Assembly (NCBI RefSeq): GCF_016903815.1
Contig: NZ_CP069974.1
Length of the DNA stretch: 64,000 bases
Reading direction: 5' to 3' (one strand)
Origin: Escherichia coli
GTDB taxonomy: Bacteria > Pseudomonadota > Gammaproteobacteria > Enterobacterales > Enterobacteriaceae
Part shown: piece after piece, positions 1 through 64,000 of the stretch
Layout of the letters: every line of letters begins with the position of its first letter
How positions within the stretch are numbered: the stretch's first letter is position 1
Notes under the pieces: model-generated
Database searches by the model: none
The model's input: the letters and a program-made list of their open reading frames with translations, nothing else
Told to the model about the DNA's origin: nothing
Position numbers and translations under genes: made by a program

Positions 1-7
1 CGCCGGT

Positions 8-934
8 GTGGCCTTCGGCAAGCAATTTCCCGAGCAGGGCCCGCTCACTGCTGACAGCTTCTCCGGTGGCGAGGCGACCGTCGTTCCGGCGCTGACGCGG
101 CTCGGGTTTCGCATCATTCGCATCGGCGAAGACTGGTCCGAAGAAGAGGTCCTGGCCACGGTCGAAGACTATTTCGACATGCTGCGTGCCGAGGCGGCTG
201 GGGAGCCGTACAACAAGTCCGAGCACAACCAGGCACTGCGCCAACTGCTGAACGGTCGCAGCAAGTCTTCAGTCGAGCTCAAGCACCAGAACATTAGCGC
301 CGTACTCGATGCCCTGGGCCTGCCCTATATCAACGGCTACAAGCCACGCGGCAACAGCCAACTGCTGCTGCGTAAATCCGTACACGCCTACGTTCTGGAA
401 CATCAGCAGACGGTCGGCGCTCTTGTCGATGCCCTGGAGGAGGTAAAACTTCCGGGTGACAAAACCTACCGAGCGGCTTTGGTAGAACCACCCGCCCGTG
501 AAGTGCTTGTGCGTACCCCGGCATCTCTACGGCAACGCCTACCGCGAAAGTTCGATTATGCCGCTCGCGATGAAGCCAACCGCAAGCTGGGCCGGGCAGG
601 GGAGCAGTGGGTGATTGGCTACGAACAGCAACGCCTGACCGAGCTCGGCCACCCAGAGCTTTTTCAGCGGCTGGATTGGGTGTCCGACACCCAGGGAGAC
701 GGTGCGGGGTTCGACATCCTGTCGTTCGAAGAGGACGCCCATGAGCGCTTCATCGAGGTGAAAACCACCAATGGCGGGGTAGGCTCGTCTTTCTTGGTCA
801 GCCACAACGAACTCGAATTCTCCAAGGAGGCGGGCGATCAATTCCATCTGTATCGCGTGTTCCAGTTTCGGGACGGTCCGCGCCTGTTCACGCTACCCGG
901 CGACCTCAGCCAACATGTGCATCTCAAGCCGACG
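8..934 (+). pseudogene. DUF3883-like domain protein, 3' end interrupted by IS26; 5' end probably outside window
   Basis: ORF 8-961 runs directly into the IS26 left inverted repeat at 935; C-terminal part has the FIEVKTT...SHNELEFS...YRVF pattern I associate with DUF3883; ORF opens on a non-ATG codon at the window edge. Confidence 0.45.
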
Positions 935-1754
935 GGCACTGTTGCAAATAGTCGGTGGTGATAAACTTATCATCCCCTTTTGCTGATGGAGCTGCACATG
1001 AACCCATTCAAAGGCCGGCATTTTCAGCGTGACATCATTCTGTGGGCCGTACGCTGGTACTGCAAATACGGCATCAGTTACCGTGAGCTGCAGGAGATGC
1101 TGGCTGAACGCGGAGTGAATGTCGATCACTCCACGATTTACCGCTGGGTTCAGCGTTATGCGCCTGAAATGGAAAAACGGCTGCGCTGGTACTGGCGTAA
1201 CCCTTCCGATCTTTGCCCGTGGCACATGGATGAAACCTACGTGAAGGTCAATGGCCGCTGGGCGTATCTGTACCGGGCCGTCGACAGCCGGGGCCGCACT
1301 GTCGATTTTTATCTCTCCTCCCGTCGTAACAGCAAAGCTGCATACCGGTTTCTGGGTAAAATCCTCAACAACGTGAAGAAGTGGCAGATCCCACGATTCA
1401 TCAACACGGATAAAGCGCCCGCCTATGGTCGCGCGCTTGCTCTGCTCAAACGCGAAGGCCGGTGCCCGTCTGACGTTGAACACCGACAGATTAAGTACCG
1501 GAACAACGTGATTGAATGCGATCATGGCAAACTGAAACGGATAATCAACGCCACGCTGGGATTTAAATCCATGAAGACGGCTTACGCCACCATCAAAGGT
1601 ATTGAGGTGATGCGTGCACTACGCAAAGGCCAGGCCTCAGCATTTTATTATGGTGATCCCCTGGGCGAAATGCGCCTGGTAAGCAGAGTTTTTGAAATGT
1701 AAGGCCTTTGAATAAGACAAAAGGCTGCCTCATCGCTAACTTTGCAACAGTGCC
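935..1754 (+). mobile_element. IS26 (IS6 family), complete 820 bp
   Basis: Terminal inverted repeats GGCACTGTTGCAAA at 935-948 and TTTGCAACAGTGCC at 1741-1754; internal 234-aa Tnp26 ORF. Confidence 0.95.
998..1702 (+). CDS. tnpA: IS26 transposase Tnp26
   Basis: Protein MNPFKGRHFQRDIILWAVRWYCKYGISYRELQEM... matches Tnp26 from memory; 234 aa from ATG at 998. Confidence 0.95.
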   Translation: MNPFKGRHFQRDIILWAVRWYCKYGISYRELQEMLAERGVNVDHSTIYRWVQRYAPEMEKRLRWYWRNPSDLCPWHMDETYVKVNGRWAYLYRAVDSRGRTVDFYLSSRRNSKAAYRFLGKILNNVKKWQIPRFINTDKAPAYGRALALLKREGRCPSDVEHRQIKYRNNVIECDHGKLKRIINATLGFKSMKTAYATIKGIEVMRALRKGQASAFYYGDPLGEMRLVSRVFEM

Positions 1755-4468
1755 CTTTTTTCTGCCTCATACGACGCACGGGAAACCAGCAGACCTGTGC
1801 CATAGCCTTTTGCCACATCCACATACAGTAAGTCACCGCGTTTTATCTGCGCATTGATTTCCCCTCCCAGTTCAGTAAAACCGGTTCCTTCTGCAGCAAA
1901 CGACTTCGCCTCTGTCAGCAGGTCCACCATGCTGAAGGCCAGGTTTTTACTTTCCAGCACAGGAAGGGCCAGATGAATGGCCTGCTGTGCCGGCGTGTGA
2001 AGCCCGGCTTTCTGCAGACTGATAGCGGTTTCCAGCAATGTCTCACCGGCACGCGCCTTTATCTGATCAGAAACCACCGTAAAGGAGGGATGGCGGGCAA
2101 GTTTTTCCGCAGTACGGGGTTCATCCAGCGAGGAATACAGCCGGACATCACGACCACTGCGGGCCAGACCGTTCAGGGTCGCGTTGTCCATCGCCATCTG
2201 TGTGACGGAGGCAAAAACCGTCGCACTGTCGCTGACGGAATGCCCGGGCGTTTCCACCCAGCCGTTCTCCAGCTTCAGTGCCGTGAATGGTGAATCAGCC
2301 ACAGGCAGGGTGGCCGGTTCAGCCCGCCCCGGCACAACAACCGTCATCGCATCTTCACTGACGGATGCCACCTGCAGGCGGTCACCGCCGGAGACGCGGA
2401 GTCCGGGAATTTTCCCTGTCACCCTCAGTCGCTCGCCGTCTGCCACCGGCATTTTTTCCGGCCGGAACAGCGACCAGCTGCTGTCCAGGGAGGAAATACG
2501 CACCACCTGCGTTTCGCCCTGCGCATCCCGCAGGTTCAGGCTGTGACTCTGCGCTGTCACCCGGTCTATCACATAGCGGTCATGACTGCGTGTCTCCGGG
2601 TTCCACTGCTCCATCACCATCCCCGGTCGGTACATATCCCGCAGATAACGGCTCCGGCTGTCCAGCCAGACCGGTGACAGTGCAGTCATGGTCACCTCAG
2701 GGTGTCCGAGCACGCCCTGCGTTTTCAGCTCACTGCGAATGGCCTCTGTCAGTATGGCCTGTTCCCGTACCCCGCTGACCTGTGCCACGCTCTCTTCTCC
2801 GGCTTTCACGCTGGCCGCAAAATCTCCGGCCAGCCGGGCATAGCGGACATTACGGTCCGGTTCACTGATGATGGTGGCCGGTCGCTGTTCTCCCCCCTGC
2901 CAGCGATATGTGTTCACCCCGGCATCCTTCATGGCCATCAGTGCACTGCCTGTACCGGTTCGCTGCCCGCTGTCGGTTATCAGGACCTGTACGTTATGAC
3001 GTGCGGCACCATCCAGCAGGGTTAACGTCTCTTTCAGGGAGAGTTTTTCGCCCTGGTCGACGATAACGGTACTGCCCGGCGGGAAGGCCATGCCTTCCAG
3101 CAACTGACGACGTCCGGTTATCAGTTCACCGGACAGCCGTTCATCCTGCTTCAGGTTCATCTGCGAGCGACGGTCAGCAGCGATAATCTGCACCTCCCGC
3201 CCCTGCTCCCGGGCCATCATGACCAGTTCAGCCACCCGCTCACGCTGCCCGGCTGCACCGCCCTGCCCGGACACAATGGCCAGCGACGGGCGATCCTGTG
3301 CCAGAACACTGACGGCATCGCTGTAACCGGCCGTCCGGGGGACACTTTTCTCCGGATGTACGGTCACCCGGTTCTGTTTCATGATGTCACGACTGAGTGC
3401 CCGGACTGACAGCTCATCGAGCACATGAATCCCGGACGTGAACAGCCCCTTCTCACGATCGAGGGGGATAAGCTGCTCACGGCTGATGGCCTCATCGATA
3501 CCGGCGCGTGCCCGTTCAATCACACCATTTTCCGGCGGCAGTATGCCGACCGTCCTGGCCAGCACGTCCGTATACGTGAACTGCACTTTTCGTTCACTTA
3601 ATCCGGCAATGGCCTGTGTCACCGCCTGCTGCACATCCGGCCCGTCCTGTGAAGCAGGCCCGGGCGCCTGCGTGCGGATCTCCGCACGCTGATCCGCCGC
3701 GTCACGATATGCCCGGATGTCGAACCCGGTTTCCTTCAGCGTCTGCATCCATTCAGCCATTCTGACTTCAGGATCGACGTGCTGTTTGGATTTACGCGTA
3801 TCCAGTGCCGCCACATCCCGGGATTTCAGCGAGGCGTCTTCACCGACGGCCTCCCGGATAGCCTGTGAGCGTCCGGAGAAGGCTTCCACCGGTACGCCCG
3901 GCATCTCCCACATACCGTGCTTACCGACCACTTCGGTTTCATAACCCAGCGCCTCAACGCGCTGACGTAACTCACTCTGATATATTTTCCCGAACGCAAT
4001 CCGGTTCGCGAGCACGTTCTCGGAAAATCCGGTTTTCCCCACTTTGTCACTGCTCAGTGTCTTCCATTCGCCGTTATGCTGCGTGACATTAGCCACCACC
4101 ACATGCGTGTGTAACTGTGGGTCCTGATCGCGACTGGTGTCATGGTTAAACAGTGCCATCACCAGATTACCGGTCAGCACCGTTTCTGACTGTCCGTCCG
4201 TCATCACCCGTGTGGAAGCCAGCGCCTCCACCTGACGGACAGCAAAATCCACAGCCTGGTTATGTGCATCAATAAGACGTTTATCCCCCCCGAGCATGGC
4301 CATCATGGAGACACTTTTGGGGGCGGAGAAGGTCAGGTCGTAGCCGGGACGATGCTTATTACTGCCATCCTGCATGCGGCTTAAATCCGCCCCGTCCGGC
4401 AGCCTGCCCTCCAGAAGACGGGTAAAAACATCCTTATCGACGCTGCCCTGCAGCCCAAGCTGTTCAGC
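1755..4468 (-). pseudogene. traI: traI relaxase/helicase fragment (about residues 36-947), truncated at both ends
   Basis: ORF 1736-4489 matches F TraI from ...[55 protein letters not shown] onward; 3' end cut by IS26, 5' end fused to a traD fragment. Confidence 0.85.
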
Positions 4469-4643
4469 CCCCTGAACGGAAAAAAGCACGGGTGTTCATG
4501 ACGTCAAACAGCGTGGCCGCCGCTTTCTCACCGTAGATATCTTCCAGCTGGGCATAGGACTGGATACCAAACACATAACAGCCACCGAACTTACGGGCTT
4601 CCGGCAGGATCTCCACCAGGTCCGGCAGTTTGTGTAACGTGGG
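4469..4643 (-). pseudogene. traD: traD internal fragment (coupling protein), deletion remnant
   Basis: Minus-strand translation [52 protein letters not shown] matches an internal TraD segment; flanked by traU and traI fragments. Confidence 0.7.
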
Positions 4644-4809
4644 TACCCTGGCTGACTTTGATACTGCCCAGCGAGAGCGGGAAAATACAGCTCCAGCAGA
4701 TATCCGTGATCGGGTTTACAAAACGCCCCTCACAGGCAGAATCCGCAGACGCCGCAGGGACATGACCGGCGAGAAGGAATAACATCAGCAGCCACAGTCT
4801 TCGCTTCAT
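4644..4809 (-). pseudogene. traU: traU 5' fragment (signal peptide plus first ~55 codons)
   Basis: [55 protein letters not shown] matches the TraU N-terminus, then the frame runs into traD-derived sequence. Confidence 0.75.
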
Positions 4810-5150
4810 TTTCTGCCCTCCTCTGCCGGAATAAATTCCACCTTCAGGAAGCGATCGCCGGGAACGGCGCTCACCCGTGCCGGGACCTGATCAATGCCGA
4901 GGCGCTGGCAGAGCACACCGTTCTGGTCAAAGTAAATACGGCTGTCCAGCGCTTTCTGCATCTCCGGGATACTGCCCTGCACGAGGATAATTTTGCTCTC
5001 CAGTGTGGGCGGCGTCTGGCGTTTCATCCAGGCCACCTGCGCCGGATCATCGCCATTGATGAAATACAGCGTCTGGTTAAAAGGAACATACTGCAGCGGA
5101 TTCATCACTTCACCCTGACGGGCAAACACCCGCCCTTCGTTATCCCGGAT
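4806..5150 (-). pseudogene. traW: traW 3' fragment (C-terminal ~100 codons), N-terminal part deleted
   Basis: IRDNEGRVFARQGEVMNPLQYVPFNQTLYFINGDDPAQVAWMKRQTPPTLESKIILVQGSIPEMQKALDSRIYFDQNGV... matches the TraW C-terminus; the upstream part of ORF 4806-5384 is out-of-frame traC sequence. Confidence 0.7.
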
Positions 5151-7467
5151 ACAGCTGGTTGTATTTTGCGAACTCCTTCGCACTCTGTTTGAGGATAATT
5201 TTGTAGGAGGAGTTACCCCATGCCGCACGGGCCGCACTGGAGGCCTTGTCAGAGTCAAAGTCGACGATGTTCTGTGTGATGGTGATATAAGCACCGGTAT
5301 GACGACGGGCGGTACGGTAACCTTTCTCAATAAACTCACCGACCTTGTAATTTTTGAAGTCCAGCAGACGCCAGCCTTCATCAATGACGTTCAGTTTCTT
5401 GAGGTTACGCGGCGTGCGGTACATCCTGTTCTCGATGTAGATAATCAGGGAGAACATCACCGCAACCAGCAGTGACGGACGGTCTTCCAGTCCGCCCAGC
5501 TCCAGCACCACCATTTTTGCGTCATCCCGCAGGGACGGCTCATCAGAGTTAAAATACTGACCGTAAGTGCCGTTGGCAGTGTACTGGTCAAGCAGCACAA
5601 TCATTTCGTCCAGACGGCTGCGGATAGTCGGTGACCCGGCATACTGCTCGCTGTCACTGGCGTTTTTCAGGAAATCCACCACGTCATCAATACGTGCCCT
5701 GTTCTCTTTGGCCAGCCAGGAGGCCCTGACCGCCTGCAGCAGCAGACCTTCATGCACTTCATCCAGGTTACCGTTGGGGCTGGCCATCACTGACAACTGG
5801 TCACGGACACGCTCCGCTGACTGGTCGATATCGGTGATATTCGCAAACGGGTTAAAACGCAGGGTTTCACCGTCCAGATATACGCCACCCATGTTCTCAC
5901 ACAGGGACTTGTAGCCATCCCCCATGTCGAACACCACGGCAAAGCCCCCGGAGTCCAGCACGCTGCGGATAAGGGGCTGTATCAGTCCGGTTTTACCGGC
6001 CCCGGAGGTGCCACAGACCGCCATGTTGTAGTTGGTGTTATTCATCCCCCGGAAGAAAATATCGATAAACGCCAGCTGGTTACGGTAGGTGGGTGCCAGC
6101 AGACCTGCCGGTGTCAGGGGGTTATCCGCCACTAACGGCATCAGGTTGGCAACATTAAAGCTCTCTGCGCGCTGAACCACACCGGCCTCTTTCAGCTGTT
6201 TAAACAGCCCTTTCCCGGCCATAAAGGGCAGGCAGGTCAGGAAATTGCGCATGTGGTTAAAGCGCGGTGAAATCAGCTCAAAACCGTTTTTACGGAAGCT
6301 GTTCAGGATGTCCTGCTCCACTTCCAGTGCCGTTTCATTATTGTCCTTGCAGAAGGCTGTGATGTTGAGGAAGTAGGACACGACAGAAGACTGACCGGAG
6401 CCCAGCCGCTGACGCAGTTCCCCCCACTCCTTCGCCTCTTTCTCCACGGACGGAAACCATTTGGCATAGGAGGTCTTCGACTTTTTCTCCAGGTCCATGT
6501 ACTTCAGGTTGGCTTCGCTGTGGGTTTTCACCTGGTCTTCCACCACCAGAGTCAGCGTCAGGATGAACGGACAGGAGATGGACAGTTCCGGGTTCAGCAG
6601 GTTGCTGTAGTTGTCGGCCATATTCCACAGGAAGGCGATTTCCGGGTTACGGGCCAGATGGAAATTCAGGATGCGGGCCGTGCTGTTCCTGCCGTTCTCA
6701 CGCAGGCCCAGCGTCAGGTAATCAGCCCGGACTTTCAGGTCAAAACTGTCCTCCACACACTGATAATTCAGATCAGAATACGGGTCCAGCTGACGTCTTT
6801 TCGGGTACAGGGAGTCCGGGTTATGATTAATCATCTCCCCGACAATATCGATAAAGGCCTGTGCATCCACCGTCTGTGTGGCGATACTGGCCCCCTGTAA
6901 CGACGCCCGGATGATTTTCACCAGGTTTTCCATTTCCAGAATGTCAGCCCGGCTTTTTTTCTTCGAGGGAGAACAGTACGAGAAGAATACCCGGTAATGG
7001 CGCAGGGTCAGGGGCAGATTCATCCCCTCCGGCAGCGGAAACTGTGTCGCTGCCGCGTTCATATAATAGGCACGGGTAATGGCGTTAAACCGTTCAGCCT
7101 GTTCACCGGACCAGGAGAACTCACGCAGCCCGTATTCAATTCTGTCACCAACAAGCTGGCTGGACTTCAGATGGATGCAGAACGGCACTCCGCGTGGCAG
7201 TTTGGTGCGCAGCATGTGGTCGAGCGCCTCCACAATGGACTCATTCGCCCCATTGATGGGAATGGCTTCCAGCATAAAGCCCATCGTGGTGTCATTCATG
7301 AACAGACCGGACTCCTGGTTGTAATCACGGTACGGCAGCAGACGGCTGAACTGCGGGAAGCTCATTTCGCCCAGAACTTCATTGGCCTTTGCGGATTCGT
7401 CAGGCAGTTTCAGTGCTGTGACGAGGGAGTTAACCGCCTGAGTGACGGCCTCAAGTGGGTTATTCAC
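5140..7467 (-). CDS. traC: TraC (VirB4-like pilus assembly ATPase), C-terminally truncated at 775 aa by deletion
   Basis: MNNPLEAVTQAVNSLVTALKLPDESAKANEVLGEMSF... matches F TraC; ORF stops at ...KYNQLYPG where the traW fragment begins; no room for trbI. Confidence 0.8.
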   Translation of the reverse strand: MNNPLEAVTQAVNSLVTALKLPDESAKANEVLGEMSFPQFSRLLPYRDYNQESGLFMNDTTMGFMLEAIPINGANESIVEALDHMLRTKLPRGVPFCIHLKSSQLVGDRIEYGLREFSWSGEQAERFNAITRAYYMNAAATQFPLPEGMNLPLTLRHYRVFFSYCSPSKKKSRADILEMENLVKIIRASLQGASIATQTVDAQAFIDIVGEMINHNPDSLYPKRRQLDPYSDLNYQCVEDSFDLKVRADYLTLGLRENGRNSTARILNFHLARNPEIAFLWNMADNYSNLLNPELSISCPFILTLTLVVEDQVKTHSEANLKYMDLEKKSKTSYAKWFPSVEKEAKEWGELRQRLGSGQSSVVSYFLNITAFCKDNNETALEVEQDILNSFRKNGFELISPRFNHMRNFLTCLPFMAGKGLFKQLKEAGVVQRAESFNVANLMPLVADNPLTPAGLLAPTYRNQLAFIDIFFRGMNNTNYNMAVCGTSGAGKTGLIQPLIRSVLDSGGFAVVFDMGDGYKSLCENMGGVYLDGETLRFNPFANITDIDQSAERVRDQLSVMASPNGNLDEVHEGLLLQAVRASWLAKENRARIDDVVDFLKNASDSEQYAGSPTIRSRLDEMIVLLDQYTANGTYGQYFNSDEPSLRDDAKMVVLELGGLEDRPSLLVAVMFSLIIYIENRMYRTPRNLKKLNVIDEGWRLLDFKNYKVGEFIEKGYRTARRHTGAYITITQNIVDFDSDKASSAARAAWGNSSYKIILKQSAKEFAKYNQLYPG

Positions 7468-7626
7468 ATGAATTCCTTAGTTGAAAAATAAAGCGAGAAA
7501 TGCGGTAGCCATGAAGGGAATACCTGTAATTAACGCGCCATTTCCCGGCGCATATACAAAGATTTCGGTTTTCTGAATATCAACTCATGTTCATCCGGAA
7601 TTAAATCAATATGTTCTGCGACTGAC

Positions 7627-7848
7627 TTATGCATAATGTTTTCTCTGCTTTTCCTGATACGCCTGACATTCAACGCACAACGTCACACCGGGAAATATTT
7701 TCCGCCGGGCTTCCGGAATAGGATTTCCGCATGCTTCACAGAGATAAACAGGAATACCATGAACATTTATTTTCTGGCGTATCCGGTTTATTCCTGTCAT
7801 GGTCAGTTGTTCTGTCACTGAATATGCTTCATCGGCTTCATCACTCAC
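7627..7848 (-). CDS. traR: TraR
   Basis: 73 aa MSDEADEAYSVTEQLTMTGINRIRQKINVHGIPVYLCEACGNPIPEARRKIF... matches F TraR. Confidence 0.85.
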   Translation of the reverse strand: MSDEADEAYSVTEQLTMTGINRIRQKINVHGIPVYLCEACGNPIPEARRKIFPGVTLCVECQAYQEKQRKHYA

Positions 7849-7982
7849 GGAATATTCCTCCCGACATGTTCTGACACGCTACCGCCCATCCCTTTTCACG
7901 CACAGGGCACTCGTTTTACAGGCAGATTTTGAATACAGAAAGCCCGCCGGCATTGCCGGCTGATATACAACTTCAGGGCCAG

Positions 7983-8498
7983 TTAATTAATACGTGGTTT
8001 TCCCCACGCAGACGGTTTAATAACAAAAAACACACTGGATGGCTGATGATAAACATCCTGATTATCAATATAAGGCGCTATCCATAATGCAGCCGTCTGC
8101 TCACCCGTTCTTAGCGGGCGGGGAGGTGTTACCGGCGCAACTGAACTGACCGGAACAATCGTTTTCACTTCCCGGGCAGCCGTAAACAACGGACGTGGTG
8201 CCAGCAGTTTCTGCTCCGGAAGTGCCGTCACCGCAGGTCTGCTGCCGGACGGAGGGGTCGCGGTGACGGTCTGCACCGGCATTGTCCGGAAGTTCCCTTC
8301 AGCCAGGCGCGGCAGTGATGCCGCAACCGGCTTTGCTTCTGAGGACTGCTCCAGTTCTTTGGCCTTCTCATTGGCCTGCTCCATCGTCATACAGGTATCG
8401 GATGTGGTGGCGTTACACTCAAATTCCGTACTGGTTCCGGCACAGCCGGAAAGTAATAACGTTCCCAGCAGAGGAATAAATAAAGAAATCTGTTTCAT
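7983..8498 (-). CDS. traV: TraV lipoprotein
   Basis: 171 aa, lipobox LLSGC, matches F TraV; position between traR and traP region. Confidence 0.8.
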   Translation of the reverse strand: MKQISLFIPLLGTLLLSGCAGTSTEFECNATTSDTCMTMEQANEKAKELEQSSEAKPVAASLPRLAEGNFRTMPVQTVTATPPSGSRPAVTALPEQKLLAPRPLFTAAREVKTIVPVSSVAPVTPPRPLRTGEQTAALWIAPYIDNQDVYHQPSSVFFVIKPSAWGKPRIN

Positions 8499-8857
8499 TA
8501 CCCTTCTCCTTTTTTATTACTCTCCACAACAGCAGAAATTAACTCTACTGTCAGATTTGTTTTTCCTGCACAGGGTTGTCCGGAGACTACTGTATTTCCC
8601 GGAGAAGAAAATAAGCTCATCGACATACCCTTCTTCATCACACCGACAGCTGCCATATTAAAATTGTGCGGCAATGATTCAGAACCGAATTCCTTCAGTG
8701 CAGGAAGTACGATTCTTGTGGTGCAGTTACTGAGAACAGCATTCATAAAATCATCTGATACGCTTTTATCCGGTACAGAGCGTGCAGTAATAATATTACG
8801 CATGTTCATTTTTATCTCCGTTGTTTCTGTTTGCCCTGTCATCAGGGAAATAAACAT
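8498..8857 (-). CDS. small ORF in the trbD/trbG position of the F tra operon
   Basis: Position between traP and traV as in F; identity of the product not verified. Confidence 0.35.
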   Translation of the reverse strand: MFISLMTGQTETTEIKMNMRNIITARSVPDKSVSDDFMNAVLSNCTTRIVLPALKEFGSESLPHNFNMAAVGVMKKGMSMSLFSSPGNTVVSGQPCAGKTNLTVELISAVVESNKKGEG

Positions 8858-9383
8858 GGCATTTCCTGATTTTTTCCGACAGAGAAGTATCTTCCGTATA
8901 AACTTCCTTCAGATGTTCATCTGCGGTTCCCACCCGGACACATTTCATTTTTCCGGGTCGCACCGGATATTTCCCGGTGATCGCTGCCAGCGAGACATAC
9001 ATCAGTGCCAGTGTTGCCCAGAATGCGGTGACCAGTTGCATCAGTGACCGGTCAGTCTCCCTGACATAATCTGCAGCATCAGCCGCGCGGTAATGGCAGA
9101 TATCCTGTATTTCTGATCTGCCTGAAGAATCAGAGGAAGAAAACCAGCATTCACTGACCGGGAACTGTCCGGCAGGTGCTGTTTGTCTTACGAAGTTAAT
9201 CTCCTTAACCAGTAATTTCCCCGGCGTGGTGTTGTCCTTCCATAAAACAAACAGAGCCATCAGGGCCATTGTGGCCAGCGGCCAGATAACCACAAACCTG
9301 ACGACCCACAGCAGCCAGCGAACGACAAACGCCACACGGAATGTCAGTGCATCACCCGCCATTTCCGCCCTCCTTGCCGGCAT
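8796..9383 (-). CDS. traP: TraP
   Basis: 195-aa hydrophobic protein in the traP position downstream of traB; length matches F TraP. Confidence 0.55.
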   Translation of the reverse strand: MPARRAEMAGDALTFRVAFVVRWLLWVVRFVVIWPLATMALMALFVLWKDNTTPGKLLVKEINFVRQTAPAGQFPVSECWFSSSDSSGRSEIQDICHYRAADAADYVRETDRSLMQLVTAFWATLALMYVSLAAITGKYPVRPGKMKCVRVGTADEHLKEVYTEDTSLSEKIRKCHVYFPDDRANRNNGDKNEHA

Positions 9384-10803
9384 CCCCGCCCTGCGGGTTC
9401 TTGTCTCCGGACATAAACTGCTGCGGATTCAGATTGCCCAGCTGCTTCAGCATCTGGTCGGTGTTAAAACCGTTCAGGTGGCTTTCTGCCGAGGGAGGAT
9501 TCGGCACAGGGCTTTCCGGGTTACCCTCTTCCGCTGTACTCTGTGACTGCTCCAGCGCCATTTCCTCCACGGTTTTCAGCTGGAAGCCGTCCTGGAACAC
9601 CACTGTCACTTCGTTGCCCGCACCAATCGGTATCACCGGGTGATACTGTTCGGCACGTTTGATGTAGTAGTCACTGAGCGTCTGTGCGGCTTTCGATGCG
9701 CCGCCACCGATACCCATTTTAAGGACATCGCCGGCCCCGTAAGCGGCTGTGGCACCCAGCCCGACAGCCGGCTGGGAGGCGCGCTCCATTCCCTGACCGA
9801 TACCGTCAACAAATCCCGCGCCCCATGCCCAGCCGAGGATTTTGCCGTTACGCATCACCACTTCGCCCTTGATACCGTTTTTACCCCGGAAGCTGACATG
9901 CCCCTTAATCGGCATATCAATGGTTTTGCCATTCTTCAGGCAGCTGATATTACGGGTGCGAACAATAGCACGTTCACTGGAGACATCCCCCCAGGCTTCC
10001 AGCCCCACAAAACATCCCGTTGCGTCATACGTCTTGCTGTTCGGCATTTCCACCAGACCGGTGATACGCAGCTGCATCGGCACCGTGGATTCATTACCGG
10101 TGACTGAGGCATTGGCATCCGCCCCTTCAATCAGCATGGCTTTCGCAAAACTTCCTGACGGAATGTACGGCAGCGATGGTCCCTGTTTTCCCTCATTACG
10201 GGTAAACACCTTACGCTGTATCCGGTTAGGCACCGGCACAGACTGGTACATCACCTGTGGTGGTGGCGTGACACCATTCCCGGGATAAAACGCCGTCGGC
10301 GGTGGAACAGCAACGCTGCCCTGCGGCGGGAAGGATACGGGGGTGTTTCCCGGCTGTGGTTCGCCTTCCGGCCCGGGCGGTGAGGCTGGCGTCTGCGGTA
10401 CAGGCTCACCGGTCGCCGTGACGGGATTAGCACCCAGGGCTTTTACCTGCTCTGCCAGGGCGGCATTGTCCTGTCCCAGTTTTTCAATACGACGCTGGTC
10501 ATCACCGCGCTGTTTGTTCAGGACATCCAGTTCACGACGGATTTCCTCATACTGCTTCTGCATCTGCGCTGCCGTCACCTGCATCTCTGTGGTGGCATGC
10601 TGACGCACCTTGTCATCAAAGGTCGTATCCACCACACCGGTCATATCCGGCACAGGCTCCTGTTCAGCCACGGTTTCCCCGTTACCGGACATGTCCACAT
10701 CAGACAGATACAGTGCCCCACCAATCGCGGAGGCTGTACCGACAACCACAATCCCCAGCCACAGGTACTGCTTGCGTTTCACAATGGTGTTGATACTGGC
10801 CAT
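9352..10803 (-). CDS. traB: TraB (VirB10-like)
   Basis: Pro-rich middle region and conserved C-terminal domain; matches F TraB. Confidence 0.85.
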   Translation of the reverse strand: MASINTIVKRKQYLWLGIVVVGTASAIGGALYLSDVDMSGNGETVAEQEPVPDMTGVVDTTFDDKVRQHATTEMQVTAAQMQKQYEEIRRELDVLNKQRGDDQRRIEKLGQDNAALAEQVKALGANPVTATGEPVPQTPASPPGPEGEPQPGNTPVSFPPQGSVAVPPPTAFYPGNGVTPPPQVMYQSVPVPNRIQRKVFTRNEGKQGPSLPYIPSGSFAKAMLIEGADANASVTGNESTVPMQLRITGLVEMPNSKTYDATGCFVGLEAWGDVSSERAIVRTRNISCLKNGKTIDMPIKGHVSFRGKNGIKGEVVMRNGKILGWAWGAGFVDGIGQGMERASQPAVGLGATAAYGAGDVLKMGIGGGASKAAQTLSDYYIKRAEQYHPVIPIGAGNEVTVVFQDGFQLKTVEEMALEQSQSTAEEGNPESPVPNPPSAESHLNGFNTDQMLKQLGNLNPQQFMSGDKNPQGGDAGKEGGNGG

Positions 10804-11531
10804 CAGTTGCCCTCCCCGTCACGGATGACATACACATCCATGCACGCACCTGCCAGTAACTGGCTGGCAGGCTGGCTGAACATCACGGCACGGGTTCCCG
10901 GCTGCCAGAAGTCACTTTCCCGGATATTCAGGGCAGACAGCGTTTTATTTTCCACGGCAAAGCGGACCATCTTCAGGTGATTCCCCGTCCATACGGCATC
11001 TGCCACTGAAGACAGCCCCGCCGGGGCCTGCAGGGTTTCCTTTGTCACAGGAACCTGATACCAGCCTGCAGGTAATTTTCCGCCACGGACAGCCTGGCTG
11101 ATGGTCACAAGCAGGGATTCGTAAGGCGTGGACGTTTCCCACGCACCGGCTTCTTCTCCGGTTCCGCGCAGGTCACTGACCAGCTGAATGGTACGCCCCG
11201 CGCCTTCACGGGGAACGGCCTGAATGGAAAGATTCAGACCACGTTCTGTTTCCAGAATGAACGTAAAGGGCTTTTTGTTGACGGTGGCAACCACCACACC
11301 GCCGGAGGCGGTCTGCTCATTATTGGTCAGGGCACCATCCAGACTGTTCACGGCGATAATCCGGTCACCGGGAACGGTAAACAGATTCGGGCTGGTATTG
11401 CTGATGGCAATACTGGCCTGACCACCGTTCACCATTGGCACCACGGTGGGGGACAGCGTACCGTTTGCGGCCATCACGCTGCAGGAAAAAAACAGGCTGC
11501 CGAATATTATTGCCGTATTATTTTTTCTCAT
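10803..11531 (-). CDS. traK: TraK (secretin-like)
   Basis: 242 aa with signal peptide; matches F TraK; operon position. Confidence 0.85.
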
Positions 11532-12084
11532 CGTCTGTTTCCCCGAAATTATCCAGCCAGGTCACCCCGTTTTCCCGCTTCAGAATAAGGATGTAATGTT
11601 TGATATCAGTGAAAGGTTTTGAATCACCAATCCAGGTTTTAAGCACACCACGAATTTCCACACGGCCATACTGAGGCCAGACACGAACACTGGTCTGGAA
11701 AAAGGCTGAGTTCACGTTATCGTTTTTAATACGCTTCGCTTCTTCAGCCAGAATAACTTTCATCTGGTTCTGTGCGCCCGGGCGGATATATTTCAGAAGC
11801 GCCTGATGTGAGGCATCGACGGTTTCTGATGAAACATTCAGACGGAGGGCAATAAATGACAGCGCCATCTGCTGTAAATAAGAGGCGTCGGCACTGTTCT
11901 GTGACACGGCAAAGGGGGCATTAAATGCCATTGGCGTCACGGCAGTGCGTTGCTCATTCTGAAGACGGTAGTTATTCACCCCCTGAATGACGTTAACAGA
12001 GAGGCTGAGAACAATAAGCACTGACATAAATATAAAGGCGATGGCCATTACACGACTGGTACTTAAACGGGCACCGTGTTCCAT
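11518..12084 (-). CDS. traE: TraE
   Basis: 188 aa with N-terminal TM segment; matches F TraE. Confidence 0.85.
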
Positions 12085-12105
12085 ATAACAATCCTGGTAT
12101 CAGTT

Positions 12106-12417
12106 CTATTTAACCCACTGCCGGAAACACGAATCGGGAACATTATGAAAAATACCGCGCAGCAGGGCTGTTGGCATATACCAGTAAATCAGGTCTCGTA
12201 ACCAGGAACTGCCCCGCCCTTTTTTCAGTTTTTTAATCCCGAAATAAACCAGAACCGCTGCACCAATACCGAACAGATATTTTGATGTTGTGATACCCCA
12301 GCCAATACAGATTGCGGCGGGGATCAGTTCATCCAGTGGCAGGCCAAACCAGCGGCTCTGGTTGGTCAGTGTTTCCGGGAAACGATATTTCTTAAGTTTA
12401 TTCTCGTCTCCCGACAT
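12106..12417 (-). CDS. traL: TraL
   Basis: Small membrane protein downstream of traA; matches F TraL. Confidence 0.8.
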
Positions 12418-12421
12418 CGTT

Positions 12422-12784
12422 TTATTTCAGGCCAACGACGGCCATACCCACAGCAATAAATACAGAGATGATGGCAAAACCGGCCAGGAACTTGACGTTT
12501 TTGGTCATCATGTACATGACCGCACCGACCAGAACTTCAGCCAGAACAACCCATTTAACAACACTGGAGTCCTTACCGAAGGTCGCCTTAACCGTGGTGT
12601 TACCGCTTGCCATCAGGTCCTGGCCCTGTGCTGCCATTGCCAGTTGCGGGAAGAACATCATCAGAACAGCAGCAGGGATCACAGCGCGAGCCAGGCGAAG
12701 CATATTCAGACGAGTGAATTTAGAAAAAAACGATTTCTTTTTGACGGGCGCAGAAGCACCCTGAACACTTAAAAAGGCGTCCAT
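12422..12784 (-). CDS. traA: TraA propilin (F-pilin)
   Basis: ...[48 protein letters not shown]...[55 protein letters not shown] matches F propilin. Confidence 0.9.
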
Positions 12785-12817
12785 ATGATTCCTCTGTTTA
12801 ATATTGATAGATAAAAA

Positions 12818-13045
12818 CTAAAGTTCTTTAAATGTTGACTCGTTCTCTTCGATCACCTCCCTGAATATTTCTTCATTATAGAAATCAGGAAACCGTTTCA
12901 GATGATCTCTGAGACGGATCTGAACCTCTATAGTTTTACTTCTACCGCTACGATCTTTGGCCCGAATAAGTCGGTTATTTGTATCTTCATCGAGATACAC
13001 TGAGACTGTTCTGCTTATCCCGCCTCTCGCGTTACGCCTCCTCAC
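12818..13045 (-). CDS. traY: TraY (ribbon-helix-helix oriT/PY binding protein)
   Basis: 75 aa basic protein between traJ and traA; resembles R100-type TraY. Confidence 0.75.
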   Translation of the reverse strand: MRRRNARGGISRTVSVYLDEDTNNRLIRAKDRSGRSKTIEVQIRLRDHLKRFPDFYNEEIFREVIEENESTFKEL

Positions 13046-13132
13046 TCAATTCACCTCTGTTTCCTGACCAATAAAATCATGATTGCACAGAAATGGCCTG
13101 TCGAAAATGGGCCCAAAACGAGCCCTGCTTTA

Positions 13133-13810
13133 TTACATTTTTTTAACACCCATATATTCACTCAAAACATTTAATATTTCGTACATTACACCTGTCTTAA
13201 TACATTTATTCCTGAACAAATCGAAGGAACCCAATCTTTTATTGATATCCGCATTAATCTTTTTAATCCTTTTTTTAGAAGCCACTTCTGTGATTTTTAA
13301 TTCTTTAGCTATATTTATATGTTTATACCCTAATGCATAGAAACAAAAAACAACCAATGATTTTGCTGTCATATTCGATATAACAGACTGTACATAGCTA
13401 TCACGATGATAATAATTTTCTTTTTCCACACGAAAGAATGGATAGTCAGGAAATATATTAATTTGCCATAGAACAACAGATTCTTCATTATAAAATGAAA
13501 CATTTTCCATCCTTATTTGATAGATTTCTCCATGAAAATTAAAACGACGACAAAATGCGGAACCATGCCCAAGAGACTGGCATTCAAGCTCAAGTGATGA
13601 AAGAAAAATTTCAACCTGCAGACGTACATAACTTTCACCAGAGAAGGGTTTATCTTCTTTGGAAAAGAGTTCAATAAAGGCCCCATTGGCATAAAGGATT
13701 TTCCTTTTTTTGTTACGGACACAAACAGGAACAGGAGAATTCCTGTAGATATTTTGAACGTTAAGAATGTATTTATTTACAGATTGACTGTTAAGTGGCC
13801 TTTCTCTCAT
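13133..13810 (-). CDS. traJ: TraJ transfer activator (variable allele)
   Basis: 225-aa AT-rich ORF between traM and traY; C-terminal HTH-like region; TraJ alleles are highly divergent so the call rests mainly on position. Confidence 0.65.
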
Positions 13811-13885
13811 CGGCGATTTTTAATATCAAGTTTTAACGTGGCATTAACCACATAATTAATATAACCTTTATGCGGTTAATTGTCA
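13800..13885 (+). ncRNA. finP: putative FinP antisense RNA region (antisense to traJ leader)
   Basis: Placed by F-plasmid organisation, opposite the traJ RBS and first codons; no structural verification. Confidence 0.25.
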
Positions 13886-13943
13886 TCAAATTGAACCAGA
13901 TCAAAATCCTGTTATTTGAAGCAAATCAACTTTTAATTCTTTT

Positions 13944-14327
13944 TTAACCCTCATCATTTTCTGGAAAGAACCTCTCCATCTCAGATGACACCTTCTCCCT
14001 GATATCTTCGACCATATTCGCATATTCAAACTTTGGATTTCCGGAGACATGAGGACTGAGAGACTCAATACCCAAAATTTTCGCTACTGATGATTGTGTT
14101 TTTACAACGCATTCAAGAAGCAATTTATTAAACTCAGTCTGATTAAATGCAGACTCTTTACGCTCCATCTGAGTCTCATATACACGAAGCCCTAATTCGA
14201 GAAGCATAGTGGATATGCTTGAGAAACTTACATCTGTACTTTTAGCTCCTTCTGCACGTCTTCTTTCCACAATTTTATTTATTTTATAGACAATTTCGTC
14301 ACTGACATAAGCCTGCACTTTCGCCAT
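13944..14327 (-). CDS. traM: TraM (oriT-binding relaxosome protein)
   Basis: 127 aa MAKVQAYVSDEIVYKINKIVERRRAEGAKSTDVSFSSISTMLLELGLRVYE... matches F-family TraM. Confidence 0.9.
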   Translation of the reverse strand: MAKVQAYVSDEIVYKINKIVERRRAEGAKSTDVSFSSISTMLLELGLRVYETQMERKESAFNQTEFNKLLLECVVKTQSSVAKILGIESLSPHVSGNPKFEYANMVEDIREKVSSEMERFFPENDEG

Positions 14328-14329
14328 AT

Positions 14330-14700
14330 GTATACCTCTTTATTTTCTTATCGCATCAAATTTATTTCACATATAAAAAAAAGACAATTCATCGATGAAT
14401 CGAATCGTGACGCAAGTTACGAAAATTACGATTCATGCAGCAAATCACATCACGAATTGAATCTAGAGTCAATTCGCTTTAACTCGTTGTTTTATTATTA
14501 CTGATTCATCTATGAGTTGTGTTAAATTCATTGGTGAATCATATGCGATTCACCAATGAATCCTTTTTATAATGTAAAATAAATTAAAATACATTATTTA
14601 AAACATAAGTTAATGATTCAAGTAGCAAATCAGCAAAAACTTGTTTTTGCGTAGTGTGTGGTGCTTTTGGTGGTGAGAACCACCAACCTGTTGAGCCTTT
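14330..14700. other. oriT region with predicted nic site near 14660/14661 and TraM-binding inverted repeats
   Basis: GCGTAGTGTGT/GGTGCTTTTGGTGGTGAGAACCACC resembles the F nic region; AT-rich IHF-like tracts; inverted repeats TTCATTGGTGAATC...GATTCACCAATGAATC around 14530-14570. Confidence 0.6.
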
Positions 14701-14750
14701 TTGTGGAGTGGGTTAAATTATTTACGGATAAAGTCACCAGAGGTGGAAAA

Positions 14751-15260
14751 ATGAAAAAATGGATGTTAGCCATCTGCCTGATGTTTATAAATGAGATCTG
14801 CCAAGCCACTGATTGCTTTGATCTTGCAGGCCGGGATTACAAAATAGATCCTGATTTACTGAGAGCAATATCATGGCAAGAATCCCGTTACCGGGTTAAT
14901 GCCATCGGTATTAATCCGGTAACGGGATATGGCAGCGGACTGATGCAGGTAGATTCCCAGCATTTTAACGAACTGGCCCGCTACGGAATTAAGCCAGAAC
15001 ATCTGACAACAGATCCCTGCATGAACATTTATACCGGTGCTTATTATCTGGCAATAGCATTTAAAAAATGGGGCGTCACCTGGGAGGCCGTTGGTGCATA
15101 CAATGCCGGATTCAGGAAAACCGAACGCCAGAACCAGAGACGTCTTGCCTACGCATCAGATGTTTACCGGATTTATACCGGGATAAAAAGCAGTAAAGGT
15201 ATCCGGCTTCCGGCCACGAAGAAATCACTTCCGGAAATTAACAGCGTGCAGAACAATTAA
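14751..15260 (+). CDS. gene X / orf169 lytic transglycosylase (P19 family)
   Basis: 169 aa from [11 protein letters not shown] with signal peptide and SLT-like ...[14 protein letters not shown]...GLMQV... motif; adjacent to oriT as in F/R1. Confidence 0.8.
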
Positions 15261-15528
15261 TCTTACAGACATTGTCAGATACCGGTTATGCCGCAAAAGC
15301 GGCATGGAAGGCCACACACAAAAATATCATATGAGTGACAATACTGACTGGCCGAAGCCCCGCGAAGCGGGAACCCATCTTATATATACCCGGTAACTGC
15401 GCAGCCTCCTGCCAGACCATTTTTCGCAGGCACAATATTTACAGACAACCGGAAAGCCGGTTGATGAAATTGAGGTATATCAGACGACACAGCAATGCCG
15501 AAAAATGATAATATAAGTAAAGCCCCGA

Positions 15529-15558
15529 AAATTTTTTCGGGGCTTTACTTATATTATC
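15529..15558. terminator. bidirectional rho-independent terminator hairpin
   Basis: Near-perfect palindrome AAAGCCCCGAAAA/TTTTCGGGGCTTT with flanking A/T runs between convergent gene X and orf273. Confidence 0.5.
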
Positions 15559-16378
15559 ATGACTTCCACTTTCTGAACTGTTCGGCAATCACCCATAACG
15601 CCTTGTTGATTCTTATATCACCATCAATACCTGTAATGGCTCTTGTCCTGGTATTTTTCCCGGAGGCACTTCGCCCCGATAATCCACCTTTTATCATATT
15701 CTCCTGAACCCGCTGCCAGGTTGTCCAGAGATCGTTCTGTTTGTCTTCCCGACGACGGGGAGTAATTATCTGTTCAGGTGTCACTGGCGTTTTATTTTCA
15801 TCTTCATACCTGACCATCAGTGCAGCTCTGCCAAATAAATGTTGCTCGTCACTGTTAAGATGAATTTCTTTCATCGCCTCCATATTATCAGTGACCTTAT
15901 CAAAGACACCGAGCACTTCATACGCTCCCTCGATAACCTGCCCGACAATATCACCTTTATGTGGAACGCGGATTTCGCCAAAATTATTTCCGCACACCAG
16001 GCCATTTGTGCAGACAAAACGAAAAATTCCGGGGATCATCTGATAACTGGATGAACCATCATGTGAATTAAGCAGGATAATTTCAGGAACTTCCTGTCCG
16101 TTAATATGCCCTTCCCTGCGAAGACGTAACATATGTTTACTGTATTCGCGACGTCCCAAATCACGAACCCGACTCTGACAGGCAAAGAATGGCTGGAAAC
16201 CTTCATCACGTAACTTATTGATGATATTGATTGTTGGAATATACGTATAACGTTCACTCCGGGACTCATGTTTATCACCGGAAAATACCGAAGGCACGAA
16301 CTGCATTAATTCATCATCCGTTAAAGGACGTTCACGGCGGATGGAATTATACCGACCAAAACGGGAAGCTAATCGCAT
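15557..16378 (-). CDS. leading-region orf273-like protein (DUF932-like)
   Basis: 273 aa from MRLASRFGRYNS...; position next to oriT as in the F leading region. Confidence 0.6.
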   Translation of the reverse strand: MRLASRFGRYNSIRRERPLTDDELMQFVPSVFSGDKHESRSERYTYIPTINIINKLRDEGFQPFFACQSRVRDLGRREYSKHMLRLRREGHINGQEVPEIILLNSHDGSSSYQMIPGIFRFVCTNGLVCGNNFGEIRVPHKGDIVGQVIEGAYEVLGVFDKVTDNMEAMKEIHLNSDEQHLFGRAALMVRYEDENKTPVTPEQIITPRRREDKQNDLWTTWQRVQENMIKGGLSGRSASGKNTRTRAITGIDGDIRINKALWVIAEQFRKWKS

Positions 16379-16496
16379 AACAGCTACTCCTTTATGAAAG
16401 AATAAATTTAATAAAAAATTTTTCCGCTTAATATCATCCCCCCCGATCTCCATTAACAAGATTGCAACAATCAGGAGGGGTATTCATCACATCCGG

Positions 16497-16784
16497 TCAG
16501 CAGATCGCCCGGATATCGAGGCCGGCACGCTTAATCTGACGCAGGAACTGTTTGAAGTGATCGGCTTCCGCAATGTTGATATGGCGGAACTGCTTATCCA
16601 CACCCTGACTGAGCGCGTAGCTATAACTGAAGGCCATCTTTTCCGGGTGGCTTTTGCGATATTTTTTCAGCTCAGTCAGGCTGCTGAATTCCAGGACGTC
16701 CCACTCTTCCCCGGTGTTTTTTTTCTTCCCGGCAACAAGAAGCGTGTACGACGCGGTGTTAACGTGGATATTTCGGGTACTCAT
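16497..16784 (-). CDS. leading-region orf95-like small protein
   Basis: 95-aa ORF with RBS GGAGAAAGCAGG immediately downstream (minus strand) of the GC-rich repeat. Confidence 0.55.
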   Translation of the reverse strand: MSTRNIHVNTASYTLLVAGKKKNTGEEWDVLEFSSLTELKKYRKSHPEKMAFSYSYALSQGVDKQFRHINIAEADHFKQFLRQIKRAGLDIRAIC

Positions 16785-16810
16785 CCTGCTTTCTCCTCTC
16801 TCTGGTTTTC

Positions 16811-17392
16811 AGCCCCCATCATCTGTTGAGTTTCGGGAGCCGCGGTTTTGACGTTTTGCGGGGACCTGCCTTTTGTTCCCTCCGGTATTCACCATCACCT
16901 TTTTGAGAACCTTCGCCGCAAGGGGCATCACTGCCACGGACGGAAACGACTGTCCGGGGGCAGACCGCAAAAGTTTTTGCCTGCTTCTGGGCAAAAAGTT
17001 TTGCGGGATGTGCATTTCACCCCTGGACTGGCGGAGACGGTTGTGGCTGTCTTTGCCCCCGGCGACAGGGGCTTAAACAGGTGAATGGCACCGGACAGAA
17101 CAACGGGCAGGGACCCGCCGCAACGACGTGAAGCGCGGTTTGCGAAACGGCGTTGCCCCTTACATCCCGGCGGTCTTTTGCCGGGATGCCAGGAGCGCAG
17201 GCCACGGCGCGACAGAGGCGGCGCGACCGGAACGGTCGCTGCAAGCCAGGGGTTTTCACGCATCGGACCGTAGCGACAGCCCGAAACCGCGCCAGCGGGT
17301 TCGGCGGAGACTGGCAGGTGCGCCAGCAGCTGCCTGTCGGAGTCGGGCCTGACGACCGGATGCCGCCAGGCAGCCGGGAGCCGAAGGTGCGC
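16811..17392. repeat. GC-rich structured repeat copy 1 (candidate Frpo/ssi-type ssDNA promoter), abutting intron copy 1
   Basis: ~0.57-kb sequence repeated at 28596-29177 (near-identical) and 34285-34848 (diverged in the first ~250 nt); sits ~27 nt upstream of the orf95 start on the minus strand; multiple hairpins, e.g. GCGACCG-GAA-CGGTCGC. Confidence 0.45.
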
Positions 17393-19776
17393 GTGCGACA
17401 GGAAGTCGCTTAACGTATTGTTTTACATTGATAAAACCAGCTATCCCATTAGCTGTAGCCTACCGGGACAGGCGTTGCCGGCAACGGCGGGGTCTGAAGC
17501 TCCCGGGACAACGAGAGCCGGGCGTCAGCCCGGGTAATGCCCCGTGAGGGGCTTTACCTTGCTGCAAGCATCATGCGGCAGGAGAGCAAGGCTGGTCAGA
17601 AGGGTTAACACATGTGAACTGTTGATAAACACCGTTATCGGCAACAGGCCAAAGATGCTGACAGGCCTGAACCAAAAGGTACGGGGTCCGGTTGCTACCT
17701 CGCGCACAGGGAGCACATGGGCGCAGAGACCCCCGGTGAAGAGACAGAACCCGCCCTGACCCTCTGTATGTTAAGCGGAACCTGGTAAACCCGTATCGCT
17801 GCCTCACAGGCAGGTGAACCGCAAGGAACACTGTTAGCGGTGCGGGCATAGGAGGACGGAAAAAGCGAATGCCCGGCTGTAATAACCGGGATACGGGGCA
17901 GGTTCCCCGACGCGAAAGCGGGCAGACTTCCGTCTGGTCTTTAATTGCATGAAAAGCTGTAAAGCAGTCAAAAGGATATCAGCGAGATGAATACACACAT
18001 CAGTGTGTCCACGATACCCCACCCGACAGGCTGGCACACCATAAACTGGAAAGCATGCCATGCCCGGGTGCGAAAGCTACAGTTACGGATTGCAAAGGCA
18101 ACCCGACAGCAACAATGGCGGCAGGTCAGAGAACTACAGCGCATCCTCACCCGCTCATTCTCCGGCAAAGCCGTGGCTGTCAGGCGTGTAACTGAAAATA
18201 CCGGTAAAAGGACACCCGGTATTGACGGAAAAATATGGCACACACCGAAGGAGAAATGGGAAGGAATATGCAGCCTGAATCTGTGTGGTTACAGGCCACA
18301 GCCACTACGGCGAATACATATCCCAAAATCAAACGGCAAAACGCGACCGCTGGGCATACCCACAATGAGGGACCGGGCCATGCAGGCACTGTGGCTGCTG
18401 GCTCTGGAACCCGTATCCGAGACCACTGCTGACCATAACAGCTATGGTTTCAGACCAATGCGCAGCACGCATGACGCCATTGAGTCCATTTTTCTGCGGA
18501 TGAGCCAGAAAGTATCGCCCAAATGGATACTGGAGGGCGATATTAAAGGGTGCTTCGATAACATCAGCCATGACTGGCTGCTTTCCCATATTCCGATGGA
18601 CAGGAGACTGCTTAAAAAATGGTTGAAAGCAGGTTACATGGAAAGAGGCGTGTTTAACCATACGAACAGCGGGACACCGCAGGGAGGCATCATATCCCCT
18701 GTTCTCGCCAACATGGCTCTGGACGGACTGGAGAAGGAACTGATGCAAACGTTCAGGAAAAGTGGTTATCACAGTGCAAAGCACCAGGTGAATTATGTGA
18801 GATATGCTGATGATTTCATCTGTTCAGGCAGCTCCCGTGAATTGCTGGAAAATGAGGTCAGACCACTGATTGCAGCTTTCATGCGCGAACGAGGGCTGGA
18901 ACTGTCGGAAGAAAAAACAGCGATCACACATATAGATAAAGGCTTCGACTTTTTAGGGCAGAACGTCAGGAAGTACAACGGTAAAATGCTGATTAAACCG
19001 TCGAAGAAAAACCTGAAGAACTTCCTCTGTAAAGTCAGAGAAATAATTAAACGCAATCCGACGCTCCCGGCATGGAAACTGATAGGCCAGCTAAACCCGG
19101 TGATCCGGGGATGGGCTACCTATCACCGACACGTCGTGGCGAAAGAAACATTTAATTATGTCGACACCCAAATCTGGCGAGCTATATGGCGATGGTGTGT
19201 AAGACGGCATCCCCGGAAAGGATTGCGGTGGATCGCCGGACGATACTTCTCCTTTGAAGGCAGGCGCTGGATCTTTAAAGCCATAACCCCGGAAGGGAAA
19301 ATTCTGACACTCTTCCGGGCAATGGAAACACCGATAAAGCGCCATATAAAAATCAAAGGCGAAGCAACACCATACACCCCCGGAATGGAAATCTACTTTG
19401 AACGTCGTCTGGATCTAATCTGGAAAGGCAAATCAAAGAAGATGAAGACAGTAGTTCAACTCTGGAAGAGGCAGGGGAAACACTGTCCGCAGTGCGGACA
19501 ACTCATAACCAACCAGACCGGATGGAATATACATCACCGGATCAGGAAAGTTATGGGCGGCAGTGACGAACTGACCAATCTCGAGTTGTTACATCCGAAC
19601 TGCCACCGACAGTTACACAGCAGGGAAGCCGGTGCTCACCGAAAGCACTTATAAAGGCTTGAGCGGAGTGCGGGGAAACTCGCACGCTCCGTTCTTAGGG
19701 GGCGGCGGCGCAGCAATGTGCCGCTGCTACCCGACCCGGCAGACAGGACAACACTGCAGTAGTCAGAATCAGAGCA
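17393..19776 (+). mobile_element. group II intron copy 1 (RT-maturase-HNH IEP); 3' boundary approximate
   Basis: Starts GTGCGACAGGAAGTCGC; 555-aa IEP in domain IV; domain V-like hairpin GAGCGGAGTGCGGGGAAACTCGCACGCTCCGTTC at 19661-19694; identity with copies 2 and 3 extends to ~19776, true 3' splice site probably within 19735-19776. Confidence 0.75.
17987..19654 (+). CDS. group II intron-encoded reverse transcriptase/maturase with HNH endonuclease domain
   Basis: RT motifs (GTPQGGIISP, YVRYADDF), maturase region, C-terminal CPQCG...HH...HPNCHRQLH. Confidence 0.9.
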   Translation: MNTHISVSTIPHPTGWHTINWKACHARVRKLQLRIAKATRQQQWRQVRELQRILTRSFSGKAVAVRRVTENTGKRTPGIDGKIWHTPKEKWEGICSLNLCGYRPQPLRRIHIPKSNGKTRPLGIPTMRDRAMQALWLLALEPVSETTADHNSYGFRPMRSTHDAIESIFLRMSQKVSPKWILEGDIKGCFDNISHDWLLSHIPMDRRLLKKWLKAGYMERGVFNHTNSGTPQGGIISPVLANMALDGLEKELMQTFRKSGYHSAKHQVNYVRYADDFICSGSSRELLENEVRPLIAAFMRERGLELSEEKTAITHIDKGFDFLGQNVRKYNGKMLIKPSKKNLKNFLCKVREIIKRNPTLPAWKLIGQLNPVIRGWATYHRHVVAKETFNYVDTQIWRAIWRWCVRRHPRKGLRWIAGRYFSFEGRRWIFKAITPEGKILTLFRAMETPIKRHIKIKGEATPYTPGMEIYFERRLDLIWKGKSKKMKTVVQLWKRQGKHCPQCGQLITNQTGWNIHHRIRKVMGGSDELTNLELLHPNCHRQLHSREAGAHRKHL

Positions 19777-20048
19777 GGAAGAAAAAGAGAATAATCACAG
19801 GGAAGGTGATGTGATTTCTGACAGGCCATAACCAGAGAAGGCGGGGGAAAAGAACGGGCGCCGCAGGCGCGCGTTCATCCCCGTTCCTGAAGGGAAACGA
19901 CCTTCCTGAAGTCAGGTTGTTCATGCCCGTACAACATCAGCAAGGAGAAAGGGGCTACCGGCGAACCAGCAGCCCCTTTATAAAGGCGCTTCAGTAGTCA
20001 GACCAGCATCAGTCCTGAAAAGGCGGGCCTGCGCCCGCCTCCAGGTTG

Positions 20049-20207
20049 CTACTTACCGGATTCGTAAGCCATGAAAGCCGCCACCTCTCTGTGTCCGTCT
20101 CTGTAACGAATCTCGCACAGCGATTTTCGTGTCAGATAAGTGAATATCAACAGTGTGAGACACACGATCAACACACACCAGACAAGGGAACTTCGTGGTA
20201 GTTTCAT
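20049..20207 (-). CDS. hok: Hok-family type I toxin (hok/flmA)
   Basis: 52 aa [52 protein letters not shown] matches Hok. Confidence 0.9.
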
Positions 20208-20313
20208 GGCCTTCTTCTCCTTGCGCAAAGCGCGGTAAGAGGCTATCCTGATGTGGACTAGACATAGGGATGCCTCGTGGTGGTTAATGTACTGACCCCA
20301 AAAAGTTGGACAG

Positions 20314-21165
20314 TTAAACACGAGGCATATAGGTCTGATTCCGATATTCAATTGGAGTCAGACCTTTTAATTTCAGGCTAATTCTTCTGCTGTTGTAGTA
20401 TTCAATATATTCCGTAACAGCATCCTTCAGTTCGCTTATATTACTGAACTCATCAAGATAAAAACACTCCGACTTTAAGGTTCCAAAGAAACACTCCACC
20501 ACAGCATTATCCAGACAATTGCCTTTTCTGGACATGCTTTGTTTAATACCATGTTCTTTAAGGATATTTTGATATCTTCTCATACGATACTGCCATCCCT
20601 GGTCAGAGTGCAGAACAGGATGCTCGTGAGGATTAAGCTTTTTGAATGCCTGATCGAGCATATTCTCAACCATGTTCATCACTGGTCTTTCCGAAAGGCT
20701 GTAAGAAATAACTTCGTTGTTGAAGAGATCTATTACTGGAGACAAATACAGCTTGCGCCCATTGACTGCAAATTCAGTAACATCGGTAACCCACTTCTCG
20801 TTTGGCCGCGTAGCCTTGAAATCTCTTTGGAGAACATTAGGGGCGGTTTGCCCTACCTCTCCTCTGTAAGAGCGGTATCGCTTGACCTTAATCGCTGCTT
20901 TAAGTGAGAGGGTTCCCATCAGGCGCTGAACAGCTTTATGGTTAATCTGTTTCCCTTCTCGATGAAGAGACAGCGTTACCCTACGGTATCCGTATCGGCC
21001 TCTATTCTCGTGATAAATCTCACTAATACGCTTTTTAACGTCCGCATACTTGTCAGGCTTGCTGAGAGCCTTTAGATGATAATAAAACGTACTGCGCGGT
21101 ATCTCCGCAGCCCTGAGAAGCTCATCAAGAGGATAAAACTGCCTTAGCTCGTTGAGTACTTTCAC
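20314..21165 (-). CDS. insK: IS150 OrfB (InsK) transposase catalytic part
   Basis: 283 aa with DDE integrase-like region; overlaps orfA as in IS3-family frameshift arrangement. Confidence 0.85.
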
Positions 21166-21683
21166 TTTTTCGTGGGATGAGCTAAGGCTTTCAGCTTTTT
21201 TAGATACATAAGCCGCGTTTCAAGAAATCGAACTTGCCTTTCAAGATCCTCAATGCGTCGGTCTTTTGACAGCTCCAATGCTGATGCCGCTTTTTCTGGA
21301 TCAACTGATATTGCAATGTTTCTTTTGGTGCCAATCTTGAGCGCGCGTAAACCAGCTTCTCCGCGCTCTTCATAGACCTTCAGCCACCTGGCTACAGAAC
21401 CACTACCAGCAAGCATAAAGTGAGCAGCAGCCTGATTAAGGGACATGTGCTGCTCGATCACAGCTTTCACGACCTTAATACGCAACTCTGGATCAGCACT
21501 AACGCCTTTAGGTTTGGGAATTAAACCTTTTTCTCCATGTTTTTCATAGAGGGCAACCCATGTCCTGACCTGGGTTCGGGGGACACCAAAACGTGCCGAG
21601 ATGATCCTGTAACCATCATCAGTTGTGAAGTAGTGATTCACGACTTCAAGGCGCTTTTCAAAAGGGTATTTTGGCTTTGACAT
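21162..21683 (-). CDS. insJ: IS150 OrfA (InsJ)
   Basis: 173 aa MSKPKYPFEKRLEVVNHYFTTDDGYRIISARFGVPRTQVRTWV... HTH, leucine-zipper-like C-terminus. Confidence 0.85.
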   Translation of the reverse strand: MSKPKYPFEKRLEVVNHYFTTDDGYRIISARFGVPRTQVRTWVALYEKHGEKGLIPKPKGVSADPELRIKVVKAVIEQHMSLNQAAAHFMLAGSGSVARWLKVYEERGEAGLRALKIGTKRNIAISVDPEKAASALELSKDRRIEDLERQVRFLETRLMYLKKLKALAHPTKK

Positions 21684-21842
21684 ATTAGGGGCTATTCCAT
21701 TTCATCGTCCAACAAAATGGGTGCAGTACAAGCGCCGGGCACATCATAGCCCATATACCTGCACGCTGACCACACTCACTTTCCCTGAAAATAATCCGCT
21801 CATTCAGACCGTTCACGGGAAATCCGTGTGATTGTTGCCGCA

Positions 21843-22562
21843 TCACGCTGCCTCCCGGAGTTTGTTCGGCACCATCCACCGCTCCATCTCACGAACAGCA
21901 TGACCGACCACCCTTGCCGCCATACCAGCCTCTGCGATGACCTGCCAGAATGGCATATCCTGCCACTGCCAGCGTTCCATTCCGGCCAGTGACGGAAAAC
22001 GCTCGCCCCACTGCCAGAACAGGGTTTCCAGGTCATGCTCTGCCACCCGGTCACTCCAGCGTGCATGCCAGCTTCCGACTGTTTCCGGCGAATGGAATGC
22101 CAGTTCGATTTCAGCCTGAGCGACCAGCGCCTGGTACGCACGGGCTTTCTGCTCTGCCTCCCTCGCCTGCTGGCGGCTGTACTTCTGCATGACCAGCGCG
22201 GATTTATGGCGACTGCGTTCCCTGACACGAAACCGCACCGACGGGAACAAGCGCTCTGCTGCATCACCGGGAAGGGGAAGGAGGCAGACCTCGCCCTGTG
22301 TTTCAATCAGCACATCGATGGCATACAGCCACTGAAGACGGTTGCCGTGCAGTTCTTCTGCGGTCAGGGACGGCATGAAAAATCGCAGGTCAGACAGCGA
22401 TATCCTGCGGCTTCCGTTCAGACAGCGGAAAAACGCCCCCGCATACGGATATTCAGCCAGCGTGTTACCCTGATGGCGGCGTTTTTCGGTCTCCGCCACC
22501 GCCCGCCATGCGGCCTGTTGCTCTGTGCTGAGAGGAACCAGTGCCTGTGAACGTGCGCTCAT
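21843..22562 (-). CDS. psiA: PsiA
   Basis: 239 aa, matches F PsiA by recall; adjacent to psiB. Confidence 0.8.
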
Positions 22563-22993
22563 GCCTGACCTCCTTCCGCCATCAGGATATGGATGATGTC
22601 ACTGACGCTGTACCCCTGCGCGTCCAGTGACGCCGCCAGTGCCAGTGAATGGCTGACGGCTTCCGGTGCAAACCGCCGCTGTACCTGAACCACCGCAAAC
22701 GGCTCACCACCGGCATTCACCAGAACCAGCACCCAGACCTGAGAGACATCGCCCGGTGAACATAACGCCAGGTGGAAACGTTCGTGGGCTGGCGTGAAAC
22801 GAACCTGGACGGGGAAAAAGCCCCCGAACTCACTGCCATACTCGCCATTCATCATCCAGTTGTCCGGCGCATCCAGTTCCCGCATCACGGCGTGTGTCAG
22901 CTCACGACGTTCATCACTTCCGGCTGCCCGGATATCTTCATATTCCTGTGCGCTCATGGTCTGTAATACATTCAGGGTCAGTTCAGTTTTCAT
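22559..22993 (-). CDS. psiB: PsiB (SOS inhibition, RecA-binding)
   Basis: [66 protein letters not shown]... matches F PsiB. Confidence 0.9.
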
Positions 22994-23047
22994 CACGGTA
23001 TCTCCCTTGCTGCCGCCCCGTCTCCGGCGGGGCGGTGTGGTTGTTTA

Positions 23048-25006
23048 TCAGGCGGCATCAGCCAGGTTATCGGTGCGTTCAGTGGTATCCGTCTGTGGAT
23101 GTGGTGCACACATCCAGCCAGGCACCCAGCAGTTGTCTTTCATATGGTGCTCTGCATGTTCAGCCGCATCACCTTTCTTCATCTTCTCTGCATCCCGTGC
23201 AGCACCGGACAGTCCTGCCTCATTCAGGGCTGCGATAATCTGCGGCTTTTTCAGGTGTCCGAAGAAGTTTGCTTTTGTCGGCTGCCACCAGTCGCGCATG
23301 TGGAATCCGATAGCGGTTTCCAGCGAGTCAAGCGGACTGCGTGACGTGTGACCACACTCACGGGTCTGGACACCGTTAAGGCTGCATGCGGTGCAGAAAC
23401 TGAGCAGGGACAACAGCACCTCCTGACTGAGTGACAGGAATGTCGTCATGTCTCGTGACCATCCCTCCGGTAACAGGGCAGCAAGACGGGCTTTTTCTGC
23501 CATCAGCGCCATGAATGCGACACCTTCCTTCCCTGACGGCGCATCGCTGGTCAGCGAATAATGTTTACATTCCAGGCTGATTTGTGCCGGTTTACTGTAC
23601 GCTCCGCTGCCAAACACATTCAGGCAGAGCGTCCATGCCAGCAGTGCCAGAGATTTGTCCGGTTGCTGCATAAGCGCCGCCTGGACTGCCAGCGTGCGTT
23701 CGGAAGACATTTTCGTCAGCAGTGGCAGACTGATTCCCCCCACTGACGCTTTCTCCTGCACCTGTTCCGTGCGGTCAGCGTCGTCAGCCACGTCATCCTC
23801 ACTGCGCAACTGCACACCTCGCTGGACACACACGTTGCCATAACGCCAGGACACCACCACTCCACCTCCGGCACGCATCTCCGGCGTCCACGCTCTGACC
23901 TTCGCCATGCAGCGCATCAGCTTCATTTCTGCTTCCAGCAGGTCAGATTCCTCACACTGGTTTTCCAGCGCGTCGTAACGCGTCATCAGTTCGTTCAGAC
24001 GTTCTTCTTCCGCCTCCGTCAGCACCGCTTCCGGCTCCGGCAGACAGCGGTATGTTCCGGCATCCTCACGGCACTCACCTACAGGCTCCATGCGTCCGGC
24101 ACACCATCCCCAGCCTTCGGCTTCCCGAAGGAACTCTGCGACAGCCTGGAGTTTTTCCAGCAGGGCGGCATCGAGCGCCACGCAGTCCACATAGCCACCC
24201 TCGTCGTCGCTGAACAAATCGGTGCGCAGTTCGTCTGGCGAGAAGGCATCAGCCCCCACGAAGCGGAATTTACTGTTCCCAGCCACCGCCACTTCACTTT
24301 CGGTAATCAGGTTGCGGATAACCCGCACATCCGGTTTACCGCCCCATCCTGACTGGCAGGCGGCTTCAAACACCTGCACCTGACGCGCGGTGTCGTTCTC
24401 CAGCGCCAGCGCCTGACAGTGTTCGGTGGTGATGCGGTCTTCTGCCAGCGCATCAAGGATGACGGGTGCAAGGTCTGCCAGTTTCAGCATTCGCTGGACG
24501 TGGCGGGGTGAATAGCCCAGCAGGTCGCCAGTCTGCGCAGGTGTTTTGCCTTCCTGCGCCATTGCGCGGAATCCGGCAATCTGTTCGGCAGGGTGCATAT
24601 CCCGACGATGACCGTTTTCAGTCATTGATGCGGCAGTCGCCAGTTCCTGCAGAATAACCTTCACGCGTACAGGCCAGTCAGCCGGAAGGATGTTGCGCTC
24701 TGCCAGCATGTTGAGTGCAGCCAGTCGGCGACCACCTGCGGCGACACCGTAACGGTCACCAGGCAGGGTATGCACGACCAGATTCTGCAACAGGCCAACG
24801 CCCTTAATGGACTCAGCCAGTTCGCTGACGGACTCCACAGAATACGGCACCGTGCGCACATTCAGCGGTGATTTAATCAGTGAGGCCAGCGGCACGCTCA
24901 CTTCCTCCGTCTGCGCCAGCAGGGCAGACAGGACTGTTTCCTGCGTTTTTGCAGGTTTACGGCTGGATTTACGCTCCGTTTTTGCCTTAGACTCTGTAAC
25001 TGACAT
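23048..25006 (-). CDS. ParB-like nuclease domain protein of the leading region (652 aa)
   Basis: Large acidic ORF between psiB and ssb; N-terminal ParB/Srx-like region (GGRRL-type motif); position as in F-like leading regions. Confidence 0.55.
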   Translation of the reverse strand: MSVTESKAKTERKSSRKPAKTQETVLSALLAQTEEVSVPLASLIKSPLNVRTVPYSVESVSELAESIKGVGLLQNLVVHTLPGDRYGVAAGGRRLAALNMLAERNILPADWPVRVKVILQELATAASMTENGHRRDMHPAEQIAGFRAMAQEGKTPAQTGDLLGYSPRHVQRMLKLADLAPVILDALAEDRITTEHCQALALENDTARQVQVFEAACQSGWGGKPDVRVIRNLITESEVAVAGNSKFRFVGADAFSPDELRTDLFSDDEGGYVDCVALDAALLEKLQAVAEFLREAEGWGWCAGRMEPVGECREDAGTYRCLPEPEAVLTEAEEERLNELMTRYDALENQCEESDLLEAEMKLMRCMAKVRAWTPEMRAGGGVVVSWRYGNVCVQRGVQLRSEDDVADDADRTEQVQEKASVGGISLPLLTKMSSERTLAVQAALMQQPDKSLALLAWTLCLNVFGSGAYSKPAQISLECKHYSLTSDAPSGKEGVAFMALMAEKARLAALLPEGWSRDMTTFLSLSQEVLLSLLSFCTACSLNGVQTRECGHTSRSPLDSLETAIGFHMRDWWQPTKANFFGHLKKPQIIAALNEAGLSGAARDAEKMKKGDAAEHAEHHMKDNCWVPGWMCAPHPQTDTTERTDNLADAA

Positions 25007-25071
25007 AGTTAGTACCTCCCAAAACGGTAATAATGATTGTCTGCCGGACGTGTCCCCGTCCGGCACCTCTC

Positions 25072-25868
<797 letters not shown>

Positions 25869-28529
25869 GTAGGGTAGGGTACGTGTGGTCTTTCAAGATA
25901 AATGGCGAATATGTCCTGCTTATCTTGAGTTAGATCACCGTTACCCCCCCTCCGAACCGTACGTGCACCTTTCAATGCATACGGCTCTCCATTGCTAGCT
26001 TATTGGGGATAAACTCATTTAGCAGAATCCCCACTTGAGACAGGTGGTTGCAGGAGTATTCTTCCCTTTTCCTGTCTCAGATCGGGTAGTTTTCCGCTAT
26101 GTAACTTGTCGTGGCAACTTGCGCACAAAATCATCGTTTTCCGGCGGCGTGCGATCATCATTAGTTGCCACAGGCTGGGTTTATATCCGGCCTTACGACC
26201 TTTCTTCAGGTCTTTTAGCTTTCTGACATGATGTACTTCGCAGCGCCCAGTCTTCGCACAATACTCGCAGATCCTTGCCCCTAATCGACGCATGATCTCT
26301 GTTGTGCGGGTTGTGATATGTGCGGTTCTCGGTTCCGTATCGACAATCGTTGTTCGGTTGCGATTGACATGTTTGAGTTTGAAAACCTCAATCTTTCGGG
26401 ATCCATTTTTGGCCTGAACGGTAATAGCCAGATCTCCATTATTTTGCCGTAGCGATTTGGCGACTTTATTCACTGAACTACGTCGTTTATTCGCTAGGGT
26501 CTTAAAAAGGCTTATTTGCCATATGAAATATAATTTTGATAATTTATATTTCATGTCCAGCGCCAGACTGTAGTAGTTCGCCAATCCGCGCATTTCCGCG
26601 TTGAAAGTCAGAACAATTTCAGCTTCACTGAGATTTTGTAGACTTGAACGATGTACAGCCTTCACATTCTCATAACAGCCATATTTCTTTTGGTGACAAA
26701 ATTTAGCGGCTATATTGTCAGGAACGAAGAGCTGCACAATTCCTGTGGTGGATCTCCGGAGAGCGTGCCGCCCTTGCATTTTCTGCTTCAGCAATTTCTT
26801 TGCATCTGCCTGTCTGATTTCATAGCCTAAAAAATTAACTCCTTCTGAGATATGGCGGATCCTGGTCTTTGCTTCATTAACTTCCAATCCCAGTGAAGTA
26901 GTAATAAAGTTTCTGACCTGTCTTGATATATGTTCAGCATCTTTCTTCGAGCCGATGACACCAATTACGAAGTCATCAGCATATCGAACATAGTACATAC
27001 GCCTGAAGTTTGGATCGTTCATGACCTGAGATGGTATAGAACGTTTTTCTTCAAGCAGTCGTTCAATTTCTTTCTTTATGGCTTCTTTTTCTGATTCAGA
27101 ATCAGTTGCCATACCGTCTACTTTCTTTCGTAGTTTATGAATCTTATGGGCCAGCCTGTTCATATCTGGATTCGCTCTTCGTTTTGTACCGCTTGTATAT
27201 GCAGGAATTAAGTTCTGTTCTACAAAACGGTCCAGTTTGTCGAGGTATATATTTGCCAGTAAGGGAGAAATTATCCCACCTTGTGGCGTGCCAGAATATG
27301 AGCGATGGTATTTCCAATTGTCCACATATCCTGCCTTCAGCCACTGTTCGATTAATTTCAGGAAATTCTTATCCTTAATTTTCTCTGCCAGTGTATTCAG
27401 CAATAGTTTGTGGGGGATATTGTCAAAGAAACCTTTGATATCAACATCCACGATCCATTTAACTCCGTTCCAGACTGGACGAATAGATCTGAGCGCAGTT
27501 TCACACGAACGTTTTGGTCTGAATCCATGAGAGTGTTCAGAGAATACTGGTTCATAAACCCTTTCCAGAATAATTCTTGCTACTTCTTGCGCCAGTTTAT
27601 CGTCTCCACCTGGAATCCCCAGCGGTCTGGTTTTTCCGTCCTTTTTTGGGATCTGAACTCTGCGTACAGGTTTCGCTACGTATTCTCTACTCCGCAATGT
27701 TTTTGCCAGCTTCTCTGCTCTTTCGATAGAGAAGCCATCAATGGTATCTGTTGATACACCTTGAGTCAGTGCACCTGCATTGGCCCGTATATTCACGTAG
27801 GCTTGCAGCCACAGTCCGGGCTCACACGCAATTTTGTATAGATTACGTACTGGATACCCTTTTTTTGAAGCATCCTCAATTCCATCTAATCTTTTCTCAA
27901 GTTCATCAGGCAGCATTGGCTAACCCTCCTCTTAGAGATTGATGTATCTAACAACTGTCTCCCTTCCCCGCAGCACTGTGAGGCTTTCATCTCCCTTCCG
28001 GTTGATTTATACCTTTGCTGCTTCCGTATAATGCGGACTGCCGTAGCCCATTACAGGCCGACCTTGAGTACTATGGAGACTCCGCTACCATGCTGGGTAT
28101 AAATCCAGTTTAGGTAGTCCCGTAGTTTCACGGTGTGGAGATGCGATGTACTTAGGATGTCTTTCGATCGTTTAACTATTTCATCAATAGCTGGCCCGTT
28201 AGAGTGGTCACAATCAACGTAGGGCGGATTTCTTGTGCTATTACGGGAATAACGCTTCAATCGTTCTGCGTTATTGGTTTCCTGTTTCCCACATAGATCT
28301 CGACTTCAACAAACCCAGTTTATCCATATACATCTTGCATTGAGTGGTGATACTTATAACGATTTCCGTATTCACCACCCTTTTCTGTGGATGCTATGTT
28401 CACCTCTCCTTTTCAGGATCTCCGAGCCTGTTACCAAGCGAGGCTAACCACAGTATGCAATGGCTATACCACTAAGCCATGTTGCTTTTCATGCAACACT
28501 CCATAAAACACCGCGCTTCAACGGCGCAC
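25869..28529 (-). mobile_element. group II intron (LtrA-like IEP, IIA-like) inserted in ssb in sense orientation
   Basis: Minus-strand 5' end GTGCGCCGTTGAAGCGCGG directly after ssb codon 13; IEP 26015-27916; canonical domain V GAGCCGTATGCATTGAAAGGTGCACGTACGGTTC at 25954-25987 (minus); 3' end ...CCTAC followed by ssb exon 2. Confidence 0.85.
26015..27916 (-). CDS. group II intron reverse transcriptase/maturase (LtrA-like) with C-terminal HNH-like domain
   Basis: YSGTPQGGIISPLLANIYL, YVRYADDFVIGV, maturase region, C-terminal CEYC...HH...CASCHDKLH; closely resembles Ll.LtrB LtrA by recall. Confidence 0.9.
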   Translation of the reverse strand: MLPDELEKRLDGIEDASKKGYPVRNLYKIACEPGLWLQAYVNIRANAGALTQGVSTDTIDGFSIERAEKLAKTLRSREYVAKPVRRVQIPKKDGKTRPLGIPGGDDKLAQEVARIILERVYEPVFSEHSHGFRPKRSCETALRSIRPVWNGVKWIVDVDIKGFFDNIPHKLLLNTLAEKIKDKNFLKLIEQWLKAGYVDNWKYHRSYSGTPQGGIISPLLANIYLDKLDRFVEQNLIPAYTSGTKRRANPDMNRLAHKIHKLRKKVDGMATDSESEKEAIKKEIERLLEEKRSIPSQVMNDPNFRRMYYVRYADDFVIGVIGSKKDAEHISRQVRNFITTSLGLEVNEAKTRIRHISEGVNFLGYEIRQADAKKLLKQKMQGRHALRRSTTGIVQLFVPDNIAAKFCHQKKYGCYENVKAVHRSSLQNLSEAEIVLTFNAEMRGLANYYSLALDMKYKLSKLYFIWQISLFKTLANKRRSSVNKVAKSLRQNNGDLAITVQAKNGSRKIEVFKLKHVNRNRTTIVDTEPRTAHITTRTTEIMRRLGARICEYCAKTGRCEVHHVRKLKDLKKGRKAGYKPSLWQLMMIARRRKTMILCASCHDKLHSGKLPDLRQEKGRILLQPPVSSGDSAK

Positions 28530-28568
28530 TCCTACGAGAATGACCTTGTTAATGCCACGAACTGCCAT
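28530..28568 (-). CDS. ssb: plasmid SSB, exon 1 (codons 1-13, MAVRGINKVILVG)
   Basis: RBS AGGAGG then ATG at 28568; 13 codons matching the SSB N-terminus, followed immediately by intron 5' GTGCG. Confidence 0.8.
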
Positions 28569-28595
28569 GATGTGCCTCCTTCTGTTGATGTTTTC

Positions 28596-29177
28596 AGCCC
28601 CCATCATCTTTTGAGTTTCGGGAGCCGCGGTTTTGACGTTTTGCGGGGACCTGCCTTTTGTTCCCTCCGGTATTCACCATCACCTTTTTGAGAACCTTCG
28701 CCGCATGGGGCATCACTGCCACGGACGGAAACGACTGTCCGGGGGCAGACCGCAAAAGTTTTTGCCTGCTTCTGGGCAAAAAGTTTTGCGGGATGTGCAT
28801 TTCACCCCTGGACTGGCGGAGACGGTTGTGGCTGTCTTTGCCCCCGGCGACAGGGGCTTAAACAGGTGAATGGCACCGGACAGAACAACGGGCAGGGACC
28901 CGCCGCAACGACGTGAAGCGCGGTTTGCGAAACGGCGTTGCCCCTTACATCCCGGCGGTCTTTTGCCGGGATGCCAGGAGCGCAGGCCACGGCGCGACAG
29001 AGGCGGCGCGACCGGAACGGTCGCTGCAAGCCAGGGGTTTTCACGCATCGGACCGTAGCGACAGCCCGAAACCGCGCCAGCGGGTTCGGCGGAGACTGGC
29101 AGGTGCGCCAGCAGCTGCCTGTCGGAGTCGGGCCTGACGACCGGATGCCGCCAGGCAGCCGGGAGCCGAAGGTGCGC
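28596..29177. repeat. GC-rich structured repeat copy 2 (candidate Frpo/ssi-type ssDNA promoter) immediately upstream of ssb
   Basis: Near-identical to 16811-17392; begins ~28 nt upstream of the ssb start codon on the minus strand. Confidence 0.45.
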
Positions 29178-31561
29178 GTGCGACAGGAAGTCGCTTAACG
29201 TATTGTTTTACATTGATAAAACCAGCTATCCCATTAGCTGTAGCCTACCGGGACAGGCGTTGCCGGCAACGGCGGGGTCTGAAGCTCCCGGGACAACGAG
29301 AGCCGGGCGTCAGCCCGGGTAATGCCCCGTGAGGGGCTTTACCTTGCTGCAAGCATCATGCGGCAGGAGAGCAAGGCTGGTCAGAAGGGTTAACACATGT
29401 GAACTGTTGATAAACACCGTTATCGGCAACAGGCCAAAGATGCTGACAGGCCTGAACCAAAAGGTACGGGGTCCGGTTGCTACCTCGCGCACAGGGAGCA
29501 CATGGGCGCAGAGACCCCCGGTGAAGAGACAGAACCCGCCCTGACCCTCTGTATGTTAAGCGGAACCTGGTAAACCCGTATCGCTGCCTCACAGGCAGGT
29601 GAACCGCAAGGAACACTGTTAGCGGTGCGGGCATAGGAGGACGGAAAAAGCGAATGCCCGGCTGTAATAACCGGGATACGGGGCAGGTTCCCCGACGCGA
29701 AAGCGGGCAGACTTCCGTCTGGTCTTTAATTGCATGAAAAGCTGTAAAGCAGTCAAAAGGATATCAGCGAGATGAATACACACATCAGTGTGTCCACGAT
29801 ACCCCACCCGACAGGCTGGCACACCATAAACTGGAAAGCATGCCATGCCCGGGTGCGAAAGCTACAGTTACGGATTGCAAAGGCAACCCGACAGCAACAA
29901 TGGCGGCAGGTCAGAGAACTACAGCGCATCCTCACCCGCTCATTCTCCGGCAAAGCCGTGGCTGTCAGGCGTGTAACTGAAAATACCGGTAAAAGGACAC
30001 CCGGTATTGACGGAAAAATATGGCACACACCGAAGGAGAAATGGGAAGGAATATGCAGCCTGAATCTGTGTGGTTACAGGCCACAGCCACTACGGCGAAT
30101 ACATATCCCAAAATCAAACGGCAAAACGCGACCGCTGGGCATACCCACAATGAGGGACCGGGCCATGCAGGCACTGTGGCTGCTGGCTCTGGAACCCGTA
30201 TCCGAGACCACTGCTGACCATAACAGCTATGGTTTCAGACCAATGCGCAGCACGCATGACGCCATTGAGTCCATTTTTCTGCGGATGAGCCAGAAAGTAT
30301 CGCCCAAATGGATACTGGAGGGCGATATTAAAGGGTGCTTCGATAACATCAGCCATGACTGGCTGCTTTCCCATATTCCGATGGACAGGAGACTGCTTAA
30401 AAAATGGTTGAAAGCAGGTTACATGGAAAGAGGCGTGTTTAACCATACGAACAGCGGGACACCGCAGGGAGGCATCATATCCCCTGTTCTCGCCAACATG
30501 GCTCTGGACGGACTGGAGAAGGAACTGATGCAAACGTTCAGGAAAAGTGGTTATCACAGTGCAAAGCACCAGGTGAATTATGTGAGATATGCTGATGATT
30601 TCATCTGTTCAGGCAGCTCCCGTGAATTGCTGGAAAATGAGGTCAGACCACTGATTGCAGCTTTCATGCGCGAACGAGGGCTGGAACTGTCGGAAGAAAA
30701 AACAGCGATCACACATATAGATAAAGGCTTCGACTTTTTAGGGCAGAACGTCAGGAAGTACAACGGTAAAATGCTGATTAAACCGTCGAAGAAAAACCTG
30801 AAGAACTTCCTCTGTAAAGTCAGAGAAATAATTAAACGCAATCCGACGCTCCCGGCATGGAAACTGATAGGCCAGCTAAACCCGGTGATCCGGGGATGGG
30901 CTACCTATCACCGACACGTCGTGGCGAAAGAAACATTTAATTATGTCGACACCCAAATCTGGCGAGCTATATGGCGATGGTGTGTAAGACGGCATCCCCG
31001 GAAAGGATTGCGGTGGATCGCCGGACGATACTTCTCCTTTGAAGGCAGGCGCTGGATCTTTAAAGCCATAACCCCGGAAGGGAAAATTCTGACACTCTTC
31101 CGGGCAATGGAAACACCGATAAAGCGCCATATAAAAATCAAAGGCGAAGCAACACCATACACCCCCGGAATGGAAATCTACTTTGAACGTCGTCTGGATC
31201 TAATCTGGAAAGGCAAATCAAAGAAGATGAAGACAGTAGTTCAACTCTGGAAGAGGCAGGGGAAACACTGTCCGCAGTGCGGACAACTCATAACCAACCA
31301 GACCGGATGGAATATACATCACCGGATCAGGAAAGTTATGGGCGGCAGTGACGAACTGACCAATCTCGAGTTGTTACATCCGAACTGCCACCGACAGTTA
31401 CACAGCAGGGAAGCCGGTGCTCACCGAAAGCACTTATAAAGGCTTGAGCGGAGTGCGGGGAAACTCGCACGCTCCGTTCTTAGGGGGCGGCGGCGCAGCA
31501 ATGTGCCGCTGCTACCCGACCCGGCAGACAGGACAACACTGCAGTAGTCAGAATCAGAGCA
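29178..31561 (+). mobile_element. group II intron copy 2
   Basis: Identical to copy 1 across the IEP and flanking RNA domains; same junction with the upstream repeat. Confidence 0.75.
29772..31439 (+). CDS. group II intron-encoded RT/maturase/HNH (copy 2)
   Basis: 555-aa protein identical to the copy 1 IEP. Confidence 0.9.
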   Translation: MNTHISVSTIPHPTGWHTINWKACHARVRKLQLRIAKATRQQQWRQVRELQRILTRSFSGKAVAVRRVTENTGKRTPGIDGKIWHTPKEKWEGICSLNLCGYRPQPLRRIHIPKSNGKTRPLGIPTMRDRAMQALWLLALEPVSETTADHNSYGFRPMRSTHDAIESIFLRMSQKVSPKWILEGDIKGCFDNISHDWLLSHIPMDRRLLKKWLKAGYMERGVFNHTNSGTPQGGIISPVLANMALDGLEKELMQTFRKSGYHSAKHQVNYVRYADDFICSGSSRELLENEVRPLIAAFMRERGLELSEEKTAITHIDKGFDFLGQNVRKYNGKMLIKPSKKNLKNFLCKVREIIKRNPTLPAWKLIGQLNPVIRGWATYHRHVVAKETFNYVDTQIWRAIWRWCVRRHPRKGLRWIAGRYFSFEGRRWIFKAITPEGKILTLFRAMETPIKRHIKIKGEATPYTPGMEIYFERRLDLIWKGKSKKMKTVVQLWKRQGKHCPQCGQLITNQTGWNIHHRIRKVMGGSDELTNLELLHPNCHRQLHSREAGAHRKHL

Positions 31562-31577
31562 GCAGGAAAAAGAAGAA

Positions 31578-31616
31578 CAGTAGCAGTAGCAGTAGCAGTA
31601 GCAGTAGCAGTAGCAG
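31578..31616. repeat. hexanucleotide simple sequence repeat (CAGTAG)x6
   Basis: cagtagcagtagcagtagcagtagcagtagcagtagcag directly 3' of intron copy 2; not expanded at the equivalent position after copy 3. Confidence 0.9.
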
Positions 31617-31791
31617 GAACAACAACATCAGTAACAGACAAATGACAGGCATGAAGAAACAGAAGCCCCCATCAGAACGTCCGCGTAATGAAAGGGGCGG
31701 CGCGTGAGCGCGGCCCCTTTCAGCGCCACCGGCGCGCGTTTTTTCCCGGCGCGGGCAGACAGGCATTTATCCTCCCGCCGGCCCTGTGTCA

Positions 31792-32355
31792 TCAGGCACG
31801 CAGACGAATAATCATCGTCGGGACATCGGTATAAGCAAACGTGCCGCGCGGCAGCTCCTCGCGGACGTCAGAAAACGGTAACAGCTTCTCCTGCTGGCGT
31901 GGTCCGTTGAGACAGACGGCGACCAGCACGCCACCCGGACGCAACAGGGAAAAGGCCCGCAGGATATGCCGGATATCCTGCCCGTGGCTGAACGGCGGAT
32001 TCATGATAACCCGGCTGTAATACTGCACCGGCAGCCATTCCATGAAGTCGCCACACTGAACCCTGACACCGTTAAAATTTTCCCGCAGATACCGGACCAG
32101 CCCGCTGTTGATTTCCACCGCATCACACATGGCCCCCGGCGCGGTATCCCGAATCGCCCGCAGTATGGCCCCGGTGCCGGCAGAGGGTTCCAGAATGTGA
32201 TCACGGTTGCTGATCTCCGCCAGCATCACCAGGCGATCACAGACCGGGGCAGGAGTCACAAAAAGCTGAGATTCAGCCCGGATTTCAGCAACCGGCGCGG
32301 CGTTATCCAGCCTTGCGCGCATCAGCCGGATACGTTCTCTTAACTGACTGTGCAT
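31792..32355 (-). CDS. small orphan methyltransferase (putative DNA N6-adenine MTase)
   Basis: 187 aa with AdoMet motif EPSAGTGA followed by NPPF motif; no adjacent restriction gene. Confidence 0.6.
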   Translation of the reverse strand: MHSQLRERIRLMRARLDNAAPVAEIRAESQLFVTPAPVCDRLVMLAEISNRDHILEPSAGTGAILRAIRDTAPGAMCDAVEINSGLVRYLRENFNGVRVQCGDFMEWLPVQYYSRVIMNPPFSHGQDIRHILRAFSLLRPGGVLVAVCLNGPRQQEKLLPFSDVREELPRGTFAYTDVPTMIIRLRA

Positions 32356-32402
32356 ATCATTATCTCCGTCATCCCCCGGGGATTTTCCCGGGGGGATATA
32401 CC

Positions 32403-33764
32403 TTATTTCTGTGGGATTTCCGTGATTTTCATGTCGGAGATATACACATTCACCAGGCGGAAATTATTGTCCATTGTGCGGCGGTACCGGTATGCCCCGT
32501 GGTCTTCTGCTTCTGCCACACTGCGCACGGCCTTACAGTCCCGGGGCAGGGCGGCCCACTGTGCCTTTGTCATTTCCCGGAAACCTTCCCCCGGATAGTT
32601 GACTACCGGCGGACGCTTCGCGGCCTGACTGGCGACGGCAGCCTCTTCTGCCGATGGTGCTTTGTAGTCCGTGATGCGATCGGGCGTCACTTTCATCGTG
32701 CCGCTGTACCCGAGAAAACTGTAATTTGGCGTTGTGACTGAACTCACCGCCCCGTTGCTTTTGTTCACACGGATGATGGTCAGCCACTCGCCCCGGCTGA
32801 AAACCTGTCCGCCCGGCTCAAAATCCTGTGTCCGGGTAACCACGCCGCCGCTTTCGTCCAGCATGGCACGCTCATAGATCAGGCGGTTCTGATAGTGGTT
32901 AACCCAGCGTTGTTGATGCTGAATCTGCCGTTCATGACAGCGGATCGCAATTTCGCGGGCCTGCTCCGTGGTGATGATGTCATCATCCAGGGCCGACCAT
33001 AACGATCGACTTCCTTCATACTGGCTTTTTTCTGCCGGGCGCGGATACGTATCCAGCGGGAAACAGGCGCTGATATGGTCATGACTGCTGATGAGTTTTG
33101 CCATATTCAGATCCAGCGATTCAGCCCGCCACATCGTCAGATATTTCTGCGACTGCGCGATGGTCTTTTCAGCCTTGCGCAAATCAGCTTCGATTTTTTT
33201 GATACGACGCCAGCGAACGTCCGGACGTTCTTTATACTTCGCGTGAAGCAGTGCCGACCGCGCCCGCTCTTCCCAGTATTCCGCACGTTCAAAGAGCATC
33301 ACGGCTCGTTTCATGCCGTTTTCAATACGCTGCGCATCACGACGGGCGCGGCGTTCGCTGTGATGCCCCACAAGAATGGGCTGACCGGGCGGGATCATCG
33401 CGGCCAGTCTTTCCACTTCATCAAGTGCCTGTGCGGATTCACTGGCCCGCTTTCCGCTGTATCCGGTAAACCGCTCCGCCCGTGCTTCCTGACGTTCAGC
33501 GAGCGTGCTGTCTTCATCCTCAATCTCTCCGGCAAGTGAGAGGAGCACGTCTTCCCGGCCCGGTGTCCAGGCTGGCGCGACAAACAGCGCCTGTTTTGGT
33601 GCCCAGCGGAAACCGGCATCATGCACTTTTTTATACGTCTCCGGGTCAAGACGTGACACGGCATACAGGCGCAGTTTGTTGTCATCCGGTGAGTAGGTCG
33701 CGCGGTACATCTGCACAGGGCTGGCGGCTTCCGGGGCGGTCATGGTGATTGCTGCTAATGTCAT
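32403..33764 (-). CDS. hypothetical leading-region protein (453 aa)
   Basis: Long basic/acidic ORF with coiled-coil-like central region; same strand as the neighbouring methyltransferase. Confidence 0.5.
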   Translation of the reverse strand: MTLAAITMTAPEAASPVQMYRATYSPDDNKLRLYAVSRLDPETYKKVHDAGFRWAPKQALFVAPAWTPGREDVLLSLAGEIEDEDSTLAERQEARAERFTGYSGKRASESAQALDEVERLAAMIPPGQPILVGHHSERRARRDAQRIENGMKRAVMLFERAEYWEERARSALLHAKYKERPDVRWRRIKKIEADLRKAEKTIAQSQKYLTMWRAESLDLNMAKLISSHDHISACFPLDTYPRPAEKSQYEGSRSLWSALDDDIITTEQAREIAIRCHERQIQHQQRWVNHYQNRLIYERAMLDESGGVVTRTQDFEPGGQVFSRGEWLTIIRVNKSNGAVSSVTTPNYSFLGYSGTMKVTPDRITDYKAPSAEEAAVASQAAKRPPVVNYPGEGFREMTKAQWAALPRDCKAVRSVAEAEDHGAYRYRRTMDNNFRLVNVYISDMKITEIPQK

Positions 33765-33815
33765 AAAATGTTCTCCTTCCGTCTGTTGCCGCCCCTCGCG
33801 GGGCGGCTCACCTCA

Positions 33816-34046
33816 TCAGTTAAAAGCGCGTTTCAGTTCGAGTGTGCGGAGCACCTGCCCGAAGGCCGTGTTTTTCATGGCGGGGATGTGTACACCACGC
33901 CCCCGGTGAAAACTCCGGGCAATGTGTCGCCCGAAGGCTTTCAGCACGGGGTCAATTTCCGGCGCGGGGATGTCTTCGCGTCTGAAACGGGGATGACGGC
34001 GGGGCTTTACAGCCGCTGCGGAAGGTGAAACAATACTTACTGTCAT
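33816..34046 (-). CDS. small hypothetical leading-region protein (76 aa)
   Basis: ORF downstream (minus strand) of repeat copy 3; no motif recognised. Confidence 0.35.
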   Translation of the reverse strand: MTVSIVSPSAAAVKPRRHPRFRREDIPAPEIDPVLKAFGRHIARSFHRGRGVHIPAMKNTAFGQVLRTLELKRAFN

Positions 34047-34284
34047 AATTTAGCCTCTTATGACGTTAATTAATGAAACCGTAAAGACTGTTCGTGCAGT
34101 CTCTGCGGTGTGGATTAAGCAGGTCCCTGACCTGCTTTTTTCATATCTGCGTCTGACGTTCTCCGGTGTTTTCCTCCTTCTGTTCCTGCGTTCTCATTAC
34201 CTGCCAGCCGGATGACTGACAGAACACATAAATGCGTATTGCCGGAGCCTGAAATAAATCCTGATTTTTAAAGAACATCACCCG

Positions 34285-34848
34285 TTGAGTTTCGGGAGCC
34301 GCGGTTTTGACGTTTCGCGGGAACCTGCTGCTGTATACCCTGTGGTATGAACTTCACCCGTTTGAGAACCTTCGCCGCAAGGGGCATCACTGCCACGGCC
34401 TGACGCACCTGTCCTGGGCAGAACGCAAAATTTTTTACCGGGTTTTGGGTAAAAAATTTTGTGGGCTGTTCATTTACCCTGGACAGTCAGTGCGGCAGGT
34501 TGTGGCTGTATCAGCCCCAGGCGACAGGGACTCATACGGGTGTGTGGCACCGGCAGGCAATGAGCAGGGACCCGCCGCAACGACGGAGAGCGCGTGCGCG
34601 AAACGGCGTTGCCCCTTACATCCCGGCGGCCTTTTGCCGGGATGCCGGGAGCGCAGGCCACGGCGCGACAAGGGTGGCGCGACCGGAACGGTCGCTGCAA
34701 GCCCGGGGTTTTCACGCATCGGACCGTAGCGACAGCCCGAAACCGCGCCAGCGGGTTCGGCGGAGACTGGCGGGTGCGCCAGCAGCTGCCTGTCGGAGTC
34801 GGGCCTGACGACCGGATGCCGCCAGGCAGCCGGGAGCCGAAGGTGCGC
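34285..34848. repeat. GC-rich structured repeat copy 3 (diverged 5' part)
   Basis: Homologous to 16825-17392; first ~250 nt heavily substituted, remainder near-identical; abuts intron copy 3. Confidence 0.45.
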
Positions 34849-37233
34849 GTGCGACAGGAAGTCGCTTAACGTATTGTTTTACATTGATAAAACCAGCTAT
34901 CCCATTAGCTGTAGCCTACCGGGACAGGCGTTGCCGGCAACGGCGGGGTCTGAAGCTCCCGGGACAACGAGAGCCGGGCGTCAGCCCGGGTAATGCCCCG
35001 TGAGGGGCTTTACCTTGCTGCAAGCATCATGCGGCAGGAGAGCAAGGCTGGTCAGAAGGGTTAACACATGTGAACTGTTGATAAACACCGTTATCGGCAA
35101 CAGGCCAAAGATGCTGACAGGCCTGAACCAAAAGGTACGGGGTCCGGTTGCTACCTCGCGCACAGGGAGCACATGGGCGCAGAGACCCCCGGTGAAGAGA
35201 CAGAACCCGCCCTGACCCTCTGTATGTTAAGCGGAACCTGGTAAACCCGTATCGCTGCCTCACAGGCAGGTGAACCGCAAGGAACACTGTTAGCGGTGCG
35301 GGCATAGGAGGACGGAAAAAGCGAATGCCCGGCTGTAATAACCGGGATACGGGGCAGGTTCCCCGACGCGAAAGCGGGCAGACTTCCGTCTGGTCTTTAA
35401 TTGCATGAAAAGCTGTAAAGCAGTCAAAAGGATATCAGCGAGATGAATACACACATCAGTGTGTCCACGATACCCCACCCGACAGGCTGGCACACCATAA
35501 ACTGGAAAGCATGCCATGCCCGGGTGCGAAAGCTACAGTTACGGATTGCAAAGGCAACCCGACAGCAACAATGGCGGCAGGTCAGAGAACTACAGCGCAT
35601 CCTCACCCGCTCATTCTCCGGCAAAGCCGTGGCTGTCAGGCGTGTAACTGAAAATACCGGTAAAAGGACACCCGGTATTGACGGAAAAATATGGCACACA
35701 CCGAAGGAGAAATGGGAAGGAATATGCAGCCTGAATCTGTGTGGTTACAGGCCACAGCCACTACGGCGAATACATATCCCAAAATCAAACGGCAAAACGC
35801 GACCGCTGGGCATACCCACAATGAGGGACCGGGCCATGCAGGCACTGTGGCTGCTGGCTCTGGAACCCGTATCCGAGACCACTGCTGACCATAACAGCTA
35901 TGGTTTCAGACCAATGCGCAGCACGCATGACGCCATTGAGTCCATTTTTCTGCGGATGAGCCAGAAAGTATCGCCCAAATGGATACTGGAGGGCGATATT
36001 AAAGGGTGCTTCGATAACATCAGCCATGACTGGCTGCTTTCCCATATTCCGATGGACAGGAGACTGCTTAAAAAATGGTTGAAAGCAGGTTACATGGAAA
36101 GAGGCGTGTTTAACCATACGAACAGCGGGACACCGCAGGAAGGCATCATATCCCCTGTTCTCGCCAACATGGCTCTGGACGGACTGGAGAAGGAACTGAT
36201 GCAAACGTTCAGGAAAAGTGGTTATCACAGTGCAAAGCACCAGGTGAATTATGTGAGATATGCTGATGATTTCATCTGTTCAGGCAGCTCCCGTGAATTG
36301 CTGGAAAATGAGGTCAGACCACTGATTGCAGCTTTCATGCGCGAACGAGGGCTGGAACTGTCGGAAGAAAAAACAGCGATCACACATATAGATAAAGGCT
36401 TCGACTTTTTAGGGCAGAACGTCAGGAAGTACAACGGTAAAATGCTGATTAAACCGTCGAAGAAAAACCTGAAGAACTTCCTCTGTAAAGTCAGAGAAAT
36501 AATTAAACGCAATCCGACGCTCCCGGCATGGAAACTGATAGGCCAGCTAAACCCGGTGATCCGGGGATGGGCTACCTATCACCGACACGTCGTGGCGAAA
36601 GAAACATTTAATTATGTCGACACCCAAATCTGGCGAGCTATATGGCGATGGTGTGTAAGACGGCATCCCCGGAAAGGATTGCGGTGGATCGCCGGACGAT
36701 ACTTCTCCTTTGAAGGCAGGCGCTGGATCTTTAAAGCCATAACCCCGGAAGGGAAAATTCTGACACTCTTCCGGGCAATGGAAACACCGATAAAGCGCCA
36801 TATAAAAATCAAAGGCGAAGCAACACCATACACCCCCGGAATGGAAATCTACTTTGAACGTCGTCTGGATCTAATCTGGAAAGGCAAATCAAAGAAGATG
36901 AAGACAGTAGTTCAACTCTGGAAGAGGCAGGGGAAACACTGTCCGCAGTGCGGACAACTCATAACCAACCAGACCGGATGGAATATACATCACCGGATCA
37001 GGAAAGTTATGGGCGGCAGTGACGAACTGACCAATCTCGAGTTGTTACATCCGAACTGCCACCGACAGTTACACAGCAGGGAAGCCGGTGCTCACCGAAA
37101 GCACTTATAAAGGCTTGAGCGGAGTGCGGGGAAACTCGCACGCTCCGTTCTTAGGGGGCGGCGGCGCAGCAATGTGCCGCTGCTACCCGACCCGGCAGAC
37201 AGAACAACACTGCAGTAGTCAGAATCAGAGCAG
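34849..37233 (+). mobile_element. group II intron copy 3
   Basis: Identical to copies 1 and 2 except a single substitution in the IEP. Confidence 0.75.
35443..37110 (+). CDS. group II intron-encoded RT/maturase/HNH (copy 3, Gly to Glu substitution in RT motif)
   Basis: GTPQEGIISP instead of GTPQGGIISP (gga to gaa); otherwise identical to copies 1 and 2. Confidence 0.9.
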   Translation: MNTHISVSTIPHPTGWHTINWKACHARVRKLQLRIAKATRQQQWRQVRELQRILTRSFSGKAVAVRRVTENTGKRTPGIDGKIWHTPKEKWEGICSLNLCGYRPQPLRRIHIPKSNGKTRPLGIPTMRDRAMQALWLLALEPVSETTADHNSYGFRPMRSTHDAIESIFLRMSQKVSPKWILEGDIKGCFDNISHDWLLSHIPMDRRLLKKWLKAGYMERGVFNHTNSGTPQEGIISPVLANMALDGLEKELMQTFRKSGYHSAKHQVNYVRYADDFICSGSSRELLENEVRPLIAAFMRERGLELSEEKTAITHIDKGFDFLGQNVRKYNGKMLIKPSKKNLKNFLCKVREIIKRNPTLPAWKLIGQLNPVIRGWATYHRHVVAKETFNYVDTQIWRAIWRWCVRRHPRKGLRWIAGRYFSFEGRRWIFKAITPEGKILTLFRAMETPIKRHIKIKGEATPYTPGMEIYFERRLDLIWKGKSKKMKTVVQLWKRQGKHCPQCGQLITNQTGWNIHHRIRKVMGGSDELTNLELLHPNCHRQLHSREAGAHRKHL

Positions 37234-37423
37234 CAGATAAAGGAACAACAACATCAGGAACAGTTCCATAACATAAGAAAGAAACACTCCTGAGTCAGAC
37301 ACATCACAGACGGGAAGGGTAACGGGCGACGCGCCAGCGTGGCCCGCTTCCCTTCCGGCAGGCGTCAGCCTGCCAGGGGTTTTCGCGCGGACTGACAGGC
37401 GGCCTCCACCGCCTGCCCCTGTA

Positions 37424-37615
37424 TCACCTGTTTCTGCTACCCTGTAAGATGTAGTGACCGCCCAGGAAAACCGCCTGCTGATTCGCCACAAAATCGCAGA
37501 TTTCATCAACAATCTGCGCGGTGGTGAGCGGTTTCTGCCCCATTTCACGACGCCGCGCATTAATCACGGCCCTGTAATTACGCAGAATTTCGCGGGTTTC
37601 TGTGCTGATATTCAT
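37424..37615 (-). CDS. small hypothetical protein (63 aa)
   Basis: ORF with stop/start overlap to the upstream 140-aa gene. Confidence 0.35.
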   Translation of the reverse strand: MNISTETREILRNYRAVINARRREMGQKPLTTAQIVDEICDFVANQQAVFLGGHYILQGSRNR

Positions 37616-38034
37616 GACATCGTCTCCCCGTCCAGCGCCTGTAACACAACGTCCATTGCTTCGCGTTCCTCCCTGACGAATGCGTCACCGTCGCCCCCGT
37701 TCTCACTCCCGACGGCATACAGGCGCTTCATTTCACTGCCTGCCAGCGCCATCACTTTTTCCAGCATCACCGCCGGGACTGTCACCTGACGGCTGGCGCG
37801 CTTTTCTTCCATCAGTTCACGAACAACGCCGTGAACAACGCTGACATCCGCACCATATTCAAAGGCATCGTCCAGCCGCTGCATGACGGTTTCCAGCTCA
37901 TCGTCTGTCAGACTCCAGTCCTGGGCTATGTGACGCACATCCCCACGGGTCAGCACTACGGCAAAAACGCATTCACTGTCCGGCACGTCTGTATCCAGCA
38001 CTTCGCGGATAATTTCTTTAACAGTACAGTACAT
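37612..38034 (-). CDS. hypothetical acidic leading-region protein, paralog of 39750-40184
   Basis: 140 aa; shares an RQVTVPA..L motif and overall architecture with the 144-aa ORF at 39750-40184. Confidence 0.5.
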   Translation of the reverse strand: MYCTVKEIIREVLDTDVPDSECVFAVVLTRGDVRHIAQDWSLTDDELETVMQRLDDAFEYGADVSVVHGVVRELMEEKRASRQVTVPAVMLEKVMALAGSEMKRLYAVGSENGGDGDAFVREEREAMDVVLQALDGETMS

Positions 38035-38080
38035 GTTCTCGTCTCCTTTACAGGGGCGGCATTGCCGCCCCGTCCGTTAA

Positions 38081-38506
38081 TCAGTCCAGAGCCGCGTAAA
38101 TCGCGTTGCATTCGGGGTGAAATTCGATGTGACGCCACAACTGCGCATCGCGCATCCGGTAAAGCTGGGTCAGTCCTGCATCCCCGCTGTCGTGGTACAG
38201 CCACAACTGGCGGTTAATCACAAGGGAGGTCAGGATGATGCCTGCGGCATCAGCACTCACGGTACGGTCAAACCAGTTTGCACCGTTCACCATGTGGAAA
38301 CGGTCGCCATCCGGCATCATGTAACCGCCACCGTCCGGCAGGCGGATGAAGTGCCAGAAGCCTCCCTGATATTCCGGCATCATTTTTTGCGCCAGCGCGT
38401 ACACATACGCCTCGGCATACAGAAAATCGTTGCCAAACAGATACGGCAGAAAGGAGAGACGGTCGCACTCTTCAACATTCAGAGTGACAGGTTTCGCATA
38501 TTGCAT
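38081..38506 (-). CDS. putative antirestriction protein (ArdB/KlcA-like)
   Basis: 141 aa, size and leading-region position typical of KlcA/ArdB; family assignment by recall only. Confidence 0.4.
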
Positions 38507-38922
38507 GATGTTTTCCTCCGTTGTTCACATATTCCGCGACACCGGGCGGTGCCGTGCCTCCATAAAAGCCGGGCGAACAGGCGGGGATGCAGGGGCGCAA
38601 GGGAAGCCGCAGCCTGACGCACACGGCTGACGGGAGTTGCAGGGTGAGACCGCGAAATCTGAGCGGGTGAACGACCGGAAAATCACGGCAGACGGGAAGG
38701 AGGGACCGGGTGACCGCAGCGGCGAAGCGTACCCTTGCATCAACGCCAGCCCGGCTAAGATGGAGGCACGGCACAGCCCGCACACGACGCTGAGGCCACA
38801 TAACTGAAAAACCACAAGGCCATGCCCTGCATGGCCGGGTAAAGCGGAGCCGGCGGCGACTTCCTTTGTGCTCTGTCCGGGGACCGGCAGGAAAAAGGCG
38901 GGGATTTACCCCGCCAGTGTCA
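38507..38922. promoter_or_regulatory. GC-rich region with long imperfect inverted repeat (candidate ssDNA promoter-type hairpin) upstream of the ArdB-like gene
   Basis: Arms CCGGGCGGTGCCGTGCCTCCATAAAAGCCGGGCG (about 38540-38575) and GCCCGGCTAAGATGGAGGCACGGCACAGCCCG (about 38748-38785) are reverse-complementary. Confidence 0.35.
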
Positions 38923-39699
38923 TCATTTCCGGATTTTTGCCAGGGCATCCGCCATGCTGCGGATTTCGGTCCGGGCTTCCCGGACCACCTCCCGCAGAAC
39001 ACCACGGTCAAACCAGCGGCGGGGCGGTTCATCCGGTATACGCAGCACATCGCAGGCCAGCCCACTGGACAGGATATGCTCAATACACTCACTGACCAGA
39101 TACATTTCCACCGACGAAAAACGTGCTCCCCGGTTCACGATGGCATCGAGCACCACGGGCAGGTTTTCGTCATCTTCATCGAGCCAGCAGGGGTGATCGC
39201 TTTCCTTCACGACCAGGCGAAAGCGGCGCGTCTGGCGGGTCAGCAACGTCTGACCGGTGGTGGTCAGCGCCGCACGGATACGCCGCGCATCTTCTGCCAC
39301 CTGGTAACAGATGCTTCGTACCGCATCGTGCACCGCATCAAGAACAGCCCTGATTTCGTCTTCGGTCAGCCATTCTCCGGCATACGGGAAAGACACCTGC
39401 GTTCCGTCTGCCGGAAGTACCGGCAGCGACTGCCACTGACTGCCGGACAGTACCAGTTCCGCCCCGGTTCCGGTCAGTCTCTGAATGGCGGAGGCCAGGA
39501 GCGGCGGCAGTACGCCGCCGTGACGGTTGATAAGTAACGTCGCCAGCCGGGGCGCATCCAGCCGCACGTAAATGCTGATCCAGCCCGGATAGTTCGGATT
39601 TCGCTGGTCAACATCCGTCTCTTCCGGCCAGCCCTGCGCCAGCAGCAGGTTACGGGCGTGACGACAAATCAGTGCGTTCAGCGTGCTGTTTTCGTTCAT
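38923..39699 (-). CDS. hypothetical leading-region protein
   Basis: ORF from [14 protein letters not shown]...; no recognised motif. Confidence 0.45.
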
Positions 39700-39749
39700 G
39701 ATTAAGCGTTCTCCCTGTATCGCCGCCCGCAGGGCAGGCGGCGATAACA

Positions 39750-40184
39750 TCAGTTGTTTTCGTGTGTGTTGTTTTTCAGCAGGGTGCGGGCCTGATTAAC
39801 CACCGCCTGACGGCGGGTAACGCATTCCGGGACGGCGAGGCCGTTATCACGGGCGGCCCACTCACGTTTCCACAGTGCCTGTTCAGCGGTCTGAATCAGG
39901 GACGCCAGCAGTTCAGCAGGGACGGTCACCTGGCGGTTTTCGCTCACGTTGCTGATAATCTCCATCACCGCGGCGGAAGAAATACCGGATTCAGTCCGCT
40001 GGTCTTCCGGGATGTCCTCCATGCGCGCCAGGACGGTCCTGATTTCATGATCGGTCAGAGAAATTTCCATACCGTCAGCCAGTGCCTGAATCTCTTCCGG
40101 GGACCAGATAACCAGCATCAGCGGCGCGTCTCCCGGATACTTTGCTGCCAGCTCCCGGCATAGCGTTTCGCATGTTCCGTACAT
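39750..40184 (-). CDS. hypothetical acidic leading-region protein, paralog of 37612-38034
   Basis: 144 aa, shares the [10 protein letters not shown] motif with the 140-aa ORF. Confidence 0.5.
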
Positions 40185-40197
40185 TCTCGTCTCCTTC

Positions 40198-40419
40198 TCA
40201 ATCTTTGAAGCAGGAATCCAGTTCCAGAATTTCGGTATACGCCTCCATAAACAGGCGATTGGCGCGATACAGCGTCTGGCGTGTCAGGCGTTCAACAAGC
40301 ACATCGGAATCAAAGCGACAGCGATGCTCCATATCGTTCAGCCTGGCCCGAAGGTCACACATGGTGTTGGCCACCTCCGCCACGTCGGCGCGAAGTTTTT
40401 CGTGTCCGGCATAGTTCAT
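40198..40419 (-). CDS. small hypothetical protein (73 aa)
   Basis: ORF immediately downstream (minus strand) of the orphan methyltransferase. Confidence 0.4.
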   Translation of the reverse strand: MNYAGHEKLRADVAEVANTMCDLRARLNDMEHRCRFDSDVLVERLTRQTLYRANRLFMEAYTEILELDSCFKD

Positions 40420-41103
40420 TTACGCAGCCTCCGGCATAAACCAGTCATCATTCGCGGCCCCCTGCTGCATGGCCCGTTGCACGGCGGCAAGGCGTTGCTG
40501 CCCGGCACGGTGATACTGCTCAAGCAGCTCGATACCGATATACCGGCGTCCGGACTGGAGGGCGGCGACGCAGGTTGAGCCGCTGCCTGCAAACGGGTCC
40601 AGCACAATTGCGTTCGGGTGTGTGAAGCTCTCAATCAGCGGTTGCAGGCTGGTAACGGGCTTTTCCGTCGGGTGATGACGATTGCCAGAATATTTCCAGC
40701 CCAGCACGTCCGGCAGCGGGTTTTGTGGCAGACGTGGACGGCCTTTTGCCAGGATGTAGGCGCATTCGTGGCGATAGCCCACATATGCGGCCTTCGATGT
40801 GTAGTTTTTGGTGAAGACCAGGTGACCAACAACGCTGAATCCCGCATTTTTCCAGGCGGCCATAAAGCGATCGACGCGGTTCCAGCCGTAGAAGCTCACC
40901 ATCAGCGCGTCTTTTTTGAGTACGCGGTACATTTCATTACAGGCCGGTTGCAGCCATTCATCGGTTTTATCGCCGGCGATGGTGCGCCCGGAACGGTCAC
41001 GAAAACCGACGAGATATGGCGGGTCAGTTAATATGAAATCAATGGCGTTATCAGGGATACGCGTCATAACATCGATGCAGTTACCAAGGACAAAACGGGA
41101 CAT
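40420..41103 (-). CDS. orphan DNA methyltransferase (DPPY motif, N6A/N4C type)
   Basis: 227 aa with DPPY catalytic motif near the N-terminus and FAGSGST AdoMet-binding motif later; no cognate restriction gene. Confidence 0.75.
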   Translation of the reverse strand: MSRFVLGNCIDVMTRIPDNAIDFILTDPPYLVGFRDRSGRTIAGDKTDEWLQPACNEMYRVLKKDALMVSFYGWNRVDRFMAAWKNAGFSVVGHLVFTKNYTSKAAYVGYRHECAYILAKGRPRLPQNPLPDVLGWKYSGNRHHPTEKPVTSLQPLIESFTHPNAIVLDPFAGSGSTCVAALQSGRRYIGIELLEQYHRAGQQRLAAVQRAMQQGAANDDWFMPEAA

Positions 41104-41487
41104 AACAACGCTCCTTCTCTTACAGAGGGCACCGGGAGGGCCCCCCTGTGGTGCCCGTTCCCCGCTGCCTGTGGGCTGTTCACCGCGTCCGGTAACGGGT
41201 CAGGCCGACCGTGGAATATCGCAGCCGTCGTCTTTTTGACGGCGAGAATATGCCGCGAAAGCGGCTTGAAGGGCGTTCATCAGAAAAGGGCGACAGGCTG
41301 GCGTACACTGTCACCGGTGCCAGCCGGGAGCAGTAAAAGCGCCCGTCCCGTGCCCGCCGGACGCGGGACACTGACCACAGGCAGCGTTCCTGCCGCGCCG
41401 CGTCAGCCGGCGCAGTAAAAAGAGGAGCACGGCGACATCCTTTGTCGGAAAAGAAACGGGCGGTTGCCCGCCCGTCTCCGTCATACT

Positions 41488-42414
41488 TCATCCCCCGTAA
41501 TGCGCCACCTTGTCGACTATCCACTCCGGCGCGGTGACTTCCGGCAGCTCATCATCATCTGTCGGGGAAGACCATTCCAGTTCCCCCCACAGCACATCAA
41601 CAAGCTCTCCACGCTCATATCGCTGCCAGCCACAGAAATTGCAGCCCTGTTCGGCGTACCAGTGCTCCAGCGTGCAGCCGAAACGGCGGCTTAATTCTGC
41701 AACAACGTTGCTTTCCGGCTGACACCACGGCGTGTCGAAATCCACTTGAATGAAGTTTTCTCCCTGACGGCTGATATTCACCTCATACCCCACAGGCCAC
41801 TTCACGCCATACTGTTCCGTATACCAGTGATACGCAGAAGGAACACCGTTCAGAACACCACCGTTAAAGCCATTCACTTCAACATCCAGGCGGGTGGGCA
41901 GAACCGTCAGCAGGTCAAACGGCATGGTTTTTTCCGGCAGTACATTGTCACACAGACGGTTCCACCACACCGATACATCCTCGTTACTCCAGAAGCCACA
42001 CCAGTCACCTCTTTTTGCGGTGAAATGCACGGTGATGGTTTCCCTGACCTCATCCGGTAATCCTTCCCAGCGACGCTGGCCAGTACCACTCTGCAGCCAG
42101 AGTTCATGCAGCATCAGGCAGTTTTGCTCATCCAGCAGTACACCGTTCTGCAGGTGTGTCAGCCAGCGGGTGAACGCGATATTCTCCGGCGATACAACAC
42201 CACGTCCGGCATCCGTCAGTCCGGGGCACGGTTCAAACTGCACATCTTCAGTGGTCTGCAGAAGTCCGGCACTTCCGGCCAGAAACAGCTGAATACCTTC
42301 ATTTGTGGCGCGGCGATAAAGCGGTGTGACGGCACCGCTGGCCAGTCGTTTAATCTCAGCAATCTGTGCCGGTTCACCAGAAAAATGCATACGATTCGAG
42401 CACCAGTTTGGCAT
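41488..42414 (-). CDS. hypothetical leading-region protein (from MPNWCSNRMHF...)
   Basis: ORF with Trp/Cys-rich sequence; no motif recognised. Confidence 0.45.
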   Translation of the reverse strand: MPNWCSNRMHFSGEPAQIAEIKRLASGAVTPLYRRATNEGIQLFLAGSAGLLQTTEDVQFEPCPGLTDAGRGVVSPENIAFTRWLTHLQNGVLLDEQNCLMLHELWLQSGTGQRRWEGLPDEVRETITVHFTAKRGDWCGFWSNEDVSVWWNRLCDNVLPEKTMPFDLLTVLPTRLDVEVNGFNGGVLNGVPSAYHWYTEQYGVKWPVGYEVNISRQGENFIQVDFDTPWCQPESNVVAELSRRFGCTLEHWYAEQGCNFCGWQRYERGELVDVLWGELEWSSPTDDDELPEVTAPEWIVDKVAHYGG

Positions 42415-42785
42415 GGGAATTCTCCTCTCACATGCGGCCTCCATCAGGCCGTGCCGCACCTGTAACCGGGCGACCGCATACGAATGCAGGTGCGGCCCCG
42501 AAGCCGCAGCGCGTGGAGGAGGAACGACGAAACGTGACCGGGTGAGGAGGCCGGCGACAGCGACACACTTGCATCGGATGCAGCCCGGTTAACGTGCCGG
42601 CACGGCCTGGGTAACCAGGTATTTTGTCCACATAACCGTGCGCAAAATGTTGTGGATAAGCAGGACACAGCAGCAATCCACAGCAGGCATACAACCGCAC
42701 ACCGAGGTTACTCCGTTCTACAGGTTACGACGACATGTCAATACTTGCCCTTGACAGGCATTGATGGAATCGTAGTCTCACGCTG

Positions 42786-43180
42786 ATAGTCTGATCGACA
42801 ATACAAGTGGGACCGTGGTCCCAGACCGATAATCAGACCGACAACACGAGTGGGATCGTGGTCCCAGACTAATAATCAGACCGACGATACGAGTGGGACC
42901 GTGGTCCCAGACTAATAATCAGACCGACGATACGAGTGGGACCGTGGTCCCAGACTAATAATCAGACCGACGATACGAGTGGGACCATGGTCCCAGACTA
43001 ATAATCAGACCGACGATACGAGTGGGACCATGGTCCCAGACTAATAATCAGACCGACGATACGAGTGGGACCGTGGTCCCAGACTAATAATCAGACCGAC
43101 GATACGAGTGGGACCGTGGTCCCAGTCTGATTATCAGACCGACGATACAAGTGGAACAGTGGGCCCAGAGAGAATATTCA
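42786..43180. repeat. sopC: sopC partition centromere (tandem 43-bp repeats with internal GGGACCGTGGTCCC palindrome)
   Basis: About 8-9 tandem 43-bp units directly downstream of sopB. Confidence 0.9.
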
Positions 43181-43256
43181 GGCCAGTTATGCTTTCTGGC
43201 CTGTAACAAAGGACATTAAGTAAAGACAGATAAACGTAGACTAAAACGTGGTCGCA

Positions 43257-44228
43257 TCAGGGTGCTGGCTTTTCAAGTTCCTTAAGAATGGCCTCAATTT
43301 TCTCTATACACTCAGTTGGAACACGAGACCTGTCCAGGTTAAGCACCATTTTATCGCCCTTATACAATACTGTCGCTCCAGGAGCAAACTGATGTCGTGA
43401 GCTTAAACTAGTTCTTGATGCAGATGACGTTTTAAGCACAGAAGTTAAAAGAGTGATAACTTCTTCAGCTTCAAATATCACCCCAGCTTTTTTCTGCTCA
43501 TGAAGGTTAGATGCCTGCTGCTTAAGTAATTCCTCTTTATCTGTAAAGGCTTTTTGAAGTGCATCACCTGACCGGGCAGATAGTTCACCGGGGTGAGAAA
43601 AAAGAGCAACAACTGATTTAGGCAATTTGGCTGTGTTGATACAGCGGGTAATAATCTTACGTGAAATATTTTCCGCATCAGCCAGCGCAGAAATATTTCC
43701 AGCAAATTCATTCTGCAATCGGCTTGCATAACGCTGACCACGTTCATAAGCACTTGTTGGGCGATAATCGTTACCCAATCTGGATAATGCAGCCATCTGC
43801 TCATCATCCAGCTCGCCAACCAGAACACGATAATCACTTTCGGTAAGTGCAGCAGCTTTACGACGGCGACTCCCATCGGCAATTTCTATGACACCAGATA
43901 CTCTTCGACCGAACGCCGGTGTCTGTTGACCAGTCAGTAGAAAAGAAGGGATGAGATCATCCAGTGAGTCCTCAGTAAGCAGCTCCTGGTCACGTTCATT
44001 ACCTGACCATACCCGAGAGGTCTTCTCAACACTATCACCCCGGAGCACTTCAAGAGTAAACTTCACATCCCGACCACATACAGGCAAAGTAATGGCATTA
44101 CCGCGAGCCATTACTCCTACGCGCGCAATTAACGAATCCACCATCGGGGCAGCTGGTGTCGATAACGAAGTATCTCCAACCGGTTGAGTATTGAGCGTAT
44201 GTTTTGGAATAACAGGCGCACGCTTCAT
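43257..44228 (-). CDS. sopB: SopB (ParB-type partition protein)
   Basis: 323 aa matching F SopB by recall; adjacent to sopA and sopC. Confidence 0.9.
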
Positions 44229-45403
44229 TATCTAATCTCCCAGCGTGGTTTAATCAGACGATCGAAAATTTCATTGCAGACAGGTTCCCAAATAGAAAGA
44301 GCATTTCTCCAGGCACCAGTTGAAGAGCGTTGATCAATGGCCTGTTCAAAAACAGTTCTCATCCGGATCTGACCTTTACCAACTTCATCCGTTTCACGTA
44401 CAACATTTTTTAGAACCATGCTTCCCCAGGCATCCCGAATTTGCTCCTCCATCCACGGGGACTGAGAGCCATTACTATTGCTGTATTTGGTAAGCAAAAT
44501 ACGTACATCAGGCTCGAACCCTTTAAGATCAACGTTCTTGAGCAGATCACGAAGCATATCGAAAAACTGCAGTGCGGAGGTGTAGTCAAACAACTCAGCA
44601 GGCGTGGGAACAATCAGCACATCAGCAGCACATACGACATTAATCGTGCCGATACCCAGGTTAGGCGCGCTGTCAATAACTATGACATCATAGTCATGAG
44701 CAACAGTTTCAATGGCCAGTCGGAGCATCAGGTGTGGATCGGTGGGCAGTTTACCTTCATCAAATTTGCCCATTAACTCAGTTTCAATACGGTGCAGAGC
44801 CAGACAGGAAGGAATAATGTCAAGCCCAGGCCAGCAAGTGGGCTTTATTGCATAAGTGACATCGTCCTTTTCCCCAAGATAGAAAGGCAGGAGAGTGTCT
44901 TCTGCATGAATATGAAGATCTGGTACCCATCCGTGATACATTGAGGCTGTTCCCTGGGGGTCGTTACCTTCCACGAGCAAAACACGTAGCCCCTTCAGAG
45001 CCAGATCCTGAGCAAGATGAACAGAAACTGAGGTTTTGTAAACGCCACCTTTATGGGCAGCAACCCCGATCACCGGTGGAAATACGTCTTCAGCACGTCG
45101 CAATCGCGTACCAAACACATCACGCATATGATTAATTTGTTCAATTGTATAACCAACACGTTGCTCAACCCGTCCTCGAATTTCCATATCCGGGTGCGGT
45201 AGTCGCCCTGCTTTCTCGGCATCTCTGATAGCCTGAGAAGAAACCCCAACTAAATCCGCTGCTTCACCTATTCTCCAGCGCCGGGTTATTTTCCTCGCTT
45301 CCGGGCTGTCATCATTAAACTGTGCAATGGCGATAGCCTTCGTCATTTCATGACCAGCGTTTATGCACTGGTTAAGTGTTTCCATGAGTTTCATTCTGAA
45401 CAT
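44228..45403 (-). CDS. sopA: SopA (ParA-type partition ATPase); likely start at MKLMETL (45394)
   Basis: Walker [17 protein letters not shown]; matches F SopA. Confidence 0.9.
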
Positions 45404-45724
45404 CCTTTAATCATTGCTTTGCGTTTTTTTATTAAATCTTGCAATTTACTGCAAAGCAACAACAAAATCGCAAAGTCATCAAAAAACCGCAAAGTTGTTT
45501 AAAATAAGAGCAACACTACAAAAGGAGATAAGAAGAGCACATACCTCAGTCACTTATTATCACTAGCGCTCGCCGCAGCCGTGTAACCGAGCATAGCGAG
45601 CGAACTGGCGAGGAAGCAAAGAAGAACTGTTCTGTCAGATAGCTCTTACGCTCAGCGCAAGAAGAAATATCCACCGTGGGAAAAACTCCAGGTAGAGGTA
45701 CACACGCGGATAGCCAATTCAGAG

Positions 45725-46779
<1,055 letters not shown>

Positions 46780-46839
46780 CTAAATAAAAAAGAGTCAATA
46801 AGCAGGGATAACTTTGTGAAAAAACAGCTTCTTCTGAGG

Positions 46840-47045
46840 GCAATCTGTCACAGGGTTAAGGGCAATTTGTCACAGACAGGACTGTCATTTGAGGGTAATT
46901 TGTCACACTGAAAGGGCAATTTGTCACAACACCTTCTCTAGAACCAGCATGGATAAAGGCCTACAAGGCGCTCTAAAAAAGAAGATCTAAAAACTATAAA
47001 AAAAATAATTATAAAAATATCCCCGTGGATAAGTGGATAACCCCA
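46840..47045. other. ori2 (oriS) of RepFIA: four iterons, AT-rich stretch and two DnaA boxes
   Basis: Four direct repeats (GAGGGCAATCTGTCACAGG etc.) at 46840-46930, AT-rich region, GTGGATAAGTGGATAAC DnaA-box pair near 47023-47040. Confidence 0.8.
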
Positions 47046-47510
47046 AGGGAAGTTTTTTCAGGCATCGTGTGTAAGCAGAATATATAAGTGCTGTTCCCTG
47101 GTGCTTCCTCGCTCACTCGAGGGCTTCGCCCTGTCGCTCGACTGCGGCGAGCACTACTGGCTGTAAAAGGACAGACCACATCATGGTGCTGTGTTCATTA
47201 GGTTGTTCTGTCCATTGCTGACATAATCCGCTCCACTTCAACGTAACACCGCACGAAGATTTCTATTGTTCCTGAAGGCATATTCAAATCGTTTTCGTTA
47301 CCGCTTGCAGGCATCATGACAGAACACTACTTCCTATAAACGCTACACAGGCTCCTGAGATTAATAATGCGGATCTCTACGATAATGGGAGATTTTCCCG
47401 ACTGTTTCGTTCGCTTCTCAGTGGATAACAGCCAGCTTCTCTGTTTAACAGACAAAAACAGCATATCCACTCAGTTCCACATTTCCATATAAAGGCCAAG
47501 GCATTTATTC

Positions 47511-48317
47511 TCAGGATAATTGTTTCAGCATCGCAACCGCATCAGACTCCGGCATCGCAAACTGCACCCGGTGCCGGGCAGCCACATCCAGCGCAAAAAC
47601 CTTCGTGTAGACTTCCGTTGAACTGATGGACTTATGTCCCATCAGGCTTTGCAGAACTTTCAGCGGTATACCGGCATACAGCATGTGCATCGCATAGGAA
47701 TGGCGGAACGTATGTGGTGTGACCGGAACAGAGAACGTCACACCGTCAGCAGCAGCGGCGGCAACCGCCTCCCCAATCCAGGTCCTGACCGTTCTGTCCG
47801 TCACTTCCCAGATCCGCGCTTTCTCTGTCCTTCCTGTGCGACGGTTACGCCGCTCCATGGGTATTTTCAGTGTTGCCACCATCGTCTGCAGCTGGCTGAC
47901 GTACCAGGAGTCAGAGAGCGGAACCAGCCGGTGAGTCTGCTGACCGGCGGGCATTCTCCCCGCCGTCCTGGCAGCTTTTTCGGTCCGTTGTTTCAGGGTC
48001 GCAAGCTGCACAAACGGATACGGAGGCGCAAGCGAAAAATCCCCCCGCGTCAGCGCCAGTGCTTCATTAATGCGTGCTCCGGTGTTCCACAGTGTGGCCA
48101 GCAGCATCTTGCGGTGCAGATCCGGGACGTAATGGAGCAGGGCACTCACTTCCGGAGCCAGCAGATATTTTGGCAGTTCATCATGGACCATCGACATCTG
48201 GCGAAGTGCCAGAGCTGCCGGATAATCAATGGCAACAGGCAGCGATGCAGGCTGCCCGGCAGAATACACTGCCGGTACCATGACTGCAGACTGGCTGTGT
48301 ATAACGGAGCCTGACAT
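47511..48317 (-). CDS. resD: ResD (D protein) tyrosine site-specific recombinase/resolvase
   Basis: 268 aa with conserved R...HxxR...Y integrase motifs (HTFRHSYAMHM, Y near C-terminus); adjacent to ccdB. Confidence 0.85.
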   Translation of the reverse strand: MSGSVIHSQSAVMVPAVYSAGQPASLPVAIDYPAALALRQMSMVHDELPKYLLAPEVSALLHYVPDLHRKMLLATLWNTGARINEALALTRGDFSLAPPYPFVQLATLKQRTEKAARTAGRMPAGQQTHRLVPLSDSWYVSQLQTMVATLKIPMERRNRRTGRTEKARIWEVTDRTVRTWIGEAVAAAAADGVTFSVPVTPHTFRHSYAMHMLYAGIPLKVLQSLMGHKSISSTEVYTKVFALDVAARHRVQFAMPESDAVAMLKQLS

Positions 48318-48843
<526 letters not shown>

Positions 48844-49234
48844 AGCACACCTCTTTTTGACATACTTCGGGTATACATATCAGTATATATTCTTATGCCG
48901 CAAAAATCAGCGCGCAAATACGCATACTGCTATCTGGCTTTTAGTAAGCCTTATGTATTTTACCTTTCGTTATGTTAACCAATAAAAATTAAAATCTGAC
49001 TTATAAAAACAAAGCGTAATTACCGCATTCCCGTTTCGTATGGATCCGACTTTATTTGAATAAACGACTTTCCGGAAGTGTACAACGCTGAGAAAATCAT
49101 CATATCGCTGTTTTCCGCCCCTGCACGGCGCATCACAGGTCAGGGAAATAACACAACATATAGTGTCATCAGCAGCTGAATCCGGCACCACATGTTGTGC
49201 TTACAGGAAGTGGCGTTGTGTGGGGGGGAGAGGA

Positions 49235-49355
49235 AGATCCGTAACTGCCGGAAACCGGATCTCAGAAGAGAAAAAGAAGAGTTGTTGCAAGATAAGCACA
49301 AAAAATGGTGGTTTGTTGAGATATGGTAATTATTGCTCAGTGGGCAAAATTCAGA
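49235..49355 (+). repeat. island repeat R copy 1 (GATCCG-N13-CGGATC hairpin, purine-rich tract, mini-ORF)
   Basis: AGATCCGtaactgccggaaacCGGATCT then CAGAAGAGAAAAAGAAGAG...ATGGTGGTTTGTTGA...ATTATTGCT...GCAAAATT; homologous to the copies at 51190 and 57888. Confidence 0.6.
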
Positions 49356-49476
49356 ACAGAGTTAGCCTGAAATTGCAAAAAACAGGCCAGAAAAACTTTT
49401 TTCAGCTCATTTTCATCAACCGGCCTTAAAGGCTGCTTCGGATTTCCTAAATACAGTTTTACATAAGGAACATCGT

Positions 49477-49674
49477 ATGACTGTATTTCTCATGGCCGTT
49501 TTCTATGGCCTCTTAAAAACTGGCTCTCTCATTGCCCTACTTGTTGATGCCTATAAAGGCTGGACCTTGTTCTGGAAGAACTATGATCGACTCCCCCATA
49601 TCTACCGTTCGCAATGGCGATATCAGCGACGCTTCATTCTCAAAAGAATCTGGAAACGCATCAGAACCGGCTAA
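49477..49674 (+). CDS. small hydrophobic peptide (65 aa) with basic C-terminus
   Basis: MTVFLMAVFYGLLKTGSLIALLVDAYKGW... then RSQWRYQRRFILKRIWKRIRTG; downstream of repeat R1; coding status unverified. Confidence 0.3.
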   Translation: MTVFLMAVFYGLLKTGSLIALLVDAYKGWTLFWKNYDRLPHIYRSQWRYQRRFILKRIWKRIRTG

Positions 49675-49955
49675 GCCGGTTCTTCCAGCAGCATCCCCAA
49701 CCCGGCCAGCCAGCACAGACAGCACCAGGTGGTGAACACCATTCTGGTCTCGCCGGATTTCCACTTACGGATGGTGCGCTCGTCCACATCTAGCCGGTTG
49801 GCCAGCTGGATATCTGTGAGCGGGATCAGCGCCCGGACCACGCTGACTTCACTGGCTGAAGGTGCCATCCAGCTCTCGCCCGAGCACAGTGTTTCAGGGT
49901 TAAATTTCTCTAGTTCTATCAGCCCCTGAACCTGACGGGCATTTTCTGCCTTCAT
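49671..49955 (-). CDS. small HTH-containing protein with hydrophobic C-terminal tail
   Basis: LTDIQLANRLDVDERTIRKWKSGE HTH-like segment; C-terminal VFTTWCCLCWLAGLGMLL; 20 bp downstream of the DUF3800-like gene. Confidence 0.45.
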   Translation of the reverse strand: MKAENARQVQGLIELEKFNPETLCSGESWMAPSASEVSVVRALIPLTDIQLANRLDVDERTIRKWKSGETRMVFTTWCCLCWLAGLGMLLEEPA

Positions 49956-49974
49956 ATGCGGTTAACCTTTCTGA

Positions 49975-51108
49975 TCAGGATTGCGACACACTTTGTACAC
50001 GATGGGCAAGACGGCGCGTTTCTTCCACGGCCCTGAGTTCATTTGCTTTTTCTATCATTTCTGCGGTTGGTTCAGAAAGTTTTTCAAAAAACTCCTTAAA
50101 CCTCTTTGCAACTGACTGCAGAGAAACACTGTCAGTTCTCGCTGTTTTAAGATTGGTGTAGACGAGGCGGGAAAGGGGTTTGGTCAGTTCCTTCCGTTCC
50201 ATGTATCGTTTGAAGATCCAGAGATAAATATCAACCAGTTCCAGCCCGGCACTCATCGTTCCCGACTGGAAGACAAGCGGTTTTGCTGGCATGTTCTTCA
50301 TATCCATGACAGGCAAACCCGGCCCCAGTGCCCACGGCTGTTCGCGGATCTGGTAGTAAAACTCGTTCAACTCCCGCTGGGTGGTGTTGAACTGTGACTG
50401 CTGGTCAACAATGATATCTGCTTTCCGGTTCGGTGCCCCCAGACGAGAGCAGATCCCGTGCAAAACGGACTGAAAACCAATCATATTGGGCATGATCTGC
50501 AACTTTTCCTTATTGGTTTTGCAGTTGTACCCCAGCTCATCAAAGTTGACCATCGCCCAAGATAGGGCATCGGTAATGAGTTCAACTGAACGGGCATCAC
50601 CCAGAGAGTGAACGCGCTGAAGCAGCACTCCACAAACCTCACTGAATAATGAGCAAGAACGTTCATCATGAGCCTCAAGACGGGCACGCCACGCTTTTTC
50701 AGCCAGCTCATCATCAAACAGATTAGACAGATTCAGCAGCAGGGGATAGCGCAGAGGGGTCCAGTAGGCACTCCAGGGCACAACCGGATTCAGTCCCTGA
50801 TCAAACACCTGGTCGAAGAACGAAATAATGGCGTGATCGCGCTTAACCACCTGCCAGATATCAAACCGTATCCGGTGATTTTTCTGCAGGACCAGCAGCG
50901 TATCCACAACTTCTGAAAGGCGGTGCACGCCCAGTTCCGCAGCGTGCAGGCGCTCCACGCCCAGAGTTTTGCGTAATGCGGCAAGATCCGCTTCAGCAAC
51001 CTTATCTAGGTCAGCCTCTGAGGACAGTACTCCGTAGGAGAGGATTGGCTGGGTTTTGTCAAAAAGGTTTCGGCCAGTCTGGCCTGTTTCATCCACATAA
51101 AAGTGCAT
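49975..51108 (-). CDS. DUF3800-like protein (377 aa)
   Basis: N-terminus MHFYVDETGQTG resembles the y-DESG signature I associate with DUF3800; family assignment by recall. Confidence 0.45.
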   Translation of the reverse strand: MHFYVDETGQTGRNLFDKTQPILSYGVLSSEADLDKVAEADLAALRKTLGVERLHAAELGVHRLSEVVDTLLVLQKNHRIRFDIWQVVKRDHAIISFFDQVFDQGLNPVVPWSAYWTPLRYPLLLNLSNLFDDELAEKAWRARLEAHDERSCSLFSEVCGVLLQRVHSLGDARSVELITDALSWAMVNFDELGYNCKTNKEKLQIMPNMIGFQSVLHGICSRLGAPNRKADIIVDQQSQFNTTQRELNEFYYQIREQPWALGPGLPVMDMKNMPAKPLVFQSGTMSAGLELVDIYLWIFKRYMERKELTKPLSRLVYTNLKTARTDSVSLQSVAKRFKEFFEKLSEPTAEMIEKANELRAVEETRRLAHRVQSVSQS

Positions 51109-51189
51109 TCAGATATCCTTTTCAAGGCAGGAGGAAAAGAAACGGCATAATTCAAATCAATGTAAAACCTTCCTGTTGCCGGCTGCAAG

Positions 51190-51310
51190 TGATCCTCTTA
51201 AATGAGTTTTCGGATCTAAGGAAGAGAGAAGAGGGATTATTGTATGAATGGCACAAAAAGCGACGGATTGTTGCGGTGAATAGATTATTGCTTAGGAAGC
51301 AAAATTTATA
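51190..51310 (+). repeat. island repeat R copy 2
   Basis: GATCCtcttaaatgagttttcGGATC hairpin, AAGGAAGAGAGAAGAGGG tract, mini-ORF ATGAATGGCACAAAAAGCGACGGATTGTTGCGGTGA, ATTATTGCTTAGGAAGCAAAATTT. Confidence 0.6.
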
Positions 51311-51329
51311 GTAATTGATAACTCTAATG

Positions 51330-51360
51330 CAATTAAACAGCGACCCCATCAGGGGTCACC
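51330..51360 (-). terminator. putative terminator hairpin downstream of the 1039-aa gene
   Basis: GACCCC-ATCA-GGGGTC stem-loop at 51342-51357, followed on the minus strand by a T-rich stretch. Confidence 0.4.
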
Positions 51361-51370
51361 GTAATTTTGA

Positions 51371-54300
51371 TCAGCGATGTTCAAACCGCGCCACTGGAGT
51401 ATCAGTGATTTCCATCTCTATTTCCCAGAGCGTTTTCATCACACCTTCAAGTGGATCGTCGCTGCTGCGGTAGAAGGTATTGAAAAGGGTTCCATCCGGA
51501 TACCTGAACAGCCTGAGTTCACCAAAGGATTCAGCACTGACCATAAGCGAAAACTCCTGTTCGGAATTGAGGACAAGGTAAATAAGACAGTTATTGATCC
51601 TGAAGGGCAGAGAGCGGCTACCCCTGGCCGATACATCAACATGTATGCTAAACGCGTCATGCCTTTCCGGCTGATAGACCAGTTCCCTCAGTTCCTCGCT
51701 GAAGCGGGAACCATAGATCACCAGAATGTAGTTATTCTGATCAGCGGACCGTTGCGCGACTTCCATTAACAGCGTTTCGAGGTTATTGACCTCAATCGTT
51801 AATTTAGCCTGTGACTGCCACAGTACATAATGCAGTCTGCGGAGAATATTTCTGTTCACTTCTGATACCGAAGGGAAATCTCCGTAGTCAGTCTGATTAA
51901 GCTCTCTGGCAACATACTCTTTGGAAACACCAACAGGAATATATATCGCCAGCCAGTTGCGATCACATTCTGAATTTTGAGTAAACGTGAAGTATTTAAG
52001 CAGAACATCTTCAGACAATGCCCCAGGAAGTTCATTTGTAAGACGAGCATCAGTGTTTCTCAGTCGAGCCTGGTCTACTTCAGCAGCAACGATATCTGCC
52101 GTTTTACTACGACTGAATACATCTATGTATTTATCCAGAACATCATTAAAGAACACCACATTCGTTGCATAATCCGCTTCTGAAATGATATAACCTTCAT
52201 AGGGAACTGAAGGGTCTCGTTTCAGTCGTTTAAGAATAGAAATTATTCTGTCTTTACTGGAATAGGAAAACACCCCTCCAGCCAGGGCTTCATTAACACG
52301 CTGTGTAACCTGCTCCGCAGGCCTTGCGAGCTTTATAGCCAGCAAGGCAAACGCCCCGTAGAGACTCCCTAAATCTTCATATTCCCCTGTATACATACGC
52401 CCGGGAATGTAAGGCCTTTCATTATATGAGTTCATAACCTCAATGGTTTCTGATAACCCGCTGTACCAGCTTGTATTCGTATGCAGATTGCAGTGCTCAA
52501 TTCTCAGTATCATGTCAATGATATCGACAGAACGTCTGAATGCAGGCGTCAGCGTGTCATGTGTATCTCTATCTTCATATAATTCAGACATAATGAGATG
52601 ATTCACAAGATCGGCTAAGTCTATATTTTTTTGCGATTCAAAATGAGCAATAAGATACCCTGCCATTAACAACCGCAAATCGGATAAGGCATTTGCAAAC
52701 ATAATGGACAAAGCGGCATCTTTTTTATACTTGCTGCCCCTGAGTAACATATTCCACTGCGGTTCTGTCTCCTTCAGGGACAGATAATCCGGAGTCAGGA
52801 AGAAACTGTGCCAGCGGTACTCTTCCTCCCAGTAACGTGTAAACCGGCTCTGATTAAACCAGAGGCAGAGAACGTCGTGAGCATATCGCACGGAAGAGGC
52901 ATTATCGGCAACCACTGACGGAATAAGAAGCCTGGCGGTATTATGCAGATGATACATCAGGCGGCCAGTAGAATCTTCACTCCCGGGTTTGCCAGTGATC
53001 GTGGTCATACTCCAGCCTTCCCACAGTCCGATATACCCGCGGATAAGGGCCTGGTGAGTCAGCTCCTGGCTGGCCGAGAGGGGGCCCCCCAGTCCCGCTT
53101 TCCACTCGTTTAACACATGCCACACCCTGAAAAGCGAGAGTAAAAACTGTCTGAAATCGGTAAAACACGTGCTCTGTGTTTTTCTGTACACACGCAATGG
53201 AATGAGCATCGATTCACGGAAATATTCGCCTGAATATTCCGTTGATTTTACGGATTCACGAAAAAACTTTCTCAATTCATAATGGAATGAATCGCTGAAA
53301 GTATGGCTAAAACCTGATTCTTTTACTTCATCCAGATAATTTTTATCGACCTCGTAATTGTAACTTCTTTTGATAGAGGTATAGGTATCTGTTAATCGTT
53401 CAATCCCTGTTCTGAAGACGCTAATATTTTTATCGTTAAGCGCATCGTAAGCCTCACCAAAGAAATCAAAAGTAATATCATCCAGATCCCTTTTGTTCTC
53501 AGGGCGCCCTGTTACAATACAACGACGCAATAACCACCGCCACAATCCTGAAACAGGCTTGACATTTCTCGATGACAATAAAGTCAGTTCACCAGAACGA
53601 ACACCAAAGGAGGGCAGAATGATAATTTCCGCATCCTGCCCATCTACCGCCTCTAGCCTTCTCAGTAGGAATAAAAAAGGCCTTATATAAATATCAGTAA
53701 CAACATCACCTTTACTGATATTAGATTTAACATGAAGCATATCGTCTTTCTCAGAAATTGAGTAAGGCAGTATTTTAATATTACCGAGGTAATTTTGACC
53801 TACATGACCCCCCGGGTAACGCAGCCACGCCTGAATATATGCTTTTTGAATGTAGTCATCCACTATCTGAGATAAAAAAAACTTATTCATTAGTCGATCG
53901 CGTTTGCTCTCATCCAGGACATTCAGACTGGAGACGAAGAACCAGATAGACAGAATAATATTGAAAAGCATCCACACAAAAGCTGTTACGGCAAAAGAAG
54001 TATTAAGATATCCGTCACCTATAGATAACGTCATACCGCCCAGCACGACAAATGCAGCCAGTGAAAGACCACTCAGGCCCGCAAACATATATCCGGAATG
54101 AAGTTGATACGCGGACTGAATATGGATCCTTGCTGATTTCTTTTGAAATAAAACACTTATAAGCCCCACAACCAGCGGAAATACAATACCGATTATAGTC
54201 AACTGGCTACCCAGTAAATTAGACATCCAATCTGAAAGCTTGGTAATGCCCTTAAAATGCTGCACAGCGAAAGGTAGCAATACAGGGCGAAAATATTCGA

Positions 54301-54490
54301 CCACGCCAACAGCCCCGAAGGCTGCGGACCATAGAACCAGCATAGCCCGGACGTAATGGGTGGAGCAGGAAACAAGTATTCTCTCCACCGGGTTCCAGCG
54401 AAGTTTTTTGTAATCCCGGTTCGACTTCAGGCTCCGTCGGAGTTCAGCTCTCACCTGCCATGAGACACTTTTCAGAAGTTTTCCAAACAT
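51371..54490 (-). CDS. large membrane-anchored protein of unknown function (1039 aa, four N-terminal TM segments)
   Basis: Uninterrupted 3.1-kb ORF in an AT-rich island; four hydrophobic segments within the first ~200 aa, ~840-aa soluble C-terminal region with no recognisable catalytic motif. Confidence 0.7.
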   Translation of the reverse strand: MFGKLLKSVSWQVRAELRRSLKSNRDYKKLRWNPVERILVSCSTHYVRAMLVLWSAAFGAVGVVEYFRPVLLPFAVQHFKGITKLSDWMSNLLGSQLTIIGIVFPLVVGLISVLFQKKSARIHIQSAYQLHSGYMFAGLSGLSLAAFVVLGGMTLSIGDGYLNTSFAVTAFVWMLFNIILSIWFFVSSLNVLDESKRDRLMNKFFLSQIVDDYIQKAYIQAWLRYPGGHVGQNYLGNIKILPYSISEKDDMLHVKSNISKGDVVTDIYIRPFLFLLRRLEAVDGQDAEIIILPSFGVRSGELTLLSSRNVKPVSGLWRWLLRRCIVTGRPENKRDLDDITFDFFGEAYDALNDKNISVFRTGIERLTDTYTSIKRSYNYEVDKNYLDEVKESGFSHTFSDSFHYELRKFFRESVKSTEYSGEYFRESMLIPLRVYRKTQSTCFTDFRQFLLSLFRVWHVLNEWKAGLGGPLSASQELTHQALIRGYIGLWEGWSMTTITGKPGSEDSTGRLMYHLHNTARLLIPSVVADNASSVRYAHDVLCLWFNQSRFTRYWEEEYRWHSFFLTPDYLSLKETEPQWNMLLRGSKYKKDAALSIMFANALSDLRLLMAGYLIAHFESQKNIDLADLVNHLIMSELYEDRDTHDTLTPAFRRSVDIIDMILRIEHCNLHTNTSWYSGLSETIEVMNSYNERPYIPGRMYTGEYEDLGSLYGAFALLAIKLARPAEQVTQRVNEALAGGVFSYSSKDRIISILKRLKRDPSVPYEGYIISEADYATNVVFFNDVLDKYIDVFSRSKTADIVAAEVDQARLRNTDARLTNELPGALSEDVLLKYFTFTQNSECDRNWLAIYIPVGVSKEYVARELNQTDYGDFPSVSEVNRNILRRLHYVLWQSQAKLTIEVNNLETLLMEVAQRSADQNNYILVIYGSRFSEELRELVYQPERHDAFSIHVDVSARGSRSLPFRINNCLIYLVLNSEQEFSLMVSAESFGELRLFRYPDGTLFNTFYRSSDDPLEGVMKTLWEIEMEITDTPVARFEHR

Positions 54491-54796
54491 AGATATCCTG
54501 CGTATTACATAAGAAATTTTATGAATAATAAGCGGTAGGAACCTTTTTTTCTCTGGAAAATGTCACCCGATACCCTTCATACAGGCTTTGTCATCCTAAA
54601 ATCCGGTTTAACCTTTTTTCGGATCTCCGATAAAAAAGAAAGAAATAGAGATATGCATAAACATATGCCTGGCATCTACATATGCTACCGCTATACATAT
54701 GCCACACATCTGCCTATACTAAACATATGCACACACCCGGTGCTTTGAATATTCCGGATATGTTTCACATATCCATATGCTCGGGAGAGAAAGAAC

Positions 54797-55027
54797 ATGA
54801 GAACCGTATCGATATTTAAAAATGGCAACAACCGCGCCATCCGTCTGCCTCGTGATCTGGATTTTGAGGGGGTGAGCGAGCTCGAGATCGTCCGGGAAGG
54901 GGACAGCATCATCCTGCGCCCCGTCCGGCCAACCTGGGGATCATTCCTAGAGTACGAAAAAGCCGATCCAGATTTTATGGCGGAGCGCGAGGATGTTGTC
55001 AGCGACGAAGGGCGATTTAACCTGTGA
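54797..55027 (+). CDS. vapB: VapB/MvpA antitoxin (AbrB/SpoVT fold)
   Basis: 76 aa MRTVSIFKNGNNRAIRLPRDLDFEGVSELEIVREGDSIILRPV... matches VapB/MvpA-type antitoxins. Confidence 0.85.
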   Translation: MRTVSIFKNGNNRAIRLPRDLDFEGVSELEIVREGDSIILRPVRPTWGSFLEYEKADPDFMAEREDVVSDEGRFNL

Positions 55028-55440
55028 ACAAGACTTATATGCTTGATACCTGTATCTGCTCGTTCATCATGCGTGAACAGCCAGAAGCCGTCCTGAAGCG
55101 TCTGGAGCAGGCGGTGCTACGCGGCCACCGTATAGTGGTCTCGGCCATCACCTACTCTGAAATGCGCTTCGGGGCTACCGGCCCAAAGGCCTCACCACGT
55201 CACGTCCAACTGGTCGATGAATTCTGCGCCCGCCTCGATGCCATCCTGCCCTGGGATCGCGCCGCAGTAGACGCCACCACGAAGATTAAAGTGGCACTGC
55301 GGCTGGCCGGGACGCCGATCGGCCCGAACGACACGGCGATTGCCGGGCACGCCATCGCCGCCGGGGCGATACTGGTAACGAATAATACAAGAGAATTTGA
55401 GCGAGTGCCTGACCTGGTGCTGGAAGACTGGGTGAAGTAA
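55024..55440 (+). CDS. vapC: VapC/MvpT PIN-domain toxin (start GTG 55024 or ATG 55039)
   Basis: MLDTCICSFIMRE...VVSAITYSEMRFG...LVTNNTREFERVPDLVLEDW with PIN acidic residues; overlaps vapB stop. Confidence 0.85.
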   Translation: MNKTYMLDTCICSFIMREQPEAVLKRLEQAVLRGHRIVVSAITYSEMRFGATGPKASPRHVQLVDEFCARLDAILPWDRAAVDATTKIKVALRLAGTPIGPNDTAIAGHAIAAGAILVTNNTREFERVPDLVLEDWVK

Positions 55441-55601
55441 GACACTCTTTTCAAAGTCAGGAGATAAGGGCACCAAGAAACAGCCCGTATACGGGCTGTT
55501 TTAACAGATATCTACAGTAAGCGGTCCTAAACTGTAGGGTATCTTCGAAGATCAGACTATCAGGGAGCTAAAGCCTATCTTCCGGCGGCAAAAACAGTGG
55601 C

Positions 55602-57740
55602 TCAAGCGATACGGGCAACCGAGCTCTGGTTTGCTGCCGGTGGCAGGGCGATGAGCTTGTCACATTCCATAATCACGTACTCCGGGATGAGATCGAATCT
55701 GGACGGATCTAGTTGACAGATGAACTCATTTTCAATGTGGTACGTTTCGTTAACGAATTTTCGTATTACCGGATGGTCCTGATCCAGTTCCAGTAAACGG
55801 AATACCTGCAGTTTTTCATAGCCGTTACGACAGCGACGGTACAGGTTTTTTATTTCATCTGGGCTGCTGACGAGAGCCTGAAGTCGCGGGTAATCAAAAC
55901 TGTCCACATACTCCCGGATATCCCGCAAGGCCTGCTGAATTTTCTCAGGAGCCATTTTGGGATAGCCCGAGCCCGCAGCGGCAGGCTCGCGATAATCCAG
56001 CGGGGCGACGCGTCGATGGAATAGATTGGATAGAAGCTGATAAGCATCACCACGTTCGTCAACGATTTCAAAGTAGCGACGAAGATAGATGAGCTTAATG
56101 ATCTCCTCACAGTCTGCTGACGCGGTGATGGATTTGCAGATCTGCATGAATGTCATGATATCGCCGTCGTTAACAGGTAATTCTTCTATGACTCCAGCAG
56201 ACAGGCGCAGGCAGGAGGCGGTCACCTGATTACTGAACAACCTTCTGACTGACTTCAGCGTGTCAATCACAGGCTCCACGTCATGCGTCAGCATAAGTAC
56301 AGTCCGGTTCTTCAGGCATTCACCACTTGCACGTCTGAACAGCATTTCAAGAATGGCAAACTTCTTGTTTTTATCAAAAGAAGATATGGGATCATCAAGG
56401 ATAATCAGTCCCGGGTTTTTTGACAGGCATTCATACATGAATAACACAATCGCAAAGGCGTTCCGTTCTCCATAGCTGAGATGCTGGCTACCGCCGCTGA
56501 CGTACCCGTCAAAATCTATGTGTCGTAGCCTGAGTTTTCTCTGCTCTCCCTCGCCGGCTATATCCACCCTGTATTTATAGCCTGCATAAGTGAGGAAATT
56601 ATTGATGTTTGTTTTGTGCTGTGCGATCAGCCGGATCATGCTGTCCCGGTGCCGGTTAATTTTTCCCTGCAGCGGTCCGGCAAGGTTTATCAGGTCCATA
56701 AGGGCCGCGTTCAGTCTGTCGGTGATCCCCTGCATGAGTTCGGATTGCAGATCAGGGAAGAACTGCAGGTCAATCAACCTGGCAGTGAGCACCTCCCGAA
56801 CGTTCTGCTGTTCCTGCAGGCTGAAAACATTCAGGCCTCTCAGCGCAGTGAGTTTCTCTGTCAGCGTATCGGTCTGGCGTTTCAACGCCACTAGGTACTC
56901 GATATGTTCGGCTTCCGGACCGTTCTGAAGCATAGTAATGGCCAGAAGGCGTTCTCTGGCGCTCTCCGTCAGGTAATTACCGAGGTTTTCCACCAGTCTG
57001 ATGATAGCGGTCAGGTTTTTAATGGTGGATTTATCGTATTCCTCTCTGACTTGGCGAATTTGTGCTTCCTTTCCCGTGATATCACCGGTACAGAACGGAC
57101 AGCAGCCATCCGAAAGGGGCGAAAACTCGAGTCCCTTTGTCTGCCAGTCAATCCATTCCACGCGGCGTTCACTGCGGATGTAGGGTTGATAGTTCTCAAG
57201 ACCAGCCGGAATGTGGTGTATTTTATTTCCGCCTGACAGACCTCTCATGCCGGTTGAAGAACGTGAAATCCCGGAACTGGTTGATTTGAAAGCATTACTG
57301 AGTTCCTGTAGATGGTCTATCAGAGAGTTCAGCTCAGTGTGATCCGTGAAAACAGCCCGGATCTTTTGCGTCATTTCTTCTATTTCACGCTCTCTTTCCG
57401 CATGGGCTTGATTGCGGATAAGAATATTAAAGCTGTCACTGATGAGCTCGTCCGGTTGGAACGTAAACTGACTGACGTACTCCTCGTTGAAGCACATCAC
57501 GTCCCCAATCCCGTCAGCACCGATGACAATGGGCCCGGTGCTATCGGGGTTTTCTCCGCGCAGCCGGAAGGGCATCAGTGCCTGTAGTCCCTGAATGTCG
57601 TCCCGCGCCGCACAGCTTATGGCCCGTGACAGCGTACTTTTTCCAGTACCATTTGGCGCAAACTTAATGTTCAGTTTATCGGCAGTGAGGGTGATATGTG
57701 CTCGTACGATGTTATTGCAGTGGCGTATTTCAATGTCCAT
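55602..57740 (-). CDS. RloC/Rad50-like ABC ATPase with CxxC hook insert (candidate anticodon nuclease)
   Basis: Walker A APNGTGKST at the N-terminus, long coiled-coil-like insert with CCPFCTGD (CxxC), signature-like LSYGER, Walker B LIILDDP, C-terminal LRRYFEI...H region reminiscent of PrrC/RloC. Confidence 0.45.
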   Translation of the reverse strand: MDIEIRHCNNIVRAHITLTADKLNIKFAPNGTGKSTLSRAISCAARDDIQGLQALMPFRLRGENPDSTGPIVIGADGIGDVMCFNEEYVSQFTFQPDELISDSFNILIRNQAHAEREREIEEMTQKIRAVFTDHTELNSLIDHLQELSNAFKSTSSGISRSSTGMRGLSGGNKIHHIPAGLENYQPYIRSERRVEWIDWQTKGLEFSPLSDGCCPFCTGDITGKEAQIRQVREEYDKSTIKNLTAIIRLVENLGNYLTESARERLLAITMLQNGPEAEHIEYLVALKRQTDTLTEKLTALRGLNVFSLQEQQNVREVLTARLIDLQFFPDLQSELMQGITDRLNAALMDLINLAGPLQGKINRHRDSMIRLIAQHKTNINNFLTYAGYKYRVDIAGEGEQRKLRLRHIDFDGYVSGGSQHLSYGERNAFAIVLFMYECLSKNPGLIILDDPISSFDKNKKFAILEMLFRRASGECLKNRTVLMLTHDVEPVIDTLKSVRRLFSNQVTASCLRLSAGVIEELPVNDGDIMTFMQICKSITASADCEEIIKLIYLRRYFEIVDERGDAYQLLSNLFHRRVAPLDYREPAAAGSGYPKMAPEKIQQALRDIREYVDSFDYPRLQALVSSPDEIKNLYRRCRNGYEKLQVFRLLELDQDHPVIRKFVNETYHIENEFICQLDPSRFDLIPEYVIMECDKLIALPPAANQSSVARIA

Positions 57741-57887
57741 TTATCTGTCCTTTGCCAGTTATTCCGGGGGGATTCATATCCTGCCGCAAAATGTGCCCGC
57801 ATGCTGTGATGCAGATACATAATACATTTCGTTTATACCATTGCTTACACCTCTCCGAGATGTTCATATCAGAAACAAAGATTAGGT

Positions 57888-58020
57888 CGATCCGACTTTT
57901 ACTTTTTTCGGATCTCTGGAGAGGGGAAGAAGGATTTGTGCTGATGATGCAATACTAATGATATATTTTGAACTTAATTGCATTATTGCTTATCTGGCAT
58001 TAATAACTGAAATACTTTGC
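57888..58020 (+). repeat. island repeat R copy 3
   Basis: GATCCGActtttacttttttCGGATC hairpin, CTGGAGAGGGGAAGAAGG tract, mini-ORF ATGATGCAATACTAA, ATTATTGCTTATCTGGCA...GCATAATTA. Confidence 0.6.
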
Positions 58021-58204
58021 ATAATTATCAATGAAAGAACGAGGCTCATATTTCCCATGTAAATTATATGCCCTTGCAGAGAGCGAGACGGTAGTGAACT
58101 TGCGGCACTAATAATAAACTGTACCGACTCTTCCCGGGCACTGGAATGTTCAGATGTACGACAGAGCCCCGCGCCTTTTGCAATAAATAATTAAAGGACT
58201 GAAC

Positions 58205-59200
58205 ATGGCGACCACAGTAATAGCTGCCTTTAACGAATTTATGAAAGATACCGTGAATCTCAAAAAGGCAGATACCGATGACGCGCGTGCAAGTCGCGAC
58301 TGGCTTATCGGTAAGATGAATGATTTTGAGAAGGACGATAAATTTCCGGTGAGTTTTCCAGCGATCCATATTGCCTTTGGCTCCTTTGCCAGAAGAACCA
58401 AAATCCGTCCGCTTGATGATATCGATCTGATGTTTGGCTTAACCGGGCAAGGTGCCACCTATACCATCCTGAGTGACCGGATAACTGTAACCTCCTCCGG
58501 AGAGGGGTCACGTCTGCACAGTTACCGCCATTCCGGAGCTGACACCGTCTGCTCCGTCAGAATTCTGAATGCCTTTAAAAACCGCCTGCAGGACATTGCC
58601 CAGTACGCCCAGGCTGATATCAGGCGTAACCAGGAAGCTGTCACGCTGAAACTGGTCAGCAAGGACTGGAATTTTGACATCGTCCCCTGCTTTATTACCA
58701 GCGAAGATGCCTTTGGACGGACTTACTACCTGATCCCCGATGGCAACGGCCACTGGAAGTTTACCGACCCCCGTAAAGACAGGGACAGAGTCACTACTAT
58801 CAATGTGCAGAATAACGGCAATGTGCTCAATGTCATCAGAGCAGTCAAATACTGGCAGCGGCGACCGACGATGCCATCCATGAGTTCCTACCTGCTGGAA
58901 ACGCTGATTCTGGACTATTACGCTGGCAGGACATCCTGCTCATCGTTTGTTGACATGGAGCTGGAAGCGCTTTTCCGCCACCTTGGTCAATCCGTGCGGT
59001 ACTCTGTCAACGATCCCAAAGGCATACAGGGTGATATCAACTCACTTTCAGCCGAGGCACGTAAGGCGATATCGGACAGATGTTATCTCGATGCGCAAAA
59101 GGTATCGGAGGCGAGATGGTTTGAAAATAATAAAGAGTATGAAAAATCCATCAATAAATGGCGCGATGTGTTCGGGCCATTCTTTCCTGTTTACGGGTGA
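58205..59200 (+). CDS. CD-NTase/SMODS-like nucleotidyltransferase (CBASS-type cyclase candidate)
   Basis: GS-x11-DID nucleotidyltransferase motif FGSFARRTKIRPLDDIDLMF and downstream third Asp KDWNFDIVPCF; 331 aa. Confidence 0.6.
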   Translation: MATTVIAAFNEFMKDTVNLKKADTDDARASRDWLIGKMNDFEKDDKFPVSFPAIHIAFGSFARRTKIRPLDDIDLMFGLTGQGATYTILSDRITVTSSGEGSRLHSYRHSGADTVCSVRILNAFKNRLQDIAQYAQADIRRNQEAVTLKLVSKDWNFDIVPCFITSEDAFGRTYYLIPDGNGHWKFTDPRKDRDRVTTINVQNNGNVLNVIRAVKYWQRRPTMPSMSSYLLETLILDYYAGRTSCSSFVDMELEALFRHLGQSVRYSVNDPKGIQGDINSLSAEARKAISDRCYLDAQKVSEARWFENNKEYEKSINKWRDVFGPFFPVYG

Positions 59201-59203
59201 ATC

Positions 59204-60136
59204 ATGAATGCCATTTACACAAACCAGTCGACCAGAGAAAACATGGATTTACTGTATGCGCAGGCCCGTGTCTACGACAGGGTAAAAAACTGGAACAGAC
59301 TGAATTTTCTCTTCAGCATCATCGTACCGCTCCTGCTTTCTTTCGTTACCGTATACAACCGGAGCCGGGAATTTGTCGATTCAGAGTTGTTGTCTTCGCT
59401 GTTGGGGTTATATGGACTCCTGGTGCTTACCTTTAACATTGTTATCAGTGGACACATCTCGGCTCTGCGCAGGAAGGCAGCCTCAATCCAGGAAATGTAC
59501 GACTGCCGGGTACTTGGCATCCGGCGTAATGAACTGAAGGTGGAGGAGATCCCACGGGATGACATCATCCGGGAAGCTGCATATTTTAGAGACAGCCCGG
59601 AAAAAGCACGAAAGCGATTTGGCGAAGAGGGGTGGTACGTCAGTAAGGTGTATGACGCGCCGCAGGCCGTAATGGCGCTCCTTTGCCACGGAAAAAATCT
59701 CGGCTGGGACAAATCGCTCAGGGAGGTTCTGCACGTATTTTATCTTTCCGCTTTTATTGTCTCGCCTGTCGCGATGCTTGTTTACGGCATCGTCATGAAA
59801 TCCGGGCTGAATGAGATCCTCTTCTATGTGGTGTTCACACTGCCGGTCATCCGCTATTTCTTGCTTCAGTTTCTGGATAATCGCAGCAGTATGAAAAGAA
59901 GCGAGAAGCTGAAAAAGTACGTTGAGAAGGAATTATCCGGCATAAGGGTGTCCGGAAGGGCAGAAGAAGAGCAACTGGCTTATACGCTCCGGAATATCCA
60001 AGATGAGATGTTTACCTACCGGGCCTCATGTCCGCCCGTACCCAACGGTATTCAGCTGATAATGAAGCCCAAAAATGAACGAATTTATGTTGATTACTTT
60101 GAAACAAATCTGAAGGAGCTGCACCTTCAGAAGTAA
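59204..60136 (+). CDS. 4-TM effector-like membrane protein (2TM-loop-2TM) coupled to the nucleotidyltransferase
   Basis: Starts 4 bp after the NTase stop; hydrophobic segments around residues 30-50, 60-85, 198-222 and 228-248. Confidence 0.55.
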   Translation: MNAIYTNQSTRENMDLLYAQARVYDRVKNWNRLNFLFSIIVPLLLSFVTVYNRSREFVDSELLSSLLGLYGLLVLTFNIVISGHISALRRKAASIQEMYDCRVLGIRRNELKVEEIPRDDIIREAAYFRDSPEKARKRFGEEGWYVSKVYDAPQAVMALLCHGKNLGWDKSLREVLHVFYLSAFIVSPVAMLVYGIVMKSGLNEILFYVVFTLPVIRYFLLQFLDNRSSMKRSEKLKKYVEKELSGIRVSGRAEEEQLAYTLRNIQDEMFTYRASCPPVPNGIQLIMKPKNERIYVDYFETNLKELHLQK

Positions 60137-60272
60137 TCCCTCCTTAGCTCCGGTGTAGGATTTACGTATGCCGGAGCACATCCGATAAACAATTCTTGGT
60201 TGCCTGAGTGTCAGCGTAAACCCATAGTCACCTTCGCCTCAGACGGTTAGTAACACAGGTAATGACTCCAAC

Positions 60273-60776
60273 TTACTGATAGTGTTTTATGTTCAGATAA
60301 TGCCCGATGACTTTGTCATGCAGCTCCACCGATTTTGAGAACGACAGCGACTTCCGTCCCAGCCGTGCCAGGTGCTGCCTCAGATTCAGGTTATGCCGCT
60401 CAATTCGCTGAGTGTAACGCTTGCTGATTACGTGCAGCTTTCCTTTCAGGCGGGATTCATACAGCGGCCAGCCATCCGTCATCCATATCACCACGTCAAA
60501 GGGTGACAGCAGGCTCATAAGACGCCCCAGCGTCGCCATAGTGCGTTCACCGAATACGTGCGCAACAACCGTCTTCCGGAGCCTGTCATACGCGTAAAAC
60601 AGCCAGCGCTGGCGCGATTTAGCCCCGACGTATCCCCACTGTTCGTCCATTTCCGCGCAGACGATGACGTCACTGCCCGGCTGTATGCGCGAGGTTACCG
60701 ACTGCAGCCTGAGTTTTTTAAGTGACGTAAAATCGTGTTGAGGCCAACGCCCATAATGCGGGCTGTTGCCCGGCAT
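60273..60776 (-). CDS. insB: IS1 InsB
   Basis: 167 aa matching IS1 InsB. Confidence 0.9.
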
Positions 60777-60970
60777 CCAACGCCATTCATGGCCATATCA
60801 ATGATTTTCTGGTGCGTACCGGGTTGAGAAGCGGTGTAAGTGAACTGCAGTTGCCATGTTTTACGGCAGTGAGAGCAGAGATAGCGCTGATGTCCGGCAG
60901 TGCTTTTGCCGTTACGCACCACCCCGTCAGTAGCTGAACAGGAGGGACAGCTGATAGAAACAGAAGCCAC
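60695..60970 (-). CDS. insA: IS1 InsA
   Basis: 91 aa [43 protein letters not shown]... matches IS1 InsA. Confidence 0.9.
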
Positions 60971-61183
60971 AGGAGCACCTCAAAAACACCATCATACACT
61001 AAATCAGTAAGTTGGCAGCATCACCGGCATTCAAAATCATTATGGCCGCGATCTATTTCTGGCTGTTCTCTATCACTTTTGGCGGCATCGTCGCTCATGG
61101 GTAAGGGGAGTATATTAGCCATTTGGAACCCCACGGTCTCTTGCGGGTTTAATTAAGAACCCGCAAGAAAAACACGAATTGGG

Positions 61184-64000
61184 CTATATTTTTCCGCCTA
61201 CGCCTTTAAACTTCTCAATAAACGAGACGATTTTCTGGAAAACTGCCTGTTTTTTCGTTTTATATTGCGGGTTTAACGGACTAAGTTTTGGTAATGTCTC
61301 GTTTAATTCTGTGCCATTTTCGGTGGCGTATTCGCGTTTTAAAGACGTGCGAATATAGCGTTTCGCCGCCTCTTCATTGAGATTTTCTTCTTTAATCAAC
61401 GCTTCTGCTTCACGTAGCTGTTCGTGTTGAGCAAAGGTAAAGAACGCGTCAATGATGCTGGCTTTGTCTGGTAAATCATCCAGGTTCGTTTGCTGAATAA
61501 AATCGACCACCAGGCCCTCTTTCGCCCGGTTCCCCAGGCTTGAACGAATTAAGCGTTTGACCTCTTCGATCATTTCGCCCTTGCCTTTATTTTGTCTGTT
61601 ATGTTCGAAAATCAGTCCAAGGATATAATCCAGGTTTATTTCCTGAGACTTCAGCAAATCGACCTCAAAAACCACGTCATCCCAGTCAGTGGTTGATTTC
61701 TCTTTTTTCTCAGCTTCTTTCTCACGGCGCTGCCAGTCGCGAATATCGTTATAGGCAGAACGATAATCCTGAATCTTGCGATCAGCAGGGAGACGAATTG
61801 TTTGCAATTCAGCGAGCTTTTCATCATCCACATAATGTTCTGCTTTGAATTTTTCTACTGCAACAGGATCGCTAAGATCGATTTGTTGCAGGGCTTTCAG
61901 CGTGGCAAATTCATCATAGTTTTGCAGGATGTTCTCGGTACGCAGGTATTCACCAAACAGTTTTACGAAGTCTTTCTTCTCTTTTTCACTTTCAATACTG
62001 GCAGGGTCAGGGAACCGTTGTTCCAGTTCTGCAACTACTGCCATAAAGCCGCGCTTAGCTTCACCAGTAGCAGCATCAGTAAAGCCTTCCATATACTCTG
62101 CATAACTCTTTTCTAACACTACATTTTTGGTGTTTTTGTCACCAAACAGCGTTATGGCATCAATAGTTGAGCGTTCCAGATCCCGGAAAGTGACGATATT
62201 ACCGAAGGTTTTAGTGGCGTCATAAATGCGGTTGGTGCGGGAAAATGCCTGCATCAGGCCGTGAAAACGTAAGTTTTTATCGACGAATAGCGTGTTCAAT
62301 GTTGGAGCATCGAAGCCGGTTAAGAACATCCCCACGACAATTAGCAGATCGATATCCTGATTTTTAACCCGCTGGGCTAAATCACGATAGTAGTTCTGAA
62401 AACCGTTACTGTCGGTGCTAAAGTTAGTTTTAAAATGGCTGTTATATTCACGAATTGCAGCGTCCAGAAACTCTTTAGCACTGCTGTCCATTGCGCTGGT
62501 ATCAAAAGTTTCATCGGAAATCTCACCAATGGCATTTTGTTCTTCATTGGCGGCAAAGGAGAAGATTGTCGCAATACGCAGCGGTTTATAGGTAGCCGAT
62601 TTATTAGCGGCTTCTTCTTGTAACCGTTTAAACGTCGCATAATAGGCTTTCGCGGCATCCACGCTGCTCACTGCCAACATAGCATTAAAACCTTTTGAGC
62701 CAGGGAAGGTACGGTGAGTTTTCTGGCGGAAATTATTCAGAATATATTGCGTAATTTCCTGTATACGCATGGGATGAAGAAACGCCTGCTGATTTTCAGC
62801 CGCACTCAGTTTTTTCTCGTCGGTTTCTGTCTCTAAAGACTTAAACTGTGGCCGCACATCGTTGTAGTCCACCTTGAATTTAAGCACTTTTTCATCTCGA
62901 ATCGCATCGGTAATAACATATGAATGCAATTCACGACCAAATACGCTGGCGGTTGTTTCTGAGCCTAAGGCGTTTTCCGGGAAAATAGGGGTACCGGTAA
63001 AACCAAACTGATAATAGCGTTTGAATTTCTTCTTCAGGTTTTTCTGTGCTTCTCCAAACTGGCTGCGGTGGCATTCATCAAATATAAACACCACTTGCTG
63101 ATTGTATACAGGCAGGTCGCTTTCTGCTTTCATCAGGTTATTGAGTTTCTGAATAGTGGTGACGATAATTTTGTTATCATCCTTATCCAGATTTCGTTTA
63201 AGACCTGCGGTATTTTCCGATCCATTGACACTGTCTGGCGAAAAACGCTGATATTCCTTCATGGTCTGGTAATCGAGGTCTTTCCTGTCGACCACAAAGA
63301 AGACTTTATCAATAAAGTCCAGTTCTGTTGCCAGACGCGCGGCTTTAAAGCTGGTCAGGGTTTTACCAGAACCGGTAGTGTGCCAGATAAAGCCACCACT
63401 TTCGGGGGTAGACCAGTTTTTCGCTTTATAGGAGCTGTTGATTTTCCATAAGATACGCTCAGTGGCGGCAATCTGGTACGGTCGCATCACCAGTAGCGTC
63501 TGGCTACTGTCAAAAACGCTGTAGTTCACCAGAACATTCAGCAGAGTATGTTTCTGGAAAAAGGTAGCGGTAAAGTCTTTGAGGTCTTTAATCAGCGTGT
63601 TGTCTGATTTTGCCCAATTCATGGTGAAGTCAAAACTGTTTTTATCGCGCTTTGTCGTGTTGGCAAAATAATGGGTATCGGTGCCGTTAGAAATGACAAA
63701 CAGTTGCAGATACTTAAACAGGGAATTTTCGCTGTTAAAACTCTCTTTACTGTAACGATGTATCTGGTTGAAAGCCTCACGAATCGCCACCCCGCGTTTT
63801 TTTAGTTCGATTTGCACCAGCGGTAAACCATTAACCAGGATCGTGACGTCATAACGGTTAGCATGAGAACCCGTCTGTTCAAACTGCTGGATAATCTGCA
63901 CCTTATTGCGCATGAGATTCTTTTTATCTATCAAATAGATGTTCTCAAGACGCTCGTCATCAAAAATAAAGTCGCAAATATAGTCGATATGGATTTTACG
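61184..64000 (-). CDS. hsdR: type I restriction enzyme R subunit HsdR, C-terminal ~916 aa (5' end outside window)
   Basis: Helicase motifs [22 protein letters not shown] (DEAH-like), QAFSRTNR; ORF continues past the window end. Confidence 0.85.

Follow-up and report, generated by a model that had tools for sequence, protein, structure and literature searches.

What functions does an F-type plasmid send first into its recipient, and are the two methyltransferases encoded among them independent enzymes or parts of something larger? The question is raised by a 64-kb stretch of an IncF (FIA/FIB/FII) Escherichia coli plasmid (the window), in which positions 31792-42414 form the oriT-distal half of the first-transferred leading region. 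An initial annotation had described this interval as about 10 kb of candidate anti-defence genes, all on the strand transcribed from the incoming T-strand and including two unrelated orphan methyltransferases. That length fits the interval alone, but the leading region here measures ~28 kb, of which mobile-element insertion makes up ~11 kb, four group II intron copies and one IS element having extended it from ~17 kb. The orientation follows from the R100-type nic site, read directly from the + strand at 14659..14660 as GCGTAGTGTGT followed by GGTGCTTTTGG (the 3' part also being given as GGTGCTTTTGGTGGTGAGAACCACCAACC), which we take to be the established F/R100 nic site. Because this nic lies on the + strand, the T-strand, whose 5' end is 14660 and which runs toward higher coordinates, is the + strand and serves as template for genes of the - strand, where all confirmed genes of the island in the interval are found, as had been claimed.

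Such an island is ordinary and already described, being the "well-known" leading region of F-type plasmids. More than 5000 plasmid records match the interval region at 90-100% identity, and chance is no issue. Pfam and PDB matches and isoelectric points place an NPPF-motif and a DPPY-motif methyltransferase, a KlcA/ArdB protein and unassigned acidic proteins inside the interval, and the core reading, a set of anti-defence candidates transcribed off the incoming T-strand, is right and agrees with earlier work (PMC11541004, PMC7736820, PMC4288162, PMC12672017). DUF1380, the DPPY and NPPF methyltransferases, KlcA, YchA, DUF1281 and DUF3560 all appear among the families that Samuel et al. 2024 (Nature) tabulate as enriched in leading regions. 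The islands of that study and the F and ColIb-P9 regions of zygotic induction (Frpo/ssi promoters) share with the present one the first-transferred side of oriT, T-strand templating of every gene, the mix of methyltransferases with KlcA, SSB and PsiB, and Frpo-type elements as well as class 2 and class 3 hairpins, but here the region is lengthened by group II introns and an IS element and its ssb is interrupted. We consider it highly probable that the whole is best explained as an F-type leading-region island for anti-defence and establishment, expressed transiently in the recipient from three hairpin-driven units and encoding a split enzyme.

The better understood of the two methyltransferases is the DPPY enzyme (40420..41103, - strand; 227 aa; Pfam N6_N4_Mtase, E 1.9e-40; NCBIfam PRK13699, 501 bits; PDB matches CcrM, RsrI and DpnA), a beta-class N6-adenine DNA methyltransferase with DPPY at residues 27-30 and FAGSG at 171-175. 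It is an orthologue of M.EcoGIX of plasmid pESBL, also represented by YfbB (R64), YfeA (F) and M.EcoMVIII (pEC958), and the two proteins share the layout DPPY...FAGSG and 95% of their amino acids along the full length of 227 residues, none of the eleven substitutions falling in the catalytic motifs. The loci also have in common the flanking DUF1281, YubE, DUF1380, YchA and klcA genes, the upstream hairpin (94% DNA identity) and the orientation to oriT, although the carrier plasmid is IncF here and IncI1 in the case of pESBL. M.EcoGIX, which is nearly non-specific, places m6A at SAY on single strands; it works on the strand that enters the recipient, and leading regions of IncI1 and IncF plasmids encode homologues of it (PMC7736820). 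Deletion of M.EcoGIX lowers pESBL transfer into EcoGIII or EcoRI recipients (PMC4288162). The deletion and transfer experiment that the initial annotation called for has thus already been performed on a 95%-identical orthologue, by analogy with which the present enzyme would methylate single strands and protect against restriction. DpnA of Streptococcus pneumoniae, a single-strand methylase of the same beta-class fold family that protects transforming DNA, follows the same logic of methylating incoming ssDNA before it becomes duplex, but it sits in a restriction-modification cassette, is GATC-specific and works in transformation, not conjugation.

On the - strand next to the DPPY gene lie genes for a YubE-family protein (40198..40419; 73 aa, pI 5.3; phrog_4830, with same-position homologues in PF27407 YubE), a DUF1380 protein (39750..40184; 144 aa, pI 4.7; Pfam E 5.5e-53) and an unassigned YchA-like protein (38923..39699; 258 aa, pI 5.6; phrog_8919), for which the Pfam search returned no match, YchA being family 10 in the table of Samuel et al. 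On the other side, also on the - strand, is a DUF1281/Api92-like gene (41488..42390; pI 4.6; Pfam DUF1281 and DUF1281_C; PDB 2ijr, E 1e-46). A further operon on this strand begins with a KlcA/ArdB-family anti-restriction gene (38081..38506; 141 aa; Pfam Antirestrict, E 1.5e-26; PDB matches KlcA 2kmg, E 1.8e-18, and ArdB 2wj9, E 3e-7), whose product matches Antirestrict and both solved structures along its full length and shares the leading-region location of KlcA of IncP and ArdB of IncN but belongs to a distinct IncF/IncI subfamily, the "KlcA-HS" of Samuel et al. It continues with a DUF1380 paralogue (37612..38034; 140 aa, pI 4.3; phrog_9024; Pfam DUF1380 at E 5.7e-5, under the gathering score) and ends with a 63-aa ORF (37424..37615) that is annotated in relatives.

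The remaining operon holds the NPPF methyltransferase (31792..32355, - strand; 187 aa; Pfam MTS, E 1.5e-6), a class I SAM methyltransferase of gamma-like motif order with motif I, EPSAGTG, at residues 56-62 and motif IV, NPPF, at 119-122. The two methyltransferases are indeed unrelated in sequence and opposite in motif order, yet the "different specificities" that had been drawn from this are unsupported, since motif order tells the enzyme class (beta versus gamma-like) and M.EcoGIX has hardly any sequence preference. Directly upstream is the gene for a 453-aa DUF3560 protein, YdbA (32403..33764, - strand; Pfam E 5e-37), and the first gene of the operon encodes a basic 76-aa protein (33816..34046, - strand; an ORF found as WP_000218642.1 in relatives). 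The basic 76-aa (pI 11.9) and 63-aa (pI 9.8) ORFs had gone unmentioned in the initial annotation. Samuel et al. count 1957 members in the NPPF methyltransferase family (family 26), at a median position of 11, and 1913 in the DUF3560 family (family 28), at a median position of 12.

Of the 150 cluster representatives that best match the DUF3560 protein, 101 carry a homologue of the NPPF methyltransferase at their C-terminus, always in the same domain order and with NPPF retained in 95 of the 101, and the free enzyme shares 35-41% identity with the corresponding C-terminal domain in fused homologues. Single fused ORFs occur on conjugative plasmids of betaproteobacteria and Pseudomonas, with ssb, DUF932 and kleA as neighbours. 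Two genes that merely chanced to lie side by side and act independently, with the fusions elsewhere arising as annotation or assembly artefacts, could in principle give this picture, and some fused entries of 582 aa among very close relatives (98-99% identical) probably result from frameshifts or misassembly. We regard this account as very unlikely, because the fusion is found in 83 of 107 full-length DUF3560 representatives (78%), each from a distinct 50%-identity cluster, with order and motifs conserved; because the fused form is recovered as an uninterrupted tblastn piece in finished plasmids of at least nine genera, and close inspection of one finished plasmid, pALIDE201, shows it annotated as one ORF of 679 aa; and because the split pair is still adjacent, at 53-56% identity, in diverged enterobacterial leading regions. 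Judged by these comparisons, the NPPF enzyme, which had been taken for an orphan, is instead the predicted catalytic half of a conserved DUF3560-methyltransferase unit, split here but fused into one protein in most related lineages, a relation that adds to the known picture of the region. The DUF3560 protein is probably its non-catalytic partner; its AF2 model (pLDDT 89.6) has no significant fold match in the PDB and no recognisable DNA-binding fold.

By sequence and fold, RNA and protein methyltransferase families fit the NPPF enzyme about as closely as DNA ones do. If the target of the NPPF enzyme, with or without DUF3560, were RNA (rRNA or tRNA, at N6-adenine or N2-guanine) or protein glutamine, the enzyme would be an establishment or host-manipulation factor and not an anti-restriction enzyme. 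The sole Pfam family over its cut-off, MTS, is the small methyltransferase domain of RsmC/RlmG type; a target-recognition domain is absent from the 187 residues; KEGG-based annotation labels ~20% of the family 23S rRNA dimethyltransferase; and Foldseek matches of the AF2 model (pLDDT 88) include M.TaqI and HsdM together with TrmN and Dim1, with ErmE and Trm11 also placed near M.TaqI. The NCBIfam matches to Erm, KsgA and PrmC are weak, however, and all such matches lie far under curated cut-offs (for Erm, 31 versus 212 bits), whereas the best PDB sequence match is the DNA adenine methylase M.TaqI (E 1.4e-5), in an alignment covering the TP motif that gamma-class DNA methylases typically have at the N-terminus. 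The strongest family matches of all (E ~1e-31) are methyltransferase modules in giant phage polyvalent proteins, two of these PHROG families carrying the name DNA methyltransferase, and such modules have been read as DNA adenine methylases countering restriction (PMC5512222); the NPPF gene itself sits among DNA-entry functions. An RNA or protein target therefore seems unlikely to us, though clearly less so than chance adjacency of the two genes, and we infer that the split unit methylates DNA adenine.

A close parallel to such a unit is offered by the methyltransferase modules of polyvalent proteins of phages and plasmids (Iyer, Burroughs, Anand, de Souza, Aravind 2017), for which DarB of phage P1 is the functional archetype. 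Along its entire length the NPPF enzyme shows 34% identity to a module in a 3066-aa Vibrio podophage protein with LPD38, LPD29 is present in one DUF3560 relative, and both the modules and the NPPF/DUF3560 pair are predicted early-entry effectors; in contrast, the plasmid version consists of a 187-aa protein on its own and a DUF3560 protein encoded separately, and comes without SNF2 helicase and LPD36.

Hairpins of the T-strand (z -4.4 to -6.2) sit exactly upstream of all three operons, and their conservation is evident in comparisons with F and pESBL, the latter collinear with 37353-42702 (94.4%). The Frpo-type (class 1) element at 34276..34710 (z -5.4; sliding-window minimum -86.5 kcal/mol, where the mean is -47.5) precedes the 76aa-DUF3560-methyltransferase operon and shares 92.5% identity with the element that lies immediately before ssb in F. 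Upstream of klcA lies a class 2 hairpin (38507..38922; -103 kcal/mol, z -4.4), collinear with pESBL at 94% and sharing 95% identity with the hairpin that precedes ardA there, and directly upstream of the DPPY gene a class 3 hairpin (41104..41490; -106.5 kcal/mol, z -6.2; sliding-window minimum -87.3), 94% identical to pESBL; an annotated 103-aa "hypothetical protein" ORF (41180-41491, pI 11.5) overlapping the latter is probably not a gene. Single-strand promoters of classes 1-3 have been defined and mapped by 5'RACE, and transconjugants show induction of the F operons that encode homologues of KlcA and M.EcoGIX (PMC12672017), which suggests early induction of their orthologues here. Early-transcriptome data come from two plasmids, F and pESBL, both of which lack the DUF3560/NPPF operon, and the one pointer to its early induction is the Frpo-type element upstream.

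Taken as a working model, the + strand would enter the recipient 5'-first from nic 14660, and its long hairpins would serve host RNA polymerase as promoters before the complementary strand is synthesized. The class 1 element would drive the 76-aa, DUF3560 and NPPF methyltransferase genes, the class 2 hairpin klcA, DUF1380 and the 63-aa gene, and the class 3 hairpin the M.EcoGIX orthologue and then YubE, DUF1380 and YchA. The M.EcoGIX orthologue would place N6-methyladenine on the entering single strand with little sequence preference, leaving many restriction sites hemimethylated once the duplex forms, while KlcA would stop Type I restriction. The 187-aa NPPF protein would give only the catalytic Rossmann core and the DUF3560 protein, most likely, substrate binding, the two halves making one enzyme.

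Whether the unassigned genes also act against host defences is a separate matter. The acidic ones (two DUF1380 proteins, the 73-aa YubE-like, the 258-aa YchA-like and the DUF1281 protein) have pI values of 4.3-5.6, which would fit DNA-mimic inhibitors but is only suggestive, and all are strongly leading-region-enriched and co-transcribed with proven anti-restriction genes. It is nevertheless quite conceivable, if somewhat short of an even chance, that most of these genes, with the 63-aa and 76-aa genes, have other early establishment roles (host reprogramming, DNA processing, SOS control) or are dispensable. Searches of Pfam, NCBIfam and PHROG gave 0 matches to known anti-defence families; deletions in leading-region operons can raise transfer or leave it unchanged, depending on the host (PMC10104558); pESBL TnSeq found the genes dispensable for transfer to a laboratory recipient (PMC4288162); and the conserved ParB-like protein YfjB/HerB, which the initial annotation had counted among the anti-defence candidates, is reported to reprogram host transcription instead of countering defence. 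Our preferred reading is still that the acidic proteins may work against host defences.

YfjB/HerB also lies outside the interval, as do PsiB and SSB, which had been placed within it: all three are encoded 6-10 kb below, nearer oriT. There, psiA, psiB (22559-22996), yfjB (23048-25066) and the DUF905 gene yfjA occupy 21843..25356 on the - strand (Pfam PsiA, PsiB, ParB_N with HTH_ParB, and DUF905), and another ParB-family protein, SopB, is encoded above the interval at 43257-44228. Within the interval, 22% (2.3 kb) is a group II intron that the initial annotation passed over, the third copy of intron A (34849..37191, + strand; 2343 nt; reverse transcriptase with HNH; Rfam RF02012 and RF00029), which is antisense to the leading-region genes, has an empty site in R100 and plays no part in the function of the island. 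Group II intron B (25869-28529; Rfam RF00029) interrupts the ssb gene (25368..28568, - strand) following codon 13, and by comparison with F the 39-nt first exon (28530-28568) and second exon (25368-25868) join to a 179-aa SSB, an interrupted arrangement also present in at least 417 plasmid records.

More than 5000 plasmid records match the ~12 kb around the interval 31792–42414 at 90–100% identity; they are for the most part conjugative IncF plasmids from Escherichia, Klebsiella, Salmonella and Shigella, and the top matches are E. coli IncFIA/FIB/FII plasmids. The sequence TTTGCGTAGTGTGT|GGTGCTTTTGGTGGTGAGAACCACC, which we take from established knowledge of F and R100 oriT to be the nic site, is of the R100 type and was found by direct reading of the + strand, with the nick at 14659|14660. 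Since nic is on the + strand, the T-strand is the + strand; it enters 5'-first and moves toward higher coordinates. The tra operon (traM 13944–14327, then traJ, traY, traA and so on) is on the - strand, followed by oriT and by gene X on the + strand. From there, in order of increasing coordinates and all on the - strand, come a DUF932 gene (15557–16459), a 95-aa gene, hok and an IS3-family element, then psiA, psiB (22559–22996), the ParB-like yfjB (23048–25066), DUF905 and ssb. The genes of the interval itself follow on the same strand: NPPF methyltransferase, DUF3560 and a 76-aa gene; a 63-aa gene, DUF1380, klcA and a YchA-like gene; and DUF1380, YubE, DPPY methyltransferase and DUF1281, beyond which lie the sopC repeats, sopB, sopA and repE, likewise on the - strand, with SopB just above the interval. 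The T-strand is the template for all - strand genes from 14.7 to 42.5 kb, and the initial annotation was correct in having the genes transcribed from the incoming T-strand, given a nic site on the + strand and genes on the - strand. The IS3-family element (173- and 283-aa open reading frames, ~20290–21728, - strand) sits between hok/flm and psiA, where ~80 bp of F is replaced.

The interval is part of a leading-region island on the first-transferred side of oriT, with co-oriented genes for which the T-strand is the template and with known anti-defence genes (KlcA and an orthologue of M.EcoGIX, with PsiB and SSB nearby) clustered with single-strand promoters. While the feature is real, its orientation right and its interpretation right in outline, the location of three of the genes, the orphan status of one methyltransferase and an inference on specificity did not stand. 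PsiB, SSB and the ParB-like YfjB, which had been placed within the interval, are all 6–10 kb closer to oriT, and the leading region extends over ~28 kb here, not the ~10 kb proposed, with three copies of one group II intron, a second intron and the IS element contributing ~11 kb. Both methyltransferases are inside the interval, the NPPF enzyme at 31792–32355 (-; Pfam MTS) and the DPPY enzyme at 40420–41103 (-; Pfam N6_N4_Mtase, E 1.9e-40), as is the ArdB/KlcA-like gene at 38081–38506. The latter matches Pfam Antirestrict (PF03230) over its full length (E 1.5e-26; 92.8 bits against a cut-off of 25) and the solved KlcA/ArdB fold family (PDB KlcA 2kmg, E 1.8e-18; 2wj9, E 3e-7). The small acidic proteins are likewise present, namely the DUF1380 proteins (pI 4.3 and 4.7) and the YubE-like (5.3), YchA-like (5.6) and DUF1281/Api92-like (4.6) proteins. 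Our literature search found no functional studies of DUF1380 or DUF3560. The two methyltransferases are unrelated and have opposite motif order, with similarity limited to the short SAM-binding and catalytic motifs; the suggestion that they therefore differ in sequence specificity is invalid, because motif order sets class only. In some enterobacterial leading regions (compared loci L007 and L008) a third methyltransferase (PF02384, 276 aa) lies closer to oriT.

An island of exactly this type is described by Samuel et al. 2024, and among the families they list as enriched in leading regions are DUF1380 (families 7 and 14), the DPPY-type adenine methylase (8), KlcA (9), YchA (10), DUF1281 (27) and DUF3560 (28, structure-flagged as a 'methyltransferase domain protein'). 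Family 26 is the NPPF methyltransferase, because it pairs with family 28 in size (1957 vs 1913 members) and in median position (11 vs 12). The ParB-like YfjB now goes by the name HerB, and its reported role is the reprogramming of host transcription. Since both the island type and its gene families are in that work, the finding is already known; earlier work on near-identical sequences describes the island together with its promoters and main methylase and has tested them in part, and no new principle emerges here. The one addition is the split relationship between DUF3560 and the NPPF methyltransferase.

The main methylase is the DPPY enzyme. With pESBL-EA11 as the reference plasmid for the comparison, it is identical at 216 of 227 residues (95%) to the product of 54782–55465, a gene listed as M.EcoGIX (PMC4288162), and it scores 501 bits against NCBIfam PRK13699 (cut-off 244). 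The beta-class order is seen in an N-terminal DPPY (residues 27–30) and a C-terminal FAGSG (171–175, the SAM-binding FxGxG), the nearest solved relatives are CcrM, RsrI and DpnA-type beta-class enzymes, and the gene is a T-strand-templated leading-region gene behind a class 3 hairpin. M.EcoGIX is a promiscuous m6A enzyme acting in the context SAY on single strands, its methylation is asymmetric in vivo, the entering strand is its substrate early in conjugation, and it has many homologues across IncI1 and IncF leading regions (PMC7736820). When M.EcoGIX is deleted, fewer transfers succeed into recipients with EcoGIII or EcoRI (PMC4288162), so that the experiment proposed in the initial annotation, deletion mutants conjugated into restricting recipients, has already been done on a near-identical protein. 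Strand-asymmetric SAY m6A and protection on entry are established for the pESBL enzyme only and, by analogy, are predicted for its orthologue here.

The NPPF methyltransferase is widespread and occurs in more than 5000 plasmid records, R100 included. QLFVTP, EPSAGTG, MNPPF, GPRQQ and FxYT are conserved in 25 homologues (down to 51% identity); QLFVTP (residues 30–35), EPSAGTG (56–62) and NPPF (119–122), all invariant or near-invariant among these, follow the gamma-class order X-I-IV and are spanned by the alignment with the catalytic domain of M.TaqI, the top PDB sequence match (E 1.4e-5). The AF2 model (pLDDT 88) consists of a Rossmann core only: the chain stops ~65 residues past motif IV, with no target-recognition domain, and the DUF3560 partner shows no fold match to known recognition domains either. 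NCBIfam matches to Erm, KsgA and PrmC fall far under their cut-offs, and we rejected identity as an Erm-type resistance gene, for which the score is ~180 bits under cut-off and the RNA-binding C-terminal domain is missing.

Across Pfam, NCBIfam, PDB sequence search and Foldseek, the neighbours of the NPPF enzyme mix DNA, RNA and protein methyltransferases. In Pfam no DNA-methylase model passes its curated threshold; only the generic MTS does (28.4 bits vs 23), and N6_Mtase is not reported. PHROG families named DNA methyltransferase match at E 8e-31 and 9e-24, their names being uncurated, and the best family matches (E about 1e-31) are modules within giant phage proteins. One of these, a 3066-aa Vibrio podophage protein with 34% identity over the whole 180 residues, also carries LPD38 and so counts as a polyvalent protein as defined by Iyer et al. 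2017. The structural neighbours from Foldseek are mixed as well, M.TaqI, HsdM and PacII-M appearing beside TrmN, Dim1 and Erm. Taking the sequence and fold neighbours together, including the modules of phage polyvalent proteins, we lean towards DNA adenine as the predicted target, with RNA or protein as a less likely alternative.

The 453-aa DUF3560 protein is encoded directly upstream (32403–33764, - strand), 47 nt from the methyltransferase gene, and a DUF3560 gene holds the same place in all the diverged relatives examined (53–56% identity). An exhaustive profile-free search with this protein returned 3883 cluster representatives, and 101 of the best 150 have a C-terminal homologue of the NPPF methyltransferase, with DUF3560 first in 101 of 101 and NPPF kept in 95 of 101. 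Among those of the best 150 that cover at least 380 residues, 83 of 107 (78%) are fused. The median fused length, 675 aa, is near 453 + 187, Pfam returned a DUF3560-methyltransferase architecture for 8 of 10 representatives tested, and BLASTP of the NPPF enzyme against the fused domains gave 35–41% identity; the gene pair here is accordingly the split form of a fusion family in which a DUF3560 region of ~450 aa precedes an NPPF methyltransferase of ~190 aa. With tblastn the fusion appears as one uninterrupted piece in finished plasmids of Denitratisoma, Pseudomonas, Acidovorax, Cupriavidus, Comamonas, Diaphorobacter, Pandoraea, Alicycliphilus and Paraburkholderia, and most Enterobacterales matches fall into two pieces that are annotated as separate genes. 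Single-ORF fusions of ~640–680 aa lie in arrays with ssb, DUF932, kleA and radC on betaproteobacterial and Pseudomonas conjugative plasmids (among them the compared records H201–H213); an example is the 679-aa fusion at 8926–10965 of pALIDE201 (L020, NC_015423.1), co-directional with all four. The one fused representative to carry a name is from Bradyrhizobium, and the metagenomic fused homologues are surrounded only by arrays of unannotated co-directional genes.

Whereas the combination is common as one protein on betaproteobacterial and Pseudomonas plasmids, here it is in the split form, and the unit has relatives among the modules of phage polyvalent proteins. Given the fusions in related lineages and the conserved gene pair, the small enzyme that had been taken for a stand-alone orphan is thus predicted from sequence to be the catalytic half of a split, two-part DUF3560-methyltransferase unit. 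The DUF3560 protein is modelled with confidence (pLDDT 89.6) as a small alpha/beta domain, a long helical bundle and a beta-rich C-terminal domain, and has no significant match among solved structures. A scaffold of this kind might load the NPPF catalytic core onto the entering strand; alternatively the mark, instead of being DNA m6A, might be a guanine-N2 or cytosine-N4 modification of single-stranded DNA or a modification of host RNA. That the pair, as an uncharacterised two-subunit enzyme, would be a second leading-region modification system with a mechanism distinct from that of M.EcoGIX is a speculative proposal that we think improbable. Whether resistance plasmids become established in new hosts, in the face of restriction, CRISPR and SOS barriers, depends in part on leading-region islands, which are therefore targets for blocking plasmid spread; the split relationship offers a concrete route to studying the second methylase, whose family, spread over thousands of IncF and Klebsiella plasmids, is best studied jointly with its DUF3560 partner and not alone.

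The positions of the single-strand promoters are predicted from comparison with pESBL and from folding. Nucleotides 37353–42702 are collinear with pESBL (94.4%) and take in both intergenic regions where 5'RACE mapped single-strand promoters, one of class 3 ahead of M.EcoGIX and one of class 2 ahead of klcA; in the same study, RNA from transconjugants is enriched for the F operons with KlcA and M.EcoGIX homologues (PMC12672017). T-strand DNA was folded in a 300-nt sliding window as in that study (mean -47.5 kcal/mol, sd 12.9), and low-energy regions of the T-strand were found at 16800–17619 (-91.9 kcal/mol), 28600–29399 (-92.0), 34240–35099 (-86.5), 38480–38839 (-80.2) and 41100–41519 (-87.3). 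Single folds compared with shuffles gave z of -4.4 for 38507–38922, -5.4 for 34276–34710 and -6.2 for 41104–41490. Of the five low-energy regions, the first three are Frpo-type (class 1) elements with 88–98% identity to the two F elements (92.5% for that at 34276–34710). The third is upstream of the operon of the 76-aa, DUF3560 and NPPF genes, which by sequence comparison is absent from F and pESBL and present in R100. The class 3 hairpin at 41104–41490 (+), with 94% identity to the pESBL upstream region, is the strongest in the interval (-106.5 kcal/mol). A 103-aa open reading frame (41180–41491, - strand; pI 11.5; 'hypothetical protein' in the database) overlaps it directly upstream of the DPPY gene and is probably a mis-annotation, the structure being a promoter rather than a gene. 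An Rfam match to AS-pc01 ('antisense to pHK01_035'; 34041–34140, + strand; 98.9 bits vs a cut-off of 79) falls across the start of the 76-aa gene, the first of the DUF3560/methyltransferase operon, and is possibly an antisense regulator of that operon.

Two unrelated group II introns interrupt the leading region. Intron A (2343 nt; Rfam RF02012 and RF00029; a reverse transcriptase with HNH) has copies at 17393–19735, 29178–31520 and 34849–37191, all on the + strand, in T-strand sense and antisense to the leading-region genes, and identical or one base different; the third, missing from the initial annotation, makes up 22% of the interval. Every copy is at the same point, 137 nt past a Frpo-type single-strand promoter repeat. 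In R100 the site is empty (5' exon ...GAAGGTGCG, 3' exon CCGGCAGACAG), and single-copy carriers in Klebsiella, Enterobacter and E. coli, among the 1067 plasmid records with the intron, have it at the third site. The upstream flanks of copies 1 and 2 are identical over 590 bp, including a 137-nt segment that R100 has only at the third site. This shared flank speaks against three independent homing events and makes recombination between Frpo repeats more likely, by which copies 1 and 2 probably spread. A conserved module of ~200 nt, ending 3–6 nt before the insertion point, is also present twice in IncI pESBL, which fits a report that intron A moved from an IncF to an IncI leading region in the course of an evolution experiment. 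The stretch from the 3' end of copy 2 to the NPPF gene contains a perfect (CAGTAG) repeat of 6.5 units (31578–31616). In R100 the empty site, which corresponds to copy 3, is closely followed by a (CAA)n run, so that simple repeats seem to recur beside intron A sites.

Intron B (25869–28529, - strand; 2661 nt, with a 633-aa reverse transcriptase) is inserted in sense orientation between codons 13 and 14 of ssb (25368–28568), an arrangement found in at least 417 plasmid records. The joined exons encode the full 179-aa SSB, and with ssb split in this way early production of SSB from the incoming strand would depend on splicing.

What the first reader, a model, noticed from the sequence alone, without database searches (positions are those of the whole stretch)
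36125..36140. Single substitution in a conserved RT motif distinguishes intron copy 3 IEP
Copy 3 encodes GTPQEGIISP where copies 1 and 2 have GTPQGGIISP (gga to gaa near 36131-36133). The QG dipeptide is conserved in group II intron RTs, including LtrA, so copy 3 may encode an impaired RT and depend on the other copies in trans.
Basis: seen in the sequence. Interest (0 to 1): 0.3.

Follow-up and report, generated by a model that had tools for sequence, protein, structure and literature searches.

The report
Probable RT-killing point mutation, intron copy
One of three otherwise identical copies of a known group II intron on an IncF plasmid carries a single G-to-A change that replaces a near-invariant active-site glycine of its reverse transcriptase with glutamate, which probably disables that enzyme; this is ordinary decay of a mobile element, if it is not a sequencing error.

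Summary
Codon 233 of the 555-aa intron-encoded protein (IEP) of copy 3 is GAA (Glu, window 36139-36141; SNP at 36140). Copies 1 and 2 have GGA (Gly). An empty-site comparison puts the intron at 2,343 nt (34849-37191; copies at 17393-19735 and 29178-31520). Within those bounds the SNP is the only difference among the three copies. The ~575 nt of "divergent copy 3" sequence upstream is repeated plasmid backbone (Frpo-like), not intron.

The glycine is the G of the RT-4 motif PQG. It is G in 121/121 close homologues and 144/150 distant representatives; every exception is a decayed or fragmentary protein. All solved group II RTs shown in alignment also have it. The change costs 9 bits of Pfam RVT_1 score.

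The A allele is private. It is absent from 546 places in complete E. coli genomes, 1,126 places in PLSDB plasmids and all metagenome contigs. The exact protein is on one contig, against 944 for the G form. The nearest plasmid is identical over 16,021 bp except at this base.

Most likely this is a very recent, RT-inactivating mutation. The ribozyme is untouched and copies 1 and 2 could supply intact IEP in trans. A consensus error cannot be excluded (~20%). The intron is already known, and the finding is of low interest.

The parts
36139..36141 (+). Codon 233 of the copy 3 IEP: GAA (Glu) where copies 1 and 2 and all public relatives have GGA (Gly). The SNP is at 36140, intron position 1292.
36127..36168 (+). 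RT motif 4 (GTPQEGIISPVLAN). Its PQG element is changed to PQE.
   Evidence: PMC12337344
35443..37110 (+). Copy 3 IEP ORF, 555 aa, with RVT_N, RVT_1, GIIM (maturase) and HNH domains. RVT_1 scores 134.3 bits, against 143.3 bits in copies 1 and 2.
34849..37191 (+). Group II intron copy 3, 2,343 nt (GTGCGAC...CCCGAC). The boundaries come from an empty site, with a 1-nt ambiguity.
   Evidence: same length as the published pHN7A8 intron (PMC8765060)
34893..35042 (+). Ribozyme domain I-IV core element of copy 3 (Rfam RF02012, 121.8 bits).
37115..37191 (+). Domains V-VI of copy 3 (Rfam RF00029, 60.1 bits).
17393..19735 (+). Intron copy 1, with IEP ORF 17987..19654 carrying G233. Its IEP is the form seen on 944 public contigs.
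29178..31520 (+). Intron copy 2, with IEP ORF 29772..31439 carrying G233. Identical to copy 1.
34276..34848 (+). Repeated backbone element 5' of copy 3. It is Frpo-like and includes IBS2/IBS1 at its 3' end. It is about 80% identical to the equivalent elements at 16817-17392 and 28602-29177, and it is not part of the intron.

Best explanation
Copy 3 of a known 2,343-nt IIB1-type group II intron of IncF plasmids has acquired a very recent, private G-to-A transition. It changes Gly233 to Glu in the PQG element of RT motif 4 of its intron-encoded protein. In reverse transcriptases this Gly lines the dNTP and templating-nucleotide pocket, so a charged side chain there most likely abolishes or severely reduces cDNA synthesis. 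That would leave copy 3 unable to drive its own retrohoming. The SNP lies in the ORF loop of domain IV, about 700 nt past the start codon, so the ribozyme core and the DIVa binding site are unchanged. Copy 3 RNA should still be bound, spliced and mobilised by the intact IEP made from copies 1 and 2. The mutant protein may keep maturase activity, as YADD-to-YAAA mutants of other IEPs do. All three target sites in the window are already occupied, so the loss is currently close to neutral. This looks like the first step of mutational decay of a mobile element. Shown here: the SNP, its uniqueness, the invariance of the residue, and the identity of the rest of the intron. Inferred: loss of RT activity, retained maturase activity, and complementation in trans.
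For: The SNP is the only difference among the three 2,343-nt copies. Gly is invariant in 121/121 homologues and present in 144/150 distant representatives, whose exceptions are all decayed or fragmentary. T.el4h IEP, LtrA and GsI-IIC RT all have PQG at this position. The Pfam RVT_1 score drops by 9.0 bits from this one change. [quoted passage not shown] The equivalent Gly carbonyl (HIV-1 G152, XMRV G191) hydrogen-bonds the 2'-OH of the templating nucleotide. Natural variation in this IEP across plasmids is 11 synonymous to 4 nonsynonymous changes, none in an RT motif, which indicates purifying selection. The allele is absent from 546 places in E. coli genomes, 1,126 places in PLSDB and all metagenome contigs, while the G allele occurs on 19 metagenome contigs. 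The exact protein is on 1 contig against 944 for the G form. The nearest plasmid, pMB9272_2, is identical over 16,021 bp except at this base, so the assembly is otherwise clean. A context-dependent sequencing error would be expected to hit the identical sequence in copies 1 and 2 as well. RT supplied from a separate gene mobilises the related EcI5 intron (PMC8643678). No empty target site remains in the window.
Against: No activity data exist for this or any equivalent Gly-to-Glu mutant; literature searches found none. The allele rests on one public record and the reads are not available, so a consensus error cannot be excluded. The correspondence G233 = HIV-1 G152 rests on motif spacing (PQGxxxSP) and the literature; my profile alignment to HIV-1 RT reached only the YxDD region. 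Whether any of the three copies is transcribed is unknown, since they lie antisense to the neighbouring genes.
Confidence: 0.62

Rival explanations
1. The G-to-A is a sequencing or assembly consensus error, and copy 3 is in reality identical to copies 1 and 2.
For: The allele is a singleton: one record in about 15 billion proteins, none in the E. coli, PLSDB or metagenome collections. In two other three-copy plasmids the copies are perfectly identical to each other. Repeats of 2.3 kb are hard to polish.
Against: The window differs from pMB9272_2 by this one base in 16,021 bp with no gaps, so the assembly is not error-prone. The local sequence is identical in copies 1 and 2 and reads G there, which argues against a systematic context-dependent error. 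Mis-mapping of reads among repeats homogenises copies rather than creating a new allele. G-to-A is the commonest real mutation class.
Confidence: 0.22
2. The mutation is real but tolerated: the Glu233 IEP keeps enough RT activity for copy 3 to remain autonomous.
For: There is no direct assay. One distant IEP (P0282) also reads GTPQEG.
Against: P0282 also has YADN in place of the catalytic YADD and lacks its C-terminal part, so it is a decayed gene. No intact-looking RT among about 270 examined has a residue other than Gly here. The change costs 9 bits of Pfam score. The residue has a published active-site role.
Confidence: 0.08
3. The mutation is real and selected: an RT-dead but RNA-binding IEP acts as a dominant-negative brake or as a splicing-only maturase that limits intron mobility on the plasmid.
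For: RT-dead YAAA IEPs are used as splicing-assay controls in other introns, so RT activity and RNA binding are separable (PMC12590461). All homing sites are saturated.
Against: The allele has not spread to any other sequenced plasmid or metagenome. A single private SNP shows no sign of selection, and neutral decay explains it fully.
Confidence: 0.03

Closest known systems
The 2,343-bp group II intron of IncF (FII-33) plasmid pHN7A8 and relatives (PMC8765060), annotated 'ltrA' in RefSeq
   Same: Same length (2,343 nt), same plasmid family and same leading-region location. The element is present in at least 424 E. coli records and 1,007 PLSDB plasmids. The IEP of copies 1/2 is identical to a protein seen on 944 contigs.
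   Different: Copy 3 carries the private G233E change. The window holds three copies, at three paralogous sites.
EcI5, the IIB1 intron of pO157
   Same: Same IEP architecture (RT, X, HNH En) and an identical RT-4 motif, GTPQGGIISPVLAN. It is also in an F-like plasmid. RT expressed separately from the ORF-deleted intron supports mobility.
   Different: The IEPs are only 56% identical and the intron DNA is about 67% identical over part of its length, so this is a different intron with a different target site.
T.el4h intron RNP (PDB 6ME0)
   Same: Closest solved structure: E = 1.5e-176 over the full IEP length, with PQG conserved.
   Different: A cyanobacterial thermophile intron, and no mutant at this residue has been described.
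YADD-to-YAAA (RT-dead) IEP mutants of group II introns
   Same: Active-site changes that abolish cDNA synthesis and serve as RT-negative controls in splicing and RNP assays (PMC12590461). This is the expected phenotype class for G233E.
   Different: Those are engineered changes in motif 5 (metal ligands). This one is natural and in motif 4 (dNTP and template pocket). The maturase competence of G233E is untested.
HIV-1 RT Gly152 and XMRV/MLV RT Gly191 (PQG of the LPQG(W/F)K motif)
   Same: Same position in the shared P-Q-G-x-x-x-S-P motif. The backbone carbonyl contacts the 2'-OH of the templating nucleotide.
   Different: These are distant RT families. The equivalence rests on motif and literature, not on a significant alignment made here.
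Mutational inactivation step of group II intron extinction models in Enterobacteriales (Leclercq and Cordaux 2012, PMC3522654)
   Same: Copies that no longer proliferate are inactivated by mutation and then decay. Here all homing sites are occupied.
   Different: This is a single-SNP snapshot rather than a truncated or frameshifted copy.

Membership tests
Mobile bacterial group II intron | Precise insertion relative to an uninterrupted (empty) target, with a 5' GUGYG and a 3' AY end | tested here: met
   The empty site in NZ_CP023816.1 joins ...GAAGGTGCG(C)|CCGGCAG. The intron runs GTGCGAC...CCCGAC and is 2,343 nt long.
Mobile bacterial group II intron | Catalytic domain V/VI and a domain I-IV core | tested here: met
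   Rfam RF00029 scores 60.1 bits (gathering score 40) and RF02012 scores 121.8 bits (gathering score 34), in all three copies.
Mobile bacterial group II intron | IEP in domain IV with RT, maturase (X) and En domains | tested here: met
   Pfam RVT_N, RVT_1, GIIM and HNH all score above their cut-offs.
Mobile bacterial group II intron | EBS1-IBS1 and EBS2-IBS2 base pairing with the 5' exon | tested here: inconclusive
   EBS1 GCGCAC (intron 310-315) pairs 6/6 with IBS1 GTGCGC (-6 to -1). The EBS2 candidate TCGGC (246-250) pairs with -13 to -9, but this is a 5-mer match without a structural model.
Mobile bacterial group II intron | Splicing and retrohoming activity | not testable with these tools
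   Indirect only: the same intron occupies three paralogous sites, and its alleles differ between near-identical backbones.
Catalytically competent RT (applied to the copy 3 IEP) | Intact RT-4 PQG and RT-5 YADD motifs | tested here: not met
   YADD is intact at residues 273-276, but PQG reads PQE. Gly is near-invariant at this position.
EcI5 (same intron as in pO157) | Near-identity of the intron and its IEP | tested here: not met
   56% IEP identity, and about 67% DNA identity over 1 kb.
Frpo-type ssDNA promoter element (the flanking repeat, not the intron) | Homology to the F plasmid Frpo1/Frpo2 positions and a long ssDNA stem-loop | tested here: met
   82-97% identity over about 438 nt to F sequences directly upstream of ssb and of the ygeA-position gene. 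The element folds into a ~300-nt hairpin with z = -8.35. Promoter activity was not tested.

The most novel reading that the evidence does not exclude
The G233E copy is a natural RT-null sitting beside two wild-type copies. These introns home next to Frpo-type ssDNA promoter repeats with their sense strand on the transferred strand, and their alleles are replaced as a set: identical within a plasmid, yet 8 nt apart between backbones that differ by only 5 substitutions in about 14.7 kb. If that pattern reflects very fast retrohoming into incoming single-stranded plasmid DNA, or cDNA-mediated conversion of resident copies, then this plasmid would be a ready-made system for measuring trans-mobilisation and copy homogenisation of a group II intron during conjugation.
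Probability: 0.15. Interest if true: 0.45.

Novelty: already known. Interest (0 to 1): 0.15.

Why it matters
It matters little on its own. It flags one of three intron copies as probably non-autonomous, which is useful for annotation (the ORF is intact and is labelled a functional 'ltrA') and for anyone using these plasmids to study intron mobility. It also corrects what the 'copies' are: the intron is 2,343 nt, and the divergent 5' part is Frpo-like backbone. The surrounding pattern may be more worth following up than the SNP. The intron sits in three paralogous sites beside ssDNA promoter elements, and its copies are identical within a plasmid while its alleles are decoupled from the backbone.

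Tried and rejected
1. I first took the whole ~2.97-kb repeat unit as the intron, which would have made copy 3 a mosaic with a divergent 5' 500 nt. An empty site rejected this.
2. I then took the first GTGCG (34774) as the 5' splice site. This was also rejected, because the empty site runs through it. The true start is 34849.
3. I tested whether the intron is EcI5. It is not (56% IEP identity).
Only the YxDD region aligned, at E about 0.1, so the equivalence rests on motif and literature.
5. A literature search for G152 substitutions in RTs returned only unrelated proteins. A search for GsI-IIC RT-4 contacts returned nothing, and the Stamos 2017 structure paper is not held.
6. The look-up of encoding contigs had no record of the exact E-variant protein. 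The listing of cluster members did find it, on one contig.
7. I considered a birth defect caused by RT misincorporation during retrohoming. This is less likely, because pMB9272_2 has the wild-type allele at the same site on an otherwise identical 16-kb backbone.
8. I did not run structure prediction or fold search. The tools return no coordinates, and close solved homologues already exist.

Full report
**Observation**

The window encodes GTPQEGIISP at 36127-36156, inside a 555-aa ORF at 35443..37110 on the + strand. Two other + strand loci encode GTPQGGIISP. A fourth RT, on the - strand, belongs to a different intron. G233E is the only amino-acid difference between the copy 3 protein and the copy 1/2 protein.

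**What the copies are**

BLAST gives repeat units of about 2.97 kb: 16817-19791, 28602-31579 and 34276-37250. In these units copy 3 differs from copies 1/2 at roughly 100 positions within its first ~500 nt. After that it is identical except at 36140 and in the 3' flank. This looked like a mosaic intron, but an empty site shows otherwise.

Plasmid NZ_CP023816.1 carries the site 3 flanks joined as ...GAAGGTGCG(C)CCGGCAGACAG. The intron is therefore 34849-37191, 2,343 nt, running GTGCGAC...CCCGAC. The other copies lie at 17393-19735 and 29178-31520. [quoted passage not shown] Within these bounds copies 1 and 2 are identical, and copy 3 differs only at intron position 1292, which is window 36140.

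Each copy has these group II intron features:
- Rfam domain I-IV (RF02012, 121.8 bits) and domain V-VI (RF00029, 60.1 bits) hits.
- An IEP with RVT_N, RVT_1, GIIM and HNH domains.
- EBS1 (GCGCAC, intron 310-315) pairing 6/6 with the last six exon bases.

It is not EcI5. The IEPs are 56% identical, although the RT-4 motif is the same. The closest solved structure is the T.el4h IEP, PDB 6ME0, at E = 1.5e-176.

**Is the position conserved?**

I queried with the E variant, so that word seeding could not favour G at this position.
- All 121 homologues of 60-99% identity have G at position 233.
- Of 150 representatives from a library clustered at 50% identity (37-61% identical to the query), 144 have G.
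- The six exceptions all look non-functional. P0282 reads GTPQEG but also has YADN in place of YADD and is truncated. P0166 has YANC. The other four have a scrambled or missing RT-4 region.
- T.el4h IEP, LtrA and GsI-IIC RT all align "tpqgG" at this position.
- The single change lowers the Pfam RVT_1 score from 143.3 to 134.3 bits.

The literature agrees on the residue's role. [quoted passage not shown] In HIV-1 RT (G152) and XMRV RT (G191) the carbonyl of the equivalent Gly hydrogen-bonds the 2'-OH of the templating nucleotide (PMC10853786 and PMC3616737). The equivalence rests on the shared P-Q-G-x-x-x-S-P motif. My own profile alignment to HIV-1 RT did not extend that far.

Natural variation of this IEP across plasmid lineages is 11 synonymous to 4 nonsynonymous changes. 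None of them falls in an RT motif. The gene is therefore normally under purifying selection, and G233E does not fit that pattern.

**Is the allele real, and how widespread is it?**

- A 61-mer centred on the SNP has no exact match at any of 546 places in 424 records of complete E. coli genomes, nor at any of 1,126 places in 1,007 PLSDB plasmids. Every best hit is 95-99% identical (98.4% in all 30 rows listed), which is one mismatch in 61 nt.
- A 29-mer with A occurs on 0 metagenome contigs. The same 29-mer with G occurs on 19.
- The exact E-variant protein is QRS93342.1 / WP_204638473.1. It is seen on one 136,429-bp E. coli plasmid contig. The G form is seen on 944 contigs.
- The nearest public plasmid, pMB9272_2 (NZ_CP103523.1), matches the window over 16,021 bp with one mismatch and no gaps. 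That mismatch is this base, and pMB9272_2 has G there.

So the allele is a singleton that arose, or was mis-called, after the split from an otherwise identical plasmid. I favour a real mutation at about 0.75-0.8, for four reasons:
- The assembly is otherwise clean.
- The identical sequence context in copies 1 and 2 reads G, which argues against a systematic error.
- Repeat-induced mis-polishing homogenises copies rather than creating new alleles.
- G-to-A is the commonest class of real mutation.

Without the reads, an error cannot be excluded.

**Mechanism**

The mutated residue lines the dNTP and templating-nucleotide pocket, so Glu there most likely abolishes or strongly reduces cDNA synthesis. 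This is an inference. The SNP is about 700 nt downstream of the start codon (intron position 595), in the ORF loop of domain IV. The ribozyme core and the DIVa region are identical to those of copies 1 and 2.

Copies 1 and 2 encode the common wild-type IEP. In the related intron EcI5, RT expressed separately from the ORF-deleted intron supports retrohoming (PMC8643678). Complementation in trans is therefore plausible, but not shown. RT-dead YAAA IEPs are used as controls in splicing assays of other introns (PMC12590461), so the mutant protein may keep maturase function. This too is an inference.

All three target sequences in the window are occupied and no empty site remains. The loss of RT in one copy should therefore be nearly neutral. 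That fits the published picture of mutational inactivation of introns that have stopped proliferating (PMC3522654).

**Context noticed along the way**

- The ~575-nt repeat 5' of each intron copy is Frpo-like. Its first ~438 nt match the F plasmid directly upstream of ssb and of the ygeA-position gene. Those are the published positions of the Frpo2 and Frpo1 ssDNA promoters (PMC9849209).
- The empty-site version of this repeat folds as ssDNA into a ~300-nt hairpin with z = -8.35. The intron site lies about 240 nt beyond the hairpin, in an extension of the repeat that F lacks.
- The introns are antisense to all the neighbouring leading-region genes.
- In two other three-copy plasmids (LR890537.1 and CP056471.1) the three copies are identical to each other, but they share 8 differences from the window's allele.
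- LR890537.1's backbone differs from the window by only 5 substitutions and one 6-nt indel in 14,727 nt. Intron alleles are thus decoupled from the backbone and homogeneous within a plasmid.
- A second, unrelated group II intron interrupts the plasmid ssb gene.

**Verdict**

It is well supported on conservation, untested on function, and does not exclude a consensus error. The element is a known, widely annotated intron, and a private, probably inactivating point mutation in one copy is ordinary. Interest is low.

Noticed in passing
window 16817-17392, 28602-29177, 34276-34848 (plus about 45-60 nt 3' of each intron): The repeat flanking each intron copy is Frpo-like backbone. Its first ~438 nt match the F plasmid directly upstream of ssb and of the ygeA-position gene (82-97% identity), and the empty-site version folds as ssDNA into a ~300-nt hairpin (z = -8.35). 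All three introns sit at the same position, about 240 nt beyond the hairpin, in an extension of the repeat that F lacks. The intron sense strand is opposite to all leading-region genes. By orientation relative to traM/oriT in related plasmids it is the transferred strand, which is an inference.
   Followed up: partly
window 17393-19735, 29178-31520, 34849-37191 compared with L007 (NZ_LR890537.1) and L008 (CP056471.1): Intron alleles are decoupled from the backbone. In L007 each of the three copies carries the same 8 substitutions relative to the window, while 14,727 nt of backbone carry only 5 substitutions and one indel, and the ssb intron carries none. L008 has a backbone about 1.9% different from the window, yet the same intron allele as L007 at all three sites. 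Copies are always identical within a plasmid. This points to colonisation as a set or to conversion, and I did not resolve which.
   Followed up: partly
window ~25869-28517 (- strand); IEP ORF 26015..27916: A second, unrelated group II intron (633-aa IEP; Rfam domains V/VI at 25869-25989) interrupts the plasmid ssb gene in the sense orientation, after MAVRGINKVILVG. It is identical in L007.
   Followed up: partly
window 34041-34140 (+): Rfam hit to AS-pc01 (antisense RNA to pHK01_035; 98.9 bits). It is on the same strand as intron copy 3 and about 700 nt upstream of it, so it is a possible source of + strand transcription toward the intron.
   Followed up: no
L001 (NZ_CP103523.1) 15961-17521; window 935-1754: In the nearest plasmid, pMB9272_2, an IS26 truncates the intron copy that corresponds to window copy 2, leaving its last 804 nt. 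The window has its own 820-nt IS26-like match at 935-1754.
   Followed up: no
window ~31563-31610: A hexanucleotide repeat (GCAGTA)n lies immediately 3' of the target of copy 2. It differs in length by 6 nt between the window and L007.
   Followed up: no
protein P0282 (metagenomic, 488 aa, 39% identical): An independent case of GTPQEG in a distant group II IEP. It also carries YADN in place of the catalytic YADD and is C-terminally short, so the same Gly-to-Glu change recurs in a decayed gene.
   Followed up: partly

What the first reader, a model, noticed from the sequence alone, without database searches (positions are those of the whole stretch)
37612..40184. Paralogous pair of small acidic proteins in the leading region
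The 140-aa (37612-38034) and 144-aa (39750-40184) proteins share an N-terminal MY.T...REL motif and an RQVTVPA..L motif and are separated by the ArdB-like gene and an unassigned gene. Duplicated, diverged small acidic proteins in a leading region are typical of DNA-mimic or inhibitor families, but I recognise no family here.
Basis: seen in the sequence. Interest (0 to 1): 0.35.

Follow-up and report, generated by a model that had tools for sequence, protein, structure and literature searches.

The report
Two DUF1380 paralogues, F-plasmid leading region
The two small acidic proteins are true but ancient duplicates from a known, function-unknown family (DUF1380; YubF and YubJ of the F plasmid), carried by thousands of IncF resistance plasmids, each sitting just downstream of one of the plasmid's two anti-restriction genes.

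Summary
The 140-aa (37612-38034, -) and 144-aa (39750-40184, -) ORFs are homologous: BLASTP E=3e-10, 28% identity over 116 aa. Each is the other's only hit in the 64-kb window.

The 144-aa protein is a full-length DUF1380 (PF07128, 179 bits). The 140-aa protein is a diverged member (23.7 bits, just under Pfam's cut-off). NCBI's PGAP annotation pipeline already labels both "DUF1380 family protein". They are 92% and 96% identical to the corresponding DUF1380 proteins of the classical F plasmid (apparently YubF and YubJ). At least 5000 PLSDB plasmids carry them. A 2024 Nature survey lists them as the 7th and 14th largest leading-region families, both uncharacterised.

What I add:
- The duplication is ancient and gives two clades.
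- The B clade always follows the orphan methylase and YubE; the A clade always follows KlcA/ArdB.
- Both operons sit behind long ssDNA hairpins, and published work shows they are induced in transconjugants.
- The predicted fold is all-helical: an acidic N-domain, an invariant RxVTVP linker and a helical hairpin. It has no solved-structure relative and no catalytic residue set.

The most likely role is a non-enzymatic binding protein acting in the recipient soon after entry, either anti-defence or accessory to the neighbouring gene. DNA mimicry is not supported. The function is untested. The finding is ordinary and already annotated.

The parts
37612..38034 (-). A-type DUF1380 gene (140 aa; YubJ / YcjA / YcgC / YfeC type). 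It follows klcA directly.
   Evidence: ORF. Pfam DUF1380 at 23.7 bits (cut-off 26) and PHROG 9024 at E=8e-6. 134 of 140 residues identical to the F-plasmid protein. SD AAGGAG lies 8 nt upstream of the ATG. AF2 mean pLDDT 80.
39750..40184 (-). B-type DUF1380 gene (144 aa; YubF / YcgB / YceB type). It follows the methylase and YubE.
   Evidence: ORF. Pfam DUF1380 at 179 bits, covering model positions 1-137 of 137. PHROG 9024 at E=4e-72. 133 of 144 residues identical to F. SD AAGGAG lies 6 nt upstream. AF2 mean pLDDT 85.8.
38081..38506 (-). klcA/ArdB-type antirestriction gene (YubI type). First gene of the operon that holds the A-type paralogue.
   Evidence: PF03230 at 92.8 bits. PGAP name 'antirestriction protein'.
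37424..37615 (-). 63-aa basic ORF. Its ATG overlaps the stop codon of the 140-aa gene (ATGA), suggesting translational coupling.
   Evidence: pI 9.76. No Pfam, PHROG or PADLOC match.
38923..39750 (-). Unassigned gene (YubG / YchA type). The 275-aa ORF is probably 258 aa, starting at 39699.
   Evidence: PHROG 8919 matches residues 18-275. PGAP annotates 777 bp. An SD precedes the internal ATG, and a GC hairpin covers the first 17 codons.
40198..40419 (-). yubE-type 73-aa gene. It abuts the methylase stop codon.
   Evidence: PHROG 4830 at E=1e-36. Its homologues carry PF27407 YubE in related loci.
40420..41103 (-). Orphan N6/N4 DNA methylase (YubD / M.EcoGIX type). First gene of the operon that holds the B-type paralogue.
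   Evidence: PF01555 at 139.6 bits.
38543..38780 (+). Long imperfect inverted repeat upstream of klcA: a candidate ssDNA promoter on the transferred (+) strand.
   Evidence: 32-nt arms, 88% complementary. The ssDNA fold of 38500-38930 has z=-4.7. PMC12672017 places a class 2 ssDNA promoter 5' of klcA in pESBL, marks its homologues in F, and reports the F operon as induced in transconjugants.
41163..41386 (+). Long imperfect inverted repeat upstream of the methylase: a candidate ssDNA promoter.
   Evidence: 30-nt arms, 83% complementary. The ssDNA fold of 41095-41500 has z=-5.3. PMC12672017 describes a class 3 ssDNA promoter 5' of M.EcoGIX.

Best explanation
SHOWN. The two ORFs are the two ancient paralogues of the DUF1380 (PF07128) family found in F-like conjugative plasmids. 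The 144-aa B-type corresponds to YubF of F and the 140-aa A-type to YubJ. Each belongs to a different operon in the leading region:
- methylase, YubE, DUF1380-B, YubG-like;
- KlcA/ArdB, DUF1380-A, 63-aa ORF.

Both operons are read from the transferred strand and are preceded by long hairpin-forming inverted repeats.

FROM THE LITERATURE. The homologous operons of F are induced in transconjugants. In pESBL they have experimentally mapped ssDNA promoters.

INFERRED. The proteins are made in the recipient within minutes of entry, while the leading region is still single-stranded. They act as non-enzymatic, stoichiometric binding proteins. The conserved acidic N-terminal domain of about 80 aa would make the contact, and the C-terminal helical hairpin probably mediates oligomerisation. 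Their target would be either a host defence or DNA-processing protein, or the product of the neighbouring anti-restriction gene. Either way they would promote plasmid establishment. They are not classical DNA mimics.
For: Identity:
- Pfam and PHROG matches.
- PGAP names both genes DUF1380 in at least 5000 plasmids and in F.
- 96% and 92% amino-acid identity to the F proteins.
- Samuel et al. 2024, supplementary file 3: family 7 (DUF1380; YcgB/YubF; 3957 members; median position 19 from oriT; strand 1) and family 14 (YcjA/YcgC/YubJ/'PF07128 family'; 3145 members; position 15). Both are listed as uncharacterised.

Ancient duplication with fixed partners:
- A neighbour-joining tree of 20 diverse members splits into two clades.
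- B-clade genes follow N6_N4_Mtase + YubE in every locus with enough flank: the window plus L004-L008 and L013-L015.
- A-clade genes follow an Antirestrict (PF03230) gene in the window, L004, L005, L009, L010 and L012.
- These members are only 20-40% identical to the window proteins.

Expression:
- ssDNA folds upstream of both operons have z=-4.7 and z=-5.3, with arms of 30-32 nt.
- PMC12672017 reports the KlcA and M.EcoGIX operons of F as enriched in transconjugants, and maps transcription starts by 5'RACE in pESBL.
- On pO157, ciprofloxacin raises antirestriction mRNA 33.3-fold, the adjacent DUF1380 22.7-fold and the methylase 5-fold.
- Both paralogues share a strong SD context, AAGGAGACGAGAA.

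Binder rather than enzyme:
- The only near-invariant residues are T4, R82, V84, P87 and L91.
- Acidity is conserved across the family (pI 4.3-5.0 in the 20 aligned members; a further B-type from L004 has pI 5.6) and is concentrated in the N-domain (net -8 to -14), while the hairpin is about neutral.
- Both AF2 models have the same all-helical, two-part layout.
Against: - I found no experiment on either protein in the held literature. DUF1380 occurs in only 4 papers, none of them functional.
- There is no match to PADLOC and no solved-structure relative by sequence or fold. The mechanism therefore rests on context and composition alone.
- From my own knowledge: cloned ArdB/KlcA works alone in vivo, and IncP klcA has no DUF1380 neighbour. 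That argues against an obligatory partnership with ArdB.
- In L006/L007 and L013-L015 the A-type is absent, so it is dispensable in some lineages.
- Model pTM is only about 0.55, so the arrangement of the two domains is uncertain.
Confidence: 0.55

Rival explanations
1. Accessory or regulatory subunits of the neighbouring gene product. The B-type (with YubE) would tune, target or restrain the promiscuous orphan methylase. The A-type would assist or extend KlcA/ArdB.
For: Strict clade-specific synteny across members only 20-40% identical. Tight gene spacing within each operon. ArdB/KlcA was reported active in vivo but not in vitro against EcoKI-type enzymes (title of PMC2836571), which would leave room for a cofactor.
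Against: From my own knowledge, cloned ArdB/KlcA alone is active in vivo. ArdB does inhibit one type I enzyme in vitro (PMC12429846). In L013/L014 the methylase-YubE-DUF1380 cassette is followed by ArdA rather than ArdB, and in L006/L007 and L015 an Antirestrict gene is not followed by a DUF1380. All fusion proteins seen are single-instance frameshift or assembly chimeras.
Confidence: 0.22
2. DNA-mimic anti-restriction proteins of the ArdA/Ocr kind.
For: Small, acidic, in the leading region and next to anti-restriction genes. The A-type has net charge -14 to -16.
Against: Charge density is well below ArdA (-0.167 per residue): A-type -0.10 to -0.12, B-type -0.03 to -0.08, with one B-type at pI 5.6. 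The charge is confined to an N-domain of about 80 aa. No ArdA- or Ocr-like fold hit. The few conserved acidic columns are short helix-capping motifs rather than a surface array.
Confidence: 0.08
3. Establishment factors unrelated to defence, which would modulate host replication, SOS, transcription or ssDNA processing, as PsiB, the plasmid SSB or the recently described HerB/YfjB do.
For: They share the zygotically induced region with PsiB, SSB and HerB. The size and charge of the B-type resemble PsiB. Leading-region transcripts on pO157 are induced by ciprofloxacin.
Against: Their immediate neighbours are anti-restriction functions rather than SOS or replication genes. There is no similarity to PsiB, DinI or SSB.
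Confidence: 0.15

Closest known systems
DUF1380 (Pfam PF07128; PHROG 9024): YubF and YubJ of plasmid F, with synonyms YcgB/YceB/YfcB and YcjA/YcgC/YfeC
   Same: The same genes. The window proteins are 92% and 96% identical to the F proteins, in identical gene order and with the same SD context. The 144-aa protein matches the Pfam model end to end.
   Different: Nothing of substance. The 140-aa branch scores just below Pfam's gathering threshold (23.7 against 26 bits), so strict Pfam annotation misses it. PGAP calls the 144-aa gene with a longer N-terminus (172-184 aa) that the SD and the family N-terminus MYGT do not support.
ArdA / Ocr DNA-mimic anti-restriction proteins
   Same: Small acidic proteins encoded in leading regions and expressed early. 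In L013/L014, ArdA occupies the slot that KlcA + DUF1380-A occupies here.
   Different: ArdA has a much higher charge density. There is no sequence or fold similarity. In DUF1380 the charge is limited to one domain.
KlcA/ArdB (PF03230)
   Same: Similar size (141 aa), mildly acidic, in the same operon, and no known enzymatic activity.
   Different: No sequence similarity. KlcA has a solved fold, and it does not appear among the structure hits.
PsiB (SOS inhibitor that binds RecA)
   Same: A leading-region protein of about 144 aa, zygotically expressed, with comparable net charge (-0.056 per residue). It acts by stoichiometric binding to a host protein (the mechanism is from my own knowledge and from references cited in PMC11541004).
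   Different: An unrelated sequence and a different Pfam family.

Membership tests
DUF1380 (PF07128) | Pfam HMM score above the gathering threshold (26 bits): 144-aa protein | tested here: met
   179.2 bits, E=5.5e-53, model positions 1-137 of 137.
DUF1380 (PF07128) | Pfam HMM score above the gathering threshold (26 bits): 140-aa protein | tested here: inconclusive
   23.7 bits, E=5.7e-5, just below the cut-off, covering only model positions 1-102. Membership is nonetheless supported by BLASTP E=3e-10 against the 144-aa protein, PHROG 9024 E=8e-6, intermediate sequences in alignment A2, and the PGAP name 'DUF1380 family protein'. 17 of 20 aligned members hit PF07128 at E<=1.
DUF1380 (PF07128) | Shared full-length architecture: N-terminal MYGT, helical N-domain, RxVTVP(A) linker, C-terminal helical hairpin | tested here: met
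   T4, R82, V84, P87 and L91 are near-invariant. Both AF2 models show the same order of helices (H5-13...H88-111, H116-138 against H5-15...H90-113, H120-142).
DNA-mimic anti-restriction proteins (ArdA/Ocr) | Very high negative surface charge density along the whole molecule | tested here: not met
   A-type -0.10 to -0.12 per residue and B-type -0.03 to -0.08, against ArdA at -0.167. The C-terminal hairpin is about neutral.
DNA-mimic anti-restriction proteins (ArdA/Ocr) | Fold or sequence similarity to ArdA (PF07275) or Ocr | tested here: not met
DNA-mimic anti-restriction proteins (ArdA/Ocr) | Binds type I R-M enzymes and relieves restriction | not testable with these tools
   Needs restriction-alleviation and binding assays.
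Zygotically induced leading-region genes (ssDNA-promoter operons) | Oriented so that the transferred strand is the template, lying between oriT and the maintenance region | tested here: met
   All leading-region genes are on the - strand and point toward oriT (about 14.3-14.65 kb), with sopAB/repE beyond them. Samuel et al. give strand 1 for both families.
Zygotically induced leading-region genes (ssDNA-promoter operons) | A large hairpin able to form an ssDNA promoter upstream of the operon | tested here: met
   Inverted repeats at 38543-38780 and 41163-41386. ssDNA fold z=-4.7 and z=-5.3, with 0 of 100 shuffles folding as well. I did not check for reconstituted -35/-10 boxes.
Zygotically induced leading-region genes (ssDNA-promoter operons) | Transcript induced in transconjugants | not testable with these tools
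   Literature only: PMC12672017 reports the F operons encoding the KlcA and M.EcoGIX homologues as enriched in transconjugants.
Acyl-carrier-protein-like (PP-binding) fold | Profile similarity to ACP and a conserved DSL serine | tested here: not met
   hhalign probability 0.1% against E. coli ACP. The candidate position is T/S/N/D and reads as a helix-capping box. Only 2 of 20 members give weak PP-binding hits.

The most novel reading that the evidence does not exclude
DUF1380 is an unrecognised two-branch family of anti-defence accessory proteins, with each branch specialised to one anti-restriction module. The B branch (with YubE) might shield DNA that the orphan methylase has just methylated promiscuously from methylation-dependent (type IV, Mrr/McrBC-like) restriction, or might restrain the methylase itself. 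The A branch might widen the range of KlcA/ArdB or supply a missing factor for it, given that the mechanism of KlcA/ArdB is still unclear.
Probability: 0.3. Interest if true: 0.6.

Novelty: already known. Interest (0 to 1): 0.27.

Why it matters
These two genes are among the most widespread genes of unknown function on IncF plasmids, the main carriers of antibiotic resistance in E. coli, Klebsiella and Salmonella. At least 5000 of the 72,556 PLSDB records carry a copy at least 90% identical. They rank 7th and 14th among leading-region families. They are expressed in the first minutes after transfer, alongside the plasmid's anti-restriction functions.

Finding their targets would fill a gap in how F-like plasmids establish in new hosts. 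It could also clarify how KlcA/ArdB and the orphan methylase work.

As a scan finding, however, it is a correct re-discovery of an annotated family and not a new element.

Tried and rejected
2. Defence and anti-defence libraries. PADLOC gave nothing. For the two DUF1380 proteins NCBIfam gave only one spurious weak hit. PHROGs returned only families of unknown function.
3. ACP-like N-domain. The idea came from the SLTDDELETVM motif and two weak PP-binding hits. It was rejected by hhalign.
4. Domain fusions as functional clues. All of them (with YubG, TraB, DUF3560, KlcA or DUF1281) are single-instance chimeras or frameshifts.
5. Phage homologues. tblastn of the 144-aa protein against 50,697 phage records found no match.
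I used the look-up of encoding contigs on divergent members instead.
7. Literature searches on the yub gene names returned only unrelated matches and nothing on these genes. DUF1380 occurs in 4 papers, and only the pO157 transcriptome was relevant.
8. Chance similarity or non-coding ORFs. Rejected on the E-values, the deep conservation and the synteny.
Full report
**Observation**

The window is an F-like (IncF) conjugative plasmid. A 24-kb stretch is 99.8% identical to pM105_mF, and the 5.2 kb around the finding is 100% identical to many E. coli, Salmonella and Klebsiella plasmids. Both ORFs are present exactly as described.

They are homologous. BLASTP gives E=3e-10, with 28% identity and 49% positives over 116 residues. 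In a search of the whole window each protein finds only the other. Both are acidic, with pI 4.33 and 4.68.

A KlcA/ArdB-type gene (PF03230) and an unassigned gene lie between them.

The region is the leading region. On the - strand, running toward low coordinates, the order is: sopA, sopB, DUF1281, methylase, 73-aa ORF, DUF1380, 258/275-aa ORF, klcA, DUF1380, 63-aa ORF..., ssb, ParB-like, psiB/psiA, DUF932. These are followed by SLT, a traM-sized ORF and traJ. That places oriT near 14.3-14.65 kb.

**What the genes are**

- The 144-aa protein is a complete DUF1380 (PF07128, 179 bits, model positions 1-137 of 137).
- The 140-aa protein matches the same model at 23.7 bits, just under the 26-bit cut-off.
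- Both match PHROG 9024.
- PGAP labels both "DUF1380 family protein" in the matching plasmids and in the classical F plasmid, where gene order is identical.
- The window proteins share 133 of 144 and 134 of 140 residues with the F proteins.

Supplementary file 3 of Samuel et al. (Nature 2024, PMC11541004) lists the two genes as separate families. Family 7 (DUF1380; YcgB/YceB/YubF) has 3957 members and a median position of 19 ORFs from oriT. Family 14 (YcjA/YcgC/YfeC/YubJ, "PF07128 family") has 3145 members and sits at position 15. Both are marked uncharacterised.

At least 5000 of 72,556 PLSDB records carry a copy of the 140-aa gene at 90% identity or more.

I found no functional study. DUF1380 occurs in only four papers in the held library, none of them mechanistic.

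**Family anatomy**

A profile built from the pair finds only 265 clusters (at 50% identity) among 1.84 billion representatives, and many of those are fragments. No phage record matches. The family is therefore small, and every genomic context I examined was plasmid-like.

In an alignment of 20 diverse full-length members, the near-invariant residues are T4 (in the N-terminal MYGT), R82, V84, P87 and L91 (the RxVTVP motif). This is not a catalytic-looking set.

Acidity is conserved, with pI 4.3-5.0 in the aligned members. It is concentrated in the first 80 or so residues (net -8 to -14), while the C-terminal part is roughly neutral.

The two AF2 models (mean pLDDT 80 and 86, pTM about 0.55) agree on the layout: a helical N-domain, an extended conserved linker, and a long C-terminal helical hairpin.

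**An ancient duplication with fixed partners**

A neighbour-joining tree splits the family into two clades.

The B clade includes the 144-aa protein and has a "W..EW.ARD" motif in the hairpin. It lies directly after an N6/N4 methylase and a 73-aa YubE gene in every locus with enough flank: the window, L004/L005, L006-L008, L013/L014 and L015.

The A clade includes the 140-aa protein and usually has a "GGGD" hairpin loop. It lies directly after an Antirestrict (PF03230) gene in the window, L004, L005, L009, L010 and L012.

These members are only 20-40% identical to the window proteins. The duplication and both linkages therefore predate the divergence of these plasmid lineages.

Some lineages lack the A copy. 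L006/L007 have klcA with no A copy. L013/L014 have ArdA in place of klcA + A. L015 has an Antirestrict gene not followed by a DUF1380.

**Expression**

The genes are tightly packed. The methylase stop abuts the yubE start, and 13 nt separate yubE from the 144-aa gene. A 46-nt gap separates klcA from the 140-aa gene, whose stop overlaps the next ATG. Both DUF1380 genes share the strong SD context AAGGAGACGAGAA, which is also present in F.

Upstream of each operon, the + strand carries a long imperfect inverted repeat, at 38543-38780 and at 41163-41386. By gene orientation the + strand is the transferred strand. Each repeat folds far better than shuffled controls (z=-4.7 and z=-5.3).

Published work fits this picture. 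In pESBL, ssDNA promoters 5' of klcA/ardA (class 2) and of M.EcoGIX (class 3) were mapped by 5'RACE. In F, the two operons encoding the KlcA and M.EcoGIX homologues are enriched in transconjugants (PMC12672017). On pO157, ciprofloxacin raises antirestriction mRNA 33.3-fold, the adjacent DUF1380 22.7-fold and the methylase 5-fold (PMC11125564).

**Mechanism**

Shown: family identity, paralogy, operon context and conserved architecture.

From the literature: early induction, at the level of the operon.

Inferred: the proteins are made in the recipient while the leading region is single-stranded, and they act as non-enzymatic binders.

I rate three readings as follows. An independent anti-defence or establishment inhibitor that binds a host protein is the most likely. 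An accessory factor of the neighbouring methylase/YubE or KlcA comes next, at about 0.2. A true DNA mimic is unlikely, at about 0.08. The reasons against mimicry are:
- charge density is well below that of a real ArdA (-0.167 per residue, against -0.03 to -0.12);
- the B clade is no more acidic than PsiB;
- no ArdA- or Ocr-like fold is seen.

**Comparison and verdict**

The pair is a member of a known, annotated, function-unknown family. The paralogy is real, but database labels already imply it.

The modest additions here are the two-clade structure with clade-specific operon partners, the two-part architecture with an invariant linker, and the argument against DNA mimicry. Novelty: already known. 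Interest is low to moderate, and it rests on the open functional question rather than on anything unusual at this locus.

Noticed in passing
window about 17139-19740, 28924-31525 and 34595-37195 (+ strand); flanks 16800-17138, 28585-28923 and 34270-34594: Three near-identical group II introns lie on the + strand, each with an RT-maturase-HNH ORF of 555 aa and Rfam D1-D4-7 and domain V/VI hits. Each sits at the same position in a repeat of about 325 nt. That repeat matches the F-plasmid regions just upstream of ssb (92% identity; probably Frpo2) and just upstream of the ORF preceding the DUF932 gene (97.6%; probably Frpo1). The intron therefore appears to have homed into three Frpo-type ssDNA-promoter elements, with its sense strand being the transferred strand. 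Whether this disables or spares the promoters is unknown.
   Followed up: partly
window 25869-27916 (- strand): A fourth, different group II intron lies next to ssb: a 633-aa RT ORF at 26015-27916 and domain V/VI at 25869-25989. This leading region therefore carries four introns, which push the DUF1380 genes to about 23-26 kb from oriT, against about 9-11 kb in F.
   Followed up: no
window about 41180-41524 (- strand): PGAP annotates a 'hypothetical protein' here (WP_011254640, 312 bp; listed as a 114-aa ORF). It lies inside the long inverted repeat upstream of the methylase, so it is probably a miscalled ORF over an ssDNA-promoter hairpin.
   Followed up: partly
window 39750-40270 (- strand): PGAP calls the 144-aa DUF1380 gene with a longer N-terminus (519 bp here, 555 bp in F) that overlaps yubE. 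Three things support the 144-aa start at 40184: the Pfam model begins at M1, the family N-terminus MYGT is conserved, and an AAGGAG SD lies 6 nt upstream.
   Followed up: yes
window 38055-38073 and about 39721-39747 (- strand sense): A GC-rich hairpin lies just after the klcA stop (GGGGCGGCAATGCCGCCCC), and another lies just after the stop of the 144-aa gene (ATCGCCGCC...GGCGGCGAT). Neither has a T-run. They could be intra-operon RNA stabilisers or attenuators.
   Followed up: no
window 34041-34140 (+ strand): An Rfam AS-pc01 match (RF02875, antisense RNA to pHK01_035; 98.9 bits) lies opposite or next to the 76-aa ORF at 33816-34046, downstream of the third Frpo-like element.
   Followed up: no
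window 20314-21165 (- strand): An IS3-family transposase (rve / HTH_21 domains) is inserted between the first intron and psiA in the leading region.
   Followed up: no
window 41488-42459 (- strand): A DUF1281 / DUF1281_C protein (YubB / YccB type; net charge -21, pI 4.72) lies upstream of the methylase hairpin. It is another large, acidic, uncharacterised leading-region family, numbered 27 in Samuel et al..
   Followed up: no

Follow-up and report, generated by a model that had tools for sequence, protein, structure and literature searches.

Frpo/ssiD of the F plasmid and ssi1-3 of ColIb-P9 are reportedly class 1 promoters, active on single-stranded DNA (ssDNA) (Masai & Arai 1997; Bates et al. 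1999; Couturier et al. 2023). On the IncI1 plasmid pESBL, six operons show strong induction in the first 15 min of conjugation (Wen et al., NAR 2025, PMC12672017). Each of these operons is predicted to be preceded by a large hairpin in which -35 and -10 elements are rebuilt, and the transcription starts, mapped by 5' RACE in transconjugants, sit inside the hairpins in agreement with the in silico predictions (PMC12672017). The hairpins of this group include: (i) class 1, represented by ssi1-3 and Frpo, which were first found as priming signals and give the highest transcription, (ii) class 2, represented by the klcA and ardA hairpins, which are without homology to class 1 and are ranked as a separate class, and (iii) class 3, represented by the M.EcoGIX hairpin (PMC12672017). 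Both class 2 and class 3 have conserved counterparts in F, where induction is noted by RNA-seq (PMC12672017).

The class 2 copy of F is named ssp2 and controls yfgB, which encodes an ArdB homolog (Fraikin et al., bioRxiv 2026, 10.64898/2026.01.09.698686). The ssp2 stem stalls complementary-strand synthesis, with the stalled 3' end mapping to the base of the stem, and the stall is resolved by UvrD; deletion of ssp2 speeds conversion and lowers transfer into restriction-proficient strains (10.64898/2026.01.09.698686). When ssp3 is put in place of ssp2, the promoter is active and there is no roadblock activity, while transfer recovers fully in the face of EcoGIII, a type II system, and in part for the strains IAI1 and ED1a (10.64898/2026.01.09.698686). 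The published model of the F leading region comprises four operons and four ssDNA promoters (10.64898/2026.01.09.698686). Further elements are listed by Samuel et al. (Nature 2024, Supplementary file 4) from a conjugative element of an insect-gut metagenome; these are bioinformatic candidates only and are grouped with Frpo, with no separate class.

Setting of the klcA spacer

The stretch of DNA analyzed here (the window, 64 kb) is the oriT-proximal part of an IncF plasmid, and the element of interest sits in its leading region. The 601 nt around this element have 100% identical copies in many IncF plasmids of E. coli, Klebsiella and Salmonella; the klcA product of these identical regions is WP_001198928.1, and the same accession is found in pESBL. 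The F plasmid (NC_002483, the F reference used) aligns to window positions 37268-49181 over 12 kb, in reverse orientation and with 96.6% identity. Plasmid-database matches comprise at least 5000 near-identical records, and the diverged homologs discussed below are drawn from an E. coli collection and the published supplement.

In F transfer, the nicked strand enters the recipient 5' end first with the leading region ahead. The F-type nic sequence is on the + strand; thus, by the polarity of F transfer, the + strand is the transferred strand (T-strand). The leading genes are all encoded on the minus strand, with the + strand as their template (Table 1). The AT-rich segment 14301-14700, which coincides with oriT and the nic site, folds more strongly than any other part of the window once GC content is corrected for (z about -5.4).

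Table 1. Features of the leading region, in window coordinates.
Feature	Position	Strand	Basis or remark
F-type nic-site sequence GCGTAGTGTGTGGTGCTTTT in oriT	14649-14668	+	sequence match, F synteny
Frpo copies (three)	16805-17254, 28530-29040, 34276-34711		89-97% identical to F Frpo1/Frpo2
Identical group II introns (three)	17256-19739, 29041-31524, 34712-37195	+	
Fourth group II intron, upstream of ssb	about 25869-28100	minus	
Second DUF1380 gene	37612-38034	minus	
klcA/ardB-type anti-restriction gene	38081-38506	minus	Pfam Antirestrict PF03230, E 1.5e-26
Predicted klcA 5' UTR, 49 nt	38507-38555	minus	inference from pair map and sequence
Probable class 2 (ssp2-type) ssDNA promoter hairpin, ~240 nt, imperfect	38543-38780	+	fold, covariation, identity
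GAACA 5-nt bulge, template arm	38575-38579	+	fold, pair map
-35-like hexamer TTGCAT, 3' (non-template) arm	38735-38740	+	fully paired with 38587-38592
-10-like hexamer TAAGAT, 3' arm	38756-38761	+	15 nt after TTGCAT
Second terminator-like hairpin, GGCCATGCAGGGCATGGCC then TTGTGGTTTT	38818-38836	minus	
Intrinsic terminator of the methylase-to-275-aa-ORF operon, GGCGGGGTAAATCCCCGCC then TTTTT	38897-38915	minus	8 nt past the 275-aa ORF stop
275-aa ORF	38923-39750	minus	
DUF1380 gene	39750-40184	minus	
73-aa ORF	40198-40419	minus	
N6/N4 DNA methylase gene, M.EcoGIX type	40420-41103	minus	Pfam N6_N4_Mtase
Long hairpin immediately 5' of the M.EcoGIX-type methylase gene	41163-41386 (main stem)	+	fold
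Terminator-like hairpin past the DUF1281 gene, GGGCGG GCAA CCGCCC then TTTCTTTT	41456-41475	minus	sequence, fold
DUF1281 gene	41488-42390/42459	minus	
Shorter class-2-like hairpin upstream of the DUF1281 gene	42445-42609	+	fold, hexamers

The 416-nt spacer that separates the 275-aa ORF from klcA (38507-38922) has a GC content of 0.61-0.66 and is composite, presenting in the direction of klcA a set of terminators, a promoter hairpin and a leader. An earlier reading of the sequence alone (the sequence-only reading) had described a long imperfect inverted repeat in this interval; the hairpin is real, but the interval also holds terminators of the upstream operon. Two sites within 38813-38915 have the GC-rich stem-loop, the T run and the location after a stop codon that define intrinsic terminators. 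As these terminators lie upstream of the hairpin, klcA is a separate transcription unit, and it is the predicted first gene under control of the hairpin promoter. The leading region as a whole can be read as a series of units, each made up of a terminator, a hairpin promoter and an operon, which is of value for its annotation. The genes preceded by hairpins do include, as had been proposed, an anti-restriction gene (klcA) and a DNA methyltransferase gene (40420-41103), both with Pfam matches.

The hairpin upstream of klcA

A repeat search of the spacer finds inverted arms of 32 nt that are 88% complementary (38543-38574 and 38749-38780) and continue as 38580-38595 and 38732-38747. The arms are 136-174 nt apart, close to the distance of about 200 nt first proposed. 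In the resulting hairpin, the 5' arm (38543-38595) is the template and the 3' arm (38732-38780) the non-template strand of a basal stem that spans ~50 bp in the pair map and is followed by a long, imperfect distal part. As ssDNA, the whole spacer folds on the + strand to -103.1 kcal/mol (z -4.4, with 0 of 100 dinucleotide shuffles as good) and its core, 38530-38795, to -71.6 kcal/mol (z -5.8, 0 of 200 shuffles). When the + strand is folded in sliding windows of 300 nt, the three Frpo copies come top, followed by 41101-41450 (the best window outside Frpo, -81.7 kcal/mol) and then by the region of the klcA spacer. After GC correction, the spacer ranks about 60 among 1275 windows and is, thus, only moderately extreme, which makes covariation a stronger argument than folding energy; the proof of the hairpin is taken from shuffles and covariation, not from the energy by itself.

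The alignment used for covariation has ten homologs: the window, F, the klcA and ardA copies of pESBL, the klcA and ardA copies of pO26-Vir, two copies of an allele of 88-89% identity, an ardA copy from ETEC and a Klebsiella-type copy of 68.6% identity. In the consensus hairpin, 97.1% of cells are paired, and 19 of the 76 pairs have compensatory changes on both sides; shuffling gives 3.7 +/- 1.4 (none of 500 reaches 19), and sliding the partners gives 1-4. The GC-rich, long and imperfect inverted repeat noted by the sequence-only reading is, in these values, confirmed. The T-strand folds better than its complement in all ten homologs, by 3.4-10.3 kcal/mol, although counts of strand asymmetry and wobble pairs are biased toward the strand on which the structure was predicted. 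A count of G.T versus A.C cells (29 to 3) was rejected as strand evidence, as it is circular when the structure is predicted on the same strand, and the free energies of both strands were compared instead. The element is found in 3689 of 5426 complete E. coli genomes (68%), most often as two copies and in every case 5' of klcA or ardA; the present window has one copy only, with no ardA-linked paralog within it.

The basal stem carries a -35-like and a -10-like hexamer on its 3' arm (Table 1). The -35-like hexamer is kept among homologs as TTGCAT or TTGCAA, the latter with a compensating A-to-T change on the opposite arm. In the -10-like hexamer, positions 1, 5 and 6 are paired, while AAG (38757-38759) lies unpaired against AAA (38564-38566) in a pre-opened bubble. 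All homologs retain A at position 2 and T at position 6 (the variants being TAAGAT, TACGAT, TAAAGT, TAAGGT, TACAGT and TAACGT), while the opposite arm varies from AAAA to CTTT. In the non-template strand, A-11 and T-7 are flipped out and recognized by sigma-70; if the 3' arm is what sigma-70 reads, conservation of this A and T opposite a varying arm is the expected pattern. The GAACA bulge of the template arm causes the spacer between the two hexamers to be 19 nt on the 5' arm compared to 15 nt on the 3' arm. The module TTGNNN, 15 nt, TANNNT, with positions 2-4 of the -10 unpaired, is shared by six independent relatives, recurring in F, pESBL, p1446, a metagenomic homolog and two shorter relatives.

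The hexamers are weak by consensus, with three of six matches at -35, four of six at -10 and 15 nt between them on the non-template arm. Read as a duplex, the coding strand offers only CTGCAT, 19 nt and TTTTAT, with no A at -11, and a strict scan of 38000-43300 for consensus duplex sigma-70 promoters returns 0 compared to 2.3 expected. The sequence-only reading had anticipated a stable T-strand hairpin with -35/-10-like elements, and this is what folding of the T-strand as ssDNA gives (TTGCAT, 15 nt, TAAGAT). Transcription is predicted to start at A38768, opposite the template T38555 and 7 nt after the -10. A Shine-Dalgarno sequence, GGAGGA, is located just upstream of the klcA ATG at 38506.

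Natural class 2 alleles of ~88-89% identity are observed in more than 1300 E. coli records (e.g., L004 20015-20295 and 13065-13345, L007 2496-2771 and L008 2496-2771). In these alleles, the bulge is shifted from the template to the non-template arm, such that the 3'-arm spacer is 20 nt rather than 15 nt, CTTT replaces AAAA opposite the -10 and leaves little of the bubble open, and the change of TTGCAT to TTGCAA is compensated by an A-to-T change on the other arm. The arm swap of the bulge and the closed -10 bubble may tune promoter and roadblock strength, and this allelic variation is possibly new.

In its sequence, the klcA spacer is 95.6% identical to the yffB-yfgB spacer of F that contains ssp2 (NC_002483, 56342-56754) and 96.4% and 95.2% identical to the regions upstream of klcA and ardA in pESBL, respectively. 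A clear homolog of the hairpin is also listed by Samuel et al. as candidate Frpo' 4. Homology, location 5' of klcA with the T-strand as template, and a stem-loop that rebuilds the -35 and -10 are the marks of class 2, and all three are found here. The hairpin at 38543-38780 is, with a probability of about 0.9, a class 2 (ssp2-type) ssDNA promoter of the IncF leading region that is active while the DNA is single-stranded. As such, the main finding is a correct rediscovery of an element published in 2025-2026 and already known; it confirms published biology without extending it, with the short hairpin upstream of the DUF1281 gene as a possible exception.

The likeness to class 2 of pESBL and to ssp2 of F extends to whole-spacer identity (95-96%), strand and hairpin; moreover, the KlcA protein is identical to that of pESBL, and the spacer likewise lies between the methylase operon and the klcA operon. 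The differences are a sequence divergence of ~4-5% and the single copy in the window. Compared to ssp2 of F, mismatches at 38742-38743, beside the -35, make the stem of the window ~10 kcal/mol weaker, and the strength of the roadblock could differ accordingly from that of F.

In the mechanism proposed for this element, the + strand would enter the recipient 5' end first from the nick at ~14.66 kb, as judged from the orientation of the sequence, and the spacer, while still single-stranded, would fold into the ~240-nt hairpin predicted by in silico folding and covariation. The basal stem would recreate a duplex sigma-70 promoter in which TTGCAT and TAAGAT are non-template and the central bases of the -10 are unpaired. 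Host RNA polymerase would then start near template T38555 and read out of the stem into klcA and the genes downstream, such that anti-restriction protein would be made before the complementary strand exists, in keeping with the early induction published for pESBL and F. Once the complement is synthesized, the hairpin would be lost, leaving the weak boxes of the linear duplex, and the promoter would turn off. In F, the same stem is published to stall synthesis of the complement until it is opened by UvrD, which prolongs the ssDNA phase of the downstream promoters. With hairpins of this type, a plasmid can express anti-restriction and other establishment genes during its first minutes in the recipient, while it is not yet double-stranded, and they thereby help resistance plasmids to cross barriers between strains.

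Four other explanations of the hairpin can be weighed against a class 2 ssDNA promoter. That it is mainly an element of DNA replication, a barrier or priming signal with klcA expressed from elsewhere, draws on the F data, in which the stall maps to the base of the ssp2 stem, deletion speeds conversion and UvrD is needed (10.64898/2026.01.09.698686), and on the discovery of class 1 elements as priming signals (PMC12672017). The two roles are not exclusive, however, and several observations make a mainly replicative function quite improbable. The ssp2 element is reported to control yfgB, and transfer is restored by ssp3, which lacks the roadblock, fully against EcoGIII and partly for IAI1 and ED1a (10.64898/2026.01.09.698686); starts determined by 5' RACE map to the class 2 hairpins of pESBL (PMC12672017). 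In addition, the hexamers of the 3' arm are kept while the opposite arm varies, which points to contact by a sequence-specific protein and not just to stem stability, and the scan of 38000-43300 offers no alternative promoter. An action of the pairing in RNA, as a structured leader, attenuator or processing site of a longer klcA mRNA, or as the terminator of the upstream operon, is very improbable. Compensatory changes do not distinguish pairing in DNA from pairing in RNA, and genuine terminators are present in the same spacer, but these terminators precede the hairpin, so that read-through RNA should be scarce. The mRNA-sense strand, moreover, folds worse than the T-strand in 10 of 10 homologs, an Rfam search of the klcA spacer returns no family match, and the published starts lie within the hairpins, as predicted in silico (PMC12672017).

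The sequence-only reading had proposed an Frpo/ssi-type ssDNA promoter, and its kind is upheld by the 95-96% identity to tested class 2 elements, while the family is not. A diverged copy of Frpo/ssiD (class 1) at 38543-38780, akin to the triplicated repeat of the window, might be suspected from a long imperfect T-strand hairpin upstream of leading genes in the same genomic neighborhood. Against this origin, which is highly improbable, BLAST yields no alignment with the three Frpo copies better than E 0.13 over 17 nt and a further search is also negative, published work finds no homology and assigns a separate class (PMC12672017), the hairpin is ~240 nt compared to ~330 nt, and the set of downstream genes differs. 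The comparison with Frpo that the sequence-only reading proposed, thus, came out negative at the level of sequence. Frpo/ssi elements are alike in outline, with a T-strand hairpin that rebuilds the -35 and -10, a location upstream of early leading genes and, as predicted for the klcA hairpin, activity on ssDNA only; by contrast, the class 2 hairpin is shorter and serves other genes (klcA, not ssb, psiB or ygeA), and class 1 primes DNA synthesis whereas ssp2 blocks it (PMC12672017; 10.64898/2026.01.09.698686). The T-strand promoter hairpin common to Frpo and class 2 reflects likeness of action and not common descent. That the hairpin is an accidental palindrome of GC-rich, non-coding DNA, or belongs to an unannotated protein-coding ORF, has a probability close to nil: mechanical ORFs do span the spacer (96 and 206 aa, minus strand), a few records annotate a hypothetical protein and the GC-corrected folding rank is modest, but the observed energy is never reached by dinucleotide shuffles, the 19 pairs with compensatory changes already refute this origin, and the element recurs upstream of klcA or ardA throughout the genomes counted above.

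Hairpins upstream of the methylase and DUF1281 genes

The region 41104-41487, which the sequence-only reading had named as a similar candidate, folds to -106.5 kcal/mol (z -6.0) and holds up as such. It is 96.1% identical to pESBL 54398-54781, located 5' of M.EcoGIX, and 96.6% identical to F. This region is probably the published class 3 (ssp3) ssDNA promoter, an assignment that rests on its location 5' of M.EcoGIX and on the published criterion of -75 kcal/mol (PMC12672017). A relaxed scan of the class 3 hairpin for hexamers gives only weak matches and no convincing -35/-10. The terminator-like hairpin at 41456-41475, which is absent from the scan output that gave the two terminators of the klcA spacer, provides the DUF1281 gene with a terminator-like end of its own and separates it from the methylase operon. 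RefSeq places a 103-aa hypothetical protein (WP_011254640.1 and relatives) on the minus strand at 41180-41491, overlapping both the class 3 hairpin and this terminator. A Pfam search of the 103-aa protein returns no match, and the ORF is probably an artifact of the GC-rich hairpin rather than a gene, better explained as class 3 hairpin plus terminator.

A further candidate had been proposed at 42460-42700. The hairpin exists but the coordinates were wrong: 42460-42700 is not significant (z -1.5) because it clips the 5' arm, which starts at 42445, whereas 42445-42609 has a z of -3.5 with 0 of 200 shuffles as good. This shorter hairpin carries TTGCAT (42569-42574), 15 nt and TAACGT (42590-42595), the central bases of which are unpaired, and its 3' arm is 74% identical to that of class 2 over 73 nt. 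BLAST comparisons among class 2, class 3 and the Frpo copies reveal no relationship except this one, between class 2 and the third hairpin. Among the candidates of Samuel et al., the promoter module and the GTGCCGTG / CACGGCAC basal stem of the klcA hairpin recur in Frpo* 1 and Frpo* 3, which are shorter, like 42445-42609; when the latter is aligned with them, 18 of 56 pairs are compensatory.

The four ssDNA promoters of the published F model do not include the hairpin at 42445-42609. This hairpin is tentatively viewed as a fifth, undescribed ssDNA promoter in the leading regions of F-like and IncI plasmids, related to class 2 but short, that would drive the DUF1281 gene at the far end of this region, though this remains the less likely outcome, and the hairpin may instead be a relic. 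Both the present plasmid (window 41488-42459) and pESBL have an intact DUF1281 gene, while in F (L002 6811-7781) it is frameshifted and split into two ORFs, which could explain why a promoter at this site was overlooked. It is also possible that the published "M.EcoGIX promoter" corresponds to 42445-42609 rather than to 41163-41386, a reading opposed by the criterion of -75 kcal/mol (PMC12672017) and by the intervening terminator. Besides the allelic variation of class 2, this short hairpin is possibly the only new element of the region. Directly upstream of it, tandem repeats at 42765-43184 match the sopC centromere of F; thus, the leading region abuts the sopABC partition locus here.

Frpo copies and group II introns

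The three Frpo copies of the window are true Frpo elements (Table 1), and the leading region also contains four group II introns, detected by Rfam (RF02012 and RF00029) and by their ltrA genes. Each intron of the + strand lies just 3', on the T-strand, of one Frpo copy, with identical flanks, and the intron start, GTGCGAC, is located ~140 nt past the end of the Frpo homology. It seems that the intron, or a unit of Frpo plus intron, has spread to every Frpo copy. This layout of introns and Frpo is found in only 19 plasmid records. An antisense RNA of plasmid pHK01, AS-pc01 (Rfam RF02875), is matched on the + strand at 34041-34140 with 98.9 bits; the match faces the 5' end of the gene that comes first after Frpo copy C.

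Follow-up and report, generated by a model that had tools for sequence, protein, structure and literature searches.

The tandem array lying directly downstream of sopB in the window (the whole stretch of 64,000 nucleotides of Escherichia coli DNA that was analysed) is, to judge from its sequence and its context, almost certainly a functional sopC centromere (parS_F), belonging to the type Ia sopABC system of an IncFIA replicon on a natural F-like plasmid and representing the commonest natural allelic form of this centromere. As a whole the window resembled an F-like E. coli plasmid, and its best matches were clinical E. coli plasmids (99.8% identity over 25 kb). The repeat unit, the binding sites, the end units, the gene context and the sopAB operator all assign the array fully to the sopC family by comparison. 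A reading as repE iterons or as another repeat family was considered and rejected, since unit, motif and flanks were identical to those of F sopC.

Tandem Repeats Finder (TRF) detected a single tandem array with a period of 43, which it placed at 42796-43169 and scored at 636 (8.7 copies, 94% matches). A separate repeat search gave an uninterrupted start-to-start spacing of 43 bp. Read in register, starting from the unique left anchor, the whole array covered 42761-43190 (about 430 bp) and encompassed eight intact units with one degenerate unit at each end:

42761-42803, minus strand: distal degenerate sopC repeat, 28/43 to the unit consensus, without the 16-bp inverted repeat
42804-43147, minus strand: eight intact sopC units of 43 bp, with a predicted 16-bp SopB-binding inverted repeat in every one
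43148-43190, minus strand: sopB-proximal degenerate sopC repeat, 23/43 to the consensus, with TGGAACAGTGGGCCCA replacing the binding site

The distal degenerate unit is the last repeat in the direction of the sop operon and the counterpart of the "12th" repeat of F, while the sopB-proximal one is the counterpart of its "1st" repeat. The 16-bp sites began at 42808, 42851, 42894, 42937, 42980, 43023, 43066 and 43109. When each distinct unit was given a letter, the order of the intact units was a b c c d d c e, so that two exact types (c three times, d twice) accounted for five of the eight. Seven of the eight harbored the exact consensus TGGGACC-Pu-Py-GGTCCCA, with centres A-C or A-T on the sop strand. 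Read on the plus strand, the centre was G-T in six units, namely five with the consensus TGGGACCGTGGTCCCA and unit 2, whose site at 42851 was a TGGGATC variant (TGGGATCGTGGTCCCA) with one change in one repeat arm, a change also found in F. The adjacent units 5 and 6 (42976-43061) displayed an A-T centre with a CATG core (TGGGACCATGGTCCCA). The motif TGGGAYC-RY-GGTCCCA had no occurrence outside the array within the 64-kb window, which places the array far beyond chance. The preliminary description of this DNA had set the limits of the array within about 25 bp of the true ones; its eight or nine 43-bp units agree with the eight intact units plus a degenerate one read in register, and the two variant units and the degenerate terminal unit that it mentioned were recovered as units 5 and 6 and as the sopB-proximal repeat.

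Genes encoding the two partition proteins and the replication initiator were found next to the array, on the same strand:

43257-44228, minus strand: sopB (parB_F), open reading frame for the centromere-binding protein, 323 aa
44228-45394, minus strand: sopA (parA_F), Walker-type partition ATPase and autorepressor, 388 aa
45417-45494, minus strand: sopAB promoter/operator, from direct reading of the sequence
45982-46737, minus strand: repE, open reading frame for the IncFIA replication initiator (NCBIfam equivalog RepE, 538 bits, far above the cutoff)

The stop codon of sopB lay 66 bp from the array, with sopC directly downstream. SopB was identical to its F homologue at 321 of 323 positions (99%; differences E18G and A88S) and was recognized by the NCBIfam equivalog PRK13698 for plasmid ParB (637 bits, cutoff 274), while SopA was identical to that of F over all 388 residues and matched equivalog PRK13705 (872 bits, cutoff 725). 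The operator comprised three direct CTTTGC hexamers at 13-bp intervals (45489-45494, 45470-45475 and 45451-45456) and one inverted GCAAAG (45417-45422) located 28 bp downstream of the direct hexamers, which is the layout described for PparAB_F (PMC8465637); TRF also scored this region as a 19-bp repeat in 2.4 copies. The RepE protein accession was common to the annotations of F, pEGY3 and pU302L, and the repE replicon is, from this context, what the sop system partitions. Judged by these homologies, the sopABC partition module of an IncFIA replicon is present here in full.

The F reference (NC_002483 / AP001918) was counted with the same tools as the window. Its sopC array was scored at 10.7 copies by TRF and, in the same register, had ten intact units (a b c c c d e c c e) between the same two degenerate ends. 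The "12 direct repeats of 43 bp" of the literature thus include both degenerate end repeats. According to Pillet et al. (2011), the 1st and 12th repeats of F are not bound by SopB in vitro and only 10 of the 12 are; divergent first and last sopC repeats without the consensus site are described in the same work (PMC3177203), and ten 16-bp motifs are given for F sopC elsewhere (PMC6238139). Lengths in register as counted here correspond to those tabulated by Pillet et al. as 11 to 12 for F, 9 to 10 for pU302L, and 5 for O157:H7 plasmids of about 92 kb to 6 repeats for pO157, and this last correspondence validates the conversion between the two counting conventions. The window therefore has eight SopB-binding units against ten in F, or 10 repeats against 12 in the counting of the literature, and its array is shorter by exactly two units (86 bp). 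The ten-unit order of F was absent from the window, which carries a pU302L-type allele instead. That the window has fewer units than F was thus rightly noticed beforehand, and the comparison with F sopC did return different counts; the gap, however, is two units and not three to four. The figure of twelve for F holds only when both degenerate ends are counted, in which case the window has ten.

In F, binding of SopB dimers to the 16-bp inverted repeats nucleates a large SopB cluster, which spreads onto the flanking DNA. The resulting SopB-sopC complex stimulates the ATPase of nucleoid-bound SopA, so that plasmid copies come to lie on opposite sides of the division plane, and SopA aided by SopB-sopC represses the sopAB promoter. 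Near-identity to F suggests that the window module would work alike: SopB dimers bound to the eight 16-bp repeats would nucleate a SopB cluster, the complex would stimulate the SopA ATPase on the nucleoid so that plasmid copies come to flank the division plane, and SopA with SopB-sopC would repress the sopAB promoter. We infer SopB binding at the window sites, including those with the A-T core, from their identity to sites assayed in PMC3177203, where an A-T-centred site (probe C3) bound SopB like the wild type.

The number of repeats would be of little consequence for these functions. Among 22 natural sopC centromeres the repeats ranged from 3 to 17, and their number was judged "not an important feature" (Pillet et al. 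2011, PMC3177203). A single repeat is sufficient for the stability of mini-F (Biek & Shi 1994 and Lane 1987, as cited in PMC3177203), one SopB site nucleates a focus (PMC7205306), and SopB spreading has been proposed to offset differences in repeat number (PMC3177203). Given the published sufficiency of one repeat and the natural range of 3 to 17, the two-unit deficit relative to F should not alter partition appreciably, and the earlier suggestion that the repeat number could affect partition or incompatibility finds no support here. A small quantitative effect on the strength of incompatibility or on sopAB repression is conceivable, and nothing here points to one.

Fewer SopB sites could nevertheless be adaptive or consequential, with partition fidelity, IncD incompatibility or sopAB autoregulation altered relative to F, a view to which we give very little probability. 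When supplied in trans, sopC exerts centromere-based incompatibility and helps to repress sopAB (Bouet 2005; Yates 1999; cited through PMC3177203 and PMC8465637), so that a dosage effect of site number is conceivable, and the 8-site allele is very successful in clinical IncF plasmids. Against this stand the single repeat that is enough for mini-F in the studies cited in PMC3177203, the range of natural centromeres and the possible compensation by SopB spreading. As the 6 kb around the allele are identical in pU302L, its abundance is more simply put down to hitch-hiking with plasmid lineages that were successful, and no sign of selection on the 8-site allele was obtained in the present sequence comparisons. 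It is similarly improbable that the 8-site allele, the doubled A-T-core unit and the linked SopB substitutions E18G and A88S form together a selected tuning rather than a neutral combination. If they did, less titration of SopB, weaker IncD incompatibility or altered repression of sopAB would be conceivable effects, and the clinical IncF (FIA) plasmids with this allele might owe part of their success to it. The reading that we favor is that of a functional centromere with an ordinary number of sites.

The window allele proved widespread. A 1,201-bp segment around the array was 100% identical in the best 40 of the complete plasmids listed, which came from E. coli, Klebsiella and Salmonella, and at least 718 records had their best place at 99% identity or more to this segment (BLAST), although a query of this kind cannot separate repeat-number alleles, because off-diagonal matches gave 10-11 places per record. 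Array lengths were therefore obtained with a query in which the 200-bp left flank was joined to the 200-bp right flank, the matched span minus 400 giving the length of the array. The E-value for this flank query was set to 1e-80, as a looser run was diluted by partial Klebsiella matches, and lengths were taken from even-step samples of 59 records per collection.

In PLSDB, 1,667 records displayed a full flank match and 26 of the 59 sampled (44%) had the array length of the window. The other lengths, expressed as units in register, were 13 (one record), 11 (one, F itself), 10 (one), 8 (two) and 7 (one), followed by the shorter classes 6 (twelve), 5 (ten), 4 (three) and 3 (two). RefSeq complete E. 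coli genomes gave 1,563 full flank matches, with the window length in 28 of 59 sampled (47%). Some of the records in these databases are short-read or hybrid assemblies, so that a fraction of the length classes could be mis-assembled. Nearly all sampled array lengths were exact multiples of 43, and across both samples the in-register lengths besides that of the window were 3, 4, 5, 6, 7, 8, 10, 11 and 13. Within the two samples, arrays as long as that of F were encountered only in F and, among the RefSeq records, in one laboratory strain chromosome and one 10.6-kb laboratory-made plasmid. The window thus carries the modal natural sopC allele, and laboratory F is an outlier; the repeat number of the textbooks looks specific to laboratory F and not typical of natural plasmids.

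The laboratory strain whose chromosome carries the F-length array is tolC-, and its array presumably belongs to an integrated F. The sop flanks also matched E. coli chromosomes at 32 places in the complete genomes, presumably integrated F-like plasmids. At one of these places (NZ_CP121294.1, 3838489-3839166) the sopC array measured 278 bp, a length that whole 43-bp units do not account for.

Array length nevertheless tracked plasmid lineage, which speaks against mis-assembly as the source of the length classes. Where the flanks were 99.8% identical, mostly in O157:H7 plasmids of about 92 kb, nearly all records had five units in register. In the annotated loci that were fetched, the SopB variant E18G/A88S (WP_000817036.1) accompanied the 8-site sopC in pEGY3 and pU302L, while F-type SopB (WP_000817031.1) accompanied arrays of 9, 5, 3 and 2 intact units. 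This suggests that the allele marks a lineage of the FIA module.

The length variation itself was traced by comparing ten sopC alleles, of 2 to 12 intact units, by unit type. The alleles differed by whole internal units and occasional point variants, while their end units were shared: the distal first unit was an identical a-type in seven of the ten and a close variant (i or k) in the other three, and the proximal degenerate unit ended nine of the ten, once with a point variant, while the tenth ended in a fusion unit. Whole-unit differences, along with lengths that are nearly all multiples of 43, are what slipped-strand mispairing or unequal recombination leaves behind, and units of 43 bp would accordingly be gained and lost in register, through replication slippage or unequal recombination between near-identical repeats. 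The window array, with two whole units fewer than F and a second A-T-centred one, agrees with such a process. The window allele itself was probably inherited as such, as the surrounding 6 kb are identical to those of pU302L.

The allele with the fusion unit was that of CP057445.1, in which the usual degenerate first repeat is missing and the array ends in a hybrid unit, h: an intact unit with a consensus SopB site supplies its first half, and the distal portion of the terminal degenerate repeat its second. This unit is the product of an in-register deletion by which the last functional repeat became fused with the terminal repeat.

Assembly collapse had also been raised beforehand. An F-like 12-repeat sopC in which the assembler merged two near-identical units is technically possible, given the near-identity of the units and an array longer than typical short reads, but it is effectively ruled out. 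The same array, with the same variant order and the doubled CATG-core unit that F lacks, is 100% identical in the best 40 listed plasmids, which are independent of one another, and in pU302L. Its length is modal in the samples from both PLSDB and the RefSeq complete genomes, where arrays of F length are confined to F and laboratory constructs or strains. Mere collapse of the F order, a b c c c d e c c e, would moreover not yield that of the window, as a second d unit would have to be gained.

Other repeated and mobile features were observed in the window away from the sop locus. Three apparently identical full-length group II introns were found on the plus strand (17437-19735, 29222-31520 and 34893-37191), each with an RF02012 D1-D4 match followed about 2.2 kb downstream by an RF00029 match to domain V/VI, with equal scores across the copies. 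A fourth and different RF00029 match was located at 25869-25989 on the minus strand. Related plasmids annotate one to three ltrA genes in the region matching the window introns, so that the group II intron copy number varies between close relatives. A perfect CAGTAG hexamer repeat (6.5 copies) was present at 31578-31616, just downstream of the second intron copy, and AS-pc01 (RF02875, an antisense RNA to pHK01_035) was detected at 34041-34140 on the plus strand (98.9 bits, gathering score 79).

The result matters very little. It removes a false alarm, as the array is not mis-assembled and as a centromere is not unusual. It does call for caution when the 12 repeats of the textbooks are taken as a standard, as this number is that of laboratory F and includes two end repeats that do not bind SopB, while natural F-type plasmids most often have 10 repeats (8 binding sites) with a wide range around this value. 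FIA replicons could in addition be assigned to lineages cheaply from the length of sopC and the order of its units.

Compared with F, the window displayed the same 43-bp unit, the same 16-bp site (TGGGACC-PuPy-GGTCCCA) and the same position downstream of sopB. The 200-bp flanks of sopC were 100% identical between the two, both degenerate end repeats were identical as well, and the PsopAB operator was arranged alike. The differences were internal to the array: the window has two adjacent A-T-core (d) units whereas F has one, and a single unit with the GTCTGATTA spacer variant (e type) whereas F has two.

The sop locus of the window was matched exactly by pU302L of Salmonella Typhimurium (NC_006816), which contained positions 41000-47000 of the window, with the array, sopB, sopA and repE, without a mismatch. 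In Table 1 of Pillet et al. (2011) this plasmid is listed with 10 x 43 bp, seven consensus sites and one mutation at a key position (PMC3177203). The window gave the same numbers of repeats, of consensus sites and of variant sites, and its sopC is by sequence an allele already known and catalogued in 2011 as that of pU302L. The likeness concerns the sop locus, whereas the remaining backbone differs between the two plasmids and several group II intron copies are found in the window. Other natural alleles, such as those of pO157 (6 repeats), pVM01 (13) and pKPN3 (17) (PMC3177203), share the repeat family, the organisation and the degenerate ends, and differ by whole units and occasional point variants, while the relatives from Klebsiella and Yersinia have diverged flanks or units of 44-45 bp.
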